Part shown: positions 1 through 64,000 of the stretch, one piece after another
How positions within the stretch are numbered: the first letter of the stretch is position 1
Layout of the letters: the number at the start of each line of letters is the position of its first letter
Sequence record: MK373778.1
From: Escherichia phage vB_EcoM_WFbE185
Length of the DNA stretch: 64,000 bases
Direction: 5' to 3' (one strand)
The notes under the pieces: model-generated
What the model saw: only the letters and a program-made list of their open reading frames with translations
Told to the model about the DNA's origin: nothing
Databases searched by the model: none
Translations under genes and position numbers: made by a program

Positions 1-2214
1 TTATTTGGCCGCTTCCACGGCCTTCATGAATTTAACGATTTGAGCGACCTGTTCTTTTGAAAGAGTACCACGTCGTCCCATGTATTCTGACACAATATGA
101 TAATTGGTTTCGAATTCAATAACCATTTTATCATCATTATCATAAGCATTATCTTTAAGCTTATCGAAAATTTTAGCACACAATTCTAACTTCTTATTCA
201 GGTCTGTATTAGTAGCACCTGCGAATCGATTCCATCCCCAACGATTATTTACTGTTGAGAGTTTTGCAAAGTCTTTACTGATTTCTTTGTTCTTAGAGCT
301 AAAATACTTACTAAGGAAGTTAAGCTCTTCATTACGAGTAATATGATTCAAATAAGGCTGTGCTCTACGACTTGGTGATACATACTCATCATAATCTACT
401 TTATCGATTAGCATAATATAGTCATTAATTGATTTTTCAAACAAACATTCTACTTCACCAAGTTTACGAACTTTCTTAGCAATCTGTGGACGGACTACAG
501 TGAACTCTTTAATACCTGACAAATCGGCAATACGGGTCAAGAAATTAGAGTCGTAGTTCAACCAACCTTTATCTGCGTCAAGACATTCAGCATTAGAACG
601 ATTACGAACTATAGCATAACCTTGGATTTCATCAGCTTCACTCGCTGGAATAAAGAGATCTTCCGATACCCAAACATCGTTTTCATTCTTAAAGAACCGA
701 TGAGCACTTGGGGATTTAGGACGAGGCCCATTAGAACGAGTCTTGACTTCAATCCATGGCTTAACGATTTGTAAAAGCTCTGAAGTCTTGTACATGTTAA
801 TGTTGTCGCCATCAAAGATAACTTTAAGGCGTTCCAGAAGTTTCATTGCATCTTCGTCTGTAGGGTCAACGAATAGTACGCTTTTACCAAAACCGCGTGG
901 AACTTTACCGGTTAATTTAACCTCGTCTTTAGACATTTCAATTGAATTAAGAGCTCGCATTAATGGAACGCGTCCCTTAACGTCGTCAATAACAATTTCA
1001 ACGTTTTTAATGTTAATGCCAATCAGACTGTTAATTGAAATAGTTGTCGATGAGCTACCACTTTCACGAATACGACGAAGACGAGGGGATTCAACGATAT
1101 CGTATACGACACCAAGATTACACCACTCAGGCCCCATTTTAAAACGTTTGTACAACTCAGAATAAGTTAGTTGTTCTTTAGAGTATTTCAGTGATTCAAT
1201 ATTAGACCCAGCCTTTTCCATGTATTTACGAGCGGTATAACCAAGAGAATCAATTTCACGGAACACATGACGCGGGTATTTACAATCAATCCATTTCTTA
1301 GAATCTTCAGCGAACAATTTAGCATCGATTTCTGCAACGCGTTTATGGATATTTGCTACTGTACGTTTATCAAATGACAATGCTTCACGAGACGGGGCTA
1401 CATCTAGTTCACCCATAGGGAATTTAATATAAGCTGTAGTGCATCGCGTCATCATCCATGTTTGTTCTTTAATAACACTTCCGATTGGATATACAATACC
1501 ACCATAAACAGCCATGATATTACCACGTTCACCCCATGGAGCTTCCTTGGCCAAATATACATCGTCAAATTCAGGAAAGTATTTAATATCTTTAACACCA
1601 CGAACTTCTGCAATATCACCTAGAGGACGCATAACATATGCAATTTCAGATGCGAACTTTTCAAAATCTTCTGGGTTAACAGGCACAACTACTTCAACGC
1701 CGGTCTGGTCATCAGGACCCATCTTATCTACAAAGGTCGGCTTAATTTGTGGACCCGTGTCATCTTGGTAGATTACGTAACCACGAACTTCACCGTTGTG
1801 ATAAGACGTAAGGTTAAACGTATCGGTATATGCTAGTGGAGCTTTAGAGCCGAGTCCGAATCCACCAATGAAATCGTTACTCGATGTTTTAGTTGAAGCA
1901 AAATATGAGTTATAGATTCCTGGCTCTTCGTCATTACCTCTAATGGTGAAATCGCTCATACCAGGACCAAAGTCTCGAACTACAAAACGTGGGTCCAAAC
2001 GACCTGGAGCCTGAACAATAAACTTATCGGTGCAACCATTAAGAATTTGTCCATCGATACAGTTTGTGATTAATTCACGTACACAAGCCAATTCTTTGTT
2101 TGTATAAAGGTCATTAGACAAAATCTTATAAACTTTGCTATTGCCTTGAATAGTGAATGCTGTGCTCTTACCGCCTGAACCAATAATCGTTTCTTTAGCC
2201 GTTTCAATAATCAT
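1..2214 (-). CDS. rIIA: rIIA protein (737 aa), GHKL/Bergerat-type ATPase-like N-terminal region
   Basis: Size and position match T4 rIIA (about 725 aa, next to gene 39 region); N-terminal motifs ELITNCIDG and DFGPGMS resemble ATPase N and G1 boxes. Confidence 0.8.
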   Translation of the reverse strand: MIIETAKETIIGSGGKSTAFTIQGNSKVYKILSNDLYTNKELACVRELITNCIDGQILNGCTDKFIVQAPGRLDPRFVVRDFGPGMSDFTIRGNDEEPGIYNSYFASTKTSSNDFIGGFGLGSKAPLAYTDTFNLTSYHNGEVRGYVIYQDDTGPQIKPTFVDKMGPDDQTGVEVVVPVNPEDFEKFASEIAYVMRPLGDIAEVRGVKDIKYFPEFDDVYLAKEAPWGERGNIMAVYGGIVYPIGSVIKEQTWMMTRCTTAYIKFPMGELDVAPSREALSFDKRTVANIHKRVAEIDAKLFAEDSKKWIDCKYPRHVFREIDSLGYTARKYMEKAGSNIESLKYSKEQLTYSELYKRFKMGPEWCNLGVVYDIVESPRLRRIRESGSSSTTISINSLIGINIKNVEIVIDDVKGRVPLMRALNSIEMSKDEVKLTGKVPRGFGKSVLFVDPTDEDAMKLLERLKVIFDGDNINMYKTSELLQIVKPWIEVKTRSNGPRPKSPSAHRFFKNENDVWVSEDLFIPASEADEIQGYAIVRNRSNAECLDADKGWLNYDSNFLTRIADLSGIKEFTVVRPQIAKKVRKLGEVECLFEKSINDYIMLIDKVDYDEYVSPSRRAQPYLNHITRNEELNFLSKYFSSKNKEISKDFAKLSTVNNRWGWNRFAGATNTDLNKKLELCAKIFDKLKDNAYDNDDKMVIEFETNYHIVSEYMGRRGTLSKEQVAQIVKFMKAVEAAK

Positions 2215-2226
2215 ATTTTTCTCTCA

Positions 2227-2427
2227 TCACAAGTTACGTTTAAAAATTTCTGCTACTTCAAGAAGTTCTTCTTTAGTAGCTGTATCGGTTTGTATTTTAT
2301 ATCGAATTTCTTTAAAGCGTTCTTTAAAGGACTCTGCTGATTCGATATCAAAAAATCTTTGGATAAGCCGGAATTCCCGGAGCACTGCTTTATCAAAAAG
2401 TTCCAAGTCCACGTTATATGTTCTCAT
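2227..2427 (-). CDS. small protein, positional counterpart of T4 rIIA.1
   Basis: 66-aa ORF immediately upstream of rIIA on same strand. Confidence 0.5.
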   Translation of the reverse strand: MRTYNVDLELFDKAVLREFRLIQRFFDIESAESFKERFKEIRYKIQTDTATKEELLEVAEIFKRNL

Positions 2428-2519
2428 AATATTCTCTTCAGTAGATTCCTAGGGCACTATTACTAAAGACCATATAATCTATCATCTTATGTGTAATAGT
2501 TCCTCAGGCGATTCAGGAT

Positions 2520-3620
2520 TTACGCTGTGAAGATTTTATCCCACATCGCAACAACTGCATCTCGGTTATACTTCTTCCATACGGCTTCAGCACGTTTAAC
2601 TCGAGCTTCGTATGTGTCAGTGAATTCTAATACAGCTTTTGTGTAAAGCGCAACTACTTCTTTCTTAGGAGTAGAGGAATCAATTTCTACACGCACAGTA
2701 TCTGGGTCGTATTCGAATGTCGCGTGCGGATAATCCTTAAAAACTAACTGAATCACAGGGACACCTTTAGAGATGGCTTCAATAGAACTATTCTCTACCG
2801 TACCCGTGTCAGGACACGTATTGATAAGTGCTTTAGCTGTTTTAAGACGTTCCATGATTTCACTGTGTGGAGCATCAATAATAACAGGATACTTAGCCGG
2901 TGGTGCCCATTTACTAGGACAGTATCCTGCACCATTTTCGCCTAGTGCTTTAATCGCTTCAAGAGCAACATCAGTACGACGCATTTTAGTGTCATAACGT
3001 TGTGCACTAATAATCAGATCAGTCGCCGGAAGAACTTCAGGTTTCTCATTCAAACAAATAACCGGATAATCTTCGGCTTCAAACAATGGATTTGCTCGCC
3101 AATAATCATAATCAATTTTGTCAGTAAGACCTGAAGTCATATAACAATATTTGCGTTCAAATTCACGGAAGGCTTTAGTAGGAGCATAACTCTTACCACC
3201 ATTCTTATGAATTTGAATAGTCTGGTCCCAAATTTGAACAATGCCACGAGATACCGGTTCAAATGGTGTTGCCATAAAATTCTTATGAACTTTAGAGAGA
3301 CCTGCGTCTTTAATTGCCTGAACGGTTAGTTTGGTCGGTTCCATTGTAACAACGAAATCGTACTCATTAATGCCGGCTAGTTCAACAATCTTACGAGCCA
3401 TAGTATAACTCATACCTAGACTGAATTTAGTCAGATGACCAACAGGATGATGATTAACCTTCCAGTCACCAAACGTGTCATTATCAAAGCCGATATAATC
3501 AATATCAGCACCGATGGACACAAGATATTTCAACACATTTAAATGTACTGCTTCAAGACCACCTTGTACACGTTCTGGGTTAAATGGGACTGCGCGAGAT
3601 GGGATAAACATAACTTTCAT
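2520..3620 (-). CDS. GT-B fold (GT4-like) glycosyltransferase, candidate DNA hmC sugar transferase
   Basis: 366 aa; N-terminal MKVMFIPS...GGLE and C-terminal GTVENSSIEAISKGVPVI resemble the GT4 E-x7-E donor-binding motif; occupies the slot where T4 has gene 60/mobA. Confidence 0.6.
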   Translation of the reverse strand: MKVMFIPSRAVPFNPERVQGGLEAVHLNVLKYLVSIGADIDYIGFDNDTFGDWKVNHHPVGHLTKFSLGMSYTMARKIVELAGINEYDFVVTMEPTKLTVQAIKDAGLSKVHKNFMATPFEPVSRGIVQIWDQTIQIHKNGGKSYAPTKAFREFERKYCYMTSGLTDKIDYDYWRANPLFEAEDYPVICLNEKPEVLPATDLIISAQRYDTKMRRTDVALEAIKALGENGAGYCPSKWAPPAKYPVIIDAPHSEIMERLKTAKALINTCPDTGTVENSSIEAISKGVPVIQLVFKDYPHATFEYDPDTVRVEIDSSTPKKEVVALYTKAVLEFTDTYEARVKRAEAVWKKYNRDAVVAMWDKIFTA

Positions 3621-3629
3621 AATTAAGCC

Positions 3630-3664
3630 TTATTAAAATTAAAATGAAGCTCCCGAAGGAGCTT
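3630..3664 (-). terminator. intrinsic terminator hairpin (AAGCUCC-UUCG-GGAGCUU) followed by U-rich tract, overlapping gene 39 stop
   Basis: Perfect 7-bp GC-rich stem with UUCG tetraloop on minus-strand RNA, then CAUUUUAAUUUU. Confidence 0.6.
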
Positions 3665-5480
3665 AGGACATCCATTCTTTACGAAGTTCTGAATCATCAC
3701 CCAACAACATTTCAAAGAGTTCTTTCCAATTTTCAGGAAGTTTAACTACGTCGTACACAGGGTTCTGAATCATTTCACGATACTCTGACTTTTCAAGGGA
3801 GCCTAATCCCTTGATGTATCGAATACTATGCTTAGGCAGTGTATCTTTAACTTCTTCATACTCAGCTACAGTATAAAACCATTTTTGAGTTTTGCCAATT
3901 TGTGCAATAATTACAGGTGTTTTAACAAAGCGAATACGTCCTTGTTCAAACAATTCGGGCCAATTACTAAAGAAAGCAAGCAAAGCAGGATAAATACTTC
4001 CAAGACCGTCGTGATCGGCATCGGTCATAATTGCAATATTACGATAGTTCGTATTCTCTGCCTTTTCACCAAGAATAAGACCTGTGATAGCACAGATATC
4101 AAAGAGTTCTTTGTTCTTCATCATATCAGCATATGACATACCCCAGCTATTCATCACCTTACCACGTAATGGGAATCCGCCGTGTAGTTCACGGTCACGA
4201 ACATCAATGAGATAACCAATTGCCGAATCACCTTCTGTTAAAAACAATGTCGTATCTGCATCTTTACCACATTGGTTAGCTTTAATATGCTTATGAACCT
4301 TAGCTTTAGTTGCCTTTTTAGCTGCTTTAGTTTCTGCAGCCTTTTCTGCTGCCAATTTACGAGCTAATGCTGCTTCAACAATAGGCATAATCAAGGCTTC
4401 GTTTTTAAGAAGTGCCTGAGCAATTTTCTTAGCATCTAATTGGATATGATTACGAATATCACCATACGTTGACGTTAAACGTTCTTTAGTCTGAGAATCA
4501 AAACGCATGTTGCTCATGTCTCTAATAAACATCAACATTGTGAGACATTCTTTAACACGAGCTTTAGTGACTTCAATACCCTTATATTTCTTTTTAATAC
4601 CGGGCAAAAGATGTTCGCAGATATCATCCATTACACATTCAACATGATGACCACCATTTTTAGTATGGATGTTATTCACATAAGTTAAATGACGGAAGCC
4701 ATCTGGTGATGTTGTGAATGCTATAGAGACTTTATCATTTTCTTGAATGATGTTATCTTCACCAAATTGTTTAGCAAATCGTTTAAAATTACCATCAACC
4801 TTTTTACCATTAAATGTGAACTTGATATCAGGATAAACGACTGCCAATGTTTGAAGTCTGTCTAAAGTAATATCTAAATAAATTTGAGATAAATTATGCT
4901 CTTCAAATGAAGAGAAATCAGGAGTGAAGATTACTTTAGTGCCTTTACCTTTAGATTTCTTAGAAGACCATGATTTGTTTTCCATTCCGTTTGAACAGTT
5001 AACAGTGATTTCGTTTTCGCCATCTGACGTGATGCCTGTAAACAACGTAGAGAAGATATTAGTTAAACTACTCCCGACGCCGTTCATACCACCAGTCTTG
5101 CGTTCAGAGTCATCACCAAAGTTACCACCGGCCTTTGGAATAGTCCAGGCTGCTACAGGTCCAGGAATTTGTTCACCTGTTTGGTCGGTAACTAAACCTT
5201 GAGGAATACCACGTCCGTTATCTTCCACAGAAACTTGATTATTTTTAATTTGCACATCAATTTTATTTGCAAACTTAAATGATGTACGAATAGCTTCATC
5301 AACCGAGTTGTCAATAATCTCATCGATTAATTTAACCAGACCAGGAACATATTCAACTTGTTGATATTTACCAAACAAAAAACGCTCGTGGGCTTCTTTA
5401 GCAGAAGAACCAATATACATACCACTACGTTTCTTAATATGTTCTACATCTGACAATACCTTAATTTCATTTTTAATCAT
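3663..5480 (-). CDS. 39: DNA topoisomerase II large subunit, unsplit (T4 gp39+gp60 equivalent), 605 aa
   Basis: GyrB-like signature KKRSGMYIGS and EDNGRGIP; continuous 605-aa ORF with no gene-60-type interruption. Confidence 0.9.
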   Translation of the reverse strand: MIKNEIKVLSDVEHIKKRSGMYIGSSAKEAHERFLFGKYQQVEYVPGLVKLIDEIIDNSVDEAIRTSFKFANKIDVQIKNNQVSVEDNGRGIPQGLVTDQTGEQIPGPVAAWTIPKAGGNFGDDSERKTGGMNGVGSSLTNIFSTLFTGITSDGENEITVNCSNGMENKSWSSKKSKGKGTKVIFTPDFSSFEEHNLSQIYLDITLDRLQTLAVVYPDIKFTFNGKKVDGNFKRFAKQFGEDNIIQENDKVSIAFTTSPDGFRHLTYVNNIHTKNGGHHVECVMDDICEHLLPGIKKKYKGIEVTKARVKECLTMLMFIRDMSNMRFDSQTKERLTSTYGDIRNHIQLDAKKIAQALLKNEALIMPIVEAALARKLAAEKAAETKAAKKATKAKVHKHIKANQCGKDADTTLFLTEGDSAIGYLIDVRDRELHGGFPLRGKVMNSWGMSYADMMKNKELFDICAITGLILGEKAENTNYRNIAIMTDADHDGLGSIYPALLAFFSNWPELFEQGRIRFVKTPVIIAQIGKTQKWFYTVAEYEEVKDTLPKHSIRYIKGLGSLEKSEYREMIQNPVYDVVKLPENWKELFEMLLGDDSELRKEWMS

Positions 5481-5502
5481 GTTGTCTCCTCGTTATGAAG
5501 GT

Positions 5503-5527
5503 ATTCTATCATCCGAAATCTAAAGCA
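5503..5527 (-). promoter_or_regulatory. MotA-dependent middle-promoter-like element for gene 39 (MotA box TGCTTTA, 12-bp spacer, -10 TAGAAT)
   Basis: Minus strand reads TTGCTTTA-N12-TAGAAT about 20 nt upstream of the gene 39 SD GAGGAG; same composite repeated upstream of gene 47. Confidence 0.5.
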
Positions 5528-5546
5528 AAAAGGGCCGAAGCCCTTA
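5524..5546 (-). terminator. intrinsic terminator (AAGGGC-UUCG-GCCCUU + UUUUUGCUUU)
   Basis: GC stem with UUCG loop and U5 tract directly after the stop of the 140-aa gene; the U tract overlaps the MotA box. Confidence 0.6.
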
Positions 5547-5966
5547 TTTAAATTTAATTTTCTGAAGTGCATCAATTGCAGCTAAACGCCCTTGTTCACT
5601 TTTAACTGTAATGACCACATCGCCTGATACGATCACCGAACCATCAACAAATTCTATAGAGCCTTTTTTGAAATCGACAGCTGTATCTGATTCAGGAACT
5701 TCTTCAAAGAATTTAAATTCTGCACCGTAAATTAGAATATCACCTTGCATACTAATGATTGTACGTCCAGGTCCATCGGTTTCAGCGGCAATCATTGAAA
5801 CACCATAACCAATCATCTCTTCTACAATAAAATCTCTTGATAATAAAACTGTATGCAGAGTAGTGTTAAGACGTTTACCAGTCGTATTAAGAATTCTCAA
5901 GAAATTATCTTCCTGTCCTTTGATAATACGATATTTCTTACCAACTTCAAAACCTTTAAAAGCCAT
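5544..5966 (-). CDS. hypothetical protein (140 aa)
   Basis: ORF with ATG start adjacent to upstream stop; function unknown. Confidence 0.5.
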   Translation of the reverse strand: MAFKGFEVGKKYRIIKGQEDNFLRILNTTGKRLNTTLHTVLLSRDFIVEEMIGYGVSMIAAETDGPGRTIISMQGDILIYGAEFKFFEEVPESDTAVDFKKGSIEFVDGSVIVSGDVVITVKSEQGRLAAIDALQKIKFK

Positions 5967-5968
5967 AA

Positions 5969-6148
5969 TTAACCCTTCTTAAGTAAGTCGTAAAAACCAC
6001 CGTTCACATGTTTAGGAGCAGAAACCCGACGAGTAGACAGACGATGACATTCAGGGCAAACATCGTTTTCTCGTTCAGAAATTCTTTTAATTTTTTCATA
6101 TTCATGACCACAATCTTCAGATTGACATTTATAGTCGTATAACGGCAT
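5969..6148 (-). CDS. FmdB-family zinc-ribbon small protein (59 aa), not in ORF track
   Basis: Translation [18 protein letters not shown]...CPECH has the two CxxC pairs typical of FmdB-type zinc ribbons; fills the gap exactly, TAATG overlap with upstream gene. Confidence 0.55.
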   Translation of the reverse strand: MPLYDYKCQSEDCGHEYEKIKRISERENDVCPECHRLSTRRVSAPKHVNGGFYDLLKKG

Positions 6149-6579
6149 TATTGTTCCTTAAAGTGAGCTTTCAACATTTGATACAAAGACCATGCCTGGT
6201 CATTATTTTCGATAGTAATCGTCATCACAGGAAATTCAGACAATTCGTCAAGTTCACCAGAATCTTGCTCTTCGGACGCTTGATATGGATTTCCAACTTC
6301 GTCAAAGAACTCTGCTTCATTCGTGGAGAGCCAGATAAAGTTTTCATCAAGGATATCACCGCCTGTTGCGTATCCAACCGTGCCAGTAGATGTCACAATT
6401 TTAGTAGGACGACCAAGATGGTCAACATCTAATACTTTAAATGGTTCCATGCCAAGACGTCGTGCATAAATCCCATTATCAGTGTGGTCTTTAATAAACT
6501 CTTCTTGGGCACGTTTATCTTTAAATTGGTACCATGAGTTAACGCTAAATTTATTAGCCATTAGTAAGTTTCCTTCCAA
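6148..6579 (-). CDS. hypothetical acidic protein (143 aa)
   Basis: ORF in operon context; no recognised motif. Confidence 0.5.
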
Positions 6580-6788
6580 TAAGTTGTACCATTTTCAGTG
6601 ATTTCACGGAAGATACCATAGATAGGCATTTCATCACCGAGTTTTTCGTAAACGTAAACCACTTCGGTGTAGCATAAAAATCCGGTCCAGTTTTTCTGTA
6701 CAACAACTAAATCAGGATTAAACAGAACATCTTCAAACTCATCGATGTTTGAATCAGTAGTTACGTTTTTAATGATTTGACGTTTCAT
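6561..6788 (-). CDS. hypothetical protein (start moved to Met16)
   Basis: ATG at 6788 preceded by GAGGAG SD; the longer track ORF would include the promoter. Confidence 0.45.
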
Positions 6789-6814
6789 AATATTCTCCTC
6801 TTGTTTTGATAGGT

Positions 6815-7369
6815 CTATAGTATCATAGACCATAGTTGTTGTACATCATTTAGCAAAATAAAATCAACTTGTTCTGCCAATGAACGTCTGAACATTAATT
6901 GACAACTTCCGAGGATGAAATCAGGTGCTTCATAGACCGCGATGTAGTATCCTTTAGCTTTCAAAAGTTCAACATCCACCTGGTCATCAAACCATGCATA
7001 AACCGCGTCAACACTTTCAAATCCAAAATAGAACCCTTTAGCCCAATCTTCACTCAATTCAAATGTGTGCTCAATTCTATAGTATCTTAAGATATTTTGT
7101 TCAAGGAGTTTGTCTTCATTTACTGTAGGACGATTAGGGACATTATAGTTGTCGCCGTGATGGTAGAAGTTACCTGAGAGTATTCCATGCTTATCAAGGA
7201 ACTCCCATGTTTCTTCAGAGTTGTCGGTGCCCGACCAACCGTATGGCGAACGAGGTTCTTTATTCCAAGAGGTTTCCCAAATTCTGACGGCTTTACCGTC
7301 TTCGATAGCAATTCCTGGTAATGATTCACGTTGAGTACAAAAACTACGTTCTACGCGGTAAACTAACAT
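6815..7369 (-). CDS. hypothetical protein (184 aa)
   Basis: ORF with upstream promoter at 7396-7424. Confidence 0.5.
   Translation of the reverse strand: MLVYRVERSFCTQRESLPGIAIEDGKAVRIWETSWNKEPRSPYGWSGTDNSEETWEFLDKHGILSGNFYHHGDNYNVPNRPTVNEDKLLEQNILRYYRIEHTFELSEDWAKGFYFGFESVDAVYAWFDDQVDVELLKAKGYYIAVYEAPDFILGSCQLMFRRSLAEQVDFILLNDVQQLWSMIL
6817..6845 (-). promoter_or_regulatory. early-type sigma70 promoter (-35 TGTACA, -10 TACTAT with TGn)
   Basis: Member of a repeated intergenic consensus TGTTAtTATAGACCTATCAAC with GTTTAC/TGTACA 17-18 bp upstream. Confidence 0.5.
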
Positions 7370-7395
7370 ATTATTCTCCTCTGGTTGATATGGTT

Positions 7396-7424
7396 ATAAT
7401 ATCAAAACCAGAGGAGAAGTAAAC
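7396..7424 (-). promoter_or_regulatory. early-type promoter (-35 GTTTAC, 17 bp, -10 TATTAT)
   Basis: GTTTAC-N17-TATTAT on minus strand; flanking inverted repeat CTGGTT...AACCAG. Confidence 0.55.
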
Positions 7425-7428
7425 TACT

Positions 7429-7848
7429 TTATGCAAAAGATGCTTGGCTATATCCTTTGATTTGGAATTCAGGAACTACCATGAACTGTCCAGCGAAAAC
7501 GATGTTATAAAGCTTAACACCATCTTCTACCCAATGGTCGCTAATAAATCCGGCGATTTGCTTAGTTTTCCATGGTGTTCCATCAGTTGCCGCAGCAATA
7601 GTGAATTCATGGTCTTTTTCAACAGAAACTGATCTGCATAGTCCCCATTTGAACGCTTTTTCTTCTGGTTCAATGAATTGGCTTTTAACGTAGCCAATGT
7701 TACCATCGGCGTCACGAACTTTAACTTCGTTACGTCCAAAAACCGGATCACTCACAGAAAGAACTTCAACCAACTTCCCAGCAACTTTAGAGCGAGAAGC
7801 AACAGATACATATACGTAATCACCTGTAGAGAGATTTACAATATTCAT
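7429..7848 (-). CDS. paralog family protein A (139 aa)
   Basis: Shares RSK(V/A)AGKLVEV and D(H/Q)WVEDG.KLYNIVF.G.F.VV motifs with the next two genes. Confidence 0.5.
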   Translation of the reverse strand: MNIVNLSTGDYVYVSVASRSKVAGKLVEVLSVSDPVFGRNEVKVRDADGNIGYVKSQFIEPEEKAFKWGLCRSVSVEKDHEFTIAAATDGTPWKTKQIAGFISDHWVEDGVKLYNIVFAGQFMVVPEFQIKGYSQASFA

Positions 7849-7857
7849 AATAATTCC

Positions 7858-8322
7858 TTAAGCTTTACGAGGAGACACATAGCGAGTGATTTCAGATTCT
7901 TTAACAACTCGGAAGTCACCTAAGAATACGATATTGTATAACTTTTCACCATCTTCAACCCATTGGTCACTAATGAAGCCACACATAGTATCAGTTTTGC
8001 TTGGATAACCGTATTCATCGATGAAGTCAAATTCTTTATCAGTCTGGAATTCAACGCCTTTGCAAAGGGCCCATTTGAACTGTGTAGTAGGCTCAACTAT
8101 ATCGCTTGAAGCAAAGTGGGCACTTACACGAGTTTCCAAGAATTTAGGACTTACATAGGCGAACTGAGTTTCAGTTTTTCCAGAACTAGGAATGATTCGA
8201 ACTTTAACTTCTTTAATACGGCCCATGCCATTAGTACGAAGTCCTACTACTTCAACCAGCTTTCCTGCAGCTTTAGAACGAGACGCTGTCGATACACGTT
8301 TAATTTCACCAATATTAATCAT
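7858..8322 (-). CDS. paralog family protein B (start moved to Met22; alternative start 8385)
   Basis: Paralog of 7429-7848; the promoter-like element at 8354-8382 lies inside the longer ORF. Confidence 0.45.
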   Translation of the reverse strand: MINIGEIKRVSTASRSKAAGKLVEVVGLRTNGMGRIKEVKVRIIPSSGKTETQFAYVSPKFLETRVSAHFASSDIVEPTTQFKWALCKGVEFQTDKEFDFIDEYGYPSKTDTMCGFISDQWVEDGEKLYNIVFLGDFRVVKESEITRYVSPRKA

Positions 8323-8353
8323 ATTTTTTCTCTCTTTGTTTAAATTGAATTCA

Positions 8354-8382
8354 TTATACTCCATCCATCCTTGGATGTACAA
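8354..8382 (-). promoter_or_regulatory. promoter with palindromic spacer (TGTACA, CATCC-TT-GGATG, TATAAT)
   Basis: Variant of the repeated hairpin-promoter element seen at 8911, 51151 and 52171. Confidence 0.4.
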
Positions 8383-8384
8383 CA

Positions 8385-8879
8385 TTAATTTAGAATATTA
8401 ACTACTGCACTACGTGGAACAACGCTAAAATCACCGGCATGAACAACGTTCAGAAGTTCAACCCCATCTTCAATCCACTGATCAGTTACCCATCCACTCA
8501 CTGGACCTGCGAACGGACGACGAATTGAAACAGCTTTACACAACAAATCAGTAGGCTCAATAGGCTTAATCAGAGTACCGTACATACAAGCGATATCCAT
8601 ATCAGTACAGATGTCTTTAACGGGTTCTACTTCTTCAACCAACAGTTCAAAGTCGGTGCTTGGAAGGGCGGTAGTAGAAATTGTACCGTATGAATTTTTA
8701 ATTTCTAAGAATAACCAAGGGCCTTCAGCTTGTTTGATGAAGTTAATAATAGTGAAACTATTACCTTGAGTGGCACCTAAAATTTCACAAAACTTTTCAT
8801 AAGCTCGCACTGAAGCACCGTACCAGTTGATTTGTTTTTCGTCTTTCAGGATGTAAGTAGCCGTAGTATTGATATTCAT
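8385..8879 (-). CDS. paralog family protein C (164 aa)
   Basis: C-terminal WVTDQWIEDGVELLNVVHAGDFSVV matches the paralog motif. Confidence 0.5.
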   Translation of the reverse strand: MNINTTATYILKDEKQINWYGASVRAYEKFCEILGATQGNSFTIINFIKQAEGPWLFLEIKNSYGTISTTALPSTDFELLVEEVEPVKDICTDMDIACMYGTLIKPIEPTDLLCKAVSIRRPFAGPVSGWVTDQWIEDGVELLNVVHAGDFSVVPRSAVVNILN

Positions 8880-8910
8880 AATGTTTTTCCTGTTTGGTTA
8901 AGATAGAAAG

Positions 8911-8940
8911 ATTATACTCCAACCATCCTTGGTTGTAAAC
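8911..8940 (-). promoter_or_regulatory. early promoter (-35 GTTTAC, -10 TATAAT) with 6-bp stem hairpin CAACCA-AGGA-TGGTTG in the spacer
   Basis: A 46-bp element identical to the one at 51135-51180. Confidence 0.55.
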
Positions 8941-8945
8941 TGGTT

Positions 8946-9623
8946 TTATCGCTGTTTTACACTTAACGGGTCAGGATTCTCAGGGACATCTTCAAGGCCA
9001 AGCGCATAACGCTGAGCATATTTTAACATCAAAATATCTTTAGCACAATCGTGAATACTATCATGGGCAACGAATCCTTTCAGCGTACCCATCGGTAATG
9101 GACACATACTTAATCCTCGTGTCAACGAGTAAGCTTCGATTGCCGTACGAATATCGCGTTGAGCCCAGAATTTAACCGGTTCTAATTTATCAGTATCAAT
9201 ATCTGGTTCAAGAACACCTTCATCACGATAGAGGTCACGAATCAAATCGACCAAGATCGGGAAGTCAAAGCTCATACCACGGCACCACATCTGTGATTTC
9301 CATTGGTCAACTTTATTAGCTCGACAATAATCTAAAAAGATTTTAATGCCTTCAAGCGTAGTGACATCGTCTTCAGACGGAGCCAAGTTTTTACGCGCTT
9401 CAGCCGATTGTTCTTTCCACCATTTCATAGTGGATTTAGCGAAAACTCGCTTCCCTTTCTGAGAAGCTAAATTAAATTTAATTCGCTTACCTCGTTGAAC
9501 AAGTTCTTCAAATGATTCAACAACTTCAGGGTCGGAATTATATGCAATAACCGCAAGGTCAATAACAGCCGCTTTTGATGTATTGCCGAATGTTTCAAAA
9601 TCTATAATAACATCAGTGCTCAT
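8946..9623 (-). CDS. dexA: exonuclease A (DEDDh 3'-5' exonuclease)
   Basis: 225 aa; VIIDFETFG motif; size and position match T4 DexA next to dda. Confidence 0.8.
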   Translation of the reverse strand: MSTDVIIDFETFGNTSKAAVIDLAVIAYNSDPEVVESFEELVQRGKRIKFNLASQKGKRVFAKSTMKWWKEQSAEARKNLAPSEDDVTTLEGIKIFLDYCRANKVDQWKSQMWCRGMSFDFPILVDLIRDLYRDEGVLEPDIDTDKLEPVKFWAQRDIRTAIEAYSLTRGLSMCPLPMGTLKGFVAHDSIHDCAKDILMLKYAQRYALGLEDVPENPDPLSVKQR

Positions 9624-9632
9624 AATTTTCTC

Positions 9633-10946
9633 TCAAATAAAATGGACGTCAAACCGGCCACGAGTTGTGCCGACATACAATAACTGTTTAGCTAATTCTG
9701 AATCGGCATAATGGATACACGGTGTATAAACAAAGGCCGTGTCAACAGACATACCCTGGGCCTTATGGAAGGTTGATACTGGTAGTGCCTTCACCTTAGT
9801 GAACATACGTTTAGCATCCCAGAATTCGCTCCATGGAGCTTTACCACCTTTATTCCAGAATTTGTATGTTTCTGCGGTCTTAGCCAAAAACAAATTGAAT
9901 TTATAAAGCTCTTCTTCAGAAGAAATAACCTTTATATCTTCTCGGATATATTCTTCATCATCCCCATATGTTTCTACTGTAAGATTCCAGTATCGTATCA
10001 TATATTCGCCTGAAACGCCACGTGCTTTAACGAATGTAGACGTTTCTACAGCATCTCGAATACGAACGAATTGCCCGTTATTGAAAAGCATTTCAGTCAT
10101 ATTTTTGCCATCTAGCTTGTACGTCTTAGTAAACGGCTCTTGTAGAACAATGACTTCGTCTTTAATAAATGGTTTTTCTGTTTCAAGAAGTTTTCGGCGA
10201 ATAATTGAATTTAACTTGTCCACCGACTTATTTGTGAATGCCATCATTCGATTTTCGAAAAGGTCTTCAGGAGTTTTAACGACGTTAAAATAGTTCATCA
10301 TATACGATTTAAGGTCTGTATATCCATGAACACCGTGCCCATCAACTACTTTATCGTAAATCCATTTGCCATTACGAATATCAGTCGCAACATCAATAAT
10401 TGGTGCATTGCTACGTTTAACTTCTGTAAGGTTGCATTGCACGAAGTCTTTGTGAGTGAAGAAAGGACTTAGATACGCAGCTGATTCGCCTGGGTCTACC
10501 GGACGAATCTGGCATCGGTCACCAATTCCAATTACTGTGCACCATTTAGGGATACTAGCTAACATTATTTTAAACAGAGAACGGTCACACATTGACGCTT
10601 CATCAAATAACAGTACACGACACAAGGCTAAGTCGGGAACCTTTTTCTGTTCAAACAATACGTTTTCTTCGTATGTAGTTGGGTTGATTTTAAGAATGCT
10701 ATGAATAGTCGATGCTTCTTGACCGGCAAGTTTGCTTAGAACCTTTTTAGCAGCATGTGTAGGGGCTGCTAAAATAATACCTGATTCTCCGGCAGAAATA
10801 AGAGCTTCAACGATGAATCTAGTAAGGGTTGTTTTACCTGTACCAGCGGGCCCATTAATAGTTACGTGATGTTTCTTTTCTTTAATAGCGTTCATAACAA
10901 CGTTGAAGGCGTTTTTCTGACCTTCAGTCAAATCATCAAATGTCAT
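9633..10946 (-). CDS. dda: Dda DNA helicase (SF1)
   Basis: 437 aa; Walker A INGPAGTGKTT; size and context match T4 Dda. Confidence 0.85.
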   Translation of the reverse strand: MTFDDLTEGQKNAFNVVMNAIKEKKHHVTINGPAGTGKTTLTRFIVEALISAGESGIILAAPTHAAKKVLSKLAGQEASTIHSILKINPTTYEENVLFEQKKVPDLALCRVLLFDEASMCDRSLFKIMLASIPKWCTVIGIGDRCQIRPVDPGESAAYLSPFFTHKDFVQCNLTEVKRSNAPIIDVATDIRNGKWIYDKVVDGHGVHGYTDLKSYMMNYFNVVKTPEDLFENRMMAFTNKSVDKLNSIIRRKLLETEKPFIKDEVIVLQEPFTKTYKLDGKNMTEMLFNNGQFVRIRDAVETSTFVKARGVSGEYMIRYWNLTVETYGDDEEYIREDIKVISSEEELYKFNLFLAKTAETYKFWNKGGKAPWSEFWDAKRMFTKVKALPVSTFHKAQGMSVDTAFVYTPCIHYADSELAKQLLYVGTTRGRFDVHFI

Positions 10947-11254
10947 CGTAAAGTCCCTGCAATTGGAATACTAACAATACGGCCTGTGTCCAGAATTCGT
11001 TGATACAATCTTTGCGTCTCCGCATCTAGTTTAACGTGTTTCATTTCAAGCTTATTAAACCAAAACTTACGCGGAGTTTCGACCATTCTTAGAACTCCCA
11101 TTTTTAAATCTGTTTTATACTGTGTTTTCAAAGTATCGAAAACTTTATCTGCAATATCCTTTCTAAAAAATACTGCAGGACGATGCTCATCAAGTGGAAC
11201 CGGGACAGTAAATCCTTCCATATCTCGATAAACTATTGCATATACATAAACCAT
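10943..11254 (-). CDS. hypothetical protein (dda.1 position)
   Basis: 103-aa ORF overlapping dda start by 4 nt. Confidence 0.45.
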   Translation of the reverse strand: MVYVYAIVYRDMEGFTVPVPLDEHRPAVFFRKDIADKVFDTLKTQYKTDLKMGVLRMVETPRKFWFNKLEMKHVKLDAETQRLYQRILDTGRIVSIPIAGTLR

Positions 11255-11256
11255 AA

Positions 11257-12003
11257 TTAACCTTTAATCAGTTGGAATAATGATGCGCTAAGTGGTAAGC
11301 CACGTTTCAATTTTAATTTACCAATGAAACCAATCTTTTCAAAACGTTGCAGACCTTGGATAACTTTATCATATGTATCGAAAAGCGATTCAGCGTCAGT
11401 TAATTTAGTTTTAGTTTTCCAGTCAGAGCCTTTAAGAAGAACGTTGAGTTTAGTAAGTTCATGGCCTTCTGCTTGATGTGAGCCATTAATGCGTGCTTTC
11501 AAAGCAACAATTCTAAGTTTAGATTCGTTAGATAAAGGTTGATTTTTCATCATGTTCGCCATATGCTTAACACGATTTTCACGTTTTGCTCGTATTTTTA
11601 AAATAGTATCATAAACCTTTTTAATTTGGGCCCATTTCTTCTCGTCGAGATTAAGTTTCTCTACTTTACGGGCAGAAGGATTAGCAATACGTCTTGCAAC
11701 AGCGTCACGTTTCTCAATAAGTTCTTCTAATGTTAAATCAGAACGAGCCGTGTTATATTTTTTCTTAACTGGGATAACATTACCTTTAATGTAGCCGATA
11801 TCGTTATTAAAACGTTCTAAGGATAATTTCTCACCTTCAACAGAGTTATTGAAAGATTCGCCTGAGTAAGCGCAGACCTTTTGATCAAGAATGTTTTTAA
11901 GGTAATTAAAGTCTAAGTTAAAATCCTTAGAGCGTCTCTTCGCAGAAGCTCTGGTGTGGTCAAGACGACGATTGATTTTGTTAATTTTATTATTTGATAA
12001 CAT
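11257..12003 (-). CDS. basic hypothetical protein (248 aa), positional counterpart of T4 srd
   Basis: Size and position only; contains SLERFNNDIGYIKGNVIPV, which loosely resembles an HNH-like motif. Confidence 0.4.
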   Translation of the reverse strand: MLSNNKINKINRRLDHTRASAKRRSKDFNLDFNYLKNILDQKVCAYSGESFNNSVEGEKLSLERFNNDIGYIKGNVIPVKKKYNTARSDLTLEELIEKRDAVARRIANPSARKVEKLNLDEKKWAQIKKVYDTILKIRAKRENRVKHMANMMKNQPLSNESKLRIVALKARINGSHQAEGHELTKLNVLLKGSDWKTKTKLTDAESLFDTYDKVIQGLQRFEKIGFIGKLKLKRGLPLSASLFQLIKG

Positions 12004-12053
12004 AATATTTTCCTCTGTCTTACGGACGTTAAGGTCATTTAGCTGATAAGTCT

Positions 12054-12082
12054 ATAATATCATGCCCTCAGGTAGTGTACAC
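12054..12082 (-). promoter_or_regulatory. early-type promoter (-35 GTGTAC, -10 TATTAT)
   Basis: Same consensus family; upstream of the 248-aa gene with SD GAGGAAA. Confidence 0.5.
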
Positions 12083-12097
12083 TCTTTTTTCGTAAAA

Positions 12098-12123
12098 TGC
12101 TTTAATTTTTTATGTGTTATAAT
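12098..12123 (+). promoter_or_regulatory. plus-strand middle-promoter-like element (MotA box TGCTTTA, 13 bp, TGt-TATAAT)
   Basis: aaaTGCTTTAattttttatgTGtTATAAT read on the plus strand, pointing antisense into the ADP-ribosyltransferase gene. Confidence 0.4.
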
Positions 12124-12156
12124 GGTTCTGAGTTCCATCCGGTTATTCCAATTCAG

Positions 12157-12765
12157 TCAGTAACTGACAATAGACAGATTCCAGATTGTATAACGTCCAT
12201 CTTGAATAATAGAATCTACACGCAGTGTAGTCCCTATAGGGAGCATAAATTCACATTCGTCGGATATAAGTCTAGCATTAGACCGTCTTGTCGCTTCAGG
12301 GAAAGCTCCATTGAACTCACAAGATGGCGCAGCCAGAATCATGTTAAGCATATGTTCACGGAAGTTGAAAGCAAATGGTGCATCTTTGATGCAGAACATA
12401 TTAAATGTTCCGTAAAAATTATACGAAGCAAAGTTACGTGCTACACCGAACACTGGGCTGAAGCTCATTACTCTGTCAAATTTAATAATACTACCAATGC
12501 CTTTATCATCGAGTGCGGCCATAGTTTTCTTAGAGATTCCACGATACATTGTCTCAGGAACAGAAGACGTCCAATTTCTACGAACGATTGAACTTAACTC
12601 CTGTTGAATACAGTCTGGCTTGTTTTCCATACACTGCCACAGTACACTTTGTTCAATGTCACTGAATTGACTATCAATTTCATACTGCAATTCATCTTGA
12701 TATTCAGGGTTTTGAGCACGACGAACCATTTCTTCAATTTCACACTCGTTATACGGCATAAACAT
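12157..12765 (-). CDS. ADP-ribosyltransferase, ModA/ModB family
   Basis: R-S-ExE triad: YRGIS, SFSPV, ECEFMLP; 202 aa, comparable to T4 ModA/ModB. Confidence 0.7.
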   Translation of the reverse strand: MFMPYNECEIEEMVRRAQNPEYQDELQYEIDSQFSDIEQSVLWQCMENKPDCIQQELSSIVRRNWTSSVPETMYRGISKKTMAALDDKGIGSIIKFDRVMSFSPVFGVARNFASYNFYGTFNMFCIKDAPFAFNFREHMLNMILAAPSCEFNGAFPEATRRSNARLISDECEFMLPIGTTLRVDSIIQDGRYTIWNLSIVSY

Positions 12766-12793
12766 TTAGGTTTCTCCTGTGGTTGATAGGTCT

Positions 12794-12822
12794 ATAGTAT
12801 CATCATCGGAAGAGTTTGTACA
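12794..12822 (-). promoter_or_regulatory. early-type promoter (-35 TGTACA, -10 TACTAT)
   Basis: GATAGGTCTATAGTATCAT consensus block between the two mod-like genes. Confidence 0.5.
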
Positions 12823-13404
12823 CTAAAAATTCAACATTTTCAAATGAATGATTTTGTATAATCGAGATAAAGGGTCATATTCTAAGTCTTCAATTTCCAC
12901 AATCTCAAATCTAGAGATACTTGAGACCATGTACTCTTGTTCAGATTCAATCATATCTAAGACGTCAACACGCGTTTCTTCCATAACATGTTTAGGGTTC
13001 TTTCCGGCGAGTACAATGTTAACCATGTTTTGGTAGTAATCAAAAATGAATGGAGCATTCCTGAGACTAAGAATAGTGTACGTCTGATATTCCCATCTCC
13101 CGGAGAATTGACGAGCCGTACCGAAATCAGTTGTGAACGATGTTACTCGTCCAGGAGACCAATGGCATCCAACAGAAAGAAGGGAAAGACGTTCTACTTC
13201 TTCTGGAGTTACACCACGGTAGAGTTCTACTGGTACTGTAGAAGTCATATGCTTACGAACAAGATGGTCTAATTCATAGTGGAAATCTGGGTCTTCCTTA
13301 GAATCGGTGCAAGCCCAGAGAATGTTTTGTTCTTGGCGGGTGAATTTGCTATCAATCAGATTTGTTAGGTATTCACGTTCTTGAAGTTCAGATTGACATG
13401 TCAT
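12823..13404 (-). CDS. ADP-ribosyltransferase, ModA/ModB family (second copy)
   Basis: YRGVT, TSFTT, EQEYMVS motifs; 193 aa. Confidence 0.7.
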   Translation of the reverse strand: MTCQSELQEREYLTNLIDSKFTRQEQNILWACTDSKEDPDFHYELDHLVRKHMTSTVPVELYRGVTPEEVERLSLLSVGCHWSPGRVTSFTTDFGTARQFSGRWEYQTYTILSLRNAPFIFDYYQNMVNIVLAGKNPKHVMEETRVDVLDMIESEQEYMVSSISRFEIVEIEDLEYDPLSRLYKIIHLKMLNF

Positions 13405-13431
13405 GATAGACCTCCATTTAAAGATAAGCCT

Positions 13432-13460
13432 ATCATAACACGAGAGGAGGGAATGTAAAC
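13432..13460 (-). promoter_or_regulatory. early-type promoter (-35 GTTTAC, 17 bp, TGt-TATGAT)
   Basis: GTTTAC-N17-TATGAT directly upstream of the second mod-like gene. Confidence 0.5.
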
Positions 13461-13620
13461 TACTTTTTAAGCTTTCCTACTAAAGGTCCATCAGGTCCAG
13501 GTTGTTCTAACATGAATAAGGATGCTTTAAAAAGCAATGTCATCCCTTTCACCATTCGATACCATGTCTCAAAGTCTTTTTCCTTGATTTCTAGTAAGAA
13601 TTTCTCTTTAAATTTCTCTT

Positions 13621-13809
13621 TCATTTCCAAGGACTCCATGGTGGAGGGTCGTCATAATAGGACGCAAGGTCTTTCAGGGCTTCAACAGGTAAACTAAAGC
13701 CGTGTCGTTGTATAATACTATCTAGTTCATCAACAAGTTCACTACGATGCACTTTAGGAGCCTCAACTTCAGGCTCGTCAAACATACTCATAAGGTCCAT
13801 ATTACTCAC
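13621..13809 (-). CDS. hypothetical acidic protein (62 aa)
   Basis: ORF in operon context. Confidence 0.4.
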   Translation of the reverse strand: MSNMDLMSMFDEPEVEAPKVHRSELVDELDSIIQRHGFSLPVEALKDLASYYDDPPPWSPWK

Positions 13810-14266
13810 CTAAATAAAAACTAGGCTGCTCGGAGAATGTTTCTAGCGCTACACCTTTTGTCTTAAAAAATTTCCAAATGGCTCGTTGCAAATGGATTAA
13901 ATCCGCTAATGATGTAATAAAGTATTTTTTGGCAAAATACTTATGGTCTCGCTTTTCAAACAAGTCTAAACGCTTTTCAGGATTCACATAAACGGCATTT
14001 TCCGTAGATTCATAACCTAAGTCCTTTATGCCTTCTTCAAGACTAAACGGAGAATTTTTAGAACGAGTAATAGCTCCAACTCGCTCTACACGAATTTTGT
14101 AACCTTTAGGAATCTGCAATTTGCAGAATTCTTCTACGATATATTGCGGATTATTTAGACTTTTGTTAATGAGAATAGCTATTTCTAGTGGAGTCTTATC
14201 TTCCACTGGTATATGTTTAAACGACTTGGCTTCAAGCAAGTACATTTTAAATAACATAGCATCCAT
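13802..14266 (-). CDS. hypothetical protein (154 aa)
   Basis: ORF; no recognised motif. Confidence 0.5.
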   Translation of the reverse strand: MDAMLFKMYLLEAKSFKHIPVEDKTPLEIAILINKSLNNPQYIVEEFCKLQIPKGYKIRVERVGAITRSKNSPFSLEEGIKDLGYESTENAVYVNPEKRLDLFEKRDHKYFAKKYFITSLADLIHLQRAIWKFFKTKGVALETFSEQPSFYLGE

Positions 14267-14445
14267 TATAATTTCCTCGATGGTTCACCCATATAAAGTT
14301 TTACAATACGTTCGCCTTCATCTTCGACGAGCTTCTCTTCATGTTTCTGGAATTCTTTAGCCATATTCTCTTCAAGAACATCTAACCAATCTTCTGGTCC
14401 GACTCCATCATTCCAGCTTTTAAACCATTTAACTATCTTGTTCAT
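14266..14445 (-). CDS. hypothetical small protein (start moved to Met10)
   Basis: Moved start removes overlap with the upstream ORF. Confidence 0.35.
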   Translation of the reverse strand: MNKIVKWFKSWNDGVGPEDWLDVLEENMAKEFQKHEEKLVEDEGERIVKLYMGEPSRKL

Positions 14446-14633
14446 TCGCAGCTCCCTGAGCTTGAACCACAATCGGAATAACTTGACCCAGAATCACCAG
14501 GCCAAGACGATACGTATGAATGATTATAACTTGAAGAGTTTGAAGCAGACTTAGGACGAACAACTTCTTCCATCATTCCGTCACCGATATATTCCCAACT
14601 TTTTTCGTGTGTATCAGGAATAGGCATCATACC
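14442..14633 (-). CDS. hypothetical Ser-rich small protein (start moved to internal Met)
   Basis: Internal ATG preceded by GAAGG; the longer track ORF overlaps the upstream gene. Confidence 0.35.
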   Translation of the reverse strand, partial: GMMPIPDTHEKSWEYIGDGMMEEVVRPKSASNSSSYNHSYVSSWPGDSGSSYSDCGSSSGSCE

Positions 14634-14643
14634 TTCGCCTGGC

Positions 14644-14871
14644 TTAACAGCAAACAACTTCTTCAGTATCGTAAGCATTAATTGTTCCTCGAACAAAACG
14701 AACACCACCATCGTCCCAACGGATTTCGGCATTAAATTTGACGTCTTCACCATCCATCATGAATGAGTGTACGACTACATCATCGTAATATCCAAGACCG
14801 TATTTCAACGAAACTTCTTGAGCAATCAAAGCACCTAATGTGTTATTAGGTTTAATCCAACGATTTAACAT
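14644..14871 (-). CDS. hypothetical protein (75 aa, start moved)
   Basis: ATG at 14871 with GAGGAG SD, downstream of promoter 14900-14929; the track start lies inside the soc terminator. Confidence 0.45.
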   Translation of the reverse strand: MLNRWIKPNNTLGALIAQEVSLKYGLGYYDDVVVHSFMMDGEDVKFNAEIRWDDGGVRFVRGTINAYDTEEVVCC

Positions 14872-14899
14872 ATTGTTCTCCTCTTGAGTAAGTAGGAAT

Positions 14900-14929
14900 A
14901 TCTTAACACAGTTTTTAGTGGTTGTAAAC
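14900..14929 (-). promoter_or_regulatory. early-type promoter (-35 GTTTAC, 18 bp, TGt-TAAGAT)
   Basis: GTTTAC...TGTGTTAAGAT, immediately after the soc terminator. Confidence 0.5.
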
Positions 14930-14935
14930 TGTAGA

Positions 14936-14964
14936 AACAAAAAAAGGAATCCCGAAGGATTCCT
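14936..14964 (-). terminator. intrinsic terminator after soc (AGGAAUCC-UUCG-GGAUUCCU + U7)
   Basis: Perfect 8-bp stem with UUCG loop followed by UUUUUUUGUUU on minus-strand RNA. Confidence 0.7.
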
Positions 14965-14972
14965 TAAATTAT

Positions 14973-15209
14973 TTAACCACTTACCGGTGTAGGGGTAAAC
15001 ATTGCAGCGTTCTTAGTTTTCCAAGTTGCTGCATCAGAAACGACATCAGAATAAGCTGCCTTTTCTGATGGAAAGATTTGGTAATGAGAATCTGCAATCC
15101 GATGTTCGTTTGAATAAATCTCAAACGGTACAGAAACTTCCATACCTTTAACTTCTTTGCCTTCACCAGCCGGATGTGTAAAGGTTTTGATATTAACGTA
15201 ACCACCCAT
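14973..15209 (-). CDS. soc: small outer capsid protein Soc
   Basis: 78 aa; YVNIKTF...HYQ.FPSEKAAYS matches T4 Soc; late promoter upstream and terminator downstream. Confidence 0.8.
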   Translation of the reverse strand: MGGYVNIKTFTHPAGEGKEVKGMEVSVPFEIYSNEHRIADSHYQIFPSEKAAYSDVVSDAATWKTKNAAMFTPTPVSG

Positions 15210-15240
15210 AATTAACTCCTTTGTTGTTTAATTACAGGTG

Positions 15241-15248
15241 TATTTATA
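15241..15248 (-). promoter_or_regulatory. late promoter box TATAAATA for soc
   Basis: Exact TATAAATA on minus strand about 30 nt upstream of soc ATG, followed by AAGGAG SD. Confidence 0.65.
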
Positions 15249-15254
15249 ACTTAA

Positions 15255-15791
15255 TCAGTAACCATTATCCTGGCGTTCAAAGTTGTGTTGGTTTTTCAAG
15301 TAGTAAAGTTTAAAGATTTCTTCAGCGGAAAGACCCAGACCTTGGAACATGTTCAGAACGAAATGGAGAATATCAATCATTTCAAACTTAATTTCCAGTT
15401 GGTCTTCAGGAGACAGTTCATCGATACGACGATTTCGATATTCAGCATGTTGTGCTTTCCATGGCTTCCATACAGAGCTAGCGGCTTTCTCGCCATTGCT
15501 CATACCGCCAAGTGAAGTCAGCAGTTCACGGAATTCATCATCAATATAATCTTTCTGATTACGCAGCCAATCAACAACATCACCAGCAGTAGCCAATTCA
15601 TCAGGATGTTTGTTATGTTCAGGCTTGTCATTTGCCAGACGAACCTGTAAAGATTTCTGCATATCAAGCATTACCTGCAGTGGGTCTTTATCTTCGTGAA
15701 TCAGAGCATTAAAATAAGCTTCTTCTGCTTTATCAACACCAGAAATAAGTTGTGAACATTCGTTAAAGTGCGCCATTATTTTTCCTTTCAA
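15255..15791 (-). CDS. 56: dCTPase-dUTPase (gp56-like nucleotide pyrophosphohydrolase)
   Basis: 178 aa; position between soc and primase as in T4; assignment by position and size. Confidence 0.6.
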   Translation of the reverse strand: MKGKIMAHFNECSQLISGVDKAEEAYFNALIHEDKDPLQVMLDMQKSLQVRLANDKPEHNKHPDELATAGDVVDWLRNQKDYIDDEFRELLTSLGGMSNGEKAASSVWKPWKAQHAEYRNRRIDELSPEDQLEIKFEMIDILHFVLNMFQGLGLSAEEIFKLYYLKNQHNFERQDNGY

Positions 15792-15864
15792 TTCAGTATA
15801 AGAGAGTTAATTCTAACATTAATTTTATAAAGCGTAATAAATAATAGGTAACTAAGGAGATATT

Positions 15865-16062
15865 ATGTTTAAACTTCCATCGTTAATCAACGCTATTAAA
15901 GGCAATAAAAAGAAAACTGCTATCGCTGCAATAGTTGTAGGTGGCATTATTTCATGGAACTTCGGGATTGCGCCATTGTTAGTTGCCCATGGTATTATAG
16001 TTCCTTCTGTTCCATTGGATACTGTAGTTGATTTGGCCTTTGCTATTATAGGGCTTGTTTAA
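15865..16062 (+). CDS. small hydrophobic membrane protein (65 aa) on plus strand
   Basis: Strong SD AAGGAG 7 nt before ATG; lies in the gap between 56 and 61, convergent with primase. Confidence 0.5.
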   Translation: MFKLPSLINAIKGNKKKTAIAAIVVGGIISWNFGIAPLLVAHGIIVPSVPLDTVVDLAFAIIGLV

Positions 16063-17081
16063 ATCTTCGAATAACGAGATAATCTCATTTTAGCATGCAA
16101 CCCACTTGAAATATTCTGTTTCATATATTCTAAAATTTCTTGTGGTGTTGCATTTTCTTTCATTACCATATCATTCACATCCTTTGATCTCCATGGAGCT
16201 CGGTCCCAGAACATGACACGTTCGCCTGCATCAACTAATCGCTTCATGCGAGCTATAGTATCCGGATGCCTAGGTTCATTATCCATTACCCATACCCGAC
16301 GTTCTTTAAATGGTACCACATCTAAATCTATTGAGCCGCCTGTAATAGCGATTGCATTGGGTATGAATAAACTATCAATAGGACCTTCCATTACCCAGAC
16401 GTCTCCTTCCTTAACACGTTCAACACCATAAATTTTTGTTGCAGACTCAAACGCTTTAATAGTGATATATTTCTGAGGAGCATCTTTACGAAGTGCACGT
16501 CCTTGGAATGACTCGGCCTTCCCATCTTTATTAAAAATAGGAATCACTAAACGTGGTTCGGGAATCTCTTTCTTATACGTACCAGGTTGAATCTTGTTGA
16601 CCAATTTAGGCCATTCTAATGTGAACCATAATCTGTTCCATGATTCTTTAGGAATACACCGAGACTTAACATATTTCACAATAGGATGCTCTTCAGGCAA
16701 CTTGTCCAGACGAGAACAAGACGGCAAAGAATTTATAGTCTTTTTCTCTGGCTCCGGCTTAGCTTCAGGAACCTTTTCAATCTTTGGTTCCATTCTAGCT
16801 TTTTCTTTACGAACTTCCATTAGATATTCGCGATAAAGCTCTTCATCATACTCTTTTAAGTATCCGGAAATTGTATTGTGGTATTGACAATTATAGCAAT
16901 GTACATTACCAGGAGTACCACCGTAATACCATCCGCGGGCTTTCATTGCATCTGTCTGGGAGTCGCCACAAACTGGACATCGAAATGTTAATTTAAATGT
17001 GCTTGAATTATTGATTTGTCTAAAACGAGGGAGGTGAGAAAACGCACGATAAGCAAATTCATTATCTATCCATTCAGCCAT
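16059..17081 (-). CDS. 61: DNA primase gp61
   Basis: 340 aa; N-terminal zinc ribbon CPVCGDS...CYNC; context next to helicase gene cluster. Confidence 0.85.
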   Translation of the reverse strand: MAEWIDNEFAYRAFSHLPRFRQINNSSTFKLTFRCPVCGDSQTDAMKARGWYYGGTPGNVHCYNCQYHNTISGYLKEYDEELYREYLMEVRKEKARMEPKIEKVPEAKPEPEKKTINSLPSCSRLDKLPEEHPIVKYVKSRCIPKESWNRLWFTLEWPKLVNKIQPGTYKKEIPEPRLVIPIFNKDGKAESFQGRALRKDAPQKYITIKAFESATKIYGVERVKEGDVWVMEGPIDSLFIPNAIAITGGSIDLDVVPFKERRVWVMDNEPRHPDTIARMKRLVDAGERVMFWDRAPWRSKDVNDMVMKENATPQEILEYMKQNISSGLHAKMRLSRYSKI

Positions 17082-17120
17082 AGTATTCTCCAGAGGCCTT
17101 AAATTAATAAGGCCATCATA

Positions 17121-17615
17121 TCACAACTTATTAATATTTACTTTAATTCGCTTTCTTTTCTTGGAAGGAATTTGTTCTGGACCTTTATTTACGACTGCAC
17201 CTGTAGTTGTTCCTGATGCAATAGCTTGAGGACTGCCGCCTGAATCACCAGCAACCATATCCTCAAATAAAGGGAGTTCTTTAAATATTTCTTTCTGTTG
17301 TTCTTCCGTAATGTTATAGCGTGAAGCTACAGCACTCCAAGCAGACATCATTGAGGCCATTCCATTAAGACCTGGAACAGTGCTCATCATTCGCTTCATT
17401 GAACGAACTGAAGCATGAAAAGGTGTATACGCCGCTTTTTCTTCGGGAGTAGAAGGACGTTTAAGAACACTTCCACGTTCATCGATGATTTTGGCTTCGT
17501 ATGCTTTCCATTCGGTAAAAGGTTTTTGCATTAGTCGAATAAACTTATATGCGTAAACAGAATCTATTGCAGTGTTAATAATACCCATAGGTACCTCCTG
17601 AGTATATTTAATCAA
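17121..17615 (-). CDS. hypothetical protein (164 aa, 61.1 position)
   Basis: ORF; C-terminal basic tail. Confidence 0.5.
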   Translation of the reverse strand: MIKYTQEVPMGIINTAIDSVYAYKFIRLMQKPFTEWKAYEAKIIDERGSVLKRPSTPEEKAAYTPFHASVRSMKRMMSTVPGLNGMASMMSAWSAVASRYNITEEQQKEIFKELPLFEDMVAGDSGGSPQAIASGTTTGAVVNKGPEQIPSKKRKRIKVNINKL

Positions 17616-17805
17616 TTACAAAGATTGCTTTGTCACCATTTATATCTGTGACTTCATATGTAGTGCCTTCATACTGTGGAATATTCCAAATTACACCGTC
17701 ATTAGCTTTTACGCTAATATGGCATTGGTGTTTTGAAACAACTTCATAATCTTCAAAACTTGTAAAAACACTAATTTTAGAACCAGTGCAAATTGCAGTA
17801 GTCAT
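17608..17805 (-). CDS. hypothetical small protein (65 aa)
   Basis: ORF in operon context. Confidence 0.4.
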   Translation of the reverse strand: MTTAICTGSKISVFTSFEDYEVVSKHQCHISVKANDGVIWNIPQYEGTTYEVTDINGDKAIFVID

Positions 17806-17806
17806 T

Positions 17807-18466
17807 TTAACCTCGATTCATAAATGCATTAAATATTTGGTCATCAACAGAAATTTCTAATTCGACTTCAATTGCTTCAGCCTTTTCTTCAGGTGGTAAT
17901 TCGTATCCACACACTACAATTTTTTCATCGATATCAAAATATACAGAAGCAATACGATTAATGTTATTTTCAGTTAAGTCTAAATCAACATCAACATCTT
18001 TTTGGCCTACACTTAGAGGATAACTAATACGGGTTATTTTATTATCTTTAACAAAGAGTCCACCAACATACTCTGTACTACGTTTGAAGTTTACACGTTT
18101 CCGAATTGAAAGATATGATGCATCTTTACCGTGAGCTCGGCTCATAGGACATAATGAATAGCTAGAATAAGAGATGTCAAATCCTACACCTTCAATATGA
18201 GCCAACGTGTCATGATTAAACCAATTATAATCATATGCCAAATCCATTATATTGTAATATGTGAAAGGCACAGGATTAACATCATATGTTGTACCTTTAA
18301 AATCTGCCCAGGCAACGATTTCGTTATCTTTAACAATTACAAAAATTACACCAATATGGTATCCGTTATTATTTTCATTCGGCGTTATATTATAACATTG
18401 TGCATTAGGAAATTTACCATATTTAAATGGCGCATTTTTGTGCATATAATAAATCATATTATTCAC
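17807..18466 (-). CDS. hypothetical protein (219 aa)
   Basis: ORF; no recognised motif. Confidence 0.5.
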   Translation of the reverse strand: MNNMIYYMHKNAPFKYGKFPNAQCYNITPNENNNGYHIGVIFVIVKDNEIVAWADFKGTTYDVNPVPFTYYNIMDLAYDYNWFNHDTLAHIEGVGFDISYSSYSLCPMSRAHGKDASYLSIRKRVNFKRSTEYVGGLFVKDNKITRISYPLSVGQKDVDVDLDLTENNINRIASVYFDIDEKIVVCGYELPPEEKAEAIEVELEISVDDQIFNAFMNRG

Positions 18467-18752
18467 CTGTGATTTCGGTTACGATATCTTTGTTATCGAA
18501 ATTAGGGTCACAATACAAAACGTAGTTGTACTGCATGATACCACCAGACTTAAGTTGTTCAACAACTTTATTAACCATATTAGGACGGTCTCGTTTAGTG
18601 ATGTTCATGATATCAGAGAAGATTTGTTGTTCAACATCTTCTTGATTTGCAGTCATTGACCACTCACAGAGGTCTTTATCATAACCTGCCGTAACTGGAG
18701 CCGGTGCACATGATACTGCAAGTAAGATTGCTGCCAATGATAACTTTTTCAT
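18459..18752 (-). CDS. sp: periplasmic Spackle-like protein with signal peptide
   Basis: 97 aa; signal peptide MKKLSLAAILLAVSCAPAP; GYDKDLCEWSMTA and YNYVLYCD match my recollection of T4 Sp; same size. Confidence 0.55.
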   Translation of the reverse strand: MKKLSLAAILLAVSCAPAPVTAGYDKDLCEWSMTANQEDVEQQIFSDIMNITKRDRPNMVNKVVEQLKSGGIMQYNYVLYCDPNFDNKDIVTEITGE

Positions 18753-18781
18753 TTTAACTCCTTAGTTGATTTGATAGGACT

Positions 18782-18811
18782 ACTATACTATAGTCCATCT
18801 ATAATGTAAAC
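18782..18811 (-). promoter_or_regulatory. early-type promoter (-35 GTTTAC, -10 TATAGT)
   Basis: Consensus family with GGACTA/TAGTCC inverted repeat; upstream of sp with AAGGAG SD. Confidence 0.5.
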
Positions 18812-18815
18812 AAGT

Positions 18816-19064
18816 TTATTCTTTTTCGCGAATAATAATTACTTGTTGAGGCTGCTGAGCAGATTTCTTTTCGGCAACGATAGACCAAATTAAAGTTCCA
18901 ATCCAACCAATCATCGTCCAGTTAAAGAGTAAAGATACAAAGAAGATTGCTGTTGTGCTTTTTGTGCCACGAATAAGTGCGATTACCCAAGGCAACATGT
19001 AAATGATGATTGAACCAATACCTGCGATTAAAACTGCTACTGAACTAGCTACGAATAATTCCAT
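18816..19064 (-). CDS. small inner-membrane protein (82 aa, two hydrophobic segments)
   Basis: Hydrophobic composition; possibly superinfection-exclusion type, unproven. Confidence 0.5.
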   Translation of the reverse strand: MELFVASSVAVLIAGIGSIIIYMLPWVIALIRGTKSTTAIFFVSLLFNWTMIGWIGTLIWSIVAEKKSAQQPQQVIIIREKE

Positions 19065-19092
19065 GTTAATTTCCTCTTGATTTGTTATGTTT

Positions 19093-19122
19093 ATAATATC
19101 TTGTTTTAACTTTGGTGTAAAC
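19093..19122 (-). promoter_or_regulatory. early-type promoter (-35 GTTTAC, -10 TATTAT)
   Basis: GTTTAC-N18-TATTAT upstream of the membrane protein gene. Confidence 0.45.
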
Positions 19123-19125
19123 CAA

Positions 19126-19494
19126 TTAATTAAATTTGTTTAAACGTTCAATACACTGGACGTAGTTATTCGCGATTTGTTTCTGGGTAGGCTCTTTACC
19201 GGTTGTTTCAACATAGCGAATGAATGCGATTTCAGTAGCCTGTAAGCAATGTTCTTTAACGCGTTGTTCTTTTGACAATGCTACAGTATCAGAGTCACGA
19301 TAACGTTGAGCATGGGCATCAGCTTGAATCATTCGATTACCTACAGTAACCGGGTCTTCCACTTCAACTTTAGGTTGGTCGTACTGTTTAACGTTCGGAT
19401 TGTAAATCAATTGGCCAACGTTATTAGGGATAAAGCCGTGGGCACCACATCCGGTTAATCCAAATACCATTGCTAAAGCGATTAATTTTTTCAT
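19126..19494 (-). CDS. lipoprotein (122 aa)
   Basis: Signal peptide with lipobox LTGC. Confidence 0.5.
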   Translation of the reverse strand: MKKLIALAMVFGLTGCGAHGFIPNNVGQLIYNPNVKQYDQPKVEVEDPVTVGNRMIQADAHAQRYRDSDTVALSKEQRVKEHCLQATEIAFIRYVETTGKEPTQKQIANNYVQCIERLNKFN

Positions 19495-19522
19495 TTCAAT
19501 TTCCTCTGTAGTTGATAGAAAG

Positions 19523-19552
19523 ATAGTAACACAGTATGTGGTGCTTGTAAAC
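19523..19552 (-). promoter_or_regulatory. early-type promoter (-35 GTTTAC, -10 TACTAT)
   Basis: Consensus family element in the intergenic region. Confidence 0.5.
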
Positions 19553-19554
19553 AG

Positions 19555-19791
19555 CTATTTTAAACTTTTGCGAAATTTGCGTTTTTCTTGACGAATCTGT
19601 CGTTTAGTCGGACGTACGGCAAATTTAACGAAGTCCACTTTGCCGTGTGGAAACTTTTCAGATGCTTCACAGTCCATCATTAGTTCCCATCCTTCCAGAA
19701 TAAGAGCTTTCCATTGTGTAGTTGATGCAAATTCGTATGTTGATGGTTTAAACACAGTTGAATACATATTATCCTCTGAAATCAGCTTCAA
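19555..19791 (-). CDS. small basic protein with C-terminal RPTKRQIR motif (78 aa)
   Basis: C-terminus VRPTKRQIRQEKRKFRK shared with ORFs at 47627-47806 and 48231-48401. Confidence 0.45.
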   Translation of the reverse strand: MKLISEDNMYSTVFKPSTYEFASTTQWKALILEGWELMMDCEASEKFPHGKVDFVKFAVRPTKRQIRQEKRKFRKSLK

Positions 19792-19963
19792 AAACTTTCA
19801 CATCGTTGACAAAGGCTTTTACCAACGCTTTATTTACTTCGGCAAATTGAGAAGTGGCCCACTGGATTTGGTCTTTATCGGACACATCTAGTGTCATTTC
19901 TTTGGTAAACATATTACCATTTTCAAACCAACCAATAAAAACTACTTTAGCAAAATCACCCAT
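19769..19963 (-). CDS. dmd: Dmd (antitoxin-like inhibitor of host RnlA/LsoA)
   Basis: 64 aa; VVF.GWF.N..MFTKE...QWAT.Q.AEVNKALVKAF closely matches T4 Dmd. Confidence 0.7.
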   Translation of the reverse strand: MGDFAKVVFIGWFENGNMFTKEMTLDVSDKDQIQWATSQFAEVNKALVKAFVNDVKVFEADFRG

Positions 19964-20281
19964 TTATATTTCCTCACAGAACGCCCATTCAGCGTGATAA
20001 ACTGTAGCACCTTTAGTATCATTCATTTGAACTACGTCTACCGGAGAAATTACTCGATAGAGACGTGGTTCACCTCCATAAGAGCGTGCAGCTCGTCCTG
20101 CATAAATCTTTGCTAAACCGATATCTTCAGTAAAGAATACACGATCCAAGTTTTTCTTACGTCCAGTTTCAGACAGAACTCCTGTTTCCTCAGGAGGACA
20201 AAGCATGTTTTCGATGTTAGCTGAACTACTTGAACCGTGATAAAAAATCTTAAATTCTGCTTTACAATCGATGGTTTTCAT
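19964..20281 (-). CDS. hypothetical protein (105 aa)
   Basis: ORF directly downstream of a hairpin promoter. Confidence 0.5.
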   Translation of the reverse strand: MKTIDCKAEFKIFYHGSSSSANIENMLCPPEETGVLSETGRKKNLDRVFFTEDIGLAKIYAGRAARSYGGEPRLYRVISPVDVVQMNDTKGATVYHAEWAFCEEI

Positions 20282-20307
20282 TTTGTTCTCCAGTAGTTGA
20301 TAGGTCT

Positions 20308-20336
20308 ATAATAACACAACTACTGGAGAAGTAAAC
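20308..20336 (-). promoter_or_regulatory. early promoter (-35 GTTTAC, 17 bp, TGT-TATTAT) inside a 14-bp perfect inverted repeat
   Basis: Arms 20286-20299 and 20317-20330 (TTCTCCAGTAGTTG / CAACTACTGGAGAA); the 3' arm contains the SD GGAG of the downstream gene. Confidence 0.6.
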
Positions 20337-20711
20337 TTAAAAACGTAATTTAGATATATCTGCGTTGATTTCGTTTTGGTTCGCGTCATATGCAATTAAA
20401 CGAACCGCTTTAGATGGGTCATTCAATGCATAGAAATGATGGAACATTGCTCGAACGATATCGCCATTTACGAGTTCTACCTGGATAGGAGAACCTTTTT
20501 CGAGTTGGAAATGTTCATAAGCTTTGATGGTTCGCAGATAATCAAGTTTTTGATTTCCAGCTCCAACTATTTGTACGATACGTTTGTCCATGTTTTCCAT
20601 ACGAGATACAATAGTTTTAGGAGCAAGAATAACGTAGGTTGCCAGCGGAGAAACTACTTCAACAGTTGTGTTTTCGGTGATTGCAGTAAAAATTGCTTGA
20701 GACATATTCAT
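20337..20711 (-). CDS. hypothetical protein (124 aa)
   Basis: ORF; no recognised motif. Confidence 0.5.
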   Translation of the reverse strand: MNMSQAIFTAITENTTVEVVSPLATYVILAPKTIVSRMENMDKRIVQIVGAGNQKLDYLRTIKAYEHFQLEKGSPIQVELVNGDIVRAMFHHFYALNDPSKAVRLIAYDANQNEINADISKLRF

Positions 20712-20740
20712 AATGTTTTCCTCTTGGTTGGTGTAAGTAC

Positions 20741-20770
20741 ATCATATCATGCCTAGAGGAAGATGTAAAC
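20741..20770 (-). promoter_or_regulatory. early-type promoter (-35 GTTTAC, 18 bp, TGa-TATGAT)
   Basis: Downstream of the gene 41 hairpin, upstream of the 124-aa gene. Confidence 0.5.
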
Positions 20771-20777
20771 CCCGAAA

Positions 20778-20798
20778 GGAGACCGAAGTCTCCTTTTT
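20778..20798. terminator. GC-rich hairpin (GGAGAC-N4-GUCUCC) at the 3' end of gene 41; T-tract on the plus-strand side
   Basis: Minus-strand RNA has a UUCG loop but is followed only by UUUCGGGG; plus-strand reading is followed by TTTTTATT; orientation ambiguous. Confidence 0.4.
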
Positions 20799-20799
20799 A

Positions 20800-22242
20800 T
20801 TAAAATTTTAACTCATTGGCTAAGCTATCTAGGTCAGCACGTGTTGCTTTGGCTTTACCTACGCGTTCCGTACGATTCACCTCTGCCTGACGCATCTGAG
20901 CACCTGCGTTTTCATTTACTGTGTTAGGTGTGTTCATGCCTTCTTGCTCAATCTCAACCCATTTCTGATTGCCTTTACGTACACCCATCAGGAATTTATT
21001 CCACTTATTCTTATCGCCGTATCGTGATTTGATTTGTTTGATAAGTTGTTGTTCAGCTTGTGCAAGTTCTTCGGTTTCAATTACAGCCAACATGAAATCT
21101 GCCGTTGCTGGTAAACCTGCTGATTCTGCGATATCACTCATGTTCATGTCTGAAGCATCCCATGCTGCACGTCCTACTTGAGCTGCAGTCCATAGAACTG
21201 TTTCAGATTCTACTGCTAATGCACGAAGTTCTTCTGCGATAGCTTTAACTAATGTGTAGCTATTTTCAGTGTAAACTCTGATACGACAAGACCCACAAAT
21301 ACCTAAGTAATCAACCATGATTACAGATGGCACAAAGTTCTTCTTAAGTTTTAACTCATTAAGCAATGCACGGAATGTATTAGCATTAGCTTCGCCAGTA
21401 GGATACTGTTTAACTACTAAACGTCCTAATGTTGTTTTTGAACGCCATTTTTCCATCTTGGCTTTATATTCAGCATAAGATACGTTACCATCATCGATAT
21501 CATCGAGTGATACGTCAAGCATGTTTGCATCTATACGCTTAGCACAAACTTCTTCAGCCATTTCCATGGAAATATAAAGAACATTATGACCTGTTTGAAG
21601 ATAATCTGCAGCAAGTGAACAAAGGCCTAAAGATTTACCGACGTTAACACCAGCCATTAAAACGTTTAGTGTACCTGTTTCTGCGCCGCCTTTGGTGATT
21701 TTATTCAAAATGTTTAATTTGAACGGGACCTTACGTGCTTTATTTAGATAAGAAAGCCAGCGTGCTTCGTAGTCTTCCATCCAGTCATGTCCAACATAAC
21801 TATCGAACGAAATTGAAAGTGCTTGACGCATAATATCAGGAATAGCTCCTACGTCAGGCATTTTCTTGTTACGTTGTTCTGGAGGTAGTTCAGCATTAGA
21901 CTGAATCTCAATGATTTTGGATGTAGCATTATACATCGCTTTTTGCTGGACATATTTCTCAGTTTCTTTAACCAACCATTCGTGGTCTTCAGGAGTATCA
22001 GCCAATTTTTCAATTAGGTCTGAAGTTCCTTTATATTCGGCTTCAGTTAAAGAACTGTTATCTAAAGCCACCTTTAATGCATTGATAGATGGCATTGCAT
22101 TATATTCGTTAACGTGGCTCTTTATAATTTTAAAGACATTTTTTGCCGGTCCACGCTCAAAATACTCAGAATCCATATAAGGCCAGACCTTAGAAAAATA
22201 AGCCTGGTCATATACGAGATGAGACAAAATAATTTCTACCAC
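20800..22242 (-). CDS. 41: replicative DNA helicase gp41 (DnaB-like)
   Basis: 480 aa; N-terminus MVEIILSHLVYDQAYFSKVWPYMDSEYF matches T4 gp41; Walker A GVNVGKS. Confidence 0.9.
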   Translation of the reverse strand: MVEIILSHLVYDQAYFSKVWPYMDSEYFERGPAKNVFKIIKSHVNEYNAMPSINALKVALDNSSLTEAEYKGTSDLIEKLADTPEDHEWLVKETEKYVQQKAMYNATSKIIEIQSNAELPPEQRNKKMPDVGAIPDIMRQALSISFDSYVGHDWMEDYEARWLSYLNKARKVPFKLNILNKITKGGAETGTLNVLMAGVNVGKSLGLCSLAADYLQTGHNVLYISMEMAEEVCAKRIDANMLDVSLDDIDDGNVSYAEYKAKMEKWRSKTTLGRLVVKQYPTGEANANTFRALLNELKLKKNFVPSVIMVDYLGICGSCRIRVYTENSYTLVKAIAEELRALAVESETVLWTAAQVGRAAWDASDMNMSDIAESAGLPATADFMLAVIETEELAQAEQQLIKQIKSRYGDKNKWNKFLMGVRKGNQKWVEIEQEGMNTPNTVNENAGAQMRQAEVNRTERVGKAKATRADLDSLANELKF

Positions 22243-22251
22243 GATAACTCC

Positions 22252-22614
22252 TTAAAAGAATTTAAATTTTTTCTTGGTTCGTTCATTAAAAGCTTGTTGT
22301 ACTTGCATTGTAACACATTTTTCAACATGTGGTGCAAGTTCTGCTTTTCTGTCCTGGTCAAGAACTGCAAAGTCCATTACGATTTTACCATCAACCCAGT
22401 CTAGTTTTGTAATATAGACTATATGATGGGAACCGTCTTCAAGTGTAATCAGAATCTCTTGAATGACATTTTCCATTGCTGAACGGATAATTTTAAGAGA
22501 TTCATTAAACACTCGTTCTTTGCGAATGTCTTCCCCTTCCGAAGAAGGGGATTCATCAACGATTTCTAGATTTAAATCATCGAGATTATTCATCGAAATC
22601 TTCCATTTTGTCAA
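22252..22614 (-). CDS. hypothetical protein (120 aa) at T4 gene 40 position
   Basis: Position between 41 and uvsX; no motif recognised. Confidence 0.4.
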   Translation of the reverse strand: MTKWKISMNNLDDLNLEIVDESPSSEGEDIRKERVFNESLKIIRSAMENVIQEILITLEDGSHHIVYITKLDWVDGKIVMDFAVLDQDRKAELAPHVEKCVTMQVQQAFNERTKKKFKFF

Positions 22615-23758
22615 GGTCGTTTTCTATATCTGCTGCAGACGGAGCATCAGAAGTTTTAACCGGAACTTTAGTTGTTGCTTTGCAATTAATAAGGTCATTA
22701 ACAGCGTCATCAACTTCTTTAATAGAAGAGATAGCACCTAGTTTATATTTAGTTTCAATTGCATCTCGGAAAGGTTTGTGTTTAAACAACGGTCCCCAGA
22801 ATTCTACACAATCAGTAGCTTTAGCACGCCATGATTTCTCTTCACGAATCATTTCGCCTGTTTCTTCGTCAAGGAATTCGCGAGCATACCAACCGGCTTT
22901 AGGCTTAACTACAAAACCAATTTCAGTTGCCATTTCTAACAAGCCACTGAATGGGTCAATACCGCCATCAAAATTAACCGTGATCGGGAAAGTAGATTTC
23001 TCTTTAACTGTGCGAGATTTTTCTGCTTTCAACGTGAAGTCATAACCGGTCAATTCTGTACCTTCTTTAACCTGACGTTTAGATATAAAAAATACCGTGT
23101 TGGCAGAATAAAGAATACCTGTACCACCGCCCATAATCTCTTTAGGATACAATCCGCCGATTTCCATTGCTGTATGGTTAATTGCAACACATGGAATATC
23201 TTTAATAGTCAGATAAGGAGTCACAATGCGGAACAGAGATTTAAGTGCCTTAGCACGAGACATATCACCTACAACTTTCTCGTTCAATGCATCTTCGGTT
23301 TCTTTCTTAGATGCAGTATTACCAATTGAATCGATAAAGATAATAACTTTATCACCGCGTTCAATCGCGTCAAGCTGATTAGTCATATCAACTTTAAGTT
23401 GTTCAACAGATTGAATCGGAGTATGAACTACTCGGTCTAAATCAACACCCATTGATCGAAAATAAGATTCTGAAGCACCAAATTCAGAATCATAGAACAA
23501 ACAAATTGCATCTTTATATTTCTTCATATATGCTGCAACCATAGTCAGCCCAAACAACGTTTTAAAGTGTTTAGAAGGAGCAGCAAAAATAGTCAAGCCT
23601 GATTGCAATCCTGCATTCAGAGCACCACCTAGTGCAATATTCAACATCGGAATACGAGTAGGGACTTCATCACGATTATTAAACAGCTTAGACTTAGTCA
23701 AGTCTGCAGTCATTTTAGAAGTAGAAGCTTTAATCAGACGAGATTTTAAATCAGACAT
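22586..23758 (-). CDS. uvsX: UvsX recombinase (RecA/Rad51 family)
   Basis: 390 aa; N-terminus MSDLKSRLIKASTSK matches T4 UvsX. Confidence 0.9.
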   Translation of the reverse strand: MSDLKSRLIKASTSKMTADLTKSKLFNNRDEVPTRIPMLNIALGGALNAGLQSGLTIFAAPSKHFKTLFGLTMVAAYMKKYKDAICLFYDSEFGASESYFRSMGVDLDRVVHTPIQSVEQLKVDMTNQLDAIERGDKVIIFIDSIGNTASKKETEDALNEKVVGDMSRAKALKSLFRIVTPYLTIKDIPCVAINHTAMEIGGLYPKEIMGGGTGILYSANTVFFISKRQVKEGTELTGYDFTLKAEKSRTVKEKSTFPITVNFDGGIDPFSGLLEMATEIGFVVKPKAGWYAREFLDEETGEMIREEKSWRAKATDCVEFWGPLFKHKPFRDAIETKYKLGAISSIKEVDDAVNDLINCKATTKVPVKTSDAPSAADIENDLDKMEDFDE

Positions 23759-23811
23759 TGTATTTTTCCATAGGCATCATTATATTTTACTCATGTTTAA
23801 AAGATAAGACG

Positions 23812-23836
23812 ATTATATACTAAGGGTTATACAGCA
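23812..23836 (-). promoter_or_regulatory. middle-promoter-like element for uvsX (TGCTGTA, 12 bp, TATAAT)
   Basis: MotA-box-like ATGCTGTA (6/7) 12 bp upstream of TATAAT on minus strand. Confidence 0.35.
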
Positions 23837-23857
23837 TTTAAAACTTTAAAACGGCTC

Positions 23858-24406
23858 TTAACGAGCCCATTTGATGATTTCTGTAATCAAACCATTACGT
23901 TCGCTTGCATTAAATCCTATAACTTTGTTAGCACCATCATGATTAAGTAATTGATATGTTTGGATTTTGTTATGAATTGCAAACTCTTCAAAATGTGAAA
24001 TGACTGTATTAAAACCGAATGAAGACAAAGTAATAAGGTCGTCTTCAAAACTTTCAGTCATTTCGTTACGTGTTAAAATAATTGTGAACACATCATGGTT
24101 TTGGCAAAGACGAACATAGTCCTGTTCATAAACGTCAAGAATCGAGTCCGCATCTTGTCGAATACGTCCATAAACCCAGTTACTAATATATCCACGGTCT
24201 AACAGATAAATCTTAGTAGGGTCTAAATAATTCAACATCGTTTCGAAACAGCCAACTTCATTTCGAGACTTAACATCGAAACGCCCATCAACTGTTCGTT
24301 TAGGGAAATCAATCTTTACATATCTTTCACTAATTTCCATTATGTCATTAATGAAAGTTGTTTTACCAGCATTATCTGGGCCATCTACTAAAATAATTTT
24401 AGCCAT
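23858..24406 (-). CDS. P-loop nucleoside/nucleotide kinase-like protein (182 aa)
   Basis: Walker A VDGPDNAGKTT resembling thymidylate-kinase-type P-loops; occupies the T4 segA/beta-gt slot. Confidence 0.5.
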   Translation of the reverse strand: MAKIILVDGPDNAGKTTFINDIMEISERYVKIDFPKRTVDGRFDVKSRNEVGCFETMLNYLDPTKIYLLDRGYISNWVYGRIRQDADSILDVYEQDYVRLCQNHDVFTIILTRNEMTESFEDDLITLSSFGFNTVISHFEEFAIHNKIQTYQLLNHDGANKVIGFNASERNGLITEIIKWAR

Positions 24407-24407
24407 T

Positions 24408-25307
24408 TTATTCCTCGATTACGACATCTTCGTATTTAGGTATATTATACGGCGAAGAAATTAAAGCATTAAAGTAGATGAACTCACCAAGACCTGGATG
24501 GAATACTTCTTCAGGATTTTCGAAATATTGAATTTTCGGACGCCCTTTAAGAATTTGATAGTACTCTGTTTTAGTTGGTTTAAAAATTCGAATCAGCGCT
24601 TCTTCAGGATACTTATTTCTGTCGAAGCTATTATTTGGATCGGTTATATAAAGCGGTTGGCCTAATTGAATTGCACATTCAACCACTTGTTCAAAACGAT
24701 AGCACGGGTCACTAATTCGAAATGGATGAAAAATACCATCTAGATGAATAGTAGCCAAATCACCTACAAGACGCTGCATGATGGAAGGACGTATAACTTT
24801 CTGCGTTACGATAATCTTATTACCATCTGCACCGGCGTTAACCAGCACTTCTTTTTGACGTTCATTCAACACAGTAGTTTGAAGTGAACGATTAACCGAC
24901 AACATGTCGGTTTTTAAGAATTCGTCAATATAAAAACGTGGTTTATTAGGGTCTGCAGTGATATTGAAATTGAATTCTACGTCAAAAGCGCCATCATATC
25001 CAGTGATATCTGTGATTAGAAAATCACAATCATAATAAGCAATTAATGAATCAACCACAAATTCATTTTCAGACCAGAAATATTTACGAGTGTTATACGC
25101 GTTATCTTTATACCATAATGGAACAAACTTAAATTCTGGGAAAAGACGTTCACATTCTCTAATATCAGATGCATTACGTGGATATGTAATCACATCACCT
25201 GGATTAGCACGGTGCAAATGAAGTTGGAAGTTGCCATCCTTAAGGATAGCATACTGTCCAGTTTCATAAGACCGCATACTCAAGATAGGTACGCGGAAAA
25301 TAGCCAT
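24408..25307 (-). CDS. hypothetical protein (299 aa) at the T4 beta-gt position
   Basis: No motif recognised; location between uvsX and gene 42 is where T4 has beta-glucosyltransferase. Confidence 0.5.
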   Translation of the reverse strand: MAIFRVPILSMRSYETGQYAILKDGNFQLHLHRANPGDVITYPRNASDIRECERLFPEFKFVPLWYKDNAYNTRKYFWSENEFVVDSLIAYYDCDFLITDITGYDGAFDVEFNFNITADPNKPRFYIDEFLKTDMLSVNRSLQTTVLNERQKEVLVNAGADGNKIIVTQKVIRPSIMQRLVGDLATIHLDGIFHPFRISDPCYRFEQVVECAIQLGQPLYITDPNNSFDRNKYPEEALIRIFKPTKTEYYQILKGRPKIQYFENPEEVFHPGLGEFIYFNALISSPYNIPKYEDVVIEE

Positions 25308-26023
25308 TAGTCAAGAAATCCTTTAACATAATCAAAATCACGTTCAAACACATGGGCACTTACCATGGTATGAGTATAATCACCAACTTCTACACCACAT
25401 TCGTTAGCGATATAATGAAGTAATTTTCCTTGGAGATAAAAATCCAACTGCATAACAACAGCGCAGTTCTGAGAACGCATATGACAGTGGGTATAAAGCT
25501 TACCATCACGAATATAATAAGTCACTGAGTCAGTACATGGATATTCAAGCGTTTCGTCCGAATCAAGCAAAGCCTGATCAGAACTTTCTAGAATTTGGAA
25601 CACAACTCTTCGAGAGTTAGGCTTCTCTTTAAGTTCTTTTAGAAGAGCTGGTAATTGGGCCGCAATGCGAGGACCGTAGAAAGTGTTGAAGTTCGCAGGC
25701 AAAGCATCTGATTTTGGTTTAGAAATAAATTTAGCGACATTAGGATATGCCTTAAACGCTTCTTCTGCATCAGTACCACCAGAAATCATAAACTTCCAGA
25801 AGTCTTCGGCATATTCATAAGAGATGCGGTTAATACGTGGGTCGGTCATTTTGAATGATGATGGAGTGTCAACAACTACTGTCATAGACCCAATTTCATT
25901 ACAACGTCCAATACGAGAATCAGTTACGAATTCCGGGTTTTCTAAAATTTCACGATTGACTGCTTTAAATGCGGTTTGAAAATCTGCGGCTTTGATATAT
26001 TTCATTGTGTTATGTTTTCCCAT
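25307..26023 (-). CDS. 42: deoxycytidylate 5-hydroxymethyltransferase (thymidylate synthase family)
   Basis: 238 aa; NSRRVVFQ, YPCTDSV (catalytic Cys) and HMRSQN align with T4 gp42/TS motifs. Confidence 0.7.
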   Translation of the reverse strand: MGKHNTMKYIKAADFQTAFKAVNREILENPEFVTDSRIGRCNEIGSMTVVVDTPSSFKMTDPRINRISYEYAEDFWKFMISGGTDAEEAFKAYPNVAKFISKPKSDALPANFNTFYGPRIAAQLPALLKELKEKPNSRRVVFQILESSDQALLDSDETLEYPCTDSVTYYIRDGKLYTHCHMRSQNCAVVMQLDFYLQGKLLHYIANECGVEVGDYTHTMVSAHVFERDFDYVKGFLD

Positions 26024-26042
26024 GTTTACCTCAATACAATTT

Positions 26043-26066
26043 ATTATATACTCAATTCGTAAAGCT
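26043..26066 (-). promoter_or_regulatory. middle-promoter-like element for gene 42 (AGCTTTA, 11 bp, TATAAT)
   Basis: MotA-box-like motif and TATAAT upstream of gene 42 SD GAGG. Confidence 0.35.
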
Positions 26067-26305
26067 TATTTGAATTTCTTGACAATGTTGATATAACGTA
26101 AAGCTTCAGCATCGATACTTCCAAGAACACTATGAAGAAATGCATCAGCGTAGTATTCCAATTGAACAGGTTCTTTAATCACTTTAGCCGCTTTAGTTTC
26201 AAACAGGCCCATCAGGGCCTTTTTAAGAATTTGTTCATTAGTGTTCAGTTTAATAGTCAAAATCTCTTCATTAAGTTGGTGGTTAAAAGTTTTTCTAGAA
26301 ATCAT
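26066..26305 (-). CDS. hypothetical protein (79 aa)
   Basis: ORF in operon context. Confidence 0.4.
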   Translation of the reverse strand: MISRKTFNHQLNEEILTIKLNTNEQILKKALMGLFETKAAKVIKEPVQLEYYADAFLHSVLGSIDAEALRYINIVKKFK

Positions 26306-27477
26306 TCCGGGTACCTCAAAGCGTCATCAGAGTTAGTTATATCAATAATAGATATAGAGTTTTCTGCTAACCCGTTTTTAGATAATTGACGTTTATAATA
26401 TCTTTCACAATATGTACACGTCGTCCCGCAGATTTCATTAGCACAATCGAAATCTGGATGTCTGAACCACCTTTTTTCTAAAAAGCCATCTAACAAAGAG
26501 GTTTCAATATTTACTGTATGTGAAAACTCGGTCTCATTTTCAAGAGTGAAAATAGTCTCTAAAGGCTTCCACAGTTCTAACAAATTACCTTCAAACTTTT
26601 CAGAAGCGTATGCTTCAAGAACTTTCAAAATGTAGTCTGTGCTACCTGTACGTCCTGAAACTTTGAATTGAGTGATACCAATATCATTATAAAGTTTCAA
26701 ATCTTGAGGACGAACAAAACGAGTTCTCAGCCAGTTAAATGGGTCTGTATCACGAGCTTTAATGCAGTGTTGCATTGGATATCCATTTAAGGATTTAGCA
26801 TCATCAGCGGTAACATCAGTACTATGGAAAATATAGCAAGAGTCACGATAGCTACAATGTGTTGTATACCCTTTACCAGCATTAGAACAGAACTCATTTA
26901 CAAGAACTTCAAATATTATATTGTTCTTATTGCAAAACTCTGCTGCACGCTTCAGGAAAGAAACTGAACGGTTCTTATGAATTCCGCAGCAGACCTTTTT
27001 GATATTATACTGGTCATGCAAGTATTTGATTTGAGTTACAGCATCGACATGTAGAATTGTTGAAACTTCAATCTCAATGTCTTTATTGACTTCACGAACA
27101 ATTTCCATAACAACAGGGTTAGCGATAGTAATACGCCATACGCCTATTGACCAAAGATACTGAACATAATCCTGAATAGCTTTCTTCTTCCACTCAACTA
27201 GTTCTCTTTTTGAACCAGGATTTATCGTGTTGAGTGTATAGTTAAAGCAAATACCTAATTCGTTACAACGTTTAACGTAATCTTCTAACATCTTTTTGTC
27301 AACGTCAGGAAGCCTAAAATCAGGTCTGGCTGCTACAAAAGCCATTTCTCTTGTAGAGCCGTATACTTCGTTTATCAAGCTATTAGGATAAGTTTTATTG
27401 AGCTCTACGATTTTATCAAGAAGAGCTAAATCAAAATTCGTTCCAATTTTAAAAGTATTCATTTTTTTGCATCTCAC
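26302..27477 (-). CDS. hypothetical protein (391 aa, Cys-rich), part of the sugar-modification cassette
   Basis: No confident family; Cys cluster FCSNAGKGYTTHCSYRDSC and C-terminal CGTTCTYCERYY; weak resemblance to peptidase-U32-type fold only. Confidence 0.5.
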   Translation of the reverse strand: MRCKKMNTFKIGTNFDLALLDKIVELNKTYPNSLINEVYGSTREMAFVAARPDFRLPDVDKKMLEDYVKRCNELGICFNYTLNTINPGSKRELVEWKKKAIQDYVQYLWSIGVWRITIANPVVMEIVREVNKDIEIEVSTILHVDAVTQIKYLHDQYNIKKVCCGIHKNRSVSFLKRAAEFCNKNNIIFEVLVNEFCSNAGKGYTTHCSYRDSCYIFHSTDVTADDAKSLNGYPMQHCIKARDTDPFNWLRTRFVRPQDLKLYNDIGITQFKVSGRTGSTDYILKVLEAYASEKFEGNLLELWKPLETIFTLENETEFSHTVNIETSLLDGFLEKRWFRHPDFDCANEICGTTCTYCERYYKRQLSKNGLAENSISIIDITNSDDALRYPE

Positions 27478-27518
27478 GTTAATTGATGCGATGGTTTTTG
27501 CAGGTCTTACTTAAATTA

Positions 27519-27920
27519 TTATAGATTCGGTTTATATGATTTAAATGTTTCGAATTCGCCTTTATTCATAAGAGCTTTGAATTCGTCAGGACGCATAGCT
27601 TTGTCGTCGATAATCCAATCATATACTGGTTTATGTGTTAGCAAATTATGGTACTTCAAACCAATGTTTTCCAAGTTCTGAATCAGACTTGGGAGAATGT
27701 CAATTGCTATACGACCAGGACCTACTGACTTCATACCGCGAGCAGTGTAAAGCGTTATGGTATGCCCTGCATCATACAGGGCATTAATGGCAGACACCAT
27801 TTCGACGTCCGGTTTGAAGTTCACGTAATCACGATTGTTATTCCACTCTGTTATACAATCGTCGACATCAAAACAAAGATTAAGCATGTTTTCTACACGG
27901 TGCATTAGATTCGTTCCCAT
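27519..27920 (-). CDS. HAD-superfamily phosphatase (sugar-phosphate phosphatase-like)
   Basis: 133 aa; HAD motif I FDVDDCIT (DxD); small KdsC/GmhB-like size. Confidence 0.55.
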   Translation of the reverse strand: MGTNLMHRVENMLNLCFDVDDCITEWNNNRDYVNFKPDVEMVSAINALYDAGHTITLYTARGMKSVGPGRIAIDILPSLIQNLENIGLKYHNLLTHKPVYDWIIDDKAMRPDEFKALMNKGEFETFKSYKPNL

Positions 27921-29645
27921 TGATGAGTGATATCGCCACCGATTGGACGATAGGAAACACCAGTTTCTTTATCAGTTAGTACCCATTTACCAGGATTTTT
28001 TGTAATCAGAGTAGCCGTTACAGGTTCTGCTACGTCATAACTAATAGAGCCGTCCTGAAGTACACGGCCCATGTTACGTAATTGCTTAGTCAGAAGTTCC
28101 ATGCCTTTATAATATGCGGCTACAGCTTTAAGTGGATTATTCTTGAAATAACCACCTAATGCAATCCAGATAATTGCTACAGCCAAATGATGATATTCAT
28201 TAAACGAACTCAGCTTTCCATATTTGTAAACTAATGGATTGATGTTAATAGTCACATTACAAGTTGTTTCATCAATAGTAAACTGTCCCCAGGTCGGATT
28301 AGCGTTGAATTCATCATAACCTGAAACAGCATAAAGCACTTTAGCTTCATCATACAATTTTGGCCCGTAAATCTTGGTTTCGCCAAAATATCCACGAGGG
28401 TCGATAAACTTGACTTCGCCATTATCAGTAATCATAGTATTACTGAAGTTCGGGTCACCATGAATAACAGAGTACTGTCCCTGAGAACGGTTATGATAAC
28501 GAATAAGGTGTTCTAAAGCTTGTTTCAGCATTGGCTTCAGACGTCCAATCTTAGTGTAGTTCACGTGTGTGATTTTACCAAATGAATCAATCAATGGTTG
28601 AATGCTTTCACAACGATCAATAACTTTCGTATAGAATTCTTTAGTGAAATCACGACGAACAGTTTCAGGACTTACAAAATAAGTGTCTGTGCTGAATTTC
28701 AGTGCATCTAAAATCGCATCAACAATTTGTGGACGAGCAAGACTTGATTTGGATTTAATATATTCAAATGCTGGCTTACCTTTAATGCGTTCCATTTCAA
28801 AGTTATTTTCATTAACAGAAACTAACTGAGGAACTGAATCTGATTTCACTTTCAAATACCACGAAATCTCATCTTTCTGAAGAGCTCGACCCTGTTCGGT
28901 TAATGCGAATTTAGTTACAGTTTCTTCACCAATTTCAACTGCATTAAAACTACGATTAAGTTCACGAACTTCATGGGCTTTTTCAAGTTTAGGCATATCA
29001 CCTAAATCAATTAGATTCATAAGCTCTGATTTATTGAATGCGCTGCCGTAAAGGAATTCTACGAAATCACGTCCTTTGCAGTATTCATGAATTTCCTCAT
29101 CGGTAGAACCCATATAGAATTCCCAGTCTTTGAACTGATAAATTCCTACAACATTACCGCCTGTTTCACCTACATTAGTGATATTTTCACCATCGAAATT
29201 ATACCGACATTCATCACCCTTAACATAGATTGCGTTAACATTCCAAGACCATGAACCAAAATCGGGAATAATATCACACCAGTTAACAATTACGTTATGG
29301 CCGTCTAAATCTTTGTGTAATTTAGCAAGAGCATAAGCAGAACCGTATGCTTCATCAACTGTACGAATAGTCACATTGAACCCTTCTTGCTCACAATAAG
29401 CTCGCTTCATCAACTGTACGAATAGTCACATTGAACCCTTCTTGCTCACAATAAGCTCGAACAGTTTCAGCAAATTTTGAATGAACTACTACAATAATTT
29501 CATCTGCGCCAAGGTCAGAATAAATTGTATACAAATTGCTCAGAATAGTGTCTTGTTTATAGTTAACAAGCACCTTAGGAATATGATGCGTTATTGGATA
29601 TAAACGAGTTGCCAATCCAGCACCAAGAATAACAGCTTTTTTCAT
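27905..29645 (-). pseudogene. bifunctional sugar-1-phosphate nucleotidyltransferase / APH-fold sugar kinase, reading frame broken by a 55-bp tandem duplication
   Basis: N-terminal fragment (29391-29645) has the NTase signature ILGAGLATRL; C-terminal ORF (27905-29413) has kinase motifs HGDPNFSNTMI and FIDPRGYFG; both fragments contain RAYCEQEGFNVTIRTVDEA; deleting one repeat copy restores a 561-aa ORF. Confidence 0.65.
29350..29459. repeat. perfect direct tandem duplication, 2 x 55 bp (cttcatcaactgtacgaatagtcacattgaacccttcttgctcacaataagctcg)
   Basis: Two identical adjacent 55-nt copies at 29350-29404 and 29405-29459; 55 is not a multiple of 3, so the nucleotidyltransferase gene is frameshifted. 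Confidence 0.9.
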
Positions 29646-29686
29646 GTTGAAGTCCTCATTGGTAAGTAGGAGTATTGTACACTATT

Positions 29687-29830
29687 CTAGTTAAAGCATT
29701 CATACTTTGCTTGTAGTCCAATCATAATCCATCCAATTACAAGTGGTGGAATCATTACTGGAGCCGTTAAGCTCCAGTAGATAGTCATGACAAGCATCAA
29801 TAGTAAAAGTCCTATTGTTATTGCTTTCAT
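29687..29830 (-). CDS. small hydrophobic membrane protein (47 aa), not in ORF track
   Basis: MKAITIGLLLLMLVMTIYWSLTAPVMIPPLVIGW...; ATGA start/stop overlap with the SIS gene. Confidence 0.4.
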   Translation of the reverse strand: MKAITIGLLLLMLVMTIYWSLTAPVMIPPLVIGWIMIGLQAKYECFN

Positions 29831-30462
29831 TGTTCGCCTCGTAACATGGCACCTAGTGCACCGCCTGGATGGAACTTAAGGAAATCATTAGAGGTAAATC
29901 CACGTTCAGACGAAAGGTTGATAGCAAACGTATCGATAAGTGCTAACAACAATGTAGTAGACATTGTCGGAGCTAAAGAGTTCTCGTCAACTTCTACCGC
30001 GATACCGGTACAGAACGTATAATCAAAAAGAGCTTCGTATTCTTGTGGAATGTCAGGGTTACAATGTAACAGAATCTGTTTAACCTGAGGACGAATCATA
30101 CGAAGATGTTTAGCAACACCTATCATTTCTTCAGTCTTACCAGAACGGCTGATGTGAACTAATACATCATTAGGTGCAATAAATCCTGCGTCACCATGAG
30201 AATAATGCCCAGTGTTCAAGTACATACTTGGGATACCGAGTGAAGCAAAAGTCTCGGAAGCTTTAGTTGCGATATTAGCGTTCTTACCAACACCTGTAAT
30301 AATTACACGACTTTCATAATTACTCAGTCCAGGGCGACGAAGAGTTTCAAGAATAGCATTATACCGAGCAGGGTTTTGACTAATTACTTTAGCCATAGTG
30401 GCAAGAGATGAAGCTTGTTTTACGATTGCGTCAATAGCGATAGTGATTGGTGTAGTTTTCAT
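29827..30462 (-). CDS. SIS-domain sugar-phosphate isomerase (arabinose-5-phosphate/phosphoheptose isomerase-like)
   Basis: 211 aa; SIS signature VIITGVGKNANIA and SRSGKTEE. Confidence 0.65.
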   Translation of the reverse strand: MKTTPITIAIDAIVKQASSLATMAKVISQNPARYNAILETLRRPGLSNYESRVIITGVGKNANIATKASETFASLGIPSMYLNTGHYSHGDAGFIAPNDVLVHISRSGKTEEMIGVAKHLRMIRPQVKQILLHCNPDIPQEYEALFDYTFCTGIAVEVDENSLAPTMSTTLLLALIDTFAINLSSERGFTSNDFLKFHPGGALGAMLRGEQ

Positions 30463-30496
30463 ATTTCTCTCATTTAATTAGTTGGCCGTCCTTGGC

Positions 30497-30505
30497 ATTA
30501 TATCA
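30497..30505 (-). promoter_or_regulatory. extended -10 element TGA-TATAAT (the TG comes from the gene 43 stop codon)
   Basis: TATAAT abutting the polymerase TGA stop, about 35 nt upstream of the SIS gene ATG; no good -35. Confidence 0.35.
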
Positions 30506-33214
30506 AAAATCAAACATATCGAACAGAGATGCTTTCTTCTCGTAATCGAGTTTAGCTGCTGATGTGAATCCTTCAAGTGGTTTAATAAATGTCTTCTCAA
30601 GGAGAACAGTGTAGTCCATCCAATGAAGTACATCGTCTTTAATTAAATCTGTGATTTCAGTACCAGAAGGCCATGCGATACATTTATCACCGAACGGGTT
30701 TCCATCACGTAAAGGCAGAACGTATACCTTTTCGCCTTCTACAACTTGTGGAGCATCAATATTACCTTTGATAGCTCGGTTATATGTCAGAATTCCACGA
30801 ATATGGAACGGGCATTTAGGTCCTGGATATCCACCTACATCATATTTAGCAATGTTATTCGCAGAAGATACCGACGCGATGCTAATATAATTCAATTGAC
30901 GGAATTCTTTTTCAAACTCTTTAAAATATTCTTGTAATGATTCTTCACCTTCTTGAAGCATACGACGAATACATTCTTTAAGAGCTTTCTGTACTGCTTT
31001 AGGGGTCGAAGATTTCTGAGTTTCTAGACCCATGATTTTGAGTTTAGGCTCAGCGTAACGAGTACCTTCCATATCCCACACGTTTAATGCATAACGTTTC
31101 TTACCAGTCCAAAATCCGCCAATACCTTTAGAACCGAGCGGAGGACCAGCGATAGCTTCTCGGTCCATGAACATTAAGTGTTGTTTATTGTTCATGTATT
31201 CACACATTTCACGGAAACCTTTATCAATAGCTGGTTCCATACGTTCACGTGCAAACTTATCTAAGAAGTCTACCCAATGGTTGGTATCACGGAATTTAGA
31301 TTCACCAACCTTATCAATAATTTTATCCGCAGATACGTAAATGGAGTCTGTATCACCATAAAGAACGAAAGCTTCACCTTCTGTACCACAAACTTCATTC
31401 AGATATTCATTAACTTTACGTTCAATCCACTGTAAAGCCATTTGCCCGAATGTTGTGATTGCAGTAGCATTACGCAAATCATAATAACGGAACCAAACGT
31501 TGCCAAGTGCACCATAAAGTGAGTTGATGAGCAATTTACGGTTAATTTGTGCAGTCATACCTGCAACTTCAGTACGTTGAGCTCTAAACAACATTTCATT
31601 AAGAGATTTAGCAGACAACTTTTTAATCTTTTCTTTAATCTCATCGCTGAAGTCGAAACGATAATCAACATCTAATGGTTCGTCAACAGAAAGATTAGGA
31701 TTATGCAATGCCTCTTTAATTATTTCACCATTACGTTGAGCTGCAAGCATGTAACCTTTATGTTCTTTACGTTGATTAAAGACCTTAGTGATTTCAGTTG
31801 GAACTACACCATCACGGTCTTTATAATACATCATGCCGTTAGGAGAACAACTGTACACATCTGAAGGACGTTCAGCGATTGCGTTAATATAATCATGTAA
31901 TGGAGCTACTTTAAACGTTCCTGCTATTGTTTCTGGGCTAATATTCACTTGGCGAATGATGCTTGGATACAGAGATGTAAGGTCGAAACTCATTACATAT
32001 TTGTATCGATTTGGAATAGGTTCCTTAACAAAAGCGCCAGGATAAGGTTGAACCGGGTGAGAACGACCTTGTGGAATCACCTTGTTCTGCTCTTTAAGGC
32101 TATTAAAAATAATAGCATCCCATGTTTTAATTGGGCTAAACACAGATTGAATCTGTATCTTAGCATAATAACCCATGTCCAAACTCAAGTTGATGAACTG
32201 ACGCTTAGCATCAATTTGCAATACACGATACACGTCGATAATGTTATAAGAAATATATCGTTGGTGATTGCTTTCACGAAGCTTAGAAATAGGGCCGTCG
32301 TATTTCAGTTTACCAACGTTCAATTCAAATTCTGAAATGTAATCCAGAGAATACGACGGTTGATTGGTAAAAGAGAATTTTTTGTAAAGGTCAATGTAAT
32401 CAAGAACAGAGATACCGAACAATGTAATGATTTCACGAGAACCATACATGTTTTCGATAACTTTAACACGAGTTTTACGATGCGGTGATAAACGTTTCGC
32501 AGTAGATTCGCCAAAAATATTCTTGATTCGGTTATACACATATGGAATATCAAATGACTCAACGTTCCATCCAGTCAAAATGACAGGAGTTTTCTGTTGC
32601 CAGAAGTTGAGATATTCCATCAACAATTCTTTTTCGTTATTGAATGGCATATAAATGATTTTATCGATAATTTCGGATGGAACTTCATCACCGCCTTGTT
32701 CTTGAAGCTTAGCAGCGATTTCAATAGACCATTCTTCTACATTACCATACGGAGAATTCAAAAGGTCAAATACATAAAACCTGTCATCAATTGAGTCATA
32801 ATGGGTGATAGCATCAATCGGATGTTTTGCTTGTGACGGCTCAGGGAACCCATCCGGAGATGTTACTTCGATGTCGAAGTTAGCCACACGAATTTTTGTA
32901 TGGTCGTATTTGATTTCATAGTTATAAGTGTCAGACAAATACGCCAATTTGAAATCGTCCATGCCGAGTGCTTCAAGTCCGATATCTTCCATGCGTTTAA
33001 TCCATTGGGAGGCATCACGCATATTAGCGAACAACTTACGAGTACACGGCTTACCGTAGATATCGAAATATTTCGTAGCCTGACTTTCCGGACAATGAGC
33101 AAACAGTGATGGTTTATATTCTACTTCACGAGTACGTTCACGGCCATTAGAATCGATGTAACGTTCAAAAATTGAATCACCAATCTGTTCAACCGTTAAG
33201 TAAAATTCTTTCAT
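30503..33214 (-). CDS. 43: DNA polymerase gp43 (family B), 903 aa
   Basis: Exo motifs FDIEV and YNIIDV; pol motifs SLYPSII, KILINSLYG and YGDTDS; length and N-terminus MKEFYLTVEQIGDSIFERYIDSNGRERT match my recollection of RB69 gp43. Confidence 0.95.
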   Translation of the reverse strand: MKEFYLTVEQIGDSIFERYIDSNGRERTREVEYKPSLFAHCPESQATKYFDIYGKPCTRKLFANMRDASQWIKRMEDIGLEALGMDDFKLAYLSDTYNYEIKYDHTKIRVANFDIEVTSPDGFPEPSQAKHPIDAITHYDSIDDRFYVFDLLNSPYGNVEEWSIEIAAKLQEQGGDEVPSEIIDKIIYMPFNNEKELLMEYLNFWQQKTPVILTGWNVESFDIPYVYNRIKNIFGESTAKRLSPHRKTRVKVIENMYGSREIITLFGISVLDYIDLYKKFSFTNQPSYSLDYISEFELNVGKLKYDGPISKLRESNHQRYISYNIIDVYRVLQIDAKRQFINLSLDMGYYAKIQIQSVFSPIKTWDAIIFNSLKEQNKVIPQGRSHPVQPYPGAFVKEPIPNRYKYVMSFDLTSLYPSIIRQVNISPETIAGTFKVAPLHDYINAIAERPSDVYSCSPNGMMYYKDRDGVVPTEITKVFNQRKEHKGYMLAAQRNGEIIKEALHNPNLSVDEPLDVDYRFDFSDEIKEKIKKLSAKSLNEMLFRAQRTEVAGMTAQINRKLLINSLYGALGNVWFRYYDLRNATAITTFGQMALQWIERKVNEYLNEVCGTEGEAFVLYGDTDSIYVSADKIIDKVGESKFRDTNHWVDFLDKFARERMEPAIDKGFREMCEYMNNKQHLMFMDREAIAGPPLGSKGIGGFWTGKKRYALNVWDMEGTRYAEPKLKIMGLETQKSSTPKAVQKALKECIRRMLQEGEESLQEYFKEFEKEFRQLNYISIASVSSANNIAKYDVGGYPGPKCPFHIRGILTYNRAIKGNIDAPQVVEGEKVYVLPLRDGNPFGDKCIAWPSGTEITDLIKDDVLHWMDYTVLLEKTFIKPLEGFTSAAKLDYEKKASLFDMFDF

Positions 33215-33220
33215 TTAATT

Positions 33221-33242
33221 TCCTTTAGACGAGTTATTGTCT
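33221..33242 (-). promoter_or_regulatory. gene 43 translational operator: hairpin AGAC-AAUAACUC-GUCU plus SD AAAGGA
   Basis: 4-bp stem, 8-nt loop AAUAACUC immediately 5' of the SD; gp43 autoregulation through such an operator is established T4/RB69 biology. Confidence 0.55.
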
Positions 33243-33261
33243 TTTGTTTGTTGATGAACTT

Positions 33262-33292
33262 ATTATACTCCAAATGGGACCGAAGTCCCATT
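33262..33292 (-). promoter_or_regulatory. -10 TATAAT preceded by hairpin AUGGGAC-UUCG-GUCCCAU after regA
   Basis: Hairpin with UUCG loop directly followed by TGGAGTATAAT; variant of the repeated hairpin-promoter module. Confidence 0.45.
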
Positions 33293-33295
33293 GCT

Positions 33296-33664
33296 TTAAT
33301 TACCAATTGTATATTTTGCTTTCAAAGTCCAGTCATCTTTCTGTTTAAAAGAGATAACACGGAAGTTATTAGTCAGGCCAAACAGATCTTCACGAGCAGA
33401 GTCTTCAATAACAATCAAGCCCCAGTCTTCAAGCAACTGAGCAATCGAATCACGTCGCTGATAGTCTTCACCATCGATATCAACCTGACGTCCGTCCATA
33501 CGCAGCATTTCTTTAAAGTGGACGATGTAGTATTTACCTTGCTTTTGGAGGATATGACAGGACTGATAAAGGATTTTATCCTTGTTATTAGCGATGCCCA
33601 TACGGGTCAAAGTCTCTTTGACTTTCAGAAAATCTTCAGGGTTCTTCAATTTAATTTCAATCAT
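33296..33664 (-). CDS. regA: translational repressor RegA
   Basis: MIEIKLKNPEDFLKVKETLTRMGIANNKDKILYQSCHILQK matches T4 RegA; start set at Met4 by analogy. Confidence 0.85.
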   Translation of the reverse strand: MIEIKLKNPEDFLKVKETLTRMGIANNKDKILYQSCHILQKQGKYYIVHFKEMLRMDGRQVDIDGEDYQRRDSIAQLLEDWGLIVIEDSAREDLFGLTNNFRVISFKQKDDWTLKAKYTIGN

Positions 33665-33666
33665 TT

Positions 33667-34230
33667 TTACCATTCCAATGCTAATTTTTTAAATTGTTTT
33701 TGTTCTTTCACATTTTTTGTAACTTCTTTGAGAAACTCATCAGTGACCATGGCCTTCAGTTCTTTAAGGACTATTGGCAACTTGTTATTTTTTTCAAGGA
33801 GCCGCTTATACTCGGTAGCATCATTCATGTTGATTGTGTAATGTTTCATCAACAGTTTGATAACTAGTAACTCTGAAGTGTCTTCGACTAGTTTAGCCCA
33901 TTTAGAGAATCGACGACCACGCGGAATTGCAGCCATCATATAGTTGAAGTGCGCTTCATCACTTAATTCAGAACCGACTAAGTTCATCATGTAAACGGCT
34001 GGCATACATTCTGGGAACTGGGATAATGAGTTCTCAACCATAAATTTTGAGTAGTCGACCTGAGCAATTGACATAGATTTCTTTTCATTAATAGCATTAA
34101 TGATTTTAAAGAATTCATTCTCAGGTTTTTCTTTAAACATGTCAGCACATTTTTGAATCGCATCAGCGTCGTTAGACTTCCATGCAATTTGGTGCTCGTT
34201 AAGTTGGACGTCATCATCAAATAAGTTCAT
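33667..34230 (-). CDS. 62: clamp loader small subunit gp62
   Basis: 187 aa, same as T4 gp62; N-terminal and C-terminal sequence closely similar. Confidence 0.85.
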
Positions 34231-34231
34231 A

Positions 34232-35194
34232 TTATTTCCAAGTCAGTTCGCAGGTCAGTTGAAGAAGCATATACATAACATGTAATTCAATATTACTTGC
34301 TAATCCATGAAACTTATTATTTTCGCCTGCAATTTCATAAAGCGAAATAATACTTTTACCTGGTGCAACTTTGTCATAACACTCAGAAACTAATTTATCG
34401 ATGAACCATGAATAATCAGCGGCATATTTTGGAGCTAACGCACGAAGCTGTTTGATATCTTTATTTTTCATTGCTTCTATGACATCATCTACCGTGCCAC
34501 GATCATTGGTTACAATCGACAAAATACCTGCATCAAGAACACCTTTAGACGAGTACTGGTCTAATTGACCAATTGTACGTCGAAAGTCCGGGAAGTTCTT
34601 TTTAACCAGAGCTGCAACAACTTTCATATCAGCGATTTCGATATTTTCGTTCTTACAGATTTCAACCATGCGATGAATCATTTTCTTCATCATTGAGATT
34701 TTATCTTCTTCGGTTGGACGTCCGAATTCGATAACTCGACAACGACTACGTAACGGTTCGATAATTCCATCGATGTTGTTGGCAGTAATAATAATAGAAC
34801 AGTTACTAGAGAATTCTTCCATGAATGTACGAAGGTGACGTTGTGATTCAGCGAGGCCACTACGGTCAAATTCATCAATAACAATAACTTTAGGCTTGCC
34901 TTCCATTGAGACTGAACGAGCGAATGCAGTTAATGGGCCACGCACAAAATCAATCTTACAATCAGAACCGTTGACGAACATCATTTCAGCGTTGATATCG
35001 TTACATAATGCTTTTGCCACGGTTGTTTTACCGGTACCAGGAGAAGGAGAGTGTAAAATAATATGAGGAAGTTTTCCTTTAGATACTAAAGACTTGAATG
35101 TTTCATGGTCATACGCGGGCAGAATACATTCGTCAATGGAAGAAGGACGATATTTCTGTTCTAGAATGTGTTCTTTGGAATTGATAGTAATCAT
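34232..35194 (-). CDS. 44: clamp loader large subunit gp44 (AAA+)
   Basis: 320 aa; Walker [11 protein letters not shown]; N-terminus [17 protein letters not shown] matches T4 gp44. Confidence 0.9.
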
Positions 35195-35220
35195 GTAATT
35201 TTCCTCATTATCATTAAACT

Positions 35221-35236
35221 GGAGGATTTCTCCTCC
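35221..35236 (-). promoter_or_regulatory. intercistronic RNA hairpin GGAGGA-GAAA-UCCUCC between genes 45 and 44
   Basis: Perfect 6-bp stem with GNRA tetraloop about 25 nt upstream of the gene 44 ATG; no U-tract. Confidence 0.4.
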
Positions 35237-35269
35237 ATAATCGTACTACATTAAACGTAAAGCTTTGAC

Positions 35270-35956
35270 TTAGAAGTCGTGGGTAGAATCGGCTTCCATC
35301 GCAATAACATAACTTACTTGAGAGCTTTCAAACTTAGCTGCAACTTTATCACCAGCTCCCCACAACATTACTTTATAGTTACCTGGCTGGATTTTCATAT
35401 TAGCCATATTGATTACGAAGTTAAAGTTGTTAGAACCATCATAATCAGTAAGAGTCAAAGAATACTTAGGACGAGTCAAGCCAGAATCTTCAACTTTATT
35501 ATAGCCATTGATAACAATTTTACCATCTTTATTTGTAATAGCAATTGTATCAATCTGAAGACCACGTGAAACTCGAAGCAATTGTTGAAGGTCTTCAGCT
35601 TTAATTTCAGTAATCACAGAAGCCACTGGGAATTGAATTGGCTTATTAGGAAAAACAATGGTGCTCTTGTCAGCGGCAGGCCAATAAACTGTGGAACGTG
35701 TATCTGCAATTTTAATATTGCCATCAGTGTGCATTGAAATTTCAGCATCATCAGATACTAGACTCAAAATGCTTAAGAAGCTATTCAAATCATAAAGTGC
35801 TACGTCAAAATCAATTTCATCAGAGATATTTGCTTCCGCATAAGTGGTGCCATTAACTGCACGAGTCATAATAAATTTACCTTGACTCAGCAGAATGCCA
35901 GAGTTAATAGAGGCAAAGTTTTTCAGAATAGCGATAGTATCTTTAGACAGTTTCAT
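35270..35956 (-). CDS. 45: sliding clamp gp45
   Basis: MKLSKDTIAILKNFASINSGILL matches T4 gp45; start set at Met6 (AAGGAAA SD), the track start is TTG. Confidence 0.85.
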   Translation of the reverse strand: MKLSKDTIAILKNFASINSGILLSQGKFIMTRAVNGTTYAEANISDEIDFDVALYDLNSFLSILSLVSDDAEISMHTDGNIKIADTRSTVYWPAADKSTIVFPNKPIQFPVASVITEIKAEDLQQLLRVSRGLQIDTIAITNKDGKIVINGYNKVEDSGLTRPKYSLTLTDYDGSNNFNFVINMANMKIQPGNYKVMLWGAGDKVAAKFESSQVSYVIAMEADSTHDF

Positions 35957-35998
35957 TTTATTTCCTTTCAAGACAATTCAAAGTTTATAACAAATTTA

Positions 35999-36415
35999 TT
36001 ATGCAGCAACCATCTGCTTTTTAATAGCTTCAGGCAGTGATTCAATATATTCTGGAATTTTAGAAGCAACAATTTCGCCAGCTGCAATTAGTTGTTCGTC
36101 GGCATCAACACAGTAAAAATCTTCAAGGCGTTCAGAACCGTCTTTATCAAGAACGATTTTAGCACCTGCTTCGATAGAATCTTTATAGTGCTTACGCATC
36201 AAATGAATCCACATATCAGACACATCGTTATCAATAAAACCATAAATCATAAAACGAGTTTCTTGTGGCAAAGATTGGAGTTTTTTAGCACTTGCGTCAT
36301 CACAATGCAGGACCCATGCTTTACGAACACGATTATGGTTATGCGGGTTAGCGTCAGTACGGATAGAAGTAACTTTCAGATCAGCAGCGGTAAAACCTTT
36401 AGCAGTAGTAAACAT
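35999..36415 (-). CDS. hypothetical protein (138 aa) at T4 rpbA position
   Basis: Position between 45 and 46; assignment positional only. Confidence 0.45.
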   Translation of the reverse strand: MFTTAKGFTAADLKVTSIRTDANPHNHNRVRKAWVLHCDDASAKKLQSLPQETRFMIYGFIDNDVSDMWIHLMRKHYKDSIEAGAKIVLDKDGSERLEDFYCVDADEQLIAAGEIVASKIPEYIESLPEAIKKQMVAA

Positions 36416-36427
36416 ATTATTTCTCTC

Positions 36428-36628
36428 TTATTCGTAGAAGTCGGTAACTGTCCATGCGGAATTGCGATTAGACATTATTTTATTATACTCATCTTTAAAA
36501 GCAGATTTGAGCATTTGTTCAGTGACAATATGTTCTTCACCTGAAAACGTATTGGTCAAAACATATTTTTTAATTTCAGGGACAACGAGAAGATGTTGTC
36601 CAGTTGAATACTCCATGTTGTTCTCCAT
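36428..36628 (-). CDS. hypothetical small protein (66 aa)
   Basis: ORF in operon context. Confidence 0.4.
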   Translation of the reverse strand: MENNMEYSTGQHLLVVPEIKKYVLTNTFSGEEHIVTEQMLKSAFKDEYNKIMSNRNSAWTVTDFYE

Positions 36629-36670
36629 TTAATTTGATGTGGTCATTATAACCACATCGTGTTAAAGCGT

Positions 36671-38359
36671 TTATGAAACAGTCATTACAGTAAATCGTCC
36701 AACTTTGCTCATTTGCAAATGTTGTCCATAACGTTGAGGGTCATGGTCCCTATGAGAAATAATGAACACGTTAGTATTTTGTAAACTTCCAAGAATGGTA
36801 TCTATAGCCTTAACAGCTTCAGAATCAACTGCCCCATCAAAAACCTCGTCAAGAATCAGAGTGTTGATTTTAACACCAGAGACCTTTTCAGCAATATCTC
36901 GCCATGTAAACAACAACGCGATATCAATGCGTGCTTTTTCACCTTGACTAAATGAAGCATAACTAAAATCTTCACGACCACGTGATTTTATAGATTCATT
37001 GAATTCTTCATCAATAGAAAACACGTAATCAGCTTCCATAATTTTAAGATAATGGTTAATCTGCTTGTTGAACAGAGGCACATATTTTTTAATGATAGCA
37101 CCTTTAATACCAGAATCTTTTAACATATCTGTGATAATACCACGATGGTATTTTTCAAGAACGATATCCGATTTTGTTTTAATGATTTTATCAAGTTCTT
37201 TTTGAAGCAAAGCTATCTCATCGGCATGGTCGATAAATTCTGCTGAGGCTTGCTCTATTGCAGCTTTAACTTTCTTAGCTTTATCAATAGTGGCAATCAT
37301 TGCTTGTTTCTTGGTACGAATATCAGATGCAAGGTCCTGCTTAGTCTTAACATTAGCTCTATATTCATCAACTAGGACACTCAGATTATCTCTGTGACAG
37401 GTAAGTTGCTCGAATGAGTGATTACATTCATGAAGCTTATCGGTAATCTTAGAGACAATAGGATCACCCTGGTGCAACTGTGATGCACAAGTAGGACATG
37501 TACCACCATCATGATACATCTTAATAACTTTGTTATATGAGTCAATTTTAGATTTAATCAAGAATGCTTCTTGTCCGATCTTGTTGAATGCCTCAGTAGG
37601 GTCTTCGTCCAGAACGATATTAAGTAGACGCTCGTTAGCTTCTTCAATTTCTGCTTTTAATGAACGAGCTTCTTTGGCTAGGTCGTCATACATATTCTGT
37701 AGACGAGCTACATTATCACCAGATAATTTCTTTTGACGTTCGATATTCTCGTTATAAATCTTAATTTGTTGGATAACACCATCTTTCTTGGCATCGAGAA
37801 CTTGTCCCTGAGAATTAAGTTCGCGAACTTGAGACTTATTGATTTTATCCATTTCAGCGAGTGTGCCAACTTCTAAAAGGTCTTCGACAAGTTTTCTACG
37901 AGCAGGGGTGCTAAGAGCCATGAAAGGGGTATACCCTGCCGTCCCAAGCACAACGATTTGTTTAAAAGACGCGTATGACATTCCGATGCTACGTTCAAAT
38001 TCTTCTTGGAAGTCACGACTGCTGGCAGATTCATCAAGACGAACACCGTCAACGGAGATTTCGAAAATATTGGGCTTTTGGCCACGTCTAATGAAGTATT
38101 TTTTATCATCGAATTCCATCCAAAGCTCAACTAAGAGCTCTTTCTTGTTCGTGCTATTAATGATTTGTCCTTTCTTAACATCACGAAATGGTTTGCCGAA
38201 AAGTCCAAAAGTGATGGCTTCTAACATCGTAGATTTACCGCCGCCATTTTTACCAGTGATTAATGTCTTTTGGACTTTATCTAATTGGATATCAATAGGA
38301 TTCCCACCTACCGACATGATGTTTTGATAACGAACACGATTTAATTTAAATGATTTCAT
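36671..38359 (-). CDS. 46: recombination endonuclease subunit gp46 (Rad50/SbcC-like ATPase)
   Basis: 562 aa; Walker A TGKNGGGKST; N-terminus matches T4 gp46. Confidence 0.9.
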   Translation of the reverse strand: MKSFKLNRVRYQNIMSVGGNPIDIQLDKVQKTLITGKNGGGKSTMLEAITFGLFGKPFRDVKKGQIINSTNKKELLVELWMEFDDKKYFIRRGQKPNIFEISVDGVRLDESASSRDFQEEFERSIGMSYASFKQIVVLGTAGYTPFMALSTPARRKLVEDLLEVGTLAEMDKINKSQVRELNSQGQVLDAKKDGVIQQIKIYNENIERQKKLSGDNVARLQNMYDDLAKEARSLKAEIEEANERLLNIVLDEDPTEAFNKIGQEAFLIKSKIDSYNKVIKMYHDGGTCPTCASQLHQGDPIVSKITDKLHECNHSFEQLTCHRDNLSVLVDEYRANVKTKQDLASDIRTKKQAMIATIDKAKKVKAAIEQASAEFIDHADEIALLQKELDKIIKTKSDIVLEKYHRGIITDMLKDSGIKGAIIKKYVPLFNKQINHYLKIMEADYVFSIDEEFNESIKSRGREDFSYASFSQGEKARIDIALLFTWRDIAEKVSGVKINTLILDEVFDGAVDSEAVKAIDTILGSLQNTNVFIISHRDHDPQRYGQHLQMSKVGRFTVMTVS

Positions 38360-38610
38360 ATGTATTCTCTTCGAATGAAGTCCTCTACATATTTTAACAT
38401 GTCATCTCTATCAGCAAAATATTCATCTAGTTCTGCATACATAACAACACCTGGTGCATACTCACAGGTAACATACATTGTTCCAAAGAAACGAGGAGTT
38501 GATTCCTCGTAATTCTCAGTCCATTCAACGATGCCAATATAACCGTCACCAATACTAAATTCATGGCGATGGATTTCATAATCAGTCTTCGTCATTATAC
38601 GCATCCTCAA
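38356..38610 (-). CDS. hypothetical protein (84 aa)
   Basis: ORF with 4-nt overlap to gene 46. Confidence 0.45.
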   Translation of the reverse strand: MRMRIMTKTDYEIHRHEFSIGDGYIGIVEWTENYEESTPRFFGTMYVTCEYAPGVVMYAELDEYFADRDDMLKYVEDFIRREYI

Positions 38611-38839
38611 TACACGCTTCAGCCATTTTAAGAATAGAGCCAGGAGTATCGTTGTCCATTATATTAAAGCTAAATTCAATAGCCCAGTCGGTGCAGACAT
38701 GAACTGCTTTAACTTCATTGCCTTCAACGTGTAATGGCTCAATCCAATACTTGATAGTGTTCTCGAATCCATCATCATCTTTAATGTCTATTTCAACTTC
38801 AAGCCCGAGCCCAGCATTGTTAAATTCATCTAAAGTCAT
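38582..38839 (-). CDS. hypothetical acidic protein (85 aa)
   Basis: ORF in operon context. Confidence 0.45.
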   Translation of the reverse strand: MTLDEFNNAGLGLEVEIDIKDDDGFENTIKYWIEPLHVEGNEVKAVHVCTDWAIEFSFNIMDNDTPGSILKMAEACIEDAYNDED

Positions 38840-39855
38840 TGTGTTGCCTCAATATAAAGTTCGTTGGAATATTTGACCAGTGCTTCTCTGTCTTCGTCTG
38901 AGATATCTGGAATCGCGTCAATATATTCTTTAATGATATCTTGAAGTGATTTAATCTCGATTTCCTGGTCGTCATCAGATTCAACATTGTTATCAACTTT
39001 AGAAACCATACGAAGAGAGTGAACTACTTTTTCAAGTTCAGATTCAAACTTAGTCAACTCTGAATCAATTTCTGATACTATAACACGTACGGCTAGATTA
39101 GTATAATCAGAATAATTGATTTTGCCTTTAAACGGATAAGTGATTCGTCGATGCCATGTTGTTTCATTAGGAATAAATTCCATACGTTCAACATCAGTAT
39201 CAAATACCCAGAATCCGCGCGGGTCGTTCTCATCGCCTGCAGTAAGGGTCCATGGTGTCCCAATATATTTGACGTTAGCAGCTTCAGAGATTGTGTGGAA
39301 GTGGCCAGACCAGACTTGTTTATAGGTCTTTAAGAAATCAGGTTCAAGCCCATGAGACTTCATTCCTTTATAGAAATAAAAGCCATTCAGTTCCCAGTGC
39401 CCAACACAATACGCTGCGGAAGAAGTCTTGATGTGCTCTAAGATTTCACCTGTATTTTCTTCACACATCCATGGAACGATATCAATCAGACATCCGTCAA
39501 AATCTACAGTAGTCGGATGCTCGTAAATAGTAAAGTTTTCAAATTGAGTTAACAATTCAGAAACAGTGTTAGGTGTTATTGTATTCTTAAACGCCATGTC
39601 ATGGTTTCCTATCGTGACATGAACGTGAATGCCTGCTTTAGAAATCATATCAACGATTTCACGATTGAATTCCATTGTACGATGTGTTATTGCTTTACGG
39701 ACGTCAAACCAATCACCGTACTGAATCCAAGTTTTAATCCCGTGTTTCTTAGAGTATTCAATTGCTTGTTGAATACCATCACGTTGAATATCTTGAACCC
39801 ATGGGTCGTCTTGTTTGACTCCGATATGGAAGTCGCCTAAGTGCAAAATTTTCAT
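38836..39855 (-). CDS. 47: recombination endonuclease subunit gp47 (Mre11/SbcD-like)
   Basis: 339 aa; phosphoesterase motifs MKILHLGDFHIG, GDWFD, GNHD, GHWE; same length as T4 gp47. Confidence 0.9.
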   Translation of the reverse strand: MKILHLGDFHIGVKQDDPWVQDIQRDGIQQAIEYSKKHGIKTWIQYGDWFDVRKAITHRTMEFNREIVDMISKAGIHVHVTIGNHDMAFKNTITPNTVSELLTQFENFTIYEHPTTVDFDGCLIDIVPWMCEENTGEILEHIKTSSAAYCVGHWELNGFYFYKGMKSHGLEPDFLKTYKQVWSGHFHTISEAANVKYIGTPWTLTAGDENDPRGFWVFDTDVERMEFIPNETTWHRRITYPFKGKINYSDYTNLAVRVIVSEIDSELTKFESELEKVVHSLRMVSKVDNNVESDDDQEIEIKSLQDIIKEYIDAIPDISDEDREALVKYSNELYIEATQ

Positions 39856-39878
39856 ATTATTTCCTCATTAGTTAATTC

Positions 39879-39902
39879 ATTCTATCATCCGTTTATAAAG
39901 CA
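39879..39902 (-). promoter_or_regulatory. MotA-dependent middle-promoter-like element for gene 47 (TGCTTTA, 11 bp, TAGAAT)
   Basis: TTTTTGCTTTA...CGGATGATAGAAT; the CGGATGATAGAAT block is identical to the gene 39 upstream element. Confidence 0.5.
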
Positions 39903-39926
39903 AAAAAGGAACTCCGAAGAGTTCCT
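39902..39926 (-). terminator. intrinsic terminator (AGGAACUC-UUCG-GAGUUCCU + U6)
   Basis: Perfect 8-bp stem with UUCG loop and U-tract; the U-tract merges into the MotA box. Confidence 0.65.
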
Positions 39927-40098
39927 ATCCACATAGTACACCGTACAGAGGCTCATTTGAACTTTTAAATCGAATGGGCTTGTACGTAATAGTTCCTTCG
40001 GCTTTAGCTTTATCATAAGACTCTTTAAAACGTCTCATTCTTTCTGCTTTGCCTTTACGGATTTTATCGAAATTTTCAGAAGTCGGGATGTTCGTCAT
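39925..40098 (-). CDS. small basic protein (57 aa), not in ORF track
   Basis: MTNIPTSENFDKIRKGKAERMRRFKESYDKAK...; stop overlaps the terminator stem. Confidence 0.35.
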   Translation of the reverse strand: MTNIPTSENFDKIRKGKAERMRRFKESYDKAKAEGTITYKPIRFKSSNEPLYGVLCG

Positions 40099-40137
40099 GC
40101 ATAAGCACCTCTCAGAAAATACCTAAATCGATTTCTC

Positions 40138-40359
40138 TTATCGTTTCCACCATTTCTTAACTTGAAATGAATCGACCCACACGAGTTGTTTTGGGTCTGC
40201 CTTTACAATAGGCGGACAAATTTCTGTAATAGAACCGTCGTGATATTCCTTTTCAGAAATTTTAACACAAAGAGGACCTCCCAATTTAAGGGTGAACCCT
40301 GCGTTCAGCTTTAGACGTTTAAACTTTGTTTGAACTAGCGCCATTAATGATGTCCTCAA
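40138..40359 (-). CDS. hypothetical protein (73 aa)
   Basis: ORF. Confidence 0.4.
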   Translation of the reverse strand: MRTSLMALVQTKFKRLKLNAGFTLKLGGPLCVKISEKEYHDGSITEICPPIVKADPKQLVWVDSFQVKKWWKR

Positions 40360-40642
40360 TAGCCTGACGAGTAGTAACCCACTGGATTTTAATTAACTTG
40401 TCATTGTATGGTTGTCGTAGAATATCCCGAGATTTCTTAATAGCATATTCGTAAGCTTCGAAGTTGTTTTGAATTGCTGCTTCTTGAGCATGAGCATAAA
40501 GACGGTTTAGTTCAAAACGATTCTTTTTAAGAATCTTTTCGGATTTTTTACGTGCTTCAGCTTCATTTTTCTTTTGGATTTCTTGTAGCATTTTAGCTAC
40601 TGCATCTTCTGCTTCTTTATTTTCAATAATCTCGGTAGTCAT
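40319..40642 (-). CDS. hypothetical protein (107 aa, coiled-coil-like)
   Basis: ORF. Confidence 0.45.
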   Translation of the reverse strand: MTTEIIENKEAEDAVAKMLQEIQKKNEAEARKKSEKILKKNRFELNRLYAHAQEAAIQNNFEAYEYAIKKSRDILRQPYNDKLIKIQWVTTRQAIEDIINGASSNKV

Positions 40643-40643
40643 A

Positions 40644-40859
40644 TTATCTCATTAAATTAAAATAAAAACGTCCATCCTCTTCAATACAGAACTCATATTC
40701 AACTGGAGTCCCGTTTATCGAAAATGACACGTCATGTGGGTTCAAAGGGTCGATGTCAAAATTAATTTTAAATTCACGACCCAACAGTTTTACCAAATAA
40801 GGGATTGCTTCGTCAAAAGGTTCTTCTAAGTAGTTAGAGATGTCAATTGTCATCCTCAT
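40644..40859 (-). CDS. hypothetical protein (start uncertain)
   Basis: Track ORF overlaps the gene 55 3' end; an internal Met was chosen; no good SD. Confidence 0.3.
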
Positions 40860-41400
40860 ATAAAAAATCCAAACTAGGCGAATCGCTAACAACTTCCTTC
40901 TTTTCAGCCCCAGGAGCTTTATAAGCGGATTCTTCATAATGCGTCATTTTATCGTAGATGTCTTGAATAAATGTTTCATCTACCAACGCTACCATATCAT
41001 CGTCATGACTGTCGTAGACATTATGAACGAAGTAACTATATTTCTTTGCAACTTCCTTACGTTCTTTTTTGATACGTTGGACAAAAGCATTAAAACAAGC
41101 TCGAGTTATGTATGCATGTGGGTTATTGTACTTAGTTTCGTCGAAATTATGAAGTCCCTTAATAGAGGCTTCAATCCCATCTGCAATCATCTCCTGCTTC
41201 CAAGACTGGGTATATCCTGAAAAGTTGAAACGTTTGGACAGGCCTTCGGCGATAAGCATAATTGCTAAACCGATGGTATCATTCTGACGAATAATTTTGT
41301 TTGGGTCTTTATTATTTAAGAGCTCCTTTTTCCACTCGATTATAGCGGCGAGAAGCTCTTTATTATTCACATAGTTATTTTTAGGTTTTTGTTCAGTCAT
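40843..41400 (-). CDS. 55: late-transcription sigma factor gp55
   Basis: [16 protein letters not shown]...[41 protein letters not shown] nearly identical to T4 gp55; start set at ATG Met7 with AAGAGGT SD. Confidence 0.9.
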
Positions 41401-41419
41401 AAGTACCTCTTGGCTCAAT

Positions 41420-41458
41420 TCATAGGTCTATTATATCATAATATTTAGAGACCTATCT
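41420..41458. promoter_or_regulatory. about 35-bp imperfect palindrome (ATAGGTCT...AGACCTAT) containing extended -10 TGa-TATAAT upstream of gene 55
   Basis: 8-bp inverted arms around an AT-rich core; the minus-strand TATAAT lies inside. Confidence 0.4.
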
Positions 41459-41472
41459 TAAAGCACGAGATA

Positions 41473-41742
41473 CTATCGGAGCAAACAATAAGCCTGAAAC
41501 ACTTTTTCCATTAAACGTTTGAACTCATGGATATCGATATAAAGCTCAGTAAGACCGGCATTATAAAGAAAATCTAAAAAGTTCTCATGTGTTTCGTTAT
41601 AGTCGCCTTCGTTTAATTGAGATACATGAGTTTCCCAAAAACCAACACCTTTAACGAATGGAAAATACGTGACTTTCATGTATTCGTCAACATAAAATTC
41701 GCCCAGCTTTTCTTCAGTTATACTGATTCGAGTTAATTTCAT
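41473..41742 (-). CDS. hypothetical protein (89 aa)
   Basis: ORF. Confidence 0.45.
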   Translation of the reverse strand: MKLTRISITEEKLGEFYVDEYMKVTYFPFVKGVGFWETHVSQLNEGDYNETHENFLDFLYNAGLTELYIDIHEFKRLMEKVFQAYCLLR

Positions 41743-41966
41743 TCTAGTTCCTTTGCTGCTTCAAGAGCAGCATCCAGCGAATCAAATTGGTCAACGAAAT
41801 CAATATTCAACGCATCGTCAACCGTAGCATATAACCACCATTGTTTGAATTCGTATTCTAGAATAAATCCAGGACCTTCAATCTGAGGAAGACCTAGACT
41901 ATTTGTACCAACTTCGTAACCAGCTAGACGCAGGTCATTAATCAAAGTTTCTGTTAATACGCTCAT
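41739..41966 (-). CDS. hypothetical acidic protein (75 aa)
   Basis: ORF with 4-nt overlap. Confidence 0.45.
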   Translation of the reverse strand: MSVLTETLINDLRLAGYEVGTNSLGLPQIEGPGFILEYEFKQWWLYATVDDALNIDFVDQFDSLDAALEAAKELE

Positions 41967-42343
41967 TTTACCGCCTTAACAATTTTAAGGTCAACGAATT
42001 TTTTCTTACGTTGATTTTTCATACGACGGATAGTCTTTTCAGAGATTTCATGTTTCTGATAAGCTTTAGATTCAACACCAAATGCAGCAACGTCAAATTC
42101 AGAAAGAATATATTGTACTAGAATTTCGCGAATAGAATTACGTCCAATTTTCTGGTCGTGTTTTTGCATGATTTCATAAAGACGGAATTCCCACGCGTCA
42201 AGAACTTGAGGAGTAACAATATTGCCGGATTCCAGAAGAGCAACAACTTTATCGAAAGCGAAAGAATTAACTACGTTTTTGATTTTAGTAGACATATTAT
42301 TTTCCTCGGTTATTTTATTATCCAACGAGAGAATTATACTCAT
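41963..42343 (-). CDS. hypothetical protein (126 aa)
   Basis: ORF. Confidence 0.45.
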   Translation of the reverse strand: MSIILSLDNKITEENNMSTKIKNVVNSFAFDKVVALLESGNIVTPQVLDAWEFRLYEIMQKHDQKIGRNSIREILVQYILSEFDVAAFGVESKAYQKHEISEKTIRRMKNQRKKKFVDLKIVKAVK

Positions 42344-42361
42344 CTCTCAAGAGTTTGTATA

Positions 42362-42601
42362 CTATTTTTTAAGCATGAAAAGTAAGTAATTTGTATCACG
42401 TGGAGTAATATCAACACCCATATCAAAGATGCCTTTATAGATTGGGTATTTGTTTTCGGTTGTATCGAAGCTGAAACTATTTCCATCACAACTAACAGTA
42501 ATAGCATCTGTTAAAATGTCATACTCAATCCTAACAATTGAATCCCCAATTTTAACGTCGAGGTGTTTTTTGAATTTGATAAAATCTAATTCTTGGGCCA
42601 T
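42362..42601 (-). CDS. hypothetical protein (79 aa)
   Basis: ORF downstream of the 12-bp inverted-repeat promoter at 42612-42655. Confidence 0.45.
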   Translation of the reverse strand: MAQELDFIKFKKHLDVKIGDSIVRIEYDILTDAITVSCDGNSFSFDTTENKYPIYKGIFDMGVDITPRDTNYLLFMLKK

Positions 42602-42611
42602 GATATTTTCC

Positions 42612-42655
42612 TCATTTTAAGACGATAGGAAGATAATAACATGTCTTCCTATCGT
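42612..42655 (-). promoter_or_regulatory. early-type promoter (-35 TGTACA, -10 TATTAT) flanked by 12-bp perfect inverted repeat ACGATAGGAAGA / TCTTCCTATCGT
   Basis: Inverted repeat arms sit in the spacer and just downstream of -10; coordinates approximate. Confidence 0.45.
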
Positions 42656-42664
42656 TGTACATTA

Positions 42665-42865
42665 TTAACCGAACTTTTTAGCGCCTTTCCAGCCTTCGTA
42701 CATAACTGCACAAGTCAGTAGTACAGCGTGCTGGCATTCTTTGTATTTGTAAATCCAGAACCAGCGTAAGAAGTCTTCATCCTCAACGCCGTTGAGTTTC
42801 ATATTGGCAAAGAATTCGGCACGTTCTTCACGAAGCTTTTGCGATAACATAGATTCAGGATTCAT
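42665..42865 (-). CDS. hypothetical protein (66 aa)
   Basis: ORF. Confidence 0.4.
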   Translation of the reverse strand: MNPESMLSQKLREERAEFFANMKLNGVEDEDFLRWFWIYKYKECQHAVLLTCAVMYEGWKGAKKFG

Positions 42866-42996
42866 TTTGTGTTCCAGGCCCCATTTTCATCGATGAACTT
42901 AATCCAGTCATTTACAGACCATTTAGTTGTATCACCCTTTGGATTAACATTTAAAGTATATAATCCCTGCTTAAAAAGCATTCGTTTGATATTCAT
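42862..42996 (-). CDS. hypothetical small protein (start moved to internal Met)
   Basis: Moved start removes overlap with the upstream gene. Confidence 0.3.
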   Translation of the reverse strand: MNIKRMLFKQGLYTLNVNPKGDTTKWSVNDWIKFIDENGAWNTK

Positions 42997-43003
42997 AATT
43001 TCC

Positions 43004-43297
43004 TCAACTGTAACGATAACATTCGTTAGCTTTACGTTTGGCTTCAGTATGAGAAGTATTATAATCATACTCTTCTTTACTGTAAACATCTTTTTTCAAC
43101 TTACGAACTTCTTTGCGGAGTTGTCGATTCATTTCGTTCTTGACTTCAGAATCAACGCCTTTCATACGTTTCCATTTATCTGAGCGGAAGATGTTTTCAA
43201 CCATGTCTTTGTGGCTAACACCGTCAGGAGCTTTACGCTTACCAAAATAGTCGTAATCGCGAACTTTCAAATCTTTACGACGATATGTTTTACCCAT
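43004..43297 (-). CDS. hypothetical basic protein (start moved)
   Basis: Lys/Arg-rich ORF. Confidence 0.35.
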   Translation of the reverse strand: MGKTYRRKDLKVRDYDYFGKRKAPDGVSHKDMVENIFRSDKWKRMKGVDSEVKNEMNRQLRKEVRKLKKDVYSKEEYDYNTSHTEAKRKANECYRYS

Positions 43298-43304
43298 AAG
43301 TACC

Positions 43305-43553
43305 TCAGAGGTTGATTGATACAATGCGTTTGATAAAATTCACTTCACTTACTGAAAGGTCTTTAAGACCGATTGATTCTAAACGCTGAGTAAGCGTCAA
43401 CATCGGGATATAATCCCAATGAGTTTTATTTGCTTGATAAGTACGAACGCCATTAGCAATTTCAACATACAAATCGGAAATGGTAACGAATACCGGTCGC
43501 TCGTCATTAACTTTAAGGGTTAGAACAACTTTCTTTGAATCTAAACTAATCAT
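43305..43553 (-). CDS. hypothetical protein (82 aa)
   Basis: ORF. Confidence 0.45.
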   Translation of the reverse strand: MISLDSKKVVLTLKVNDERPVFVTISDLYVEIANGVRTYQANKTHWDYIPMLTLTQRLESIGLKDLSVSEVNFIKRIVSINL

Positions 43554-43732
43554 GGCTTAATTTCCTTCGCAATTGAACAGAAGATACCACGGTCACAAAG
43601 CATTTCACCAATTTCTGGATATTTGATTGAACGGTACCAAACATCCAGGCTTGAAACTCTGGTTATCTGTACGGCATTACCATTGACAGAATAGTACTGG
43701 TCAACCTTAATTTCTTTATCTTCAATTGTCAT
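43550..43732 (-). CDS. hypothetical protein (start moved to internal Met)
   Basis: The track start is TTG and the longer ORF contains promoter 43761-43790; internal ATG has GAGG SD. Confidence 0.4.
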   Translation of the reverse strand: MTIEDKEIKVDQYYSVNGNAVQITRVSSLDVWYRSIKYPEIGEMLCDRGIFCSIAKEIKP

Positions 43733-43760
43733 TTTATTTTCCTCTATAGTAGATGGTTTA

Positions 43761-43790
43761 ATCTTAACACATCTATTGAGGATGTAAACT
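43761..43790 (-). promoter_or_regulatory. early-type promoter (-35 GTTTAC, TGt-TAAGAT)
   Basis: Consensus family; imperfect inverted repeat around it; coordinates approximate. Confidence 0.4.
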
Positions 43791-43897
43791 GTTTTATGAA
43801 AATATTTTTGATTTGAGAGGGGCACAAGGAGATAGTGAAGTGAAGATTCCAATGGATTATATTAGAAATGAGATAAAGAAGACCAGGCGGCCCCTGG

Positions 43898-44221
43898 TCA
43901 ATCTTCTATGATATCAGAGTCGTATCCTAATGAAATCAAGGACTTTTTAAACTCTGCAATATTCTTTTGTTTCTTATCATTTAAAAATATGACAGGATAA
44001 CGAATATTAAGTGAAGTGAATCCTGCACGTTTAGCAAGAGATACGATTAAAGGACGGTCATATTCAATCTTACCATTATTAGTGAGGACTTTATAAAATG
44101 TATAAGGAGCATTGAGCTCCTTTAAAAGTTTTGTAACAGTATAACATCCTGGACAACGTCCAACTTCTTCAGGGATGCCATAAATTTCAATCTTGTTCTT
44201 TAAGTTCGAGTTTTGTTCCAC
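43898..44221 (-). CDS. glutaredoxin-like protein (NrdH-like), start uncertain
   Basis: CPGC redox motif in IEIYGIPEEVGRCPGCY; the N-terminal part of the track ORF overlaps the upstream gene, so a later start is likely. Confidence 0.5.
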   Translation of the reverse strand: MEQNSNLKNKIEIYGIPEEVGRCPGCYTVTKLLKELNAPYTFYKVLTNNGKIEYDRPLIVSLAKRAGFTSLNIRYPVIFLNDKKQKNIAEFKKSLISLGYDSDIIED

Positions 44222-44504
44222 GAGAAATAATTCCTTGGTAAGCCCAATAAGGAGGATTAACAGAATCCTCACCAGAGTTTTCTTCAGGAAAATAAACCTG
44301 GATAACGAAGCCGGATTCATCAAAGGTAAAATAAACCGTAGGCAGTTCACCTAACAAATCGGTACGAGCGTTGATTTCTTCGAGGTCTTGTTCACGTCCG
44401 GCCCAGAAGCTTGGGTTCAGACTACATTCATAGAAATAATAGTCATTACCGAACATATCAAAACCATTCCAACTCTCTACTACATACAGCTCAAAACTAA
44501 TCAT
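44187..44504 (-). CDS. hypothetical acidic protein (105 aa)
   Basis: ORF. Confidence 0.45.
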   Translation of the reverse strand: MISFELYVVESWNGFDMFGNDYYFYECSLNPSFWAGREQDLEEINARTDLLGELPTVYFTFDESGFVIQVYFPEENSGEDSVNPPYWAYQGIISRGTKLELKEQD

Positions 44505-44506
44505 AA

Positions 44507-44722
44507 TTAAGCCTTTTTATCAAGAACAGAATTCAGTTTATTAGTAATTTTGTCCAAACGTTCATTGAATTCGCTGGAGGATAAACCCTTTTCTGGAGAA
44601 ATTAAACTAATCACGAAAAATACACCAGTAAAAGGAATAAGAAAAATAGCTCCAACTGCCATAAACAAAAAGAACGTTACAGTTGTAAGAAAATCAGCTA
44701 AACCTTTACGAAATTTGTACAT
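44507..44722 (-). CDS. small membrane protein (71 aa)
   Basis: One hydrophobic segment FFLFMAVGAIFLIPFTGVFFVISLI. Confidence 0.45.
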   Translation of the reverse strand: MYKFRKGLADFLTTVTFFLFMAVGAIFLIPFTGVFFVISLISPEKGLSSSEFNERLDKITNKLNSVLDKKA

Positions 44723-44832
44723 ATTTACCCTTAATTAACTAAGCATTGATAATCATTAAACTATATTGCGAATAAAATTCTGGACCAAAACGAAAAATCA
44801 TATCATTTATAGTATCCATAATGTAATTCAAT

Positions 44833-45303
44833 TTAATCATGTTTCCACACCCCATCGGTATTTGACCAAAGTCGCTGATTATCTGATCCTCGCCACAGCT
44901 TTTTAGTCGGAAGATTTTTCTCATACTTCCCATCAATAATAACATCAACATATTTAAGCATTTCTAGTTGTTTAATATCTTCAAACTTATATCCTGTCCA
45001 CAACCAAATGCTTTTATTGGGATAAAGATTTTTTACTGTTTGAGCAATGCAATGAATAACATCTCGGTTATCAGGATAGAGAGGGTCACCTCCGGTTATA
45101 GTTAATCCTTCTATATAATCATTATTCAAACATTCAATTAATTGTTCTAGTGTTTCACCAGTGAATGGAACACCATTTCTAGCATTCCATGTTGATTTAT
45201 TATAACACCCTTCGCATTTATGCAAACAACCCGTAACGAAAAGAACGACCCTGCATCCGGGGCCATTCACAAAATCGCAAGGATAAAATCTATCATAATT
45301 CAT
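44833..45303 (-). CDS. nrdG: anaerobic ribonucleotide reductase activating protein NrdG (radical SAM)
   Basis: 156 aa; CLHKCEGCYN (CxxxCxxC); directly downstream of nrdD. Confidence 0.85.
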   Translation of the reverse strand: MNYDRFYPCDFVNGPGCRVVLFVTGCLHKCEGCYNKSTWNARNGVPFTGETLEQLIECLNNDYIEGLTITGGDPLYPDNRDVIHCIAQTVKNLYPNKSIWLWTGYKFEDIKQLEMLKYVDVIIDGKYEKNLPTKKLWRGSDNQRLWSNTDGVWKHD

Positions 45304-47117
45304 TGGTGTTTAACCCTATGCATGATTTCTTTATTTTTACCGAGATTAAATCCGCGTTCGTTCGGATTTCCCAAATAACCGCATGTTCTTCTTATGGTGT
45401 TCATCTTTTTAGGATCAGTTTCTCCACAAATAGAACAAACAAATCCGTTTTCAGTAGGAGTCATTTCATGGGTACTTCCACATGTAAAACATTTATCCAC
45501 TGGCATATTAACACCAAAATAATCTAAATGTTGTGCAGCATAATCCCAGACGGCCTCAAGCCCCTTTAAATTGTTTTTCATATCTGGAAGTTCAACATAA
45601 GAAATGTGACCGCCGGTCGCTATGAAATGATAAGGAGCTTCACGAGAAATTTTTTCAAACGGAGTAATATTTTCTTCTACTGAAACATGGAAACTGTTAG
45701 TGTACCAGCCTTTATCTGTAACATCCTTTACACTTCCATATTTTTCTGTATCAAGTTTACAGAAGCGATAACAAAGGTTTTCAGCAGGAGTAGAATATAA
45801 ACTAAAAGCAAATCCAGTTCTTTCAGACCACTGTTTAAGATGAGCATTCATTTTAGTTAAAATTTCTTGCCCAATATCACGACCAACAAGAATATTCAAT
45901 TCGTGAATACCAATGTATCCTAAAGACACTGAACTTCTACCGTTTTTAAATAACTCAATTATGTCGTCATCAGGTTTAAGACGAACCCCGAATGCACCTT
46001 CTTGGTAAAGAATAGGAGCAACAGTCGCTTTAACTCCTTTTAAGGAACTAATTCTACACATCAAAGCTTCAAAACACAGGTCCATTCGTTCGTTAAATAG
46101 CTCAACAAATTTCTGTTCATTGAACTGTGTTCCAATATAAGAATCTAACGCAATACGAGGAAGATTCAGTGTTACAACACCAAGATTATTACGTCCATCA
46201 AGAATTTCATTGCCAGTCGAATCTTTCCATACACTCAAGAAACTACGGCAGCCCATTGGAGAAACAGGAACTGAAGAACCGGTAATAGCTTTATTATTCT
46301 TAACCGAAATAATGTCAGGATACATTCTTTTGCTTGCACATTCTAACGCAAGTTGTTTAATATCATAGTTCGGATCATCTTTATAAAGATTAACACCTTC
46401 TTCAACAAACATAACAAGTTTAGGAAAAATAGGAGTTATTCCATCACGACCAAGACCTTTAATGCGGTTTTTAAGAATTGCCTTCTGAATCATTCGTTCA
46501 GTCCAGTCAGTTCCCGTACCAAATGTAATTGTTACAAAAGGCGTTTGTCCGTTTGAACTAAAGAGAGTATTTACTTCATATTCATAAGCTTGGAACGCGT
46601 CATAGACATCTTTTTCTGTTTTGGATTGAGCATAATTCAACGCATCAGCAATTTGCCATTTTTCTGCATCTTCAACATGTTTAGCGTATGTGCGTTTAAC
46701 ATAAGGAGAAAGAACTTTATCGACATTCGCAAATGTAGTTCCGCCATACTGGTGTGAAGCAACTTGTGCGGTAATTTGTGCCATAATTGCAGTAGCAACG
46801 CCAATAGATTTAGGCGTTTCAATTTGAGCATTGCCTAATTTAAATCCATTCTCAAGCATCCCCTTTAAATCGACTAAACAGCAATTGGTAAACGGAAGAG
46901 CAGGAGAATAATCAATATCATGCATGTGAATGATTCCGCTTTCATGCGCATTCATAATAAAAGACGGGACCATATTTTTGGCAATGTGCTTAGACACAAT
47001 ACCAGCCATAAGGTCCCGTTGAGTTGGAAAAACACGAGAATCTTTATTAGCATTCTCGTTCAAAAGATCTTTATTAGTTTTATAAATTAATCCTTCAATT
47101 TCTTTTTCAATTTTCAT
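45300..47117 (-). CDS. nrdD: anaerobic ribonucleoside-triphosphate reductase NrdD (uninterrupted)
   Basis: 605 aa; C-terminal glycyl-radical motif RRTCGYLG and zinc ribbon CFTCGS...CSICG; no intron. Confidence 0.9.
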   Translation of the reverse strand: MKIEKEIEGLIYKTNKDLLNENANKDSRVFPTQRDLMAGIVSKHIAKNMVPSFIMNAHESGIIHMHDIDYSPALPFTNCCLVDLKGMLENGFKLGNAQIETPKSIGVATAIMAQITAQVASHQYGGTTFANVDKVLSPYVKRTYAKHVEDAEKWQIADALNYAQSKTEKDVYDAFQAYEYEVNTLFSSNGQTPFVTITFGTGTDWTERMIQKAILKNRIKGLGRDGITPIFPKLVMFVEEGVNLYKDDPNYDIKQLALECASKRMYPDIISVKNNKAITGSSVPVSPMGCRSFLSVWKDSTGNEILDGRNNLGVVTLNLPRIALDSYIGTQFNEQKFVELFNERMDLCFEALMCRISSLKGVKATVAPILYQEGAFGVRLKPDDDIIELFKNGRSSVSLGYIGIHELNILVGRDIGQEILTKMNAHLKQWSERTGFAFSLYSTPAENLCYRFCKLDTEKYGSVKDVTDKGWYTNSFHVSVEENITPFEKISREAPYHFIATGGHISYVELPDMKNNLKGLEAVWDYAAQHLDYFGVNMPVDKCFTCGSTHEMTPTENGFVCSICGETDPKKMNTIRRTCGYLGNPNERGFNLGKNKEIMHRVKHQ

Positions 47118-47587
47118 TTTAAACTCTTTCTAAGCTGCTTTTTGAATGAAGCTATTAATTGTGTTTTAGTATCAGATTCATTATATTCAAATCCTCTTTG
47201 AAGCATCTCGGACATCATTTCCTCTTTACCTAGTCTTGAGAACTCTTTAGTTTTGTCTGGAACAAAATTAGGATGGATATTATTATCAGAATAATCTTGT
47301 TTCAAATAAGCAAGAAGAGATTCAAGCCATTCGAGGTAGTCGACATCACGACCTTTAAGACCAGAACGGTTGAACTTATGCTTCATTTGGCCTTCTGCTG
47401 CGTTGCACAGATTACAGAGTAACCCACGAACTCTACCTGCTTTTGGCCCGTTTAATTCGTGGTCGTGGTCAAGATGGTTACCTTGAACATCAGGGTCTAA
47501 TTCACGGTGGCAAATAGGACACTTACCGTTCTGTGCATCATAAAATTTTTGTTTTTCTTCTTTGTATAATTTGCCAGATAATAACAT
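47114..47587 (-). CDS. 49: endonuclease VII (Holliday junction resolvase) gp49
   Basis: 157 aa; MLLSGKLYKEEKQKFYDAQNGKCPIC and HLDHDHELNGPKAG closely match T4 gp49. Confidence 0.85.
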   Translation of the reverse strand: MLLSGKLYKEEKQKFYDAQNGKCPICHRELDPDVQGNHLDHDHELNGPKAGRVRGLLCNLCNAAEGQMKHKFNRSGLKGRDVDYLEWLESLLAYLKQDYSDNNIHPNFVPDKTKEFSRLGKEEMMSEMLQRGFEYNESDTKTQLIASFKKQLRKSLK

Positions 47588-47593
47588 AATAAA

Positions 47594-47624
47594 CCCTTAC
47601 CATATATAGATAAGGGTATTTATA
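47594..47624 (-). promoter_or_regulatory. late promoter TATAAATA plus RBS-sequestering hairpin (CCCUUA...UAAGGG) upstream of gene 49
   Basis: TATAAATA box at 47617-47624; 6-bp inverted repeat whose 3' arm is the SD-like AAGGG 7 nt before the ATG. Confidence 0.55.
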
Positions 47625-47626
47625 AT

Positions 47627-47806
47627 TTAGTAAACGTTATAAAAGTCTCGATGAAAACGTTTATACTGTCGAATCATTCTTTTAGTAGGACGTGTTACCG
47701 AAATGATTGAAGTCCTCATGTTCGGATTGTTTGGAGCCCCAATCATAATAAATTTCCAGGATTTTTGGCCGTTTGTTCTTTCGCCATAAAATAGTTCAGT
47801 TTTCAT
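47627..47806 (-). CDS. small basic protein (59 aa) with RPTKRMIRQYKR motif, not in ORF track
   Basis: C-terminus TRPTKRMIRQYKRFHRDFY is paralogous to the C-termini of 19555-19791 and 48231-48401. Confidence 0.4.
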   Translation of the reverse strand: MKTELFYGERTNGQKSWKFIMIGAPNNPNMRTSIISVTRPTKRMIRQYKRFHRDFYNVY

Positions 47807-47815
47807 AATAAACCT

Positions 47816-48229
47816 TTAACTTAAACGTCTTTCTAAATATTCAATGTATTCCGCTGCGGCTTGCATCAGATTACCTTCATAACCGTCATTATTTTCTTGG
47901 GCGGCTAATTTAGCTAAAGCATAAGAAATACGTTCACCTTCGAATTCGCCAAGTCCACCATCACAAACTACTTGGTCAATTTCTTCGAGTTCATCTATTG
48001 AATGGGATTCCCAGAAGCACCAAAGAGAAGTATCACGGTCATAGATGCAAAGTTTCTCACCTGTGTTCAACATCACTTCAATAATGCCATGGTCGCCATA
48101 ACCATCTTCGGTAGTAGTACCAATTACCTTGATGATCGTATCTTTCTTTAATTCAGGAAACTTGACTTGTAGTTCTTCATCTTCTTTAACAATCTTGAAC
48201 CATTTACCGCGAGTTTCAGAAATATTCAT
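47816..48229 (-). CDS. hypothetical acidic protein (start moved to Met47)
   Basis: The track ORF N-terminus overlaps the upstream gene; position corresponds to the T4 pin region. Confidence 0.4.
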   Translation of the reverse strand: MNISETRGKWFKIVKEDEELQVKFPELKKDTIIKVIGTTTEDGYGDHGIIEVMLNTGEKLCIYDRDTSLWCFWESHSIDELEEIDQVVCDGGLGEFEGERISYALAKLAAQENNDGYEGNLMQAAAEYIEYLERRLS

Positions 48230-48230
48230 A

Positions 48231-48401
48231 TCAATATTCTCTATAAAAGTTACGATGAGAACGTTTAGCTTTGCGAAGCTGACGTTTAGTAGGACGAACT
48301 GTAAATGGTTGTCCAGAGAAAAAATTCGGATCGGTTTTAATAAGCAAATACCAATCATGCTTGCCATTTTTTAATAAACGGTACAATAATTTAACTTGCA
48401 T
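48231..48401 (-). CDS. small basic protein with RPTKRQLRKAKR motif (start moved)
   Basis: C-terminus VRPTKRQLRKAKRSHRNFYREY; promoter 48451-48480 upstream. Confidence 0.4.
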   Translation of the reverse strand: MQVKLLYRLLKNGKHDWYLLIKTDPNFFSGQPFTVRPTKRQLRKAKRSHRNFYREY

Positions 48402-48450
48402 AATAATCTCTTCCCATCTCCATATCAATTAATTCATTTATTGAAGGTTC

Positions 48451-48480
48451 ATCATAACACGTTTCTTCGTCGTTGTAAAC
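48451..48480 (-). promoter_or_regulatory. early-type promoter (-35 GTTTAC, 18 bp, TGt-TATGAT)
   Basis: GTTTAC...TGTTATGAT in the intergenic region. Confidence 0.45.
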
Positions 48481-48529
48481 TGTTTCGACGTCTGGCTCGA
48501 CTGTCTCCCATCGAGCCGAATACCATGGC

Positions 48530-48886
48530 TTAACCCCGGAGTTTATTGAGCTCTTCATAATCAATCCAGGATTCTAGCCCTGACGGCAGGTCACATTCAA
48601 TGTTCCACAGAAGCTCTTCAATGGCTTGCAGGCGATTATATTCTTCAACGGTAATGGTAACCATTGGTGCAACCGGTTCTGCCTTTTTAACCATCATGTC
48701 GTTCATCAGGACGTAAAGGTCATCACGAACGACAGTGTCGTTCCATCCCCATGATTTGGCTTCGTAAGCTAATGATGAAGGGAGCACATTTAAAACTTCA
48801 ATAATAGTTGGAGCATCAGGACCAAGTTCATTGGCACAAACTTCGTATACATCTTGGAAATCTTTAAGATTTAATGAATATGTCAT
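48530..48886 (-). CDS. hypothetical acidic protein (118 aa)
   Basis: ORF. Confidence 0.45.
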   Translation of the reverse strand: MTYSLNLKDFQDVYEVCANELGPDAPTIIEVLNVLPSSLAYEAKSWGWNDTVVRDDLYVLMNDMMVKKAEPVAPMVTITVEEYNRLQAIEELLWNIECDLPSGLESWIDYEELNKLRG

Positions 48887-48904
48887 TTAAAATTTTCTCG
48901 CAGG

Positions 48905-49201
48905 TTATTGTTCTACCCATGAACAAGAGACTTCAAAATCAGGACCACCGTATTCCCAGTGATATTCACCAACAGGAATCCAGTCACCGTGCTCGTTTTC
49001 TTCATAGTCCTCAGGCTCAAGGCCAACGAATCGCCATTGGACACCGATGATTCGATTACCCATCATTACTCGAAATTCGCCCCATGGATTATCGATAGCA
49101 TACTGAATATCGTTCTTGGCACGAGAGCACATTTCTTGATATAATAAAGCTTCTAATTCACCCTGGTCATAAGGGCCAGGGAAAGTTAAATCAATACTCA
49201 T
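48905..49201 (-). CDS. hypothetical protein (98 aa, Trp-rich)
   Basis: ORF. Confidence 0.45.
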   Translation of the reverse strand: MSIDLTFPGPYDQGELEALLYQEMCSRAKNDIQYAIDNPWGEFRVMMGNRIIGVQWRFVGLEPEDYEENEHGDWIPVGEYHWEYGGPDFEVSCSWVEQ

Positions 49202-49461
49202 TTAAAATATTCTCGTAGTTGGTCAAATCCACCAATGTGACTTCCGTCAGGAGCAAACACCTGAGGCATAGTCAATCCAACTTGTGATTCACGTCCAAGC
49301 TTAACCAGAAGCTCAGTAATTTTCTCATCATCGAACACACCTTTTTCCGGCATAACATTAATGAATTCGAATGGTTGTTTCTTAACAGTCAGCAATCGTT
49401 TCGCATTATCACAATAAATGCATTTATGAATAGTAGAGTCATACCCGTACACTTTAAACAT
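49198..49461 (-). CDS. nrdC: thioredoxin/glutaredoxin NrdC
   Basis: MFKVYGYDSTIHKCIYCDNAKRLLTVKKQPFEFINVMPEKGVFDDEKI nearly identical to T4 NrdC; CxxC active site; start set at Met6. Confidence 0.85.
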   Translation of the reverse strand: MFKVYGYDSTIHKCIYCDNAKRLLTVKKQPFEFINVMPEKGVFDDEKITELLVKLGRESQVGLTMPQVFAPDGSHIGGFDQLREYFK

Positions 49462-49867
49462 TATTTTTCCTTTCATCGATTAAATATGCAATGCCAAATA
49501 CAATACATGTAATAAAACCTGTGATACAGATAGAAACCAACAATACTGTACCAAAGAACCAAATCAAGTTATCTTTGGTAGTTTGTTTGATATCCATCTC
49601 ACGAATTTCTATAGCTATCGTATCACCTTTATTCAGAAGCGTATAAAACGATGGCGATACACGCCTGTCAAAAACTCGTCCTTGCTCATCTTTATAGACT
49701 GCAATAAATTCTAATTTAGAATATTTTCCTGTAGATTGGCCTGAGATTAATTCCACTACCTCCACAGGAATTACTTTAGTTTCCATGTAAGTATTCTGGC
49801 TGTTCCAAATGAATGGAATAATAGCAAAAACTAAAGCTGTGATAAAACAACGAAGGCTATATCTCAT
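49454..49867 (-). CDS. membrane protein (137 aa)
   Basis: N-terminal and C-terminal hydrophobic segments. Confidence 0.45.
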   Translation of the reverse strand: MRYSLRCFITALVFAIIPFIWNSQNTYMETKVIPVEVVELISGQSTGKYSKLEFIAVYKDEQGRVFDRRVSPSFYTLLNKGDTIAIEIREMDIKQTTKDNLIWFFGTVLLVSICITGFITCIVFGIAYLIDERKNNV

Positions 49868-50172
49868 TATAATGTTCTCTCAAATTTGTGGAAGCATTTA
49901 CGGCATTTCAATTTCAAGTTATCAGTTGTCCAGTTAACCAGTTGGACTTGGATAGTTCCACATTCCGGGCATGGATGTTTTGCTGCCGATTTGGCAGCAT
50001 TTTCACGTCGTTCAACCATTTTCATTATTTCGTTCCATGCCGGAGGAACAAACTCTTCTTCACCGTGGATTTTATCTCGCTGAACAAATTCAATCTTTGA
50101 ACTATCGTCAATAAACTTAACCAAGCCATGATTAGTGCTCATATCAATATCCTCTAAAAGACGTAGTTTCAT
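49867..50172 (-). CDS. zinc-ribbon protein (101 aa)
   Basis: CPECG...CRKCFH four-Cys motif. Confidence 0.45.
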   Translation of the reverse strand: MKLRLLEDIDMSTNHGLVKFIDDSSKIEFVQRDKIHGEEEFVPPAWNEIMKMVERRENAAKSAAKHPCPECGTIQVQLVNWTTDNLKLKCRKCFHKFERTL

Positions 50173-51122
50173 TATAACACCTCAATGGCATTTCGTAAAC
50201 CATCCGCTTTCGCATTCAGAGCTTTTAACGATTTAGTTTGTTCTGCAATCTGGGCTTCGACTTCTTTCAGACGAGATTTGAGATATTCGCGTTCTTCTCT
50301 TAAGTTATCAACTTTTTCTGCTTTAGGCTCTTTAATAGGCTTAGGCTTATACTCGTTAGGGTTCTTCAACTTAATTTGAATGCGAGAACTGTATAACATT
50401 GAACCATTATCTTCGGTTTCATCATACATTTCTACCACGTCCATGATTCTTAACATCATGCGAAGTTTATAAGACAGCGAACGAATGGTTTTATTGTGCT
50501 TCTTAATTTCTTCAGCTTTCATGGTGCCGAGATTACGTGAGTAATAATAAGGAACCTGAATATCAATTGATAATGATGCGGTACCATTACCGGTTGGTTT
50601 GAACACTGCAGTAACCCAATCTTTAGCATGAACTGTATTTGTACGATCATCGCCGCCTGTGAATAATTTACGAGAATGTTTAAAAAGCATATTCACTTGG
50701 TTATTGAATTCACAAGCAAATTTATCAGCAAATTTAGTTTCAGGAATGGTAGATAACCAATCAGCCAAATGAGTCTTTTTAACATCATTAACAATAGTGA
50801 ATTCAACCAAATCGGTTTTAGATGTCACAGATTTAATAAAGCTCGGCTTCATAAAGTTTTTAATGTTATCGCGAGCTACAGTAGAAGATAATAAACGAGA
50901 ACGTTTGAACCATTGAAGCAGTGTCCCTAATGAATGAGAATATGCATTTTGAGTATCTTTACAGATATGATTTTCTTGGCCTATGTATGTACCAAAATCT
51001 CGAAGAATACCACTTACTACATCTCGGTGTGGAACATCAAATCCTAGTGCACCAGAAGCACGTTGGGCATGAACGTTAGCGATAAGACCTGCAAAGTATT
51101 CAATGTAATGTGAACGTGTCAT
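50172..51122 (-). CDS. hypothetical protein (316 aa) with C-terminal coiled coil
   Basis: C-terminal heptad-rich region LREEREYLKSRLKEVEAQIAEQTKSLKALNAK. Confidence 0.5.
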   Translation of the reverse strand: MTRSHYIEYFAGLIANVHAQRASGALGFDVPHRDVVSGILRDFGTYIGQENHICKDTQNAYSHSLGTLLQWFKRSRLLSSTVARDNIKNFMKPSFIKSVTSKTDLVEFTIVNDVKKTHLADWLSTIPETKFADKFACEFNNQVNMLFKHSRKLFTGGDDRTNTVHAKDWVTAVFKPTGNGTASLSIDIQVPYYYSRNLGTMKAEEIKKHNKTIRSLSYKLRMMLRIMDVVEMYDETEDNGSMLYSSRIQIKLKNPNEYKPKPIKEPKAEKVDNLREEREYLKSRLKEVEAQIAEQTKSLKALNAKADGLRNAIEVL

Positions 51123-51150
51123 AATATTTTCCTCTCGTTAAGATAGAAAG

Positions 51151-51180
51151 ATTATACTCCAACCATCCTTGGTTGTAAAC
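51151..51180 (-). promoter_or_regulatory. early promoter with spacer hairpin (copy of the 8911-8940 element)
   Basis: 46-bp identity with 8895-8940: gttaagatagaaagattatactccaaccatccttggttgtaaactg. Confidence 0.55.
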
Positions 51181-51184
51181 TGAT

Positions 51185-52144
51185 TTATGATTTTAACGCA
51201 TTCATTGCGTTAAAAAGTTTAGAATACTGCAACTGGAGATTCGTTACAACACTTTGAGCATCACGAAGCTTAGCTTGTGCTTTGTCAAGTTCAACAGACA
51301 GTTGGTCCATAGTGGCCTTGATTTGATTGTAATGGTAATCTTCGGCCGGAAGAAGGTCATTATAAACATTTAGTTTTACTGCAGACAGTTTGCACACATT
51401 TGGCAAACCTTTAAACATTGATTTAGCCGAAGTAGAATAAGCACTTAGGACTTCGGCTTGTTCAATTGGGGTCCCAGTAAGCGATGATTCAAACAATGCA
51501 TTTTCCTTTTTAAGATTTTGATAGTATTCAGAGTCTTTGTGCCACCATGGCGCAGGAACCTTTTTACCAATAGATACACGTGCCTGGATAGCGATATGGC
51601 CTTTATTCTTGATAGGGTTGATAATATTAAGCTCGCGAGAATAAATTGCTTTAATCTGGTGGATATTATCACCTAACACTTCCAACGCTTGGTGAAATAC
51701 ACGAGCAACGTTATCATTCTTAGGTTTATACGTAAGAGTGAACTCGTTCTCACTGATAACCATGATTTCTAACTTATCGTAAGTATATTTCAAATGTTTC
51801 ATGTTAATTGCTTGAGGACGAATACGAGAAGCAATGGCCATCAGATTGTTAAGGTTATTTCTGAACTGTTTAGCAAAATATTGTCCATAACCGCCAATGC
51901 AAAAATTACGAAGTTTCTGTTTGGCCAATAAACGGCTGAACTCGCCATTTTTAATGAACTCTTTAACGGGTGTGTTAGTAACGCATTCAAATTGAGTAAA
52001 CTTACGAGAATTAATCCCATAATACGAACAGATTTCCTCAATCTCTTCAGGAGTCTTTACAGGCATACGGATAGGATTAGGTCCTGGAGTATATGCGTTC
52101 GAGGTAAATTCTTTGATAAGTTCTCTACGTGTAATAAAAGCCAT
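51185..52144 (-). CDS. hypothetical protein (319 aa) with C-terminal coiled coil
   Basis: C-terminal MDQLSVELDKAQAKLRDAQSVVTNLQLQY. Confidence 0.5.
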   Translation of the reverse strand: MAFITRRELIKEFTSNAYTPGPNPIRMPVKTPEEIEEICSYYGINSRKFTQFECVTNTPVKEFIKNGEFSRLLAKQKLRNFCIGGYGQYFAKQFRNNLNNLMAIASRIRPQAINMKHLKYTYDKLEIMVISENEFTLTYKPKNDNVARVFHQALEVLGDNIHQIKAIYSRELNIINPIKNKGHIAIQARVSIGKKVPAPWWHKDSEYYQNLKKENALFESSLTGTPIEQAEVLSAYSTSAKSMFKGLPNVCKLSAVKLNVYNDLLPAEDYHYNQIKATMDQLSVELDKAQAKLRDAQSVVTNLQLQYSKLFNAMNALKS

Positions 52145-52170
52145 TTTATATTCCTCATGTTGAAAAATTT

Positions 52171-52199
52171 ATTATACTCCAACCATCCTTGGTTGTACA
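52171..52199 (-). promoter_or_regulatory. early promoter with spacer hairpin (third copy; -35 TGTACA)
   Basis: Shares ttatactccaaccatccttggttgta with the 8911 and 51151 elements. Confidence 0.5.
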
Positions 52200-53195
52200 T
52201 CATTCCTTAAGAAGTTTTACTACTTGAATAAGATTAGCTCGTTCTGTTTTATTTTTACCGTTTAAGCCTGCTAATCGTGAGATTTCATCGTCAGTCTGCT
52301 GAATAGTTACATTAAGTTCGTTAATCAAAGCTTCAAAGTATTTGATTTGCTCAGCATGTTTTGATTCAAATTTCTGAACTGGAATAACGTCTTGGTTTAG
52401 TTCATCAATAAGGTCTTTAAGAGCATCTTCTTGGTTGATATCATATTCAACTTCTTTTATTTCTTCAACAAGCTCGTCTTTATATCTAACGTCTTTTAGT
52501 CCTGGTGCTGGTCCTGAAATCTCTTCTTTAAGAGTACAAACATACCCAATACGGTATCCAATGCCGTCTCGCTTGATATCAACTTCGTCGATAAATCCAC
52601 AATGTTTAAGACCAGAGCCGATTAGGTCAAAATATCCTTGACGTCGTCCTTCAAACGTTACACGAACTACTAAGACAGTTTTGCCTGCAACCTTTTGAAG
52701 CTCACATTTATAAAAGTCAGTTGAACCTGAATAACTTGGATGAGTTTTAAAGTTCATCTGACGATCTAGGCCCATTTGTAAGCGTGCTGTTACGGCCATA
52801 AAACGTGTTTGGTTCTCGTTAAGATGAGCAACAATCCATTTCAAAGGCATTTTACACTGTTCACGGCCGAACAAATCAGTACGTCCTAGATTACGCAGGA
52901 TGTTGTTAGAGTTAATCATCGACAGAACGTTAAGTTTATTCAGCGCGCTGAAGATTCCATCAGCCATTGATTTTCCATAACCTTTACACGCTTTAATAAG
53001 TGCTCGCGGCAGATTAGTATAGATTTCAGACGGCATATGAAAATCAAATTTACTAGTCAGTAATTGATGAACTTGGATAGCAATTTGTTCATAATTAAGT
53101 GCCCTGCGATCATTATGGTCTTTAAACCATACTTTAATCTGTGAAGCACATAAACCGTTAATTTCATGTTTTACCGCATCAGATGTAATGCTCAT
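52200..53195 (-). CDS. hypothetical protein (331 aa) with C-terminal coiled coil
   Basis: C-terminal IKYFEALINELNVTIQQTDDEISRLAG. Confidence 0.5.
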   Translation of the reverse strand: MSITSDAVKHEINGLCASQIKVWFKDHNDRRALNYEQIAIQVHQLLTSKFDFHMPSEIYTNLPRALIKACKGYGKSMADGIFSALNKLNVLSMINSNNILRNLGRTDLFGREQCKMPLKWIVAHLNENQTRFMAVTARLQMGLDRQMNFKTHPSYSGSTDFYKCELQKVAGKTVLVVRVTFEGRRQGYFDLIGSGLKHCGFIDEVDIKRDGIGYRIGYVCTLKEEISGPAPGLKDVRYKDELVEEIKEVEYDINQEDALKDLIDELNQDVIPVQKFESKHAEQIKYFEALINELNVTIQQTDDEISRLAGLNGKNKTERANLIQVVKLLKE

Positions 53196-53257
53196 AACTA
53201 TTTCCTCAGATTGAATTGGAACTCAAAACCATTATAACCCGTCCTTGGGTAAAGCGT

Positions 53258-53785
53258 TTATGCGTGAACCGTCTTTAAACGTTCTTCAAATTTCCGAAGA
53301 GTACTAATACGTTCTGCTTTCTGTTTTGTATAGTTTGCAATACGTTCTGAAGTGAGAGCGTATCGTTCGTTTACTGTTTCTTTCATGAAGTCAGGGATTT
53401 CACGAGAAGCTTTAATTTCATCAAACTTATCGAGTACTGCCTGGTCTTCAGCAATTAAATTTTCGTACATCTCGATATCTTTCTTGATGAAGTCGATATC
53501 TTCCTGGGTTACTTTGGATAAACGAGATGCCTTATCCTTTTTGTACTGCTCGTTAGTTTCACGAGACCAGAATAATGTACGTTTTTTGTTAGTGTTTTTG
53601 TAGACTTCCACAATTCCAACTGAATCGATGATAACAATCCAATTCCAGCGAGATTTGAAAATCTGACCTCCGTCCACGGTAATCTCGTTACCATAAGCAA
53701 TGTCATTAAAGAACTTACTTTGTGCTTCAGATTTAAATTTACCGTCGTTATAATTTACCAGGTTGAAAATATCTTTAGCGTTCAT
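53258..53785 (-). CDS. hypothetical protein (175 aa), coiled-coil rich
   Basis: ORF downstream of promoter 53813-53841. Confidence 0.5.
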   Translation of the reverse strand: MNAKDIFNLVNYNDGKFKSEAQSKFFNDIAYGNEITVDGGQIFKSRWNWIVIIDSVGIVEVYKNTNKKRTLFWSRETNEQYKKDKASRLSKVTQEDIDFIKKDIEMYENLIAEDQAVLDKFDEIKASREIPDFMKETVNERYALTSERIANYTKQKAERISTLRKFEERLKTVHA

Positions 53786-53812
53786 GTTTTACCTCCAGTA
53801 GTTGATAGGTCT

Positions 53813-53841
53813 ATAATAACATAACCATAGACCTTGTAAAC
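53813..53841 (-). promoter_or_regulatory. early-type promoter (-35 GTTTAC, 17 bp, TGT-TATTAT)
   Basis: Same consensus block as 20308-20336; GGTCTAT/ATAGACC inverted repeat. Confidence 0.55.
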
Positions 53842-53843
53842 AA

Positions 53844-54131
53844 CTAAAAGAAACTTTTTTCGGTATTTTTTCCACTGAACCAAACAGACTTCGGGATTTT
53901 TTGTAATTTTTCAGATTTAAGTTTCTCTTCCTGTTCTTTCTTATATACACCCTTGTCGTACTGGAGCATCTCTATGGCATTCTTTTGCAAACGATCTAAG
54001 GTAATTAAGGCTTTAGTTTTTCCTTTCAAGGAAGAGTCCTGGCGAACCTCCTCGCTATATTGCATTGTAGAACTAACCATACGATGAGCATAGAGTTCGA
54101 CTGCGGCTTTAATTTTTTGCATAAAATCCAT
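53844..54131 (-). CDS. hypothetical protein (95 aa)
   Basis: ORF. Confidence 0.4.
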   Translation of the reverse strand: MDFMQKIKAAVELYAHRMVSSTMQYSEEVRQDSSLKGKTKALITLDRLQKNAIEMLQYDKGVYKKEQEEKLKSEKLQKIPKSVWFSGKNTEKSFF

Positions 54132-54269
54132 AACATATCCTCTTTGATTTGTACATCATTATTTTTAAATATTTCTATGCCCTCAGTAGGTTCCAGGTGT
54201 CCTTCTTTGAGGTAAGCCATATGATTATTCATCTTTATGGCTTTTGTTACCTCAGAACTTCCTATAAGC

Positions 54270-55250
54270 TTATTTCAGTAAAGTTACTTCAGAGATTTCC
54301 TCCCAGCCATCTTTATCAGTTGAAATAAAATCTGCTACATAAAGAGCGGTACGTAATGATACATTGCGAAGACGAGATACATTAGCCTTCATCCAGGACA
54401 ATGCTTTGTACGTTTCTGCATCCGTCAGGCCACGTTTCTGCATCATGTCAGTAGATAATATTACATCTTCAACTCGAACCATAATCTCTTCATTAGAGTG
54501 TACTCCAAGATCGAGATATACTGAACGAGATACTAAAGCTTGAAGGTGTGGAGCAAGTTTCGAACCCCGTTCTAACTCTTTATCGATATCAACGTTTGTA
54601 ATGAAAACGATAGTACCTTCAAACTCAAATTCTTTATCGATACCCTTATCATCAAGATAAGATGATGCAGTGCTCCAGCAAACTTTGCGTTTATCACCGG
54701 TATCTAATGCTGCTTTAAGAAGGTTCAAGATGTCCATATCCGAGAATACGTCAACGTCGTCGATTAAGAGAACGCTGTCTGCATCACGGTTGAGCCAAAG
54801 TTGTTCGTAAAGGCCAATACCTGAGATTTTACCATTAATGCTTTTGTATTTGATGAAACCATTATCATTAGCATTATTAAGTGCTTTATCCAGAGAATAC
54901 GTCTTACCAATACCGGCTGCACCTGAAATAATGAGTGAACGAATTTTGCCATCGATAATACCATTAGTCATCATGTTCATTACTTTAAAGCGTTTGTTGA
55001 TACGAGTTTTCATATCTTCAGTGCTTTCAACAACTGCAACTGGTGATGTCTCAGCTCCTTCCATTATGATGTCTGATTTGAAGACCCATACTCCACGTTC
55101 AGAACCATCGATCATAACGAAAATTTTACCATCACCTAAGTGGGAACATTCAGGATTAAGCTTTGCCGGGAACCATGTCTTTGTGGCAACATAAGAACCA
55201 GAGATTTCGTTATTACGATAGATACCTTTTTTGATTTGAACGTTGAACAT
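54270..55250 (-). CDS. P-loop NTPase (AAA-like), start set at ATG Met5
   Basis: Walker A GAAGIGKT and Walker B LLIDDVDV; the track start is TTG. Confidence 0.55.
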   Translation of the reverse strand: MFNVQIKKGIYRNNEISGSYVATKTWFPAKLNPECSHLGDGKIFVMIDGSERGVWVFKSDIIMEGAETSPVAVVESTEDMKTRINKRFKVMNMMTNGIIDGKIRSLIISGAAGIGKTYSLDKALNNANDNGFIKYKSINGKISGIGLYEQLWLNRDADSVLLIDDVDVFSDMDILNLLKAALDTGDKRKVCWSTASSYLDDKGIDKEFEFEGTIVFITNVDIDKELERGSKLAPHLQALVSRSVYLDLGVHSNEEIMVRVEDVILSTDMMQKRGLTDAETYKALSWMKANVSRLRNVSLRTALYVADFISTDKDGWEEISEVTLLK

Positions 55251-55289
55251 TTTATTCTCCAAATTTACTCATTTCGTTTCGATAGGTCT

Positions 55290-55318
55290 ATAATAACATG
55301 TTTAAAGCAAAAGTAAAC
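55290..55318 (-). promoter_or_regulatory. early-type promoter (-35 GTTTAC, 17 bp, TGT-TATTAT)
   Basis: Consensus GATAGGTCTATAATAACA block. Confidence 0.55.
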
Positions 55319-55320
55319 AA

Positions 55321-55539
55321 TTATTTGCGACGAGATTTTTTGGTAAGAGGTTGAAAGAACACTGCTTTACCGGCAGGAGTCAAAGTGACTCGTAATGCAT
55401 TACCGATTCCCAAGGATGCTTTAACCAGACCTTTAGATTTCAGTTCACCGAATGCTTGACGTTGGTCTGCATTACGAGTGTTAACCATAAGACCTTTATC
55501 ACCAGCTTCACGAATCATTTCTAGCATTTTGGTTTTCAT
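55321..55539 (-). CDS. small putative DNA-binding protein (72 aa, start moved)
   Basis: Internal ATG with AGGAGA SD downstream of promoter 55571-55599; basic C-terminal tail. Confidence 0.4.
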   Translation of the reverse strand: MKTKMLEMIREAGDKGLMVNTRNADQRQAFGELKSKGLVKASLGIGNALRVTLTPAGKAVFFQPLTKKSRRK

Positions 55540-55570
55540 TTTGTTTTCTCCTCTTGTTTTGATAGGTCCT

Positions 55571-55599
55571 ATAATAACATATCCTAAAAGCATGTACAC
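55571..55599 (-). promoter_or_regulatory. early-type promoter (-35 GTGTAC, 17 bp, TGT-TATTAT)
   Basis: Consensus block GATAGGTCCTATAATAACA. Confidence 0.5.
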
Positions 55600-55620
55600 T
55601 ACTTTTTAAAAATATTTTGA

Positions 55621-55646
55621 CCCCCTAAAAGGGCCCGAAGGCCCTT
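55621..55646 (-). terminator. intrinsic terminator (AAGGGCC-UUCG-GGCCCUU + UUUUAGGGGG)
   Basis: GC stem with UUCG loop immediately after the nucleotidyltransferase gene stop. Confidence 0.55.
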
Positions 55647-55647
55647 A

Positions 55648-56637
55648 TCATTTATAGTATGAATTATGATTTTCGAGATAGACTTGCTCAAGGAAATCAT
55701 CCCAGAAACTCATATCTACTTTTTGTTGCATACCGTTCTTAGCGGCTTGTTCTGACGCGTGTTCAACTTGGACAACGATATCTTCTAGGAATTCTTGTAC
55801 AGTTTTAAACGTATGTTTACCAAGCTTAACATCGAGAATAAATGGAGCATCTTGAAGTGGGTAAACCAGGTCGCCGGTTTTGTAAATTTCCAATAATTGA
55901 AGTCCACCACGACATGCATGACTCAATGCTTTCCAGTCAATACCTTCGTTAGCTTCTGCCTTACGAGCACGTTCACCATAGTTCTCTTCCAGTTTAACCA
56001 GGATGGCATTGAACTCTTTATTGGTTAACGTGTCTTGGAATTTACGGTCTAACAGATTATAGAATGTTTGCTTACCTGTTTTCTCATTTTCGGTTTCAAC
56101 CCACGAAGCAAATTCACCTATAGGCAGAACATTCTTCATATGTGATAAACGAATTACTGCACCGTTATCAAAGTATCGTCCCCATTCATTAGAACGTTTA
56201 AGGGCTTGACGAAGAACAGCCAGTCGAGAACCCTTGACGCCATATTTAGAAGCTTGCTTACGGACATACCCTAAATAAGATTTCATGTTAGTGGTATAGA
56301 AACGAGACCTGTTATCTTGAATATACTTCCATACATAAGGCAAATCAGATTTAACTACTAGACTTGGTGGAGTGTGAAGCATATCTAATGCGACGGTTTC
56401 ACCATCAGCAGCTAGTTTAAAGAAATATTTGAGACTATACAACTCATGGTCCACGTCGTCTTTTGTGTTCTTAGAAGATGTGTTATTCGTGTTCTTGCTC
56501 ATATGTTCTTTAACGTTACCGGTCAAGATATCACGAGCATGAGGGACATAAATTTCTTTAAAATCGACGTCAGATTCAGGAGTAGACGTTCCATAAAGGT
56601 GGCTACCAAAGTAGCCTTTCATAATTGTTTTCATCAT
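55648..56637 (-). CDS. polymerase-beta-superfamily nucleotidyltransferase (329 aa)
   Basis: N-terminal hG[GS]-x10-DhD motif (YFGSHLYGTSTPESDVDF). Confidence 0.55.
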   Translation of the reverse strand: MMKTIMKGYFGSHLYGTSTPESDVDFKEIYVPHARDILTGNVKEHMSKNTNNTSSKNTKDDVDHELYSLKYFFKLAADGETVALDMLHTPPSLVVKSDLPYVWKYIQDNRSRFYTTNMKSYLGYVRKQASKYGVKGSRLAVLRQALKRSNEWGRYFDNGAVIRLSHMKNVLPIGEFASWVETENEKTGKQTFYNLLDRKFQDTLTNKEFNAILVKLEENYGERARKAEANEGIDWKALSHACRGGLQLLEIYKTGDLVYPLQDAPFILDVKLGKHTFKTVQEFLEDIVVQVEHASEQAAKNGMQQKVDMSFWDDFLEQVYLENHNSYYK

Positions 56638-57107
56638 TTAGCCTTATATTCAAGAGTAGGACAGACTTTTTCTTTACGAGCTTTAAGGTATTCACCTATT
56701 AATGATTTCTTACGTTCAATAGGCTCAAGTCCATTTTTAATTCGTTCTTGGTTTTGCGCAATGAGCTCAATTTCTTTATAATACTTCCGCTCTCTATATA
56801 AGTCGATTAGCCACGGTATGCCTAATACTAAAACTATAGAAATACCAACACATAATGCAATGAATAAAACACCTACACCAATTGAGGCCGGAACCAATGA
56901 CCATAAACTACTAAAGACAAAGAATTTAGTTAAAATTTCATGGCCAACGATTGTGGCCGCTGCTAAAATCGCAAATCCAATAATCGAAACAAACAATACC
57001 GGGAGAAACGTTTTCCAAAAATAAGCACACAACGTTTTCGGACGATTCCATGTACTATTAAACGCGGCATAAATTTTAAAGTGCCAAGAGTTTTCATTGA
57101 TAATCAT
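56634..57107 (-). CDS. membrane protein (157 aa)
   Basis: Three or four hydrophobic segments. Confidence 0.5.
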   Translation of the reverse strand: MIINENSWHFKIYAAFNSTWNRPKTLCAYFWKTFLPVLFVSIIGFAILAAATIVGHEILTKFFVFSSLWSLVPASIGVGVLFIALCVGISIVLVLGIPWLIDLYRERKYYKEIELIAQNQERIKNGLEPIERKKSLIGEYLKARKEKVCPTLEYKAK

Positions 57108-57116
57108 AATAATTCC

Positions 57117-57647
57117 TTATTTCAAAGTTGGGATAATAGAATCGAGATAAGCTTTAAGAGCAACTGCTTCATCTTTGTCTAATGTAACGATATGTTGACG
57201 AAGGTCATCAATTTGGCGAATAACTACAACATCGCCATCTTCATAAGAAGGATTAACGCCTAGGACCGTTGTATAGTCAGGGCGGTCCTGATTTGTAATA
57301 AAAGCATTACGGCATTTAGCCCATTGAAGTTTAGCCTTTTTGGCTGTTTCAGATTCCATTAATTCTTTCACCTTAGTGACAAACGTTTTCCAATTATTAA
57401 TAGAAAGGCATTCATCTTCTGTTTCGATATTAACCCCACTATAAAGACCGTGATAAAACCGAACTTGAAGGTCTTCATCGATGTTAATTACAGATGCATG
57501 GCCGGGCGGATTGAGTTTCAAAATCTTGTCCAGTTCCATAGGAAGAATAGTAACAGAATCATCTTCTTGTGTCAGAACATACACATAACCACGTTTTTCG
57601 ATAGACAAATCACCAAACAACTCGGTTGTTTCAATTACGGTTTTCAT
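57117..57647 (-). CDS. hypothetical protein (start set at ATG Met5)
   Basis: The track start is TTG; TAATATG junction with the upstream small ORF. Confidence 0.5.
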   Translation of the reverse strand: MKTVIETTELFGDLSIEKRGYVYVLTQEDDSVTILPMELDKILKLNPPGHASVINIDEDLQVRFYHGLYSGVNIETEDECLSINNWKTFVTKVKELMESETAKKAKLQWAKCRNAFITNQDRPDYTTVLGVNPSYEDGDVVVIRQIDDLRQHIVTLDKDEAVALKAYLDSIIPTLK

Positions 57648-57648
57648 A

Positions 57649-57828
57649 TTATTCACCAATTAAAGTTTCAACAAAATTCACCAAATCATTCAGACAAGCA
57701 TCAACCTGATTTTCATAAAAGTCTTCGTTATCATTTACTGCATGATAAGCTACATCATTCAAATCTGAATCGGCTTCACGTAAGTTACGGATAAGTTCCA
57801 TCAATTTATTAGCTTGTTCACGGGTCAT
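57649..57828 (-). CDS. small acidic protein (59 aa), not in ORF track
   Basis: MTREQANKLMELIRNLREADSDLNDVAYHAV...; ATGA coupling with the upstream 36-aa ORF. Confidence 0.35.
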   Translation of the reverse strand: MTREQANKLMELIRNLREADSDLNDVAYHAVNDNEDFYENQVDACLNDLVNFVETLIGE

Positions 57829-57935
57829 TTTACCATACTCGTTTCAATAAGATTCACTATGCCGTTTACCATGTTATAAGTAAACATCGGATAATTGTAT
57901 TGTACTACAACATAAGCGATAAGCAAAAGTTTCAT
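57825..57935 (-). CDS. small hydrophobic peptide (36 aa), not in ORF track
   Basis: MKLLLIAYVVVQYNYPMF...; GGAG SD; downstream of promoter 57964-57993. Confidence 0.3.
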   Translation of the reverse strand: MKLLLIAYVVVQYNYPMFTYNMVNGIVNLIETSMVK

Positions 57936-57963
57936 TTTGTTCTCCGTTCGTTTTGGTAGGACT

Positions 57964-57993
57964 ACTATAACATAATCCTACCAAGATGTAAAC
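57964..57993 (-). promoter_or_regulatory. early-type promoter (-35 GTTTAC, -10 TATAGT) within 9-bp inverted repeat TTGGTAGGA/TCCTACCAA
   Basis: Consensus family; the 3' arm overlaps the SD region. Confidence 0.5.
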
Positions 57994-58226
57994 TACCGAT
58001 TGTGTTTTAAATGTTGATAAAGTTCTTCAACTTGTTTAGGGTCCAAAACAATTAGGTCATTTTCTTGGCGAAGATAAATCCATCCCTTATCACCAGGGCC
58101 ATTTTTACAAAACATCACCACCGTATCATCATCTTCAGCGCTTTCAGGTAAAAGTTCAAGTACACCGTCTTCAGATTTTCCAGTATAATCGTAAAGCATA
58201 ATATCCTCACATAATCTCGTTAACAT
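57993..58226 (-). CDS. hypothetical acidic protein (77 aa)
   Basis: ORF. Confidence 0.4.
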   Translation of the reverse strand: MLTRLCEDIMLYDYTGKSEDGVLELLPESAEDDDTVVMFCKNGPGDKGWIYLRQENDLIVLDPKQVEELYQHLKHNR

Positions 58227-58386
58227 ACATTTGCAATTCGGTGTGGGTGTCAGCCATCTTTTTCATTGCCTTATTGATATCAATATCGCCATCTTCGCAC
58301 CCATGGGCATTCTCCCAATCAGATACGGCATTAGCGTACTCTTCAATCAAAAACATTAACTTAGAAATTTTTTCTTTACGTGACAT
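58207..58386 (-). CDS. hypothetical small protein (start moved to Met14)
   Basis: ATG with GAGGAG SD downstream of promoter 58414-58442. Confidence 0.4.
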   Translation of the reverse strand: MSRKEKISKLMFLIEEYANAVSDWENAHGCEDGDIDINKAMKKMADTHTELQMYVNEIM

Positions 58387-58413
58387 AACGTTCTCCTCTA
58401 GTAAGTAAAGACT

Positions 58414-58442
58414 ACTATAACACAACCTGCGGAGAAGTAAAC
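58414..58442 (-). promoter_or_regulatory. early-type promoter (-35 GTTTAC, 17 bp, -10 TATAGT)
   Basis: Consensus family, sequence GTTTACTTCTCCGCAGG...TATAGT. Confidence 0.5.
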
Positions 58443-58457
58443 TGATAGATACAAAAA

Positions 58458-58481
58458 AGCCCCGACCTTTCGGAAGGGGCT
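58458..58481 (-). terminator. intrinsic terminator (GC-rich hairpin GCCCC...GGGGC + U6)
   Basis: 5-bp GC stem enclosing a small inner stem-loop, followed by UUUUUUGU on minus-strand RNA. Confidence 0.5.
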
Positions 58482-58487
58482 AGTAAA

Positions 58488-58688
58488 TTAGATAGATGTA
58501 GGCTCTAATTTTATTTTCATGAACTCGGCAAATTGTCTGGCAGTTTTTATGCCTTGTTCATGACATTCAAATGCATCATCACAGGGGCTATTTTTGTAAT
58601 GCTTTGCCATATACTTATAGAATTTTTCAGAATTCTCGACATTTTGAATTTCAAACAAAGTATATACGTTTTTAATACCTGATTCCAT
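58488..58688 (-). CDS. hypothetical small protein (66 aa)
   Basis: ORF. Confidence 0.4.
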   Translation of the reverse strand: MESGIKNVYTLFEIQNVENSEKFYKYMAKHYKNSPCDDAFECHEQGIKTARQFAEFMKIKLEPTSI

Positions 58689-58710
58689 AAAGTTATCAAA
58701 ATATGGGTCA

Positions 58711-58791
58711 ATATGTGCAGTACCAACGATAGGAGTTGTTGCTGCAAAAAAACCCCAGCATCGCTATGACAGCTATCGCTCTTAAGGCCAT
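58711..58791 (-). CDS. very small hydrophobic peptide (26 aa) with perfect SD AGGAGG
   Basis: MALRAIAVIAMLGFFCSNNSYRWYCTY; locally GC-richer sequence than surroundings. Confidence 0.25.
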
Positions 58792-58803
58792 ATAGGCCTC
58801 CTG

Positions 58804-59016
58804 TTAATTTTGGCCAGTATTTATTTTTCGCCTTTGGACGGCCTTAACATCTGCGAGGTATTTTTCCAGCTTGCGCTTGCGTGTATAATCAGCTTTAGAA
58901 CCAGTTTGACGAATATCCTCGTTTAAATGAGAAATAGAATGTCCTAATTCTCTTCGGATTTCGTCCAATTGGGTTACAGTAAGATTACGAAGTTGTCTTT
59001 CGTTTAATTGCTGCAT
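58804..59016 (-). CDS. hypothetical basic protein (70 aa) under a late promoter
   Basis: TATAAATA box 23 nt upstream of the ATG. Confidence 0.45.
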
Positions 59017-59038
59017 ATACCTCTTGGTTAGATATTAG

Positions 59039-59046
59039 TATTTATA
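59039..59046 (-). promoter_or_regulatory. late promoter box TATAAATA (overlaps tk stop codon)
   Basis: Exact TATAAATA on minus strand. Confidence 0.55.
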
Positions 59047-59623
59047 ACAACCCTGTCAAATCGTTCCAATGCTTCCGGCATAATGACACATATCTATCGG
59101 TATCACCAATTTCAATTTGACTGCCATCTGTAATTGGAAGTCCGTCTTCCGTGACTCTAGCTACCATTGTGGCCTTTTTACCACAATGACAGACACCTTT
59201 AAGTTCAACAAGCTTATCGGCAATAGCCATTAATGCTTGAGAACCTTCAAATAGATTACCTTTAAAATCTGTTCGTAGTCCATATGCCATTACCGGCACA
59301 TTGTACACGTCAACAATACGACTAAGTTGATACACCTTTTCAGTAGTTAAGAACTGAGCTTCGTCAACAAATACACAGTGAATATCCTTTTGTGCTGCAG
59401 CCCATTTATAGAATTCAAAGATATCCATGTCTTTTGTAATTATATTGGCGTCCTTACGAATACCAATACGAGAGACTATTTCACCTTTTGAATCGCGAGT
59501 ATCAATAGCCGGTTTAAGAACTAATACACCCATGCCACGTTCTTTATAGTTATGTGCGGCAGTAAGTAATGAAGCAGACTTACCAGCGTTCATAGCAGCA
59601 TATGTAAAAATTAAACTAGCCAT
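59042..59623 (-). CDS. tk: thymidine kinase
   Basis: 193 aa; MASLIFTYAAMNAGKSASLL and CHCGKKA...CRKHW closely match T4 Tk. Confidence 0.9.
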   Translation of the reverse strand: MASLIFTYAAMNAGKSASLLTAAHNYKERGMGVLVLKPAIDTRDSKGEIVSRIGIRKDANIITKDMDIFEFYKWAAAQKDIHCVFVDEAQFLTTEKVYQLSRIVDVYNVPVMAYGLRTDFKGNLFEGSQALMAIADKLVELKGVCHCGKKATMVARVTEDGLPITDGSQIEIGDTDRYVSLCRKHWNDLTGLL

Positions 59624-59632
59624 AAGAGTCCT

Positions 59633-59815
59633 TTATAGTGAATTCACATAGTCAATGAGTTCTTGTTCTTTCCTGTCAAATGATTCCATCAATGCTTGAT
59701 ATTCTTCGTCTGTTAAAGGAGCATATTCATCGTACGCATTGGTGGCTGCTTGCTCATCCAATAGGTCATGGATAAGTTCGAACAGTTTAGTTTTCTCTTC
59801 TTTAGTCAATTTCAT
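59633..59815 (-). CDS. hypothetical acidic protein (60 aa)
   Basis: ORF. Confidence 0.4.
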   Translation of the reverse strand: MKLTKEEKTKLFELIHDLLDEQAATNAYDEYAPLTDEEYQALMESFDRKEQELIDYVNSL

Positions 59816-60033
59816 TTAGGTTCACCTTCTTTAACGAAATCTGGGTAAGGGTAAAATCCTGAGTAAAACCCTTCACCTTTATGATTGCTACAACCTTTGT
59901 TCGAACAGTAACACCAATAATCAAAATCACAAGCCATTTCGTCATTGCATAAAGCAAAAACTACAGGCCATTCGCATTTTTCGCATTTAGCACCTGTAAG
60001 AATTTTTGTTTGGCTCATAACAATGGTTCCCAA
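59812..60033 (-). CDS. Cys-rich small protein (73 aa), possible zinc binding
   Basis: CEKCEW...C..CDFDYWCYCSNKGCSNH. Confidence 0.4.
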   Translation of the reverse strand: MGTIVMSQTKILTGAKCEKCEWPVVFALCNDEMACDFDYWCYCSNKGCSNHKGEGFYSGFYPYPDFVKEGEPK

Positions 60034-60512
60034 TCAACAATCACAATTTCTAGTTTAGTGGAATACGTATCTAAAATCTCTTCGATGACATCCCAGTTTC
60101 CACCACCAATACCTGCACCAATTCTTGGCATATAAATTACAGGCTTTGTTATCTTATTTTTTCCGAATTCATTTAATTCTATTATACAATTCATTAAAGC
60201 AGAGTACTCAAAATTAGGTCCCGGCTCAAACTGTGTATAAAGATTAAAGCAATAAGCTTTATGGGTCTTAAAATATTTTTCATAAACCGAATAAGTCCCG
60301 AGTTTAGACTTGTCTCCGAATTCGGTTTGAAGTTTATCGGCTTCTAAAATTTTTGGATAAGCCTTTGCCAATTGACCTGCTACACCGGCACCCATTGTAT
60401 GAAAACAATTGCACCCATGAGCAATATTATTACCTTTAGAAAACAGGGCGACAATATCGCCCTTGATATAGTTTTTAATCACTTGCTGCAAGTCCTCTAG
60501 TATAAGAGTCAA
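60015..60512 (-). CDS. macro-domain protein (ADP-ribose binding/processing), 165 aa
   Basis: Macro-domain-like N-x5-GxGV signature in IAHGCNCFHTMGAGVAGQL and second Gly-rich loop IGAGIGGG. Confidence 0.55.
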   Translation of the reverse strand: MTLILEDLQQVIKNYIKGDIVALFSKGNNIAHGCNCFHTMGAGVAGQLAKAYPKILEADKLQTEFGDKSKLGTYSVYEKYFKTHKAYCFNLYTQFEPGPNFEYSALMNCIIELNEFGKNKITKPVIYMPRIGAGIGGGNWDVIEEILDTYSTKLEIVIVDWEPLL

Positions 60513-60822
60513 CTAGGCGGTCTACCATAGAATTGCATGCTGCCTTATCTTTAGGCTCCGCCACCGAGCATTCTAATATTTGCCATTTTTTATGATATCG
60601 TTTAATTAAGGTAGACGCCTTGAACCTACTAGACGCCCCATCTTTTTCTCCGTCTTTATATGCGTATAACAATTTTTGTGAAAAATCTACTTTACACTCT
60701 TGACTTTTACCACAATAATCAGACGCCGTTCTGTTTGTATACTCCGTTACATCAGTATATGTAGTATTAGCAAGAGCGTTAAATGAAACCAAGCCAACTA
60801 TTAAAGCCAACATTTTGGTCAT
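60475..60822 (-). CDS. secreted protein with signal peptide (115 aa)
   Basis: N-terminal MTKMLALIVGLVSFNALA. Confidence 0.45.
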   Translation of the reverse strand: MTKMLALIVGLVSFNALANTTYTDVTEYTNRTASDYCGKSQECKVDFSQKLLYAYKDGEKDGASSRFKASTLIKRYHKKWQILECSVAEPKDKAACNSMVDRLVDSYTRGLAASD

Positions 60823-61361
60823 TCTTTTATTTCCAGTAGTTTATTTGATTTAAGGTAATTAGCCTTTTCTAGGACTTCAGAAGCATATTTACTTCCGGCA
60901 CTTGTCTTCCATCCCGCATTATATGAGGATATAGCTTTTCTTATATCCCCGTTATGTATATTTAACCAATAAGAAAATTCGATATAAGCCCATCTGGCTG
61001 AATTAGACCGCTTAGATAGCATTTTCTTAATTTGGGCATCAGTCATATTATAACCAAGTTGGTTAATTCTTGCCCTCATTGTTGGTAGATAATTTTGGAA
61101 CATTCCATACGCATGGTGACCTTTCTTATCTTTAAGATTAATACCGGCCGATGATTCCTGCCATAGTATTGCGGCCATTATGTATCCAAGTCCTTTCTTA
61201 TGCATATTTTCATGCGTTTTAAATTTTCCATCCTTAGAAAACTGTTCCCCAAACTGATAAGCATAATTCAAGTTATCGAGTTGGACATTACTAAAAGTAT
61301 GCTCGGAGCTATGTGCTGATAATGAAAGAGCAAATAGACCAGCGAGTAGTGCTTTTCTCAT
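60819..61361 (-). CDS. lytic transglycosylase-like protein with signal peptide
   Basis: Signal peptide MRKALLAGLFALSLSAHS; SLT-type motifs ESSAG, YGMFQ and SYNAG. Confidence 0.5.
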   Translation of the reverse strand: MRKALLAGLFALSLSAHSSEHTFSNVQLDNLNYAYQFGEQFSKDGKFKTHENMHKKGLGYIMAAILWQESSAGINLKDKKGHHAYGMFQNYLPTMRARINQLGYNMTDAQIKKMLSKRSNSARWAYIEFSYWLNIHNGDIRKAISSYNAGWKTSAGSKYASEVLEKANYLKSNKLLEIKE

Positions 61362-61369
61362 GTTTACCT

Positions 61370-61828
61370 CTAGATTTTAATCACTGCTTTAGAAGCTTTT
61401 CCTGGTAGTCGTTTACTGTTAATAATAGCCATTCTACATTGAAGAGTCTTCATTTTAAATGCTGGATTTTCGCGACAAACTGTAAGTCCTAACCAAAGAT
61501 TTCCGTCAGTTATTTCTAAACGGCCCGGGCGATATTCGACACCTTCGTCAAAATCTTCATCAACATCTGGACGTGCCGGCATTGATAAAAATTCTGCAAC
61601 TTCTTTAACATGATTTTTTACTTTATGAAATAATTCAAAAACGTAATTCTCATCTATTTCTCTCTGGATGGCACGATCTAAGAGATGTTGAGAATACTTG
61701 ATATGAAAGCCTGGTAGTCCAAGAGACTTTGCAGCATCTTTTATACTGGCATTTATTTTGCGGAACTCCGTTTCAAAGATTCGACGGAGTTTATTACGGC
61801 GGATAAAAACGTCTGAATTGATAGTCAT
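61370..61828 (-). CDS. regB: RegB endoribonuclease
   Basis: MTINSDVFIRRNKLRR...FHIKYSQHLLDRAIQREIDENYVFELFHKVK matches my recollection of T4 RegB; start at ATG Met9 with GAGGAG SD. Confidence 0.7.
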   Translation of the reverse strand: MTINSDVFIRRNKLRRIFETEFRKINASIKDAAKSLGLPGFHIKYSQHLLDRAIQREIDENYVFELFHKVKNHVKEVAEFLSMPARPDVDEDFDEGVEYRPGRLEITDGNLWLGLTVCRENPAFKMKTLQCRMAIINSKRLPGKASKAVIKI

Positions 61829-61856
61829 TTTGATTTCTCCTCTAGTTGACAAGTCT

Positions 61857-61885
61857 ATAGTAACACAACTAGAGGAGAAGTAAAC
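61857..61885 (-). promoter_or_regulatory. early promoter (-35 GTTTAC, 17 bp, TGT-TACTAT) inside a 14-bp perfect inverted repeat
   Basis: Arms 61835-61848 and 61866-61879 (TTCTCCTCTAGTTG / CAACTAGAGGAGAA); the 3' arm carries the regB SD. Confidence 0.6.
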
Positions 61886-61889
61886 TACT

Positions 61890-62105
61890 TTATTGATAAA
61901 ATGGAGTTAAAGCCCAAGATTCTTTAGATACCATATTGGCGAAATGCCTCATCTCTTCGATTTGGCGACGACGCTGGTCAGCATAGTCTTCTTCGCCTTC
62001 TTCCTTACAATCTTCAAGGTCTTCTTCAAGATACTTTAAGTATTCACTACAAATTTTGTTGACCTTTTCTTGAAAGTCCAATAACCCAGTAATAGTAGAA
62101 GCCAT
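61890..62105 (-). CDS. hypothetical acidic protein (71 aa)
   Basis: ORF. Confidence 0.4.
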   Translation of the reverse strand: MASTITGLLDFQEKVNKICSEYLKYLEEDLEDCKEEGEEDYADQRRRQIEEMRHFANMVSKESWALTPFYQ

Positions 62106-62539
62106 TAGTATTTTTCCTCAGGACGAAATACTGCACGACACGCCCACATGCTGGCTTCTTTTAGATGTTGCTTAGCATACTTAAGAGCCTGCACTGCATC
62201 CATATCTTCTTTGGTTTGTTCCTCTGTTTCATTTTCTTTCAAGATATATGCTTCTTCAATCAGAGCATCAAACAACAATCCAAGACGGACTTCGGCATCT
62301 TTAATAGCGTTCACTTTACTGATTTTATCATCGGTATGCGGCTTGTAGCCTTTGATGTCTTCAATCGACATAAGGAATTTCCTCATCGGTGGCAAGGTCG
62401 TATTCGACCAATTGGATAGGCTCATTAATACCATATCCACGTACAGTGATATCAGTTGCCGGATAGTTTCCAGTAATATCACCCATTCTAAATGATTCAA
62501 TGAATGATTGCTCGCCTGAGCAACTAAACCAGGCGGCAA
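62105..62539 (-). CDS. hypothetical protein (144 aa)
   Basis: ORF. Confidence 0.45.
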   Translation of the reverse strand: MPPGLVAQASNHSLNHLEWVILLETIRQLISLYVDMVLMSLSNWSNTTLPPMRKFLMSIEDIKGYKPHTDDKISKVNAIKDAEVRLGLLFDALIEEAYILKENETEEQTKEDMDAVQALKYAKQHLKEASMWACRAVFRPEEKY

Positions 62540-62584
62540 AACATTTTAAAACATCTTCGGACCCTTCTATAATCAATTTAGCCA

Positions 62585-62947
62585 TTATAGACTCTCAGTA
62601 AAGGTACGAGCAATAACGTCACGCTGCTGTTCCGGAGTCAGAGAGTTAAAGCGAACTGCATAACCGGATACACGGATGGTCAACTGCGGATATTTTTCTG
62701 GATGCTTAACTGCATCTTCCAGAGTTTCACGACGCAGAACGTTAACGTTCAGGTGTTGACCACCTTCAATTTTAACTTTAGGTTGATGTTCAATTTCAAT
62801 TTCACGGGCATTCAAACCGTAGAAAATTTCCGGGTCTACAATAGCGTCTTCTTTAAAAGTCTTAGAGACAATAATCCGGGCCTGAGTACCGTCTTCAAAA
62901 TAAATAGTGCCTTTGTGTGCACCTTCAAGAATTTGATATGCTTTCAT
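62585..62947 (-). CDS. autonomous glycyl radical cofactor (GrcA/YfiD-like)
   Basis: C-terminal glycyl-radical signature [27 protein letters not shown]; a T4 homologue (Y06I) is known. Confidence 0.7.
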
Positions 62948-62953
62948 ATAACC

Positions 62954-63262
62954 TCAATTAGAAAATAAATTTATCCAAGTTTTTTCTTTAATCAAAAATG
63001 GGTCGGAATTAAACGCCATTAAACTTTGAGTGATTAATCCCTTAAATGGCCCGTCAATAAATTCCATTTTGAAATGCGGAATACTAGTCATCAACCGTGC
63101 ATTAGGAGCAGTACAAAGAACCTGCTGCCCTGCAAACGGTCCTTTAGTTAAACGGTATCGTTTAGGTTTAAAATGGTAAATCTCGTAATTTTCTACAAGA
63201 GCCCTTTTATTGCATACTGGGCTGTTATAACAATACTCAAAAACTTCAATAGTTGTCATCAT
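62954..63262 (-). CDS. hypothetical protein (102 aa)
   Basis: ORF. Confidence 0.45.
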   Translation of the reverse strand: MMTTIEVFEYCYNSPVCNKRALVENYEIYHFKPKRYRLTKGPFAGQQVLCTAPNARLMTSIPHFKMEFIDGPFKGLITQSLMAFNSDPFLIKEKTWINLFSN

Positions 63263-63798
63263 TGCATTCCAATCACAAAAAATTGAGGACGAGCATTACC
63301 GCCGATGCAATATTTGCTTTTGCAGCAGTGCTGTACTGTTTTAATGTGGACATTGTAAATCTTATCCATATCAGGAGCTTTAATAGGCTCGTCAATTATA
63401 TACAGAATACGAGAAAGCGTTAATCCACGGAATTTAGAACCTTCATTGCCAATAAAACTACGAACAGAATCAGTAAATAAACGGAATCGAATATCGTCGC
63501 TAGAATAACGAAAAAATTCTTTTTCAATGTTGCCAGCAGAAATTTTAGCATAAGCTGAAGTATTAGAAAGAACAATAACTGTTCCGCCATCATACAGCCA
63601 ATTAGCAGCAAAGTTAGTCACAGCAATTGATTTACCTGATTGTCGGCCGCCGTCTAAACGAAGTGTACAGTACTGCTTGAGTACGTCTTCAAATGGTGTG
63701 ACATAACCGTTCTTACAAATTTCTTCTACTCTAGCATCAGAATGGTGTGTAAAAGCATTCATCAGGGATAGATAAGGTCCAGTTAAAAATGTTCTCAT
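63259..63798 (-). CDS. P-loop-containing hypothetical protein (start set at ATG Met13)
   Basis: Walker-A-like GGRQSGKS; the track start is GTG. Confidence 0.45.
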   Translation of the reverse strand: MRTFLTGPYLSLMNAFTHHSDARVEEICKNGYVTPFEDVLKQYCTLRLDGGRQSGKSIAVTNFAANWLYDGGTVIVLSNTSAYAKISAGNIEKEFFRYSSDDIRFRLFTDSVRSFIGNEGSKFRGLTLSRILYIIDEPIKAPDMDKIYNVHIKTVQHCCKSKYCIGGNARPQFFVIGMQ

Positions 63799-63879
63799 AT
63801 TATTTCTCTTAAGGTTTGGGCCATTCCGTGGCACATGAATTGTCCATTTCTGTATTTACCCCTCCAAGTAATTATGAAT

Positions 63880-63909
63880 ATACTATCACAATTCTAGGAG
63901 AAAGTAAAC
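63880..63909 (-). promoter_or_regulatory. early-type promoter (-35 GTTTAC, 18 bp, -10 TAGTAT)
   Basis: GTTTACTTTCTCC...TAGTAT. Confidence 0.4.
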
Positions 63910-63917
63910 TGTTATTT

Positions 63918-64000
63918 ACCTTTAATTACTTTAGCTGCTTCGATAGCCGCTTGCTGAAGGTCATCCATAGACATACCGAATTTAGAAGCAAAGTTATCAA
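63918..64000 (-). CDS. 3' end of a minus-strand gene that continues beyond the window
   Basis: Open reading frame ending ...FASKFGMSMDDLQQAAIEAAKVIKGK then stop at 63918; 5' part outside window. Confidence 0.3.

Follow-up and report, generated by a model that had tools for sequence, protein, structure and literature searches.

The window analyzed is a stretch of 64,000 nucleotides from Escherichia phage vB_EcoM_WFbE185 (MK373778.1). Its gene order parallels that of RB69 over the first ~64 kb, with rIIA at one end and approximately vs.8 at the other, and positions 19000-22000 are 97% identical to the Escherichia phages moskry and RB69 (Mosigvirus, Tevenvirinae). The phage is of the RB69-like (Mosigvirus) T-even type. 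Nearly all the genes of the window reside on the minus strand, and the cassettes described below are therefore to be read on that strand.

At 20286-20336 the early promoter of the RB69ORF040c homolog is embedded in a perfect inverted repeat of 14 bp with a loop of 17 nt. The -35 hexamer GTTTAC (20331..20336, minus strand) directly adjoins the TAA stop codon (20337-20339) of the upstream ORF041c homolog. The promoter spacer is filled by the 5' arm, TTCTCCAGTAGTTG (20317..20330), which is an anti-Shine-Dalgarno (anti-SD) sequence. The loop (20300..20316) carries an extended -10, TGT-TATTAT, the hexamer lying at 20308-20313, and from the usual 7-nt distance past the -10 the predicted +1 is the A at 20301. 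The 3' arm, CAACTACTGGAGAA (20286..20299), includes the SD sequence GGAG at 20288-20291. The minus strand from 20336 to 20279 reads GTTTAC-TTCTCCAGTAGTTG-TGTTATTATAGACCTAT-CAACTACTGGAGAA-CAAA-ATG. The gene that follows (19964..20281, minus strand; 105 aa, phrog_2110) is of unknown function, and has dmd directly 3' of it.

The same organization is found 5' of regB and of motB.2, both on the minus strand. In the regB cassette (61835..61885) the -35 hexamer (61880-61885) is followed by the 5' arm TTCTCCTCTAGTTG (61866-61879), the -10 hexamer TACTAT (61857-61862), a predicted +1 at 61850 and the 3' arm CAACTAGAGGAGAA (61835-61848), with GGAG at 61837-61840; the repeat is again perfect over 14 bp, with a 17-nt loop. 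The gene (61370..61828) encodes a GGAG-specific endoribonuclease of 152 aa, 99% identical to RB69 RegB and assigned to a PHROG endoribonuclease family. The 14-bp stems of the ORF040c homolog and of regB differ at two positions (AG vs. TC), each change being compensated in the opposite arm. In the motB.2 cassette (7374..7424) a perfect repeat of 13 bp with a 19-nt loop is made up by the 5' arm TTCTCCTCTGGTT (7406-7418) and the 3' arm AACCAGAGGAGAA (7374-7386; GGAG at 7376-7379), between the -35 hexamer (7419-7424) and the ATG (7367-7369); the -10 is TATTAT (7396-7401), the predicted +1 at 7389. The initial annotation had placed 14-bp perfect repeats around the -10 at 20286-20330 and 61835-61879, and these coordinates are exact; its statement that the 3' arm carries the SD of the downstream gene holds for the ORF040c homolog, regB and motB.2 alike. 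It had also listed 7381-7424 as a similar, less perfect arrangement: this site fits the arrangement in full, and the imperfection falls away, the 13-bp repeat at 7374-7418 being perfect and equal to the other two.

A pattern scan of the 64 kb detected ~20 (17-20) exact GTTTAC promoters directly 5' of minus-strand genes. The three strong cassettes share a fixed order on the minus strand: GTTTAC, a 5' arm starting with TTCTCC, a loop with TGT-TAYTAT, a 3' arm ending in GGAGAA, 4-6 nt, ATG. According to a promoter scan, their promoters are of the sigma-70 type, GTTTAC-N17-TATTAT/TACTAT with the extended -10 TGT. The promoters are early ones, and not of the late type (TATAAATA). At 20336 no nucleotide separates the -35 from the stop codon of the upstream gene, while at 61885 and 7424 the distance is 4 nt; the 5' arm begins 6-10 nt past the stop codon (10 nt at regB and motB.2), and the 3' arm ends 4-6 nt before the ATG, the tails found 3' of the stems being CAAAATG, ATCAAAATG and TAATATG. 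The intergenic space, 55-60 nt long, is filled entirely by promoter, hairpin and SD. Pairs of cassettes in the window have identical segments of 46, 29 and 23 nt in common, and the elements are, as initially described, recurrent and modular.

Weaker SD pairing was found at three more minus-strand promoters. At gene 55.6 (43732..43789) an imperfect stem, TCCTC..ATAGATG / CATCTAC..GAGGA, covers the SD; the arrangement noted earlier at 43745-43790 is similar in that it pairs the SD, but imperfect, with an internal bulge between TCCTC and GAGGA. For the 55.6 SD the predicted probability of being unpaired rises from 0.00 in the long RNA to 0.67 in the short one. The promoter of ORF041c (20711..20770) features a weak pairing of the SD, TTCCTCT/AGAGGAA, across a long loop, and a UUCG-type hairpin just 5' of the promoter. 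At mobD.2a (58386..58442) a remnant of 6 bp, TTCTCC/GGAGAA, is found, and an intrinsic terminator adjoins the promoter on its upstream side. The sites at 20711-20770 and 58386-58442 were missing from the initial list.

In a second class of elements, also on the minus strand, the hairpin brackets the -10 and leaves the SD free. Upstream of a 36-aa ORF (57951..57993) a stem of 12 positions, TTGGTAGGATTA/TAGTCCTACCAA, with one G.U pair, surrounds the -10 TATAGT, and the SD, located 10 nt past the stem, stays free. At 42622..42655 a perfect 12-bp repeat occurs at a degenerate promoter, ATGTAC-18-TATTAT, with the SD outside the stem. Both places (57951-57993 and 42612-42655) had been taken for SD-masking sites, a view not borne out, as either stem stops short of the SD. 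The third element is the nrdC.8 promoter (53785..53841), with the stem AGGTCTAT/ATAGACCT around the -10; this cassette and that at 20336 have 29 identical nt in common. Orthologues of nrdC.8 have swapped class: the stem masks the SD in T4 and leaves it free in the window. Hairpins which bracket the -10 with the SD free number 4 in the window vs. 0.13 expected, and 5 in T4 vs. 0.37 expected. Such promoters are about as numerous as the SD-masking ones, and SD masking is therefore not the sole role of the hairpins; the swap at nrdC.8 implies that some more general hairpin function must exist.

Excess over chance and predicted folding

Perfect inverted repeats of at least 12 bp with loops of 3-30 nt were searched for in the window, and in 30 dinucleotide shuffles of it. 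Four were found, vs. a mean of 0.17 in the shuffles: 14 bp at 20286/20330 and 61835/61879, 13 bp at 7374/7418 and 12 bp at 42622/42655. The best helix between spacer and SD was scored at the 17 GTTTAC promoters followed by an SD and an ORF of at least 30 aa, the control being obtained by shuffling the 16-18 nt promoter spacers only. Three promoters scored 13-14, two 7.5 and one 6. Scores of at least 10 were thus reached three times (0.001 in spacer shuffles), and scores of at least 7 by 5 of the 17 promoters (0.20 in spacer shuffles). A chance origin of the repeats is rejected by both window and spacer shuffles. Judged from the sequence, the anatomy first proposed is correct and the elements are clearly selected.

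RNAs of two lengths were folded for the three strong cassettes. Long RNAs, which begin at the upstream stop codon and reach into the ORF, have predicted energies of -25.0, -23.2 and -25.3 kcal/mol (z -4.9, -3.9 and -5.1); short RNAs from the predicted +1, at 0, -2.5 and -0.8 kcal/mol, come out as unstructured. The predicted start sites (20301, 61850 and 7389) fall in the loop, 7 nt past the -10 and 2 nt short of the 3' arm. The predicted probability that the SD core is unpaired is 0.00 in the long RNAs vs. 0.47-0.75 in the short ones. Rfam covariance models gave no match at the gathering score in the whole window.

Conservation and covariation in T-even phages

The architecture was monitored in other phages of the T4 type. 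An IMG/VR scan for GTTTACTTCTCC...GGAGAA retrieved at least seven unrelated, fully complementary inner stems (AGTAGTTG, TCTAGTTG, TCTGGTT, TCTTTTCT, TGTAGATG, GGTTTGACAT and TCATG), with a -10 in every loop. Stems of 10-14 bp were recovered also when the 5' arm was left unconstrained in the scan. T4 has the architecture at four genes, regB, motB.2, denV and nrdC.8; the regB stem, TTTTCCTCTTGACTG/CAGTTAAGAGGAGAA, spans 15 bp including two G.U pairs, the motB.2 stem 17 pairs, three of which are G.U, the denV stem 10 bp.

An SD-covering stem is found 5' of regB in Mosigvirus, Tequatrovirus (T4), Gelderlandvirus (STML-198, Melville), Citrobacter CF1/Salmonella KM16 and Jiaodavirus (KPV15). Stems of different sequence are found in the different lineages, the predicted energies vary from -14.5 to -22.4 kcal/mol, and the SD resides in the 3' arm in all five lineages. 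In Aeromonas phage 44RR2.8t regB is without the stem, and a GC hairpin followed by a T-run, a terminator, is found just 5' instead. At motB.2 the SD-covering stem is present in the window, T4 and JS98 (Dhakavirus; TTCTCCTCATG/CATGAGGAGAA), at 55.6 in the window and JS98, where it is a 14-position stem with one mismatch. The ORF040c stem has a mismatch in RB69 itself. ORF040c and ORF041c, together with their cassettes, are absent in T4 between genes 41 and dmd; JS98 has ORF040c, and lacks ORF041c.

Covariation was assessed in an arm-anchored alignment of 16 elements. Paired cells make up 85.3% of this alignment, the rows of which were chosen for having helices, vs. 69.7% in shuffles (0 of 500 reach the observed value). 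Nine of 14 pairs have changed on both sides, and slid controls are 44-52% paired. Alignment of regB leaders by MAFFT followed by RNAalifold misaligns the arms, and recovers just 7 outer pairs.

The kind of mispairing tolerated within the stems is also informative. Helices were set by Watson-Crick matches alone, and the non-Watson-Crick positions inside them then tallied: G.U combinations number 16, A.C 5, others 15, the flanks having 23 G.U and 21 A.C. In stretches fetched without any stem pattern the count is 7 G.U vs. 1 A.C, and the bias is present in both hairpin classes. The excess of G.U over A.C favours an RNA structure of the sense strand over a cruciform or a protein operator, and the complete turnover of arm sequence likewise argues against an operator. 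The comparisons indicate that the architecture is conserved across T-even genera, its stem being maintained by compensatory change at orthologous genes of several of them, and selected at the RNA level.

Read-through transcripts and a proposed role of the hairpins

T4-type phages have dozens of strong early promoters, arranged head-to-tail, and few terminators. Most early genes should therefore have two sources of transcripts, their own promoter and read-through. Strong stems were found at promoters that the upstream ORF adjoins directly. With an intrinsic terminator within 80 nt upstream, as in window mrh.2 and mobD.2a, JS98 ORF040c and 44RR regB, the stem is absent or decayed; the ORF040c stem is down to 6 bp in JS98, vs. 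the 14 bp of the window, where ORF041c is directly adjacent. Over 60 promoters from five lineages, an embedded hairpin is found at 1 of the 10 with an upstream terminator vs. 18 of the 50 without, and the negative association between stems and upstream terminators, a trend, falls short of significance (Fisher p = 0.15).

The 3' arms are also of interest as targets of RegB. The RegB/S1 target is a single-stranded GGAGRAYARAA, and secondary structure protects it from cleavage (PMC1702504; PMC3014915). RegB is known to cut the SD of regB itself, and its in vivo cleavage sites in T4 include the SDs of regB, nrdC.8 and motB.2, the last a GGAU site (PMC1702504; PMC3014915). As RegB needs a single strand, RNA species with an open SD must exist at these T4 genes, in line with what promoter-proximal RNA should look like. 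The T4 GenBank record holds no promoter or TSS features. In the window the consensus is matched at 11 of 11 positions by the ORF040c homolog (GGAGAACAAAA, made up by 3' arm and tail), at 10 of 11 by motB.2 and at 8 of 11 by regB, and the RegB-type site is predicted to be single-stranded in the short RNA alone.

We propose, with a probability of about 0.6, that in the SD-covering subclass the anti-SD arm encoded in the promoter spacer insulates translation, and RegB cleavage, from read-through transcripts. In the folding model, RNA reading through from upstream would carry both arms, and the hairpin of 13-14 bp would bury the GGAG of the next cistron, so that regB, motB.2, the ORF040c homolog and, more weakly, 55.6 would be silent on such RNA; the buried GGAG would presumably be hidden from the RegB nuclease as well. 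RNA from the embedded promoter would start ~2 nt before the 3' arm and, being without the 5' arm, have its ribosome site open. The gene would be expressed only in the burst from its own immediate-early promoter. Three elements of this scheme are inferred: where transcription starts, whether and how abundantly read-through RNA spans the junctions, and how large the effect on translation is. The initial interpretation is borne out in part: its mechanism is the best-supported one for the SD-covering subclass, and does not extend to the hairpins with a free SD, which are as common.

Other roles have to be weighed. The cassettes resemble the PeSLs (promoter-early stem-loop cassettes) of T4-type phages (Arbiol et al. 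2010, PMC2839356; Comeau et al. 2014, PMC4122927), and the stem-loop might be a terminator or attenuator of that kind, in a cassette of ~50 bp acting mainly as a recombination linker for the shuffling of ORFs, with the inclusion of the SD being incidental. The stem-loop of RB49 PeSL211/210 reduced the expression of a transcriptional lacZ fusion as strongly as rrnB T1, a result read as termination (PMC2839356), and mini-circles arise from recombination between PeSLs (PMC2839356; PMC4122927). The identical segments of 46, 29 and 23 nt common to window cassettes, the lack in T4 of ORF040c and ORF041c, which both have a cassette of their own, and the second hairpin class, which has no contact with the SD, all fit this explanation. 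Yet no U-tract is found 3' of the stems, and the terminator scan makes no call at the cassettes, though it does call UUCG-tetraloop terminators elsewhere in the window (e.g., 14944-14965); the stems have a G+C content of only ~43%, and the loops are 17-19 nt long. Identity with intrinsic terminators was rejected on the missing U-tract and the missing terminator call. Nor would a terminator account for an SD inside the 3' arm at regB in five lineages with different stems, or for anti-SD pairing far above the expectation from spacer shuffles. We regard termination with incidental SD inclusion as rather improbable; a role in recombination is compatible with insulation, and no true rival to it.

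The hairpin may alternatively serve the upstream mRNA, as a block to 3'-to-5' exonucleases or a processing boundary, the overlap with the SD being a by-product of the short intergenic space. This would agree with the G.U bias seen in both classes, with the position immediately past the stop codon, and with the interchange of classes at nrdC.8, but leaves unexplained the frequent start of the 5' arm with TTCTCC, the exact complement of GGAGAA, as well as the decay of stems beside upstream terminators. It is an unlikely explanation of the SD-covering stems.

When a stop codon occupies the A site, the ribosome extends roughly 9 nt past it. Translational coupling, according to which ribosomes terminating on the upstream ORF would melt the hairpin and the downstream gene be translated only then, is suggested by upstream stops located 6-10 nt before the 5' arm; at this spacing, however, a terminating ribosome opens at most ~3 bp (0-3 of 13-14 pairs), the arms of regB and motB.2 starting 10 nt past the stop, and from these distances coupling was judged very unlikely. 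Loops of 17-19 nt disfavour cruciform extrusion. An element acting as DNA might be suspected from the position of the repeat, with the -10 of a strong promoter at its centre, and from the incompletely understood shut-off of T4 early promoters (PMC3014915): a dimeric regulator of early promoters might bind the palindrome as its operator, or a cruciform modulate the promoter. Either is most improbable, and both were rejected on covariation and G.U bias. The arms differ completely yet stay complementary, where an operator would keep sequence rather than pairing; they accept G.U but not A.C, which is unexpected for DNA; and their constant part is SD and anti-SD only.

The insulation that we favour may be part of a larger scheme, a two-state switch conserved in T-even phages, in which transcript origin would set both translation and sensitivity to RegB; this we put forward tentatively, as possible rather than probable. 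In promoter-proximal immediate-early RNAs the site would be open; translation would follow immediately, and RegB would afterwards destroy the RNA at the exposed GGAG. Read-through RNAs would be closed, the cistron silent, and the delayed-early message spared the 5'-to-3' decay triggered by RegB. In five genera or more the device would act on regB itself, limiting its expression to a hard-wired pulse of the nuclease, and intrinsic terminators and anti-SD stems would be interchangeable insulators of early cassettes.

If the spacer arm silences the read-through copy, genes, notably regB, would be held to a short immediate-early pulse without terminator or repressor. PeSL stem-loops would gain a second role beside termination and recombination, and the choice of targets by RegB would be tied to transcript origin. 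Synthetic operons would also gain a compact and portable part of ~55 bp, promoter and insulator in one. T4, with the same architecture 5' of regB, motB.2, denV and nrdC.8, lends itself to a direct test of the idea.

Relation to known systems

The elements conform to the structural definition of PeSL cassettes, an identity not noticed in the initial annotation. As PeSLs, they are intergenic modules of ~50-70 bp running from the upstream stop to the next ATG, made up by a sigma-70-type early promoter, a stem-loop, an SD and a start codon; they occur in many copies in early regions, with near-identical segments, and flank small ORFs which, as at ORF040c and ORF041c, appear to be lineage-specific; this would suit the proposed shuffling of ORFs by PeSLs. 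They differ in that the PeSL papers take the stem-loops for terminators or attenuators, and draw the SD as a distinct part on the 3' side. Stems in RB49 and phi1 are formed by G-tracts and C-tracts, and those annotated in T4 and PST lie just 5' of the promoter; here, in contrast, the promoter spacer is the 5' arm, the SD resides in the 3' arm, and no U-tract is present. Intrinsic terminators are likewise stable intergenic hairpins at the end of a cistron, but the cassettes lack the U-tract, are of modest G+C content, and have 17-19 nt loops with the -10 inside.

RB69-type phages fall outside the analyses in PMC2839356 and PMC4122927, RB69 being unmentioned in Arbiol et al. The paper on the RB69 genome (PMC1524935) has 57 predicted early promoters, and the words hairpin, stem-loop and inverted repeat are absent from it; a review of T4-related genomes makes no mention of PeSLs. 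Spacer-encoded anti-SD arms in T-even early promoters were not found described in the literature searched, which did not include the older print literature on T4.

Sequences which resemble the 3' arms are known among RegB/S1 sites, in which GGAG is also followed by an A-rich run; these sites are, unlike the arms, defined as single-stranded. A link between RegB sites and a complementary arm embedded in the promoter is not made in the literature searched.

In bacteria, the sigma-54 anti-SD insulators (Levy et al., bioRxiv 10.1101/086108) are CT-rich promoter motifs which pair with the downstream SD and silence read-through translation. These motifs are 3-5 nt long and at most 25 bp from the SD, whereas the phage elements are stems of 13-14 bp in the spacer of sigma-70-type promoters, with the predicted start between the arms.

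Sequestration of the ribosome binding site in a long RNA, relieved by an internal promoter, is known for T4 e, soc, 49 and I-TevI, and in gene e the masking lowers lysozyme synthesis 100-fold (PMC3014915); the precedent in a few T4 genes invoked initially is a sound one. There too a long RNA from upstream pairs the SD or the AUG, and a promoter within the structure yields a shorter RNA, free of the 5' strand, which is translated. The T4 promoters are, however, late ones (TATAAATA), which delay the expression of late or harmful genes, whereas those described here are immediate-early and of the sigma-70 type; the logic would be reversed, expression being confined to the earliest burst, and the device is found at many genes and conserved across genera. 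The cassettes of the window are a conserved, little-described variant of two known phage devices.

Promoter hairpins that leave the Shine-Dalgarno sequence free

Early promoters feature a second class of hairpins, in which the stem brackets the -10 region and the SD lies outside of it. These hairpins are as enriched as those in which the 3' arm of the stem is the SD (SD-masking class), and exhibit the G.U > A.C bias too. Second-class elements are found in the window at 57951-57993, 42622-42655, 53785-53841 and 18752-18811, and in T4 upstream of dmd (20553-20612), mobD.2 (57932-57990) and ipII (65718-65799). The two classes are interchanged at nrdC.8 between T4 and the window phage.

Sequence sharing and gene content among cassettes

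An identical 46-nt cassette, CAGTTTACAACCAAGGATGGTTGGAGTATAATCTTTCTATCTTAAC, recurs at the motB.1 and nrdC.3 promoters, which are separated by 42 kb (8895-8940 and 51135-51180, both minus strand). Shorter identical segments link the cassettes with -35 at 20336 (ORF040c homolog) and 53841 (nrdC.8), which share 29 nt, and those at 61885 (regB) and 7424 (motB.2), which share 23 nt. Identical segments in separate promoter cassettes look like the result of exchange among cassettes. The set of ORFs that lies between gene 41 and dmd varies cassette by cassette (JS98 18866-18947 vs. window 20282-20800). T4 has no extra ORFs in this interval, JS98 ORF040c alone, preceded by a terminator, the window and RB69 both ORF041c and ORF040c, differences consistent with gain or loss of whole cassettes.

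Small ORFs and a possible gene fusion

On the minus strand, a 164-aa ORF starting at 8879 (8385-8879) aligns to RB69 motB.1 and, past it, matches RB69ORF012c in other frames or segments, hence either the two RB69 genes are fused in the window, or RB69 carries a frameshift. Another minus-strand ORF, of 36 aa (57825-57935), follows a GTTTAC promoter and an SD of its own; in RB69 a stretch without annotation between tk.1 and RB69ORF107c shows 89% identity to it. This ORF is probably an overlooked small gene. A further GTTTAC promoter, whose spacer contains TTTCTCC, lies on the minus strand at 63845-63909 and is followed by an ORF of only 16 codons (ATGGACAATTCATGTGCC...), a layout comparable to that upstream of T4 ipIII; the ORF could encode a leader peptide, or the cassette could have decayed.

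Hairpins upstream of promoters

A perfect hairpin with a UUCG tetraloop (AAGGAATCCTTCGGGATTCCTT; 14944-14965), flanked by T-runs on both strands, resembles a bidirectional intrinsic terminator. It lies directly upstream of the mrh.2 promoter, itself devoid of hairpins; UUCG-type hairpins reside at equivalent positions in T4 and JS98. At 51191-51215, the nrdC.3 promoter has a perfect 10-bp repeat (TTTTAACGCA ttcat TGCGTTAAAA) directly upstream of its -35, the position occupied by the stem-loops of the T4/PST PeSL (promoter-early stem-loop) cassettes described by Comeau et al.

Follow-up and report, generated by a model that had tools for sequence, protein, structure and literature searches.

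A probable Mosigvirus cassette for arabinosylated 5-hydroxycytosine with a frameshifted AfhE gene and a candidate second hydroxylase

The closest described system is that of phage RB69, proposed in 2018 to make activated arabinose from ribulose-5-phosphate and to move it onto C5-oxygenated cytosine (Thomas 2018); the cassette was later described in Mahler 2025, He 2026 (Afh genes) and Lee 2026. In RB69 and NicPhage DNA the arabinose is ether-linked to 5-hydroxycytosine (5hoC) and not to 5-hydroxymethylcytosine (hmC), NicPhage DNA containing 5-ara-dC and 5-ara-ara-dC. Lee 2026 assigns functions to RB69 gp3, gp45, gp48, gp50, gp51 and gp55, with gp48 verified experimentally as a 5-hydroxy-dCMP (5hodCMP) synthase. 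According to Lee 2026, the activities of AfhE and AfhF from phage HY126 have been shown biochemically, the AfhF-type HAD phosphatase converting Araf-1,5-bisphosphate to Araf-1-phosphate (citing He 2026).

The window, the whole 64-kb stretch of DNA that we analysed, covers the first 64 kb of the genome of a Mosigvirus, an RB69-like phage of the T4 type. Its closest relative is NicPhage (98.7% nucleotide identity by megablast), alongside which 152 records reach a coverage of at least 80%. The cassette is not new, since the window proteins are 97-100% identical to RB69 gp3, gp45, gp48, gp50, gp51 and gp55, which have already been placed in the arabinose pathway; two of them, the ThyA homolog and the HAD-like phosphatase, are near-identical to PDB entries 9IQC and 9IQW. 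Taken as a whole, with the duplication and the U32 reading described below included, the region is very probably a Mosigvirus (RB69-type) cassette that swaps cytosine for arabinosylated 5hoC.

The cassette and its modified base

Table 1. Features of the cassette and associated genes in the 64-kb window.
Feature	Coordinates	Strand	Evidence
RB69 gp3 (ORF003c) homolog, putative second DNA arabinosyltransferase	2520..3620	-	363/366 identical to RB69 gp3, same coordinates
Thymidylate-kinase (TMK)-like nucleotide kinase, RB69 gp45 homolog	23858..24406	-	PHROG 761 thymidylate kinase 1e-44; 179/182 identical to RB69 gp45
First DNA arabinosyltransferase, RB69 gp46:47 homolog, intact 299 aa	24408..25307	-	PHROG 3891 2e-155
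Flavin/O2-dependent 5-hydroxy-dCMP synthase, ThyA superfamily	25307..26023	-	238/238 identical to RB69 gp48; PDB 9IQC 4.5e-162
79-aa small protein, RB69 gp49 family	26066..26305	-	PHROG 8601 3e-51; start overlaps U32 stop by 4 nt
U32-family Fe-S protein, RB69 gp50 homolog	26302..27477	-	Pfam PF01136 (Peptidase_U32) 7.5e-11, above gathering score
HAD-like phosphatase, 133 aa, AfhF / RB69 gp51 homolog	27519..27920	-	PDB 9IQW 4e-87, 1XPJ 1.5e-10; TIGR01689 capsule-biosynthesis phosphatase 2e-13
AfhE homolog, RB69 gp52:53, frameshifted	27905..29645	-	N-terminal sugar-1-P nucleotidyltransferase + C-terminal kinase
Perfect 55-bp tandem duplication, 2.0 copies	29349..29459	.	TRF 100% matches, score 222
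47-aa hydrophobic small ORF, translation MKAITIGLLLLMLVMTIYWSLTAPVMIPPLVIGWIMIGLQAKYECFN	29687..29830	-	ATG overlaps SIS stop codon
Arabinose-5-phosphate isomerase, RB69 gp55 homolog, single SIS domain	29827..30462	-	Pfam SIS 8e-10; PHROG 5670 2e-116; 204/211 identical to RB69 gp55

The minus-strand ORFs on which the original prediction was built exist at their predicted coordinates (Table 1). Its SIS sugar-phosphate isomerase is borne out by Pfam and by NCBIfam KpsF/GutQ (9e-32) and KdsD (4e-30), both under the curated cut-offs, and is devoid of CBS domains. The HAD phosphatase is equally recognisable from its TIGR01689 and PDB matches, with no match in Pfam. The call of a GT-B glycosyltransferase at the gp3 locus stands as to fold, an assignment taken from Lee 2026 Table 1, but the protein itself has no Pfam or NCBIfam match. 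An activated arabinose derived from ribulose-5-phosphate, also predicted, agrees with the RB69 proposal and the HY126 biochemistry. As had been claimed, T4 has nothing but imm and imm.1 separating genes 42 and 43, and alpha-gt and beta-gt are absent from the window: gp47 (38839-39855) is followed directly by a-gt.2 (39928-40098), leaving the alpha-gt slot empty, while the beta-gt slot is occupied by a different glycosyltransferase and a kinase.

The first DNA glycosyltransferase and the TMK-like kinase had been missed. The former is intact in the window, and the gp46/gp47 split of RB69 is a sequencing error per Lee 2026. At the position of the 47-aa ORF, a hypothetical protein of the same length is annotated in Bas46 and in Erwinia phage Virsaitis27.

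By the scheme that the literature has established for near-identical proteins, the ThyA-like synthase, dependent on flavin and O2, would hydroxylate C5 of dCMP, and the resulting 5hodCMP would be phosphorylated by the TMK-like kinase, a presumed 5hodCMP kinase from its role in Lee 2026 Table 1, and enter DNA. In parallel, the SIS isomerase would convert ribulose-5-P to arabinose-5-P, the AfhE kinase domain would form Araf-1,5-bisphosphate, the HAD phosphatase would yield Araf-1-P, and the AfhE nucleotidyltransferase domain would produce UDP-Araf. The two glycosyltransferases (the gp46:47 and gp3 homologs) would then place one and subsequently a second arabinose onto 5hoC in DNA.

The base is where the original prediction has to be corrected: it had the pentose attached to hmC made by a gene-42 dCMP hydroxymethylase. 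That was the original RB69 proposal (Thomas 2018), and several phage records label the ThyA homolog accordingly. However, MS and NMR of RB69 and NicPhage DNA detected no arabose-free hmC and placed the arabinose in ether linkage on 5-hydroxycytosine; for RB69 the hmC reading has already been refuted. RB69 gp48 was shown to produce 5hodCMP. The window enzyme is identical to gp48 throughout, and carries Asn at the position of E. coli ThyA D169 and Asp at N177 with Cys146 kept (the D169N signature), whereas T4 gp42 keeps D169. Judged from its sequence, then, the protein is not a dCMP hydroxymethylase and the modified base is 5hoC, which makes attachment to hmC extremely improbable here.

A tandem duplication in the AfhE gene

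A bifunctional nucleotidyltransferase/kinase had been predicted as part of the cassette. It is not encoded by one ORF: in the sequence of this genome a 55-bp tandem duplication, unnoticed by the original prediction, shifts the reading frame of the AfhE gene, leaving an 84-aa N-fragment (29391-29645) and a 502-aa ORF (27905-29413). PHROG 4098 matches the two with its positions 1-81 and 63-559, respectively; in Pfam the N-fragment matches NTP_transferase (1.6e-9) and the C-fragment gives weak kinase-family matches. Deleting one 55-bp copy restores a 561-aa ORF, 556/561 identical to the protein of phage Bas46. If the sequence is correct, UDP-Araf synthesis would be lost or crippled, and DNA with naked 5hoC would be expected.

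The duplication could be an artefact of assembly, sequencing or editing, the real phage having an intact 561-aa AfhE and a working pathway, an explanation that we take seriously but consider somewhat doubtful. In its favour, the junction was matched as two pieces, never as one contiguous match, in every row listed for 153 related phage records, the megablast spans of these records fit none with an extra 55 bp, and public assemblies contain no record of either truncated product. The duplication is also the sole tandem repeat that TRF found in the 64 kb, and no decay has followed the event, since the identity is 100% between the two copies and 99% between the repaired ORF and Bas46. Against an artefact, assemblers usually collapse tandem repeats and do not create them, and tandem duplications of short segments commonly arise by spontaneous mutation in phages of the T4 type. 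In addition, loss of glycosylation could be selected where host Type IV enzymes attack arabinosylated DNA, and BrxU cleaved all modified DNAs tested.

The U32-family protein as a candidate hydroxylase

The Cys-rich protein of 391 aa that the original prediction put forward as a possible new enzyme is present as an ORF and belongs to the U32 family; its length, however, was counted from a GTG, and the start annotated in relatives, ATG 27462 (386 aa), is the likely one. Its AF2 model (pLDDT 89) has the U32 structure 5D88 as top PDB match, and ten Cys are 98-100% conserved across 121 homologs. The characterised U32 proteins RlhA, TrhP and UbiU/V are linked to O2-independent hydroxylation, including that of cytidine C5, although direct in vitro hydroxylase activity is undemonstrated; prephenate as oxygen donor has been shown for UbiU/V. 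The suggestion of a new enzyme holds and can be sharpened: most plausibly this is a prephenate-dependent hydroxylase. That it acts as a second, O2-independent cytosine-C5 hydroxylase supplying 5hoC is a proposal that we judge evenly poised, and one not stated in the searchable literature, outside which two key papers lie. Such an enzyme would permit 5hodCMP synthesis in hosts without oxygen, in which the ThyA-type enzyme, being O2-dependent, cannot function. The aerobic/anaerobic pairing would have counterparts in UbiU/V versus UbiH/F/I, TrhP versus TrhO and, in the phage itself, nrdDG versus nrdAB; nrdD, nrdG and a GrcA-like protein are also encoded in the window.

The gene neighbourhood points to prephenate supply. 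Chorismate mutase adjoins the U32 gene in at least 8 related genera; it scores above the Pfam gathering score in five phages of different genera, in one of which, Proteus PM2, two small genes separate it from the U32 gene. Homologs of this mutase were found in 51 phage records, and every genus concerned is also in the U32 match list; one locus (L045) encodes a DAHP-synthase::chorismate-mutase (DAHPS::CM) fusion, then HAD, then U32. Counting against a hydroxylase, Mosigvirus encodes no chorismate mutase. The adjoining 79-aa protein was considered for this function and rejected (no CM_2 match); it is 45% identical to g049 of Yersinia phage phiR1-RT, whose gene has the U32 gene on one side and a true chorismate mutase on the other.

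Among 32 distant viral U32 loci, 23 carry GT1-like, API or AfhE homologs, and homologs of the first arabinosyltransferase lie directly upstream of the U32 gene. The 5hodCMP-synthase-type ThyA occurs in none of the 32 within the fetched flanks (up to 10 kb each side), the single ThyA (L036) being a canonical D169/N177 enzyme. Locus L039 has the order NTP pyrophosphatase, TMK-like kinase, GT1-like, U32 and GT47-like (below the Pfam cut-off) and no ThyA, but a nearby ThyX-like fragment weakens it as evidence for a hydroxylase.

An unlikely alternative is that U32 is a sugar- or heterocycle-modifying enzyme (a reductase or other tailoring activity), or that it is accessory and does not contribute directly to 5hoC formation. 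The label of RB69 gp50 in Lee 2026 Table 1, only "sugar or heterocycle reductase", speaks for it and against a hydroxylase. Also in favour of this alternative are the TIM-barrel fold, which also resembles many sugar-active enzymes, and the Acinetobacter and Dhakavirus phages that have a ThyA-type enzyme and AfhE without U32. Yet RB69 DNA is reported to carry Araf on 5hoC only, with no reduced or altered sugar, there is no reductase among the characterised U32 members, and tailoring leaves unexplained both why U32 is repeatedly linked to chorismate mutase or DAHPS::CM and the presence of the U32 gene within a kinase/glycosyltransferase/pyrophosphatase module lacking ThyA.

The distribution bears on the hydroxylase proposal as well. 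In its favour, AfhE is found in 368 phage records, 57 of them Acinetobacter phages, and U32 in 221; in phages of Acinetobacter, a strict aerobe, U32 appears in none of the listed matches, nor in the inspected Apostate cassette. Against it, this phyletic pattern represents few clades and not many independent events, and the E. coli Dhakavirus phages (AnYang) have AfhE, HAD, D169N ThyA and GT1 without U32 or chorismate mutase, so that phages whose hosts are facultative anaerobes do not all have U32. Moreover, RB69 gp48 by itself is enough to form 5hodC in E. coli grown aerobically, and U32 can therefore be dispensed with at least when air is present.

Compared with E. coli RlhA (23S rRNA ho5C2501), TrhP (tRNA ho5U34) and UbiU/UbiV (anaerobic ubiquinone), the phage protein shares PF01136, the U32 TIM-barrel, Cys kept in the motif region and a genetic link to prephenate supply, and C5 hydroxylation of a pyrimidine is the chemistry to which RlhA and TrhP are linked. 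It nevertheless forms a separate subfamily (~16-21% identity; 18 bits with NCBIfam UbiU, for which the cut-off is 440), with altered Cys spacing (C197-x10-C208-x5-C214-x23-C238) and an extra invariant C-terminal cluster, C-x4-C-x3-C-x2-C. Its Cys ligands map ambiguously onto UbiU or RlhA, which counts against a hydroxylase. Of the characterised members, RlhA gives the best profile match (hhalign, 82% probability), and T4-like phages carry tRNA genes, so that one might picture a TrhP/RlhA-type enzyme that hydroxylates tRNA or rRNA in the infected cell and has nothing to do with DNA modification. This is very unlikely: every T4-like genus that was examined has the gene within its DNA-modification cassette; in viral contigs that are unrelated, the genes overlapping it encode GT1-like, TMK-like, NTP-pyrophosphatase, dCMP deaminase or TET-associated glycosyltransferase proteins; and the protein has no counterpart to the long C-terminal tails of RlhA and TrhP. 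Unlike the E. coli members, the phage homologs are mostly on viral contigs among nucleotide-metabolism genes, and their substrate would be a deoxynucleotide, not RNA or a quinone.

Comparison with known systems

With the arabinosyl-5-hydroxycytosine pathway of RB69, Bas46, NicPhage and HY126, the window has in common genus, gene order, 97-100% protein identity and the following genes: API, AfhE-type kinase/pyrophosphorylase, AfhF-type phosphatase, U32, gp49, 5hodCMP synthase, GT1, TMK-like kinase and gp3. It differs in the frameshifting duplication of its AfhE gene. The tri-arabosyl-5hoC cassette of Acinetobacter phages DLP3 and Apostate (Twarogvirinae) contains API, AfhE, HAD phosphatase, D169N ThyA homolog, GT1 and TMK-like kinase in the same order, but has no U32, gp49-like ORF or chorismate mutase between HAD and ThyA, has extra glycosyltransferases for the third arabinose, and serves phages of a strictly aerobic host.

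Glucosylation of hmC in T4 (gene 42 dCMP hydroxymethylase, alpha-gt, beta-gt) likewise employs a ThyA-superfamily enzyme that modifies C5 of dCMP, a pool fed by dCTPase and a kinase, post-replicative glycosylation and genes located between 43 and uvsX. The base, on the other hand, is 5hoC in the window and hmC in T4, the cofactor flavin/O2 instead of folate, and the sugar donor phage-made UDP-Araf instead of host UDP-glucose, with the alpha-gt and beta-gt slots empty or replaced. Finally, phage modules of TET/JBP dioxygenases and TET-associated glycosyltransferases (TAGT) also pair a hydroxylating enzyme with a DNA base glycosyltransferase, and a TAGT-family gene follows the U32 gene in one distant locus (L018); TET/JBP enzymes, however, use O2 and 2-oxoglutarate on 5mC or T in DNA, whereas U32 is an unrelated O2-independent family.

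The cassette and the published arabinosyl-5-hydroxycytosine pathway

The window is the first 64 kb of a Mosigvirus genome (an RB69-like, T4-type phage), as judged from the DNA polymerase gene, rIIA and the base-modification cassette; rIIA and ORF003c lie at the coordinates they have in the RB69 record. Megablast of region 26000-30600 matched 197 phage records, the best being Escherichia phage NicPhage (98.7%). RB69 DNA has been reported to contain arabinose; UDP-arabinose formation was proposed for ORF055c and ORF53_52c, with ORF003c as proposed transferase, and the separation of 52 from 53 in the record of RB69 was shown to be a sequencing error (Thomas et al. 2018). MS and NMR of RB69 and Acinetobacter phage DLP3 DNA revealed mono- and poly-arabinosylated 5-hydroxycytosine (5hoC), with the sugar ether-linked to C5, and roles were assigned to gp55, gp52:53, gp51, gp46:47 and gp3 (Lee et al. 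2026). All cytosine is reportedly replaced in such phages (Lee et al. 2026), and NicPhage DNA has 5-ara-dC and 5-ara-ara-dC in a 1:4 ratio. The biochemistry of HY126 AfhE and AfhF, the nucleotidyltransferase/kinase and phosphatase of the pathway, is due to He et al. 2026, as cited in Lee et al. 2026. The cassette of the window is this already known RB69-type pathway, and nothing in the cassette itself is new.

The original prediction placed genes for an activated pentose between genes 42 and 43, an interval that in T4 indeed holds only imm and imm.1. The ORFs are present on the minus strand where they were described, and the logic of the sugar side, with arabinose as the pentose, matches the published RB69 pathway. 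The SIS isomerase is recognized by Pfam SIS (8e-10), PHROG 5670 and the NCBIfam models KpsF/GutQ (9e-32) and KdsD (4e-30), both below their curated cut-offs. The HAD phosphatase (133 aa) gave no match in a Pfam search and is supported by TIGR01689, a capsule-biosynthesis phosphatase subfamily (2e-13), and by PDB entries 1XPJ (1.5e-10) and the near-identical 9IQW (4e-87). The glycosyltransferase proposed far from these genes is a 366-aa protein, 363/366 identical to RB69 gp3; with a 299-aa gp46:47-type protein (PHROG 3891), it makes up two predicted DNA arabinosyltransferases. The reported absence of alpha-gt and beta-gt was also borne out, both loci being empty or replaced, with gp47 followed directly by a-gt.2 in the alpha-gt slot.

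The base named in the original prediction, on the other hand, is wrong, and the premise behind it out of date. The supposed dCMP hydroxymethylase, taken to supply 5-hydroxymethylcytosine (hmC), is a ThyA homolog identical to RB69 gp48 (238/238 residues) and near-identical to PDB entries 9IQC, 9IR2 and 9IQU. It is assigned as a ThyA-superfamily 5hodCMP synthase: it keeps C146 and has Asn at the diagnostic E. coli ThyA position 169 and Asp at 177, whereas T4 gp42 keeps Asp at 169. RB69 gp48 produces 5hodCMP using a flavin cofactor and O2, from which its oxygen comes (Lee et al. 2026).

Within the cassette, the ATG of a strongly hydrophobic 47-aa ORF overlaps the SIS stop codon. This ORF, kept at the same position in Bas46 and Erwinia phage Virsaitis27, probably encodes a small membrane protein; the ORF list gives another, probably spurious, frame at this site. 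Scanning the cassette for promoters and terminators yielded fewer promoter-like sites than in shuffles and nothing usable, and a transposon-mutagenesis preprint on LC53 and Bas46 holds no essentiality data for cassette genes.

Coordinates of the features discussed, in the window and in other loci (L-numbers)
Sequence	Feature	Coordinates	Strand
Window	Glycosyltransferase, gp3-type	2520-3620	
Window	Predicted arabinosyltransferase, gp46:47-type	24408-25307	minus
Window	5hodCMP synthase (ThyA homolog)	25307-26023	minus
Window	gp49-family protein, 79 aa	26066-26305	minus
Window	U32 protein, 391 aa	26302-27477	minus
Window	HAD phosphatase	27519-27920	minus
Window	55-bp tandem repeat, two copies	29349-29459	
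Window	In-frame ATG within the split gene	29410	
Window	Hydrophobic 47-aa ORF	29687-29830	minus
Window	Alternative frame, probably spurious	29700-29852	
Window	SIS isomerase	29827-30462	minus
Window	nrdG and nrdD	44836-47117	
Window	vs.6, GrcA-like	62588-62947	
L011	gp49-family protein	3694-3891	
L022	gp49-family protein	11140-11325	
L035	gp49-family protein	11152-11397	
L002	Seg-type homing endonuclease	4352-4990	
L010	Seg-type homing endonuclease	3714-4397	
L011	Seg-type homing endonuclease	1852-2490	
L012	Seg-type homing endonuclease	1852-2490	
L016	U32 and neighbouring genes	7145-8804	
L018	U32 and neighbouring genes	3777-12179	

A duplication in the nucleotidyltransferase/kinase gene

The gene of the predicted bifunctional nucleotidyltransferase/kinase (AfhE) is present, but not as a single intact ORF. 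A perfect 55-bp tandem duplication, the sole tandem repeat found by TRF in the 64-kb window, frameshifts and splits the gene. The N-terminal piece (84 aa) carries the NTP-binding loop (NTP_transferase, 1.6e-9) and the remainder forms a 502-aa ORF, the two matching PHROG 4098 positions 1-81 and 63-559. In silico deletion of one copy gave a 561-aa ORF, 556/561 identical to the Bas46 protein.

A 61-bp junction probe matched 153 related records, in two separate pieces in every match listed and contiguously in none. Likewise, when the whole region was compared by megablast, the best 30 of 197 records align as two pieces, with spans some 50-56 bp shorter than the query. Neither truncated fragment is on record as an exact product in public assemblies, and the duplication was found in no related public record checked. 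On balance, we lean slightly towards a real mutation rather than an artefact. The junction shows 1-nt microhomology.

The in-frame ATG precedes the stop of the N-fragment by 15 nt, so the split gene could give two polypeptides, although a working nucleotidyltransferase from it is doubtful. With AfhE disrupted, arabinosyl-5hoC in the virion is uncertain for this genome, though shown in RB69 and NicPhage. The phage would then be a naturally occurring knock-out for the UDP-arabinose branch, and the DNA it packages would carry naked 5hoC. If the frameshift is real, it offers a ready variant for the effects of unglycosylated 5hoC on sensitivity to restriction, CRISPR and Type IV defence.

Family, distribution and neighbours of the U32 protein

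The 391-aa Cys-rich product, homologous to RB69 gp50, stands alone among the enzymes of the cassette in lacking an assigned function. It belongs to Pfam Peptidase_U32 (PF01136; 42.2 bits against a cut-off of 22.4), and its AlphaFold model (AF2; 26 homologs; pLDDT 89) has the U32 structure 5D88 as top PDB match, found by fold search only, a sequence search against PDB giving nothing at E≤1. None of the NCBIfam equivalog models of named U32 subfamilies covers the protein. The 391-aa ORF opens with GTG; the ATG at 27462 gives 386 aa (MNTFKIG...), the annotated start in Bas46 and the point where homologs begin.

Five cysteines (C163, C197, C208, C214 and C238) are invariant in 121 subfamily members with identities down to ~48%, as is a C-terminal C345-x4-C350-x3-C354-x2-C357 cluster, and C182 is 98% conserved. 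C197, C208, C214 and C238 fall in the [4Fe-4S] motif region, with a spacing unlike C-x6-C-x15/16-C-x3/4-C or its UbiU variant. In alignments with UbiU, RlhA and TrhP, C208 and C214 fall on the Fe-S motif, in registers that differ between MAFFT and hhalign; the hhalign comparison with UbiU (4.6% probability) is uninformative.

O2-independent hydroxylation has been linked to the characterised U32 proteins RlhA (rRNA ho5C2501), TrhP (tRNA ho5U34) and UbiU/V; for UbiU/V the oxygen donor is shown to be prephenate, and direct hydroxylase activity of a U32 protein is yet to be demonstrated in vitro. In the discussion of Lee et al. 2026, pyrimidine hydroxylation by the RlhA and TrhP pathways is mentioned as having no relation to the ThyA-type synthase; that gp50 is a member of the same U32 family is not noted there, and the protein appears only as a table entry, labelled 'sugar or heterocycle reductase'. 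A rival to the hydroxylase reading set out below, a sugar- or heterocycle-tailoring enzyme, would suit that entry; the family has so far been linked only to O2-independent, prephenate-dependent hydroxylation. RlhA and TrhP would also be precedents for a second rival, an RNA hydroxylase; the distant relatives of the phage protein (45-58% identity), mostly on viral contigs, lie among nucleotide-metabolism genes such as those for dCMP deaminase, thymidylate kinase, UDG, dNK and NT5C.

By tblastn, 221 records of cultured phages encode the U32 protein, with identities of ≥80% throughout, and their hosts include Escherichia, Shigella, Klebsiella, Enterobacter, Serratia, Proteus, Providencia, Yersinia, Edwardsiella, Pectobacterium, Erwinia and Shewanella. 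AfhE occurs in 368 records, 57 of them Acinetobacter phages, and no Acinetobacter phage is among the U32 matches listed. In the Apostate cassette HAD is directly followed by ThyA. Dhakavirus (Escherichia phage AnYang) has AfhE, HAD, the D169N ThyA homolog and the first arabinosyltransferase (GT1), and no arabinose-5-phosphate isomerase (API), U32 or chorismate mutase (CM), presumably relying on host KdsD/GutQ.

A CM gene (Pfam CM_2 above the gathering score) adjoins that of U32 in Edwardsiella PEi26, Yersinia phiR1-RT, Erwinia Virsaitis27, Shewanella Thanatos-2 and Proteus PM2, where a homing endonuclease and a small ORF separate the two; several other phages show a 4-nt overlap of the two genes. 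CM homologs occur in 51 phage records, every genus of which is also in the U32 match list, and are absent from Mosigvirus. Seg-type homing endonuclease genes, absent from the window cassette, interrupt it in several genera, in the HAD/U32 gap in Winklervirus, Tegunavirus and Kanagawavirus and in the U32/CM gap in Proteus PM2.

The 79-aa ORF following U32 was considered as a decayed CM and rejected, with no CM_2 match at E≤10 and 14-19% identity to phage CMs. It is homologous to Yersinia phage g049, and its family (gp49-type) coexists with true CM in Yersinia, Pectobacterium and L035 phages. The gp49-family gene always lies directly 3' of U32 with a 4-nt overlap (Mosigvirus, Tegunavirus, Pectobacterium PM2 and one IMG/VR phage). 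The longer Winklervirus CMs begin with a sequence (MRRINH.MNE) resembling the N-terminus of the 79-aa protein, a hint that the adjacent gp49-type and CM genes once underwent a fusion or deletion. A 92-aa ORF upstream of ThyA in Dhakavirus AnYang is unrelated to both.

In total, 268 U32 relatives were found at E≤1e-3, and 47 loci were fetched with the U32 profile (IMG/VR), 15 T4-like and 32 distant, with flanks of up to 10 kb per side. All 15 T4-like loci carry the full cassette including the ThyA-type enzyme. GT1-like, API or AfhE homologs are present in 23/32 distant loci, and within the same flanks none of the 32 has a ThyA of the 5hodCMP-synthase type; the sole ThyA detected by a sensitive HMM, in L036, is a canonical D169/N177 thymidylate synthase. 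One of them, L039 (UViG 3300045988_147269), carries the T4-like module with U32 and without ThyA, in which co-directional overlapping genes encode an NTP pyrophosphatase, a TMK-like kinase, a GT1-like protein, U32 and a GT47-like protein (below the Pfam cut-off), with a ThyX-like fragment nearby. L045 (3300021256_000085) has the order SIS, AfhE, TMK-like, DAHP-synthase::chorismate-mutase fusion (DAHPS::CM), HAD and U32; the closest cellular relatives of the fusion are Bacteroidota enzymes, which is only suggestive for the oxygen lifestyle of the host.

Other loci show further arrangements. A phage locus on the 61-kb Logan contig L018 encodes Gly_transf_sug and U32, then a TET-associated glycosyltransferase (4e-8), as well as a dUTPase/DCD-like protein and UDP-galactopyranose mutase, with no ThyA, and may be a hexofuranosyl-hydroxypyrimidine system based on U32. 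In L016, a PolIII-alpha phage contig, U32 precedes a stand-alone DAHP_synth_1 protein (248 aa), a candidate DAHP synthase or KDO8P synthase (the latter a user of arabinose-5-P), and an NAD-dependent epimerase. Two metagenome contigs (L005/L006; 86 kb and 24 kb) have a 49% identical U32 homolog with an NT5C nucleotidase, NMN transporter, deoxynucleoside kinase, radical SAM/SPASM protein, second faint U32 and nucleoside 2-deoxyribosyltransferase, dockerin and GH43 genes being on the same contig; the group is a possible deoxynucleoside-modification cluster of cellular or prophage origin.

A proposed anoxic route to 5-hydroxycytosine

Family, fold, conserved cysteines, gene neighbourhoods and distribution, together with the CM or DAHPS::CM adjacency in many phages, an indirect sign of prephenate dependence, form the observed basis for a role of the phage U32 protein. 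It has an even chance, in our judgement, of being a prephenate-dependent, O2-independent C5-hydroxylase of dCMP or cytosine. That it acts on dCMP, with oxygen taken from prephenate, is an even call or marginally better, cytosine in DNA being the less likely substrate.

O2 is required by the published hydroxylase of the pathway, yet phages of this kind infect gut bacteria and reportedly replace all their cytosine. Mechanistically, a prephenate-driven U32 would provide 5hodCMP in the absence of O2. For T4-like phages of enterobacteria and Shewanella it would serve during anoxic infection as a backup to the ThyA-type synthase, which depends on O2 and flavin; many uncultivated phages would have it as their sole hydroxylase for DNA modification with glycosyl-5hoC (or 5hoU). 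The phage-encoded CM, often co-encoded with U32, would secure prephenate; Mosigvirus, without CM, would depend on host PheA/TyrA. The window encodes the anaerobic ribonucleotide reductase (nrdG and nrdD) and a GrcA-like glycyl-radical cofactor gene (vs.6), which equips the phage for nucleotide metabolism under anoxia.

Several points argue against the hydroxylase role: gp48 alone suffices in air (Lee et al. 2026); Dhakavirus, as an E. coli phage without U32, is a counter-example to a requirement in enteric hosts; the phyletic signal comes from few clades; and the distant loci are seen through flanks of at most 10 kb per side, with a ThyX-like fragment nearby in L039. Full-text literature searches linking U32, prephenate or CM with phage 5hoC or arabinosylation, of incomplete coverage, returned nothing relevant, and priority is uncertain.

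The hydroxylase hypothesis is directly testable using existing mutants and assays. If true, it explains how these phages replicate without oxygen, and U32 would become a marker gene for glycosyl-5hoC phages lacking the ThyA-type enzyme. The T4 glucosyl-hmC system joins a D169-type hydroxymethylase to alpha-gt and/or beta-gt, a combination from which the window departs. Its U32 protein would represent the first DNA-directed role for U32 hydroxylases, and DNA precursors would join RNA and quinones as substrates of prephenate-dependent hydroxylation.

What the first reader, a model, noticed from the sequence alone, without database searches (positions are those of the whole stretch)
29350..29459. 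Perfect 55-bp tandem duplication frameshifts the nucleotidyltransferase/kinase gene
Two identical, adjacent 55-nt copies sit inside the coding region. Because 55 is not a multiple of 3, the gene is split into an 84-aa N-terminal fragment carrying the GxGxR nucleotidyltransferase motif and a 502-aa remainder; the peptide RAYCEQEGFNVTIRTVDEA is encoded twice. Removing one copy restores a single 561-aa ORF. This is either a recent inactivating mutation (possibly abolishing DNA glycosylation), a slippage-prone heterogeneous site, or an assembly/sequencing artefact.
Basis: seen in the sequence. Interest (0 to 1): 0.8.

Follow-up and report, generated by a model that had tools for sequence, protein, structure and literature searches.

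The report
Untrimmed assembler overlap, not a mutation
The perfect 55-bp tandem duplication that splits this phage's sugar-activating gene is almost certainly an assembly leftover (SPAdes run at k=55, circular contig re-opened without trimming its overlapping ends), so it is a database error and not a biological loss of DNA modification.

Summary
Window 29349-29459 holds two identical adjacent 55-nt copies that split a minus-strand gene into 84-aa and 501/502-aa ORFs. Deleting one copy restores a 561-aa ORF.

The biological reading is not supported. The window is the first 64 kb of Escherichia phage vB_EcoM_WFbE185 (MK373778; the fragments are its CDSs WFbE185_00049 and _00048). The source paper states that Illumina data were assembled with SPAdes 3.12.0 "(55kmer)" into one contig, and that T4-like permuted genomes were then "arranged according to" published relatives. 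The window starts on the same base as the RB69 and MM02 records. A SPAdes contig of a circular assembly has k identical bases at both ends, so re-opening it without trimming gives a perfect k-bp tandem duplication.

A prediction from this was met. The sibling record KAW3E185, from the same study, has its own perfect 55-bp tandem duplication at an unrelated site (10974-11083), which is single-copy in WFbE185, MM02 and RB69.

About 150 Mosigvirus records and 5 metagenome contigs all have one copy. No record carries the junction. Only 1 nt of microhomology flanks the repeat. The true gene is the known AfhE-like bifunctional arabinose-5-P kinase / UDP-arabinose pyrophosphorylase. Verdict: artefact (about 0.95), low interest.

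The parts
29349..29403 (.). Copy 1 of the 55-nt unit GCTTCATCAACTGTACGAATAGTCACATTGAACCCTTCTTGCTCACAATAAGCTC. Inferred to be one end of the original SPAdes contig.
   Evidence: TRF, the repeat finder, string identity.
29404..29458 (.). Copy 2 of the 55-nt unit, 100% identical to copy 1. Inferred to be the other end of the original contig, i.e. the untrimmed k=55 overlap. One of the two copies should be deleted.
   Evidence: k=55 is stated in the source paper.
29391..29645 (-). Artefactual 84-aa ORF, annotated as WFbE185_00049 (QBQ77554.1). It consists of residues 1-81 of the true protein plus SLL*.
   Evidence: PF00483, 1.6e-9; exact-sequence look-up names the record.
27905..29410 (-). Artefactual 501-aa ORF, annotated as WFbE185_00048 (QBQ77553.1). 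It starts at an out-of-frame ATG that the junction brings into frame, giving MK + residues 62-561 of the true protein. The mechanical TTG start at 29413 gives 502 aa.
   Evidence: There is no Shine-Dalgarno-like sequence upstream (read directly from the sequence).
27905..29645 (-). True gene once one 55-nt copy is removed: 1686 nt, 561 aa. It is the AfhE-like / RB69 ORF53_52c bifunctional enzyme, with an N-terminal sugar-1-P nucleotidylyltransferase domain and a C-terminal kinase-like domain, in the NDP/UDP-arabinose pathway.
   Evidence: Homologues are single polypeptides of about 550-565 aa. Function is taken from PMC6024577 and PMC13326640.
27519..27920 (-). Intact neighbouring gene of 133 aa, the RB69 gp51 / AfhF-like phosphatase of the same pathway.
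29827..30462 (-). Intact neighbouring gene of 211 aa with a SIS domain, the arabinose-5-phosphate isomerase (RB69 ORF055c homologue).
   Evidence: (PF01380, 8.2e-10).
1..2214 (-). rIIA gene. Window base 1 is the last base of its stop codon and coincides with base 1 of the RB69 and MM02 records. This shows the record was re-opened to the reference convention after assembly.

Best explanation
The duplication is an assembly and finishing artefact in GenBank record MK373778 (Escherichia phage vB_EcoM_WFbE185). It is not a feature of the phage DNA.

T4-like phages have circularly permuted genomes, so a de Bruijn assembler returns a 'circular' path as one linear contig whose first and last k bases are identical. 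Here k was 55. The depositors then cut this contig at the rIIA stop codon to match published relatives and joined the old ends head to tail without removing one copy of the overlap. That leaves a perfect 55-bp tandem duplication wherever the contig ends happened to fall. In this case they fell inside the AfhE-like gene. Prokka then called two CDSs, of 84 aa and 501 aa.

What is shown: the repeat and its exact length; the record's identity; k=55 and the re-arrangement step in the published Methods; the shared start base with reference records; the same-length duplication in a sibling record; and the absence of the junction elsewhere. What is inferred: that WFbE185 itself was one of the Illumina/SPAdes genomes, because the platform is not listed per phage, and that the overlap was not trimmed.
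For: 1. The source is identified by exact protein look-up. The 84-aa and 501-aa products are QBQ77554.1 and QBQ77553.1 of vB_EcoM_WFbE185, a 170,429-bp record. The accession is MK373778.
2. [quoted passage not shown]
3. The repeat period is exactly 55 and the copies are 100% identical.
4. Window base 1 is base 1 of RB69 AY303349 and of MM02 MK373784, at the rIIA stop codon. The record was therefore re-opened.
5. A prediction was tested and met. Sibling record KAW3E185 (MK373782, same study) has a private perfect 55-bp tandem duplication at 10974-11028 / 11029-11083, at the dda/dda.1 boundary. That site is single-copy in WFbE185, MM02 and RB69.
6. The artefact is documented independently. A T4-like phage assembled with the same SPAdes version had 55-bp overlapping ends, and one was trimmed before re-opening to the T4 reference (PMC8483715). 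[quoted passage not shown]
7. The duplication is private to this record:
- All 60 listed relatives, of 153 that cover the locus, span 1846 nt against the 1901-nt query.
- A 40-nt junction probe finds nothing in 50,697 phage records. The same method retrieves exactly the one record carrying the KAW3E185 junction, which serves as a positive control.
- The junction is absent from metagenome contigs, where the unit occurs on 5 contigs, once each.
8. Only 1 nt of microhomology flanks the repeat.
9. Apart from the duplication the gene is undamaged. The repaired protein is identical to a protein on an independent Logan/ENA contig (P0121). It is also the only real gene of >=100 aa disrupted in the first 50 kb when compared with MM02.
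Against: No raw reads or independent assembly of WFbE185 could be reached. Its exact gp43 and Aat products are not in the contig index, and P0121 could not be looked up. The absence of junction-spanning reads is therefore inferred and not observed. The paper does not say which phages were sequenced with Illumina and which with PacBio. Not every sibling shows the artefact: the first 50 kb of MM02 and the whole MM01 genome have none. Real tandem duplications do occur in T-even phages, and loss of cytosine glycosylation is tolerated on permissive laboratory hosts (my own knowledge of T4 glucosyltransferase mutants).
Confidence: 0.95

Rival explanations
1. The phage stock carries a genuine, recent 55-bp tandem duplication that inactivates the AfhE-like enzyme. 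The phage would then package DNA lacking arabinosylated cytosine. The match to k=55 would be a coincidence.
For: The sequence as deposited encodes a frameshift inside the conserved nucleotide-binding core, which aligns to LicC 1jyk over residues 3-96, while the break is after residue 81. The copies are identical and the rest of the gene is intact, as expected for a very recent event. Modification-loss mutants are viable on permissive hosts (my own knowledge).
Against: The repeat length equals the stated assembler k. An independent 55-bp duplication sits at an unrelated site in a sibling record from the same pipeline. No relative and no metagenome contig has the duplication. Only 1 nt of microhomology flanks the repeat.
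Confidence: 0.03
2. The site is slippage-prone or a phase-variable (contingency) locus, where copy number of the 55-nt unit varies within the population and switches arabinosylation on and off.
For: Contingency loci have recently been proposed in T-even phages (bioRxiv 10.1101/2025.10.21.683753; abstract only, listed). A 55-nt unit is not a multiple of 3, so a copy-number change would toggle the reading frame.
Against: The ancestral sequence has no pre-existing repeat at this site. All ~150 relatives and 5 metagenome contigs carry exactly one copy, with no 2- or 3-copy variants. The flanking microhomology is only 1 nt. From my own knowledge, known contingency loci use short homopolymer or oligonucleotide tracts, not one 55-nt unit.
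Confidence: 0.01
3. The split is real and functional. The 84-aa and 501-aa polypeptides, which overlap by 19 residues, are both made, the second by re-initiation at the ATG 17 nt upstream of the first ORF's stop. They then reassemble into an active enzyme, or the kinase domain works alone.
For: The ATG at 29410 overlaps the end of the upstream ORF, so translational coupling is conceivable (read directly from the sequence). The C-terminal kinase-like domain is left intact.
Against: No Shine-Dalgarno-like sequence precedes the ATG. The break lies inside the Rossmann-like nucleotide-binding core and separates the N-terminal G-x-G...T-R loop from the rest of the domain. Every homologue listed is a single polypeptide of about 550-565 aa. 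RB69's apparent split of the same gene was shown to be a sequencing error, with a single 63.9-kDa product (PMC6024577). All the evidence for the artefact also applies here.
Confidence: 0.005

Closest known systems
SPAdes k-mer end overlap on circular or circularly permuted phage assemblies (assembly artefact)
   Same: The two ends of the contig are perfectly identical. The length equals the final k, which here is 55 as stated by the depositors. It occurs in a T4-like permuted genome assembled as one contig and then re-opened to a reference start. The same workflow with the same SPAdes version (3.12.0) gave 55-bp overlapping ends in T4-like phage 132 (PMC8483715). The 127-bp version is described in PMC5923482.
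   Different: In those reports the overlap was trimmed before the contig was re-opened. Here it was left in, so after rotation it sits internally as a tandem duplication inside a gene rather than at the record ends.
RB69 ORF053c/ORF052c split in GenBank AY303349
   Same: It is the same gene, it appears in a public record as two ORFs because of a record error, and the true product is one 561-aa protein (PMC6024577; PMC13326640). The 1-nt difference is visible at window ~28937 in my alignment.
   Different: The RB69 error is a single extra base from Sanger sequencing at the domain boundary, giving 221 + 346 aa. The WFbE185 error is a 55-bp duplicated assembler overlap inside the N-terminal domain, giving 84 + 501 aa.
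[quoted passage not shown]
   Same: The repaired ORF is 561 aa, with an N-terminal NTP_transferase domain and a C-terminal kinase-like region. It is 99% identical to the Mosigvirus cluster that includes RB69 ORF053c. It sits between the AfhF-like phosphatase and the arabinose-5-P isomerase.
   Different: Nothing distinguishes it once the artefact is removed. It is an ordinary allele, with 5 substitutions relative to Bas46.

Membership tests
Assembler k-mer overlap artefact (untrimmed ends of a re-opened circular contig) | The repeat length equals the assembler's final k | tested here: met
   The period is 55. The Methods of the source paper give SPAdes 3.12.0 '(55kmer)'.
Assembler k-mer overlap artefact (untrimmed ends of a re-opened circular contig) | There are exactly two adjacent copies and they are 100% identical | tested here: met
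   TRF reports 2.0 copies, 100% matches and 0 indels. String equality was checked directly.
Assembler k-mer overlap artefact (untrimmed ends of a re-opened circular contig) | The record was rotated or re-opened after assembly, so the old contig ends lie inside the record | tested here: met
   Window base 1 is base 1 of the RB69 and MM02 records, at the rIIA stop codon. The paper states that T4-like assemblies were re-arranged to match published relatives.
Assembler k-mer overlap artefact (untrimmed ends of a re-opened circular contig) | Other records from the same pipeline carry a duplication of the same length at unrelated positions | tested here: met
   KAW3E185 (MK373782) has a perfect 55-bp tandem duplication at 10974-11083, single-copy in WFbE185, MM02 and RB69. 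The first 50 kb of MM02 and the whole MM01 genome have none.
Assembler k-mer overlap artefact (untrimmed ends of a re-opened circular contig) | The duplication is private to the record and absent from all relatives | tested here: met
   with a positive control for the probe method.
Assembler k-mer overlap artefact (untrimmed ends of a re-opened circular contig) | No sequencing reads span the duplication junction | not testable with these tools
   No raw reads or independent assembly of WFbE185 could be reached.
Genuine slippage or recombination tandem duplication / contingency locus | Short direct repeats (microhomology) at the duplication end-points, or a pre-existing repeat tract | tested here: not met
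   The match extends 0 nt to the left and 1 nt to the right. There is no other repeat of the unit nearby.
Genuine slippage or recombination tandem duplication / contingency locus | Copy-number variation among related genomes or populations | tested here: not met
   About 150 Mosigvirus records and 5 metagenome contigs all have one copy.
AfhE-like bifunctional arabinose-5-P kinase / UDP-arabinose pyrophosphorylase (the underlying gene) | N-terminal sugar-phosphate nucleotidylyltransferase domain | tested here: met
   PF00483 at 8.5e-10 and 39.1 bits, above the cut-off of 21.2. PDB hits to LicC, UGPase and GMPP.
AfhE-like bifunctional arabinose-5-P kinase / UDP-arabinose pyrophosphorylase (the underlying gene) | C-terminal kinase (APH/choline-kinase-like) domain | tested here: inconclusive
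   There are only sub-threshold Pfam hits: Fructosamin_kin, EcKL and RIO1, at 16-18 bits against cut-offs of 20-22. More distant homologues carry PF01636 APH. A structural assignment is reported in PMC13326640.
AfhE-like bifunctional arabinose-5-P kinase / UDP-arabinose pyrophosphorylase (the underlying gene) | Single polypeptide of ~560 aa, in synteny with the AfhF-like phosphatase, the arabinose-5-P isomerase and the 5hodCMP synthase | tested here: met
   The repaired ORF is 561 aa. The neighbours are intact. The same gene order is seen in Bas46, RB69, MM02 and others.
AfhE-like bifunctional arabinose-5-P kinase / UDP-arabinose pyrophosphorylase (the underlying gene) | Enzymatic activities: Araf5P kinase and UDP-Ara pyrophosphorylase | not testable with these tools
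   Known only from the literature, for HY126 AfhE as cited in PMC13326640.

The most novel reading that the evidence does not exclude
The 55-bp duplication is really present in the WFbE185 stock and its match to k=55 is a coincidence. This would give a natural Mosigvirus isolate that has just lost NDP-arabinose synthesis and so packages un-arabinosylated 5-hydroxycytosine DNA. Such a loss might be selected by a host defence that targets arabinosylated DNA, for example GmrSD/BrxU-type enzymes, which PMC13390438 reports restrict the Mosigvirus phage NP and cleave modified phage DNA in vitro.
Probability: 0.03. Interest if true: 0.4.

Novelty: not a real feature. Interest (0 to 1): 0.05.

Why it matters
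The finding has no biological importance, but it is useful for database hygiene. GenBank MK373778 should be 55 bp shorter (170,374 bp), and WFbE185_00048 and _00049 should be merged into one 561-aa CDS. The two fragments have already spread into NCBI nr and UniRef as separate 'protein kinase domain-containing' and 'nucleotidyl transferase domain-containing' proteins. The sibling record MK373782 (KAW3E185) has the same defect at 10974-11083, which distorts its dda.1 annotation.

More generally, a perfect two-copy tandem repeat whose length is a common assembler k (55, 77, 99 or 127) inside a re-oriented phage or plasmid record should be treated as an artefact until reads show otherwise. Automated scans for 'frameshifted' or 'pseudogenised' phage genes should filter such cases out.

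Tried and rejected
1. Independent reads or assemblies of the same phage could not be reached. Exact-product look-ups of the 84-aa fragment, gp43 and the 299-aa Aat-like protein returned nothing. Because WFbE185's exact gp43 and Aat-like products are not on record, that contig probably comes from a different phage with an identical allele, so I dropped this route. The look-up through the neighbouring 133-aa phosphatase only returned three other NCBI phages, all with an intact gene of 561 or 562 aa.

2. The junction scan of viral contigs was negative but says nothing. The wild-type boundary 28-mer is also absent there, and only one Mosigvirus contig in that collection holds the unit (single copy).

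3. I looked for local structure that could promote a real duplication. There is only a 10-nt, 90% inverted repeat (AACTGTACGA / TCGAACAGTT) across the right boundary and a few short chance repeats. I rejected this as a mechanism.

4. I considered a generally noisy assembly and rejected it. In the first 50 kb, no other real gene of >=100 aa is broken relative to MM02. The indels relative to MM02 and RB69 look like ordinary divergence.

5. I considered that the window might be a laboratory escape mutant of a phage in the collection, and rejected it. The best match is only 98.4-99.0% identical.

6. The supplementary tables of the source paper give accession, size and coverage but not the sequencing platform per phage.

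7. Some fetched loci (L002, L004, L005, L016, L017) never appeared in the Python sandbox. The JK45 comparison was therefore dropped, and KAW3E185 was checked with the repeat, TRF and alignment tools instead.

Full report
**Observation.** The repeat is exactly as described. TRF reports a single array at 29349-29459 with period 55, 2.0 copies, 100% matches and no indels. It is the only tandem repeat of score >=50 in the whole window, and the only perfect tandem duplication of period 20-400. Positions 29349-29403 and 29404-29458 are identical. The match extends 0 nt to the left and 1 nt to the right. The gene lies on the minus strand. ORF 29391-29645 (84 aa) carries the start of an NTP_transferase domain (PF00483, 1.6e-9). 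ORF 27905-29413 (502 aa from a TTG start, 501 aa from the ATG at 29410) carries the rest. Both encode RAYCEQEGFNVTIRTVDEA. Deleting one copy gives a 561-aa ORF with 5 substitutions relative to the Bas46 homologue.

**Context.** The window is a Mosigvirus, an RB69-like T-even phage. gp43 DNA polymerase is at 30503-33214, a SIS-domain arabinose-5-phosphate isomerase at 29827-30462, and a phosphatase at 27519-27920. The interrupted gene is the homologue of RB69 ORF53_52c, also called gp52:53. Thomas et al. showed that the RB69 GenBank split of this gene into ORF053c and ORF052c was a one-base sequencing error, and that the product is a single 561-residue, 63.9-kDa protein (PMC6024577). A 2026 NAR paper describes it as the counterpart of HY126 AfhE. 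That enzyme is bifunctional, with a C-terminal kinase (Araf5P to Araf1,5P) and an N-terminal UDP-arabinose pyrophosphorylase, and it supplies the sugar for arabinosylated 5-hydroxycytosine (PMC13326640). The repaired protein hits PF00483 above threshold and kinase families below threshold. Its N-terminal core aligns to LicC 1jyk over residues 3-96. Its homologues in many phage genera are single polypeptides of about 550-565 aa.

**Comparison with relatives.** Megablast of 27800-29700 finds 171 phage records. All 60 listed span 1846 nt against the 1901-nt query, exactly 55 fewer. A 60-nt junction query matches relatives only as two pieces folded back onto one copy. A 40-nt probe with 20 nt on each side of the junction, which cannot seed in a single-copy genome, finds nothing in 50,697 records. 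The same kind of probe built for another junction retrieves exactly the one record that carries it, so the method works. The junction 28-mer is absent from metagenome contigs, where a 31-mer internal to the unit occurs on 5 contigs, once each. The viral contigs negative is uninformative, because that collection holds only one Mosigvirus contig with the unit.

**Identifying the source.** An exact-sequence look-up shows that the 84-aa and 501-aa products are QBQ77554.1 (WFbE185_00049) and QBQ77553.1 (WFbE185_00048) of Escherichia phage vB_EcoM_WFbE185, a 170,429-bp record. The accession is MK373778, with 189.9x coverage. The exact repaired 561-aa sequence also exists on an independent Logan/ENA contig (P0121). 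So apart from the duplication, the allele is an intact natural one.

**The key evidence.** The source paper (Korf et al. [quoted passage not shown] In line with this, window base 1 is the same base as position 1 of the RB69 and MM02 records, the last base of the rIIA stop codon. A de Bruijn assembler returns a circular path as a linear contig whose two ends share k bases. For a T4-like phage assembled with the same SPAdes version, the ends overlapped by 55 bp, and one end was trimmed before the contig was re-opened to the T4 reference (PMC8483715). [quoted passage not shown] Re-opening such a contig without trimming puts a perfect k-bp tandem duplication at the old ends.

**Prediction and test.** If the pipeline left overlaps untrimmed, sibling records should carry 55-bp duplications at other, arbitrary positions. 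In the first 50 kb of KAW3E185 (MK373782, same study), the repeat finder and TRF report a period-55 array at 10970-11083. In the correct phase, 10974-11028 and 11029-11083 are identical. The site is at the dda/dda.1 boundary, and it is single-copy in WFbE185, MM02 and RB69. The first 50 kb of MM02 and the whole MM01 genome have no such repeat. That fits the study's mixed use of PacBio and Illumina, or trimming in some records. Two private, perfect tandem duplications of exactly 55 bp, at unrelated sites in two records from a pipeline run at k=55, are not credibly biological.

**Other considerations.** The end-points share only 1 nt of microhomology, and there is no pre-existing repeat at the site. 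This argues against slippage or a contingency locus. The rest of the assembly is clean: this is the only real gene of >=100 aa broken in the first 50 kb relative to MM02. If the lesion were real it would inactivate the enzyme. The break after residue 81 lies inside the nucleotide-binding core, and the downstream ATG has no Shine-Dalgarno sequence. That argument is moot if the lesion is not in the DNA.

**Limits.** I could not reach reads or an independent assembly of WFbE185, and the paper does not list the sequencing platform per phage. The conclusion that no reads span the junction is therefore an inference, although a strong one.

**Verdict.** The feature is not real biology, and the underlying gene is an ordinary, already characterised member of the AfhE / RB69 gp52:53 family. 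The practical outcome is a correction to two GenBank records and a filtering rule for future scans. Confidence in the artefact is about 0.95, and interest is about 0.05.

Noticed in passing
L016 (MK373782.1, phage KAW3E185) 10974-11083: The sibling record from the same study has its own perfect 55-bp tandem duplication, at the dda/dda.1 boundary. The annotated dda.1 CDS (10970..11308) is displaced and altered compared with MM02 (10945..11256, overlapping dda by 4 nt). It is the same artefact, and that record needs correcting too.
   Followed up: yes
L003 (AY303349.1, RB69) 28094-29780; corresponds to window ~28937: The RB69 reference record still annotates this same gene as two ORFs (ORF052c and ORF053c). 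The cause is a single extra base, visible as a 1-nt indel in my alignment. Thomas et al. 2018 showed by re-sequencing that this base is an error.
   Followed up: yes
window 47000-49600 versus L006 (MM02) 47065-49600: The nrdD / endonuclease VII region is rearranged relative to MM02. MM02 ORF 47065-47898 (-) has no counterpart in the window, and the alignment breaks into short blocks of lower identity (92-95%). In JK45 and KAW3E185 this region holds homing or intron endonuclease genes, so the cause is probably presence or absence of a mobile endonuclease.
   Followed up: no
proteins P0085, P0088, P0089, P0092, P0096, P0107: Distant cellular homologues of 890-955 aa combine NTP_transferase, HAD-phosphatase and SIS domains in one polypeptide. 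That places the phage's three separate pathway enzymes (AfhE-like, AfhF-like phosphatase, arabinose-5-P isomerase) in a single protein. One of them has a eukaryotic transcriptome source. Thomas et al. 2018 noted a Butyrivibrio protein that combines an ORF53_52c-like region with a C-terminal SIS-like domain.
   Followed up: no
window 29357-29366 / 29457-29466 (also 29412-29421): A 10-nt, 90% complementary inverted repeat (AACTGTACGA / TCGAACAGTT) bridges the inside of the 55-nt unit and its right flank. It is probably chance and is not needed for the explanation.
   Followed up: partly
window 29408-29410 (minus strand ATG): The start codon of the annotated 501-aa fragment is an ATG that is out of frame in the native gene (within ...GTTGATGAAGC...). 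The duplicated junction brings it into frame. This explains why Prokka could call a second CDS with no ribosome-binding site.
   Followed up: partly
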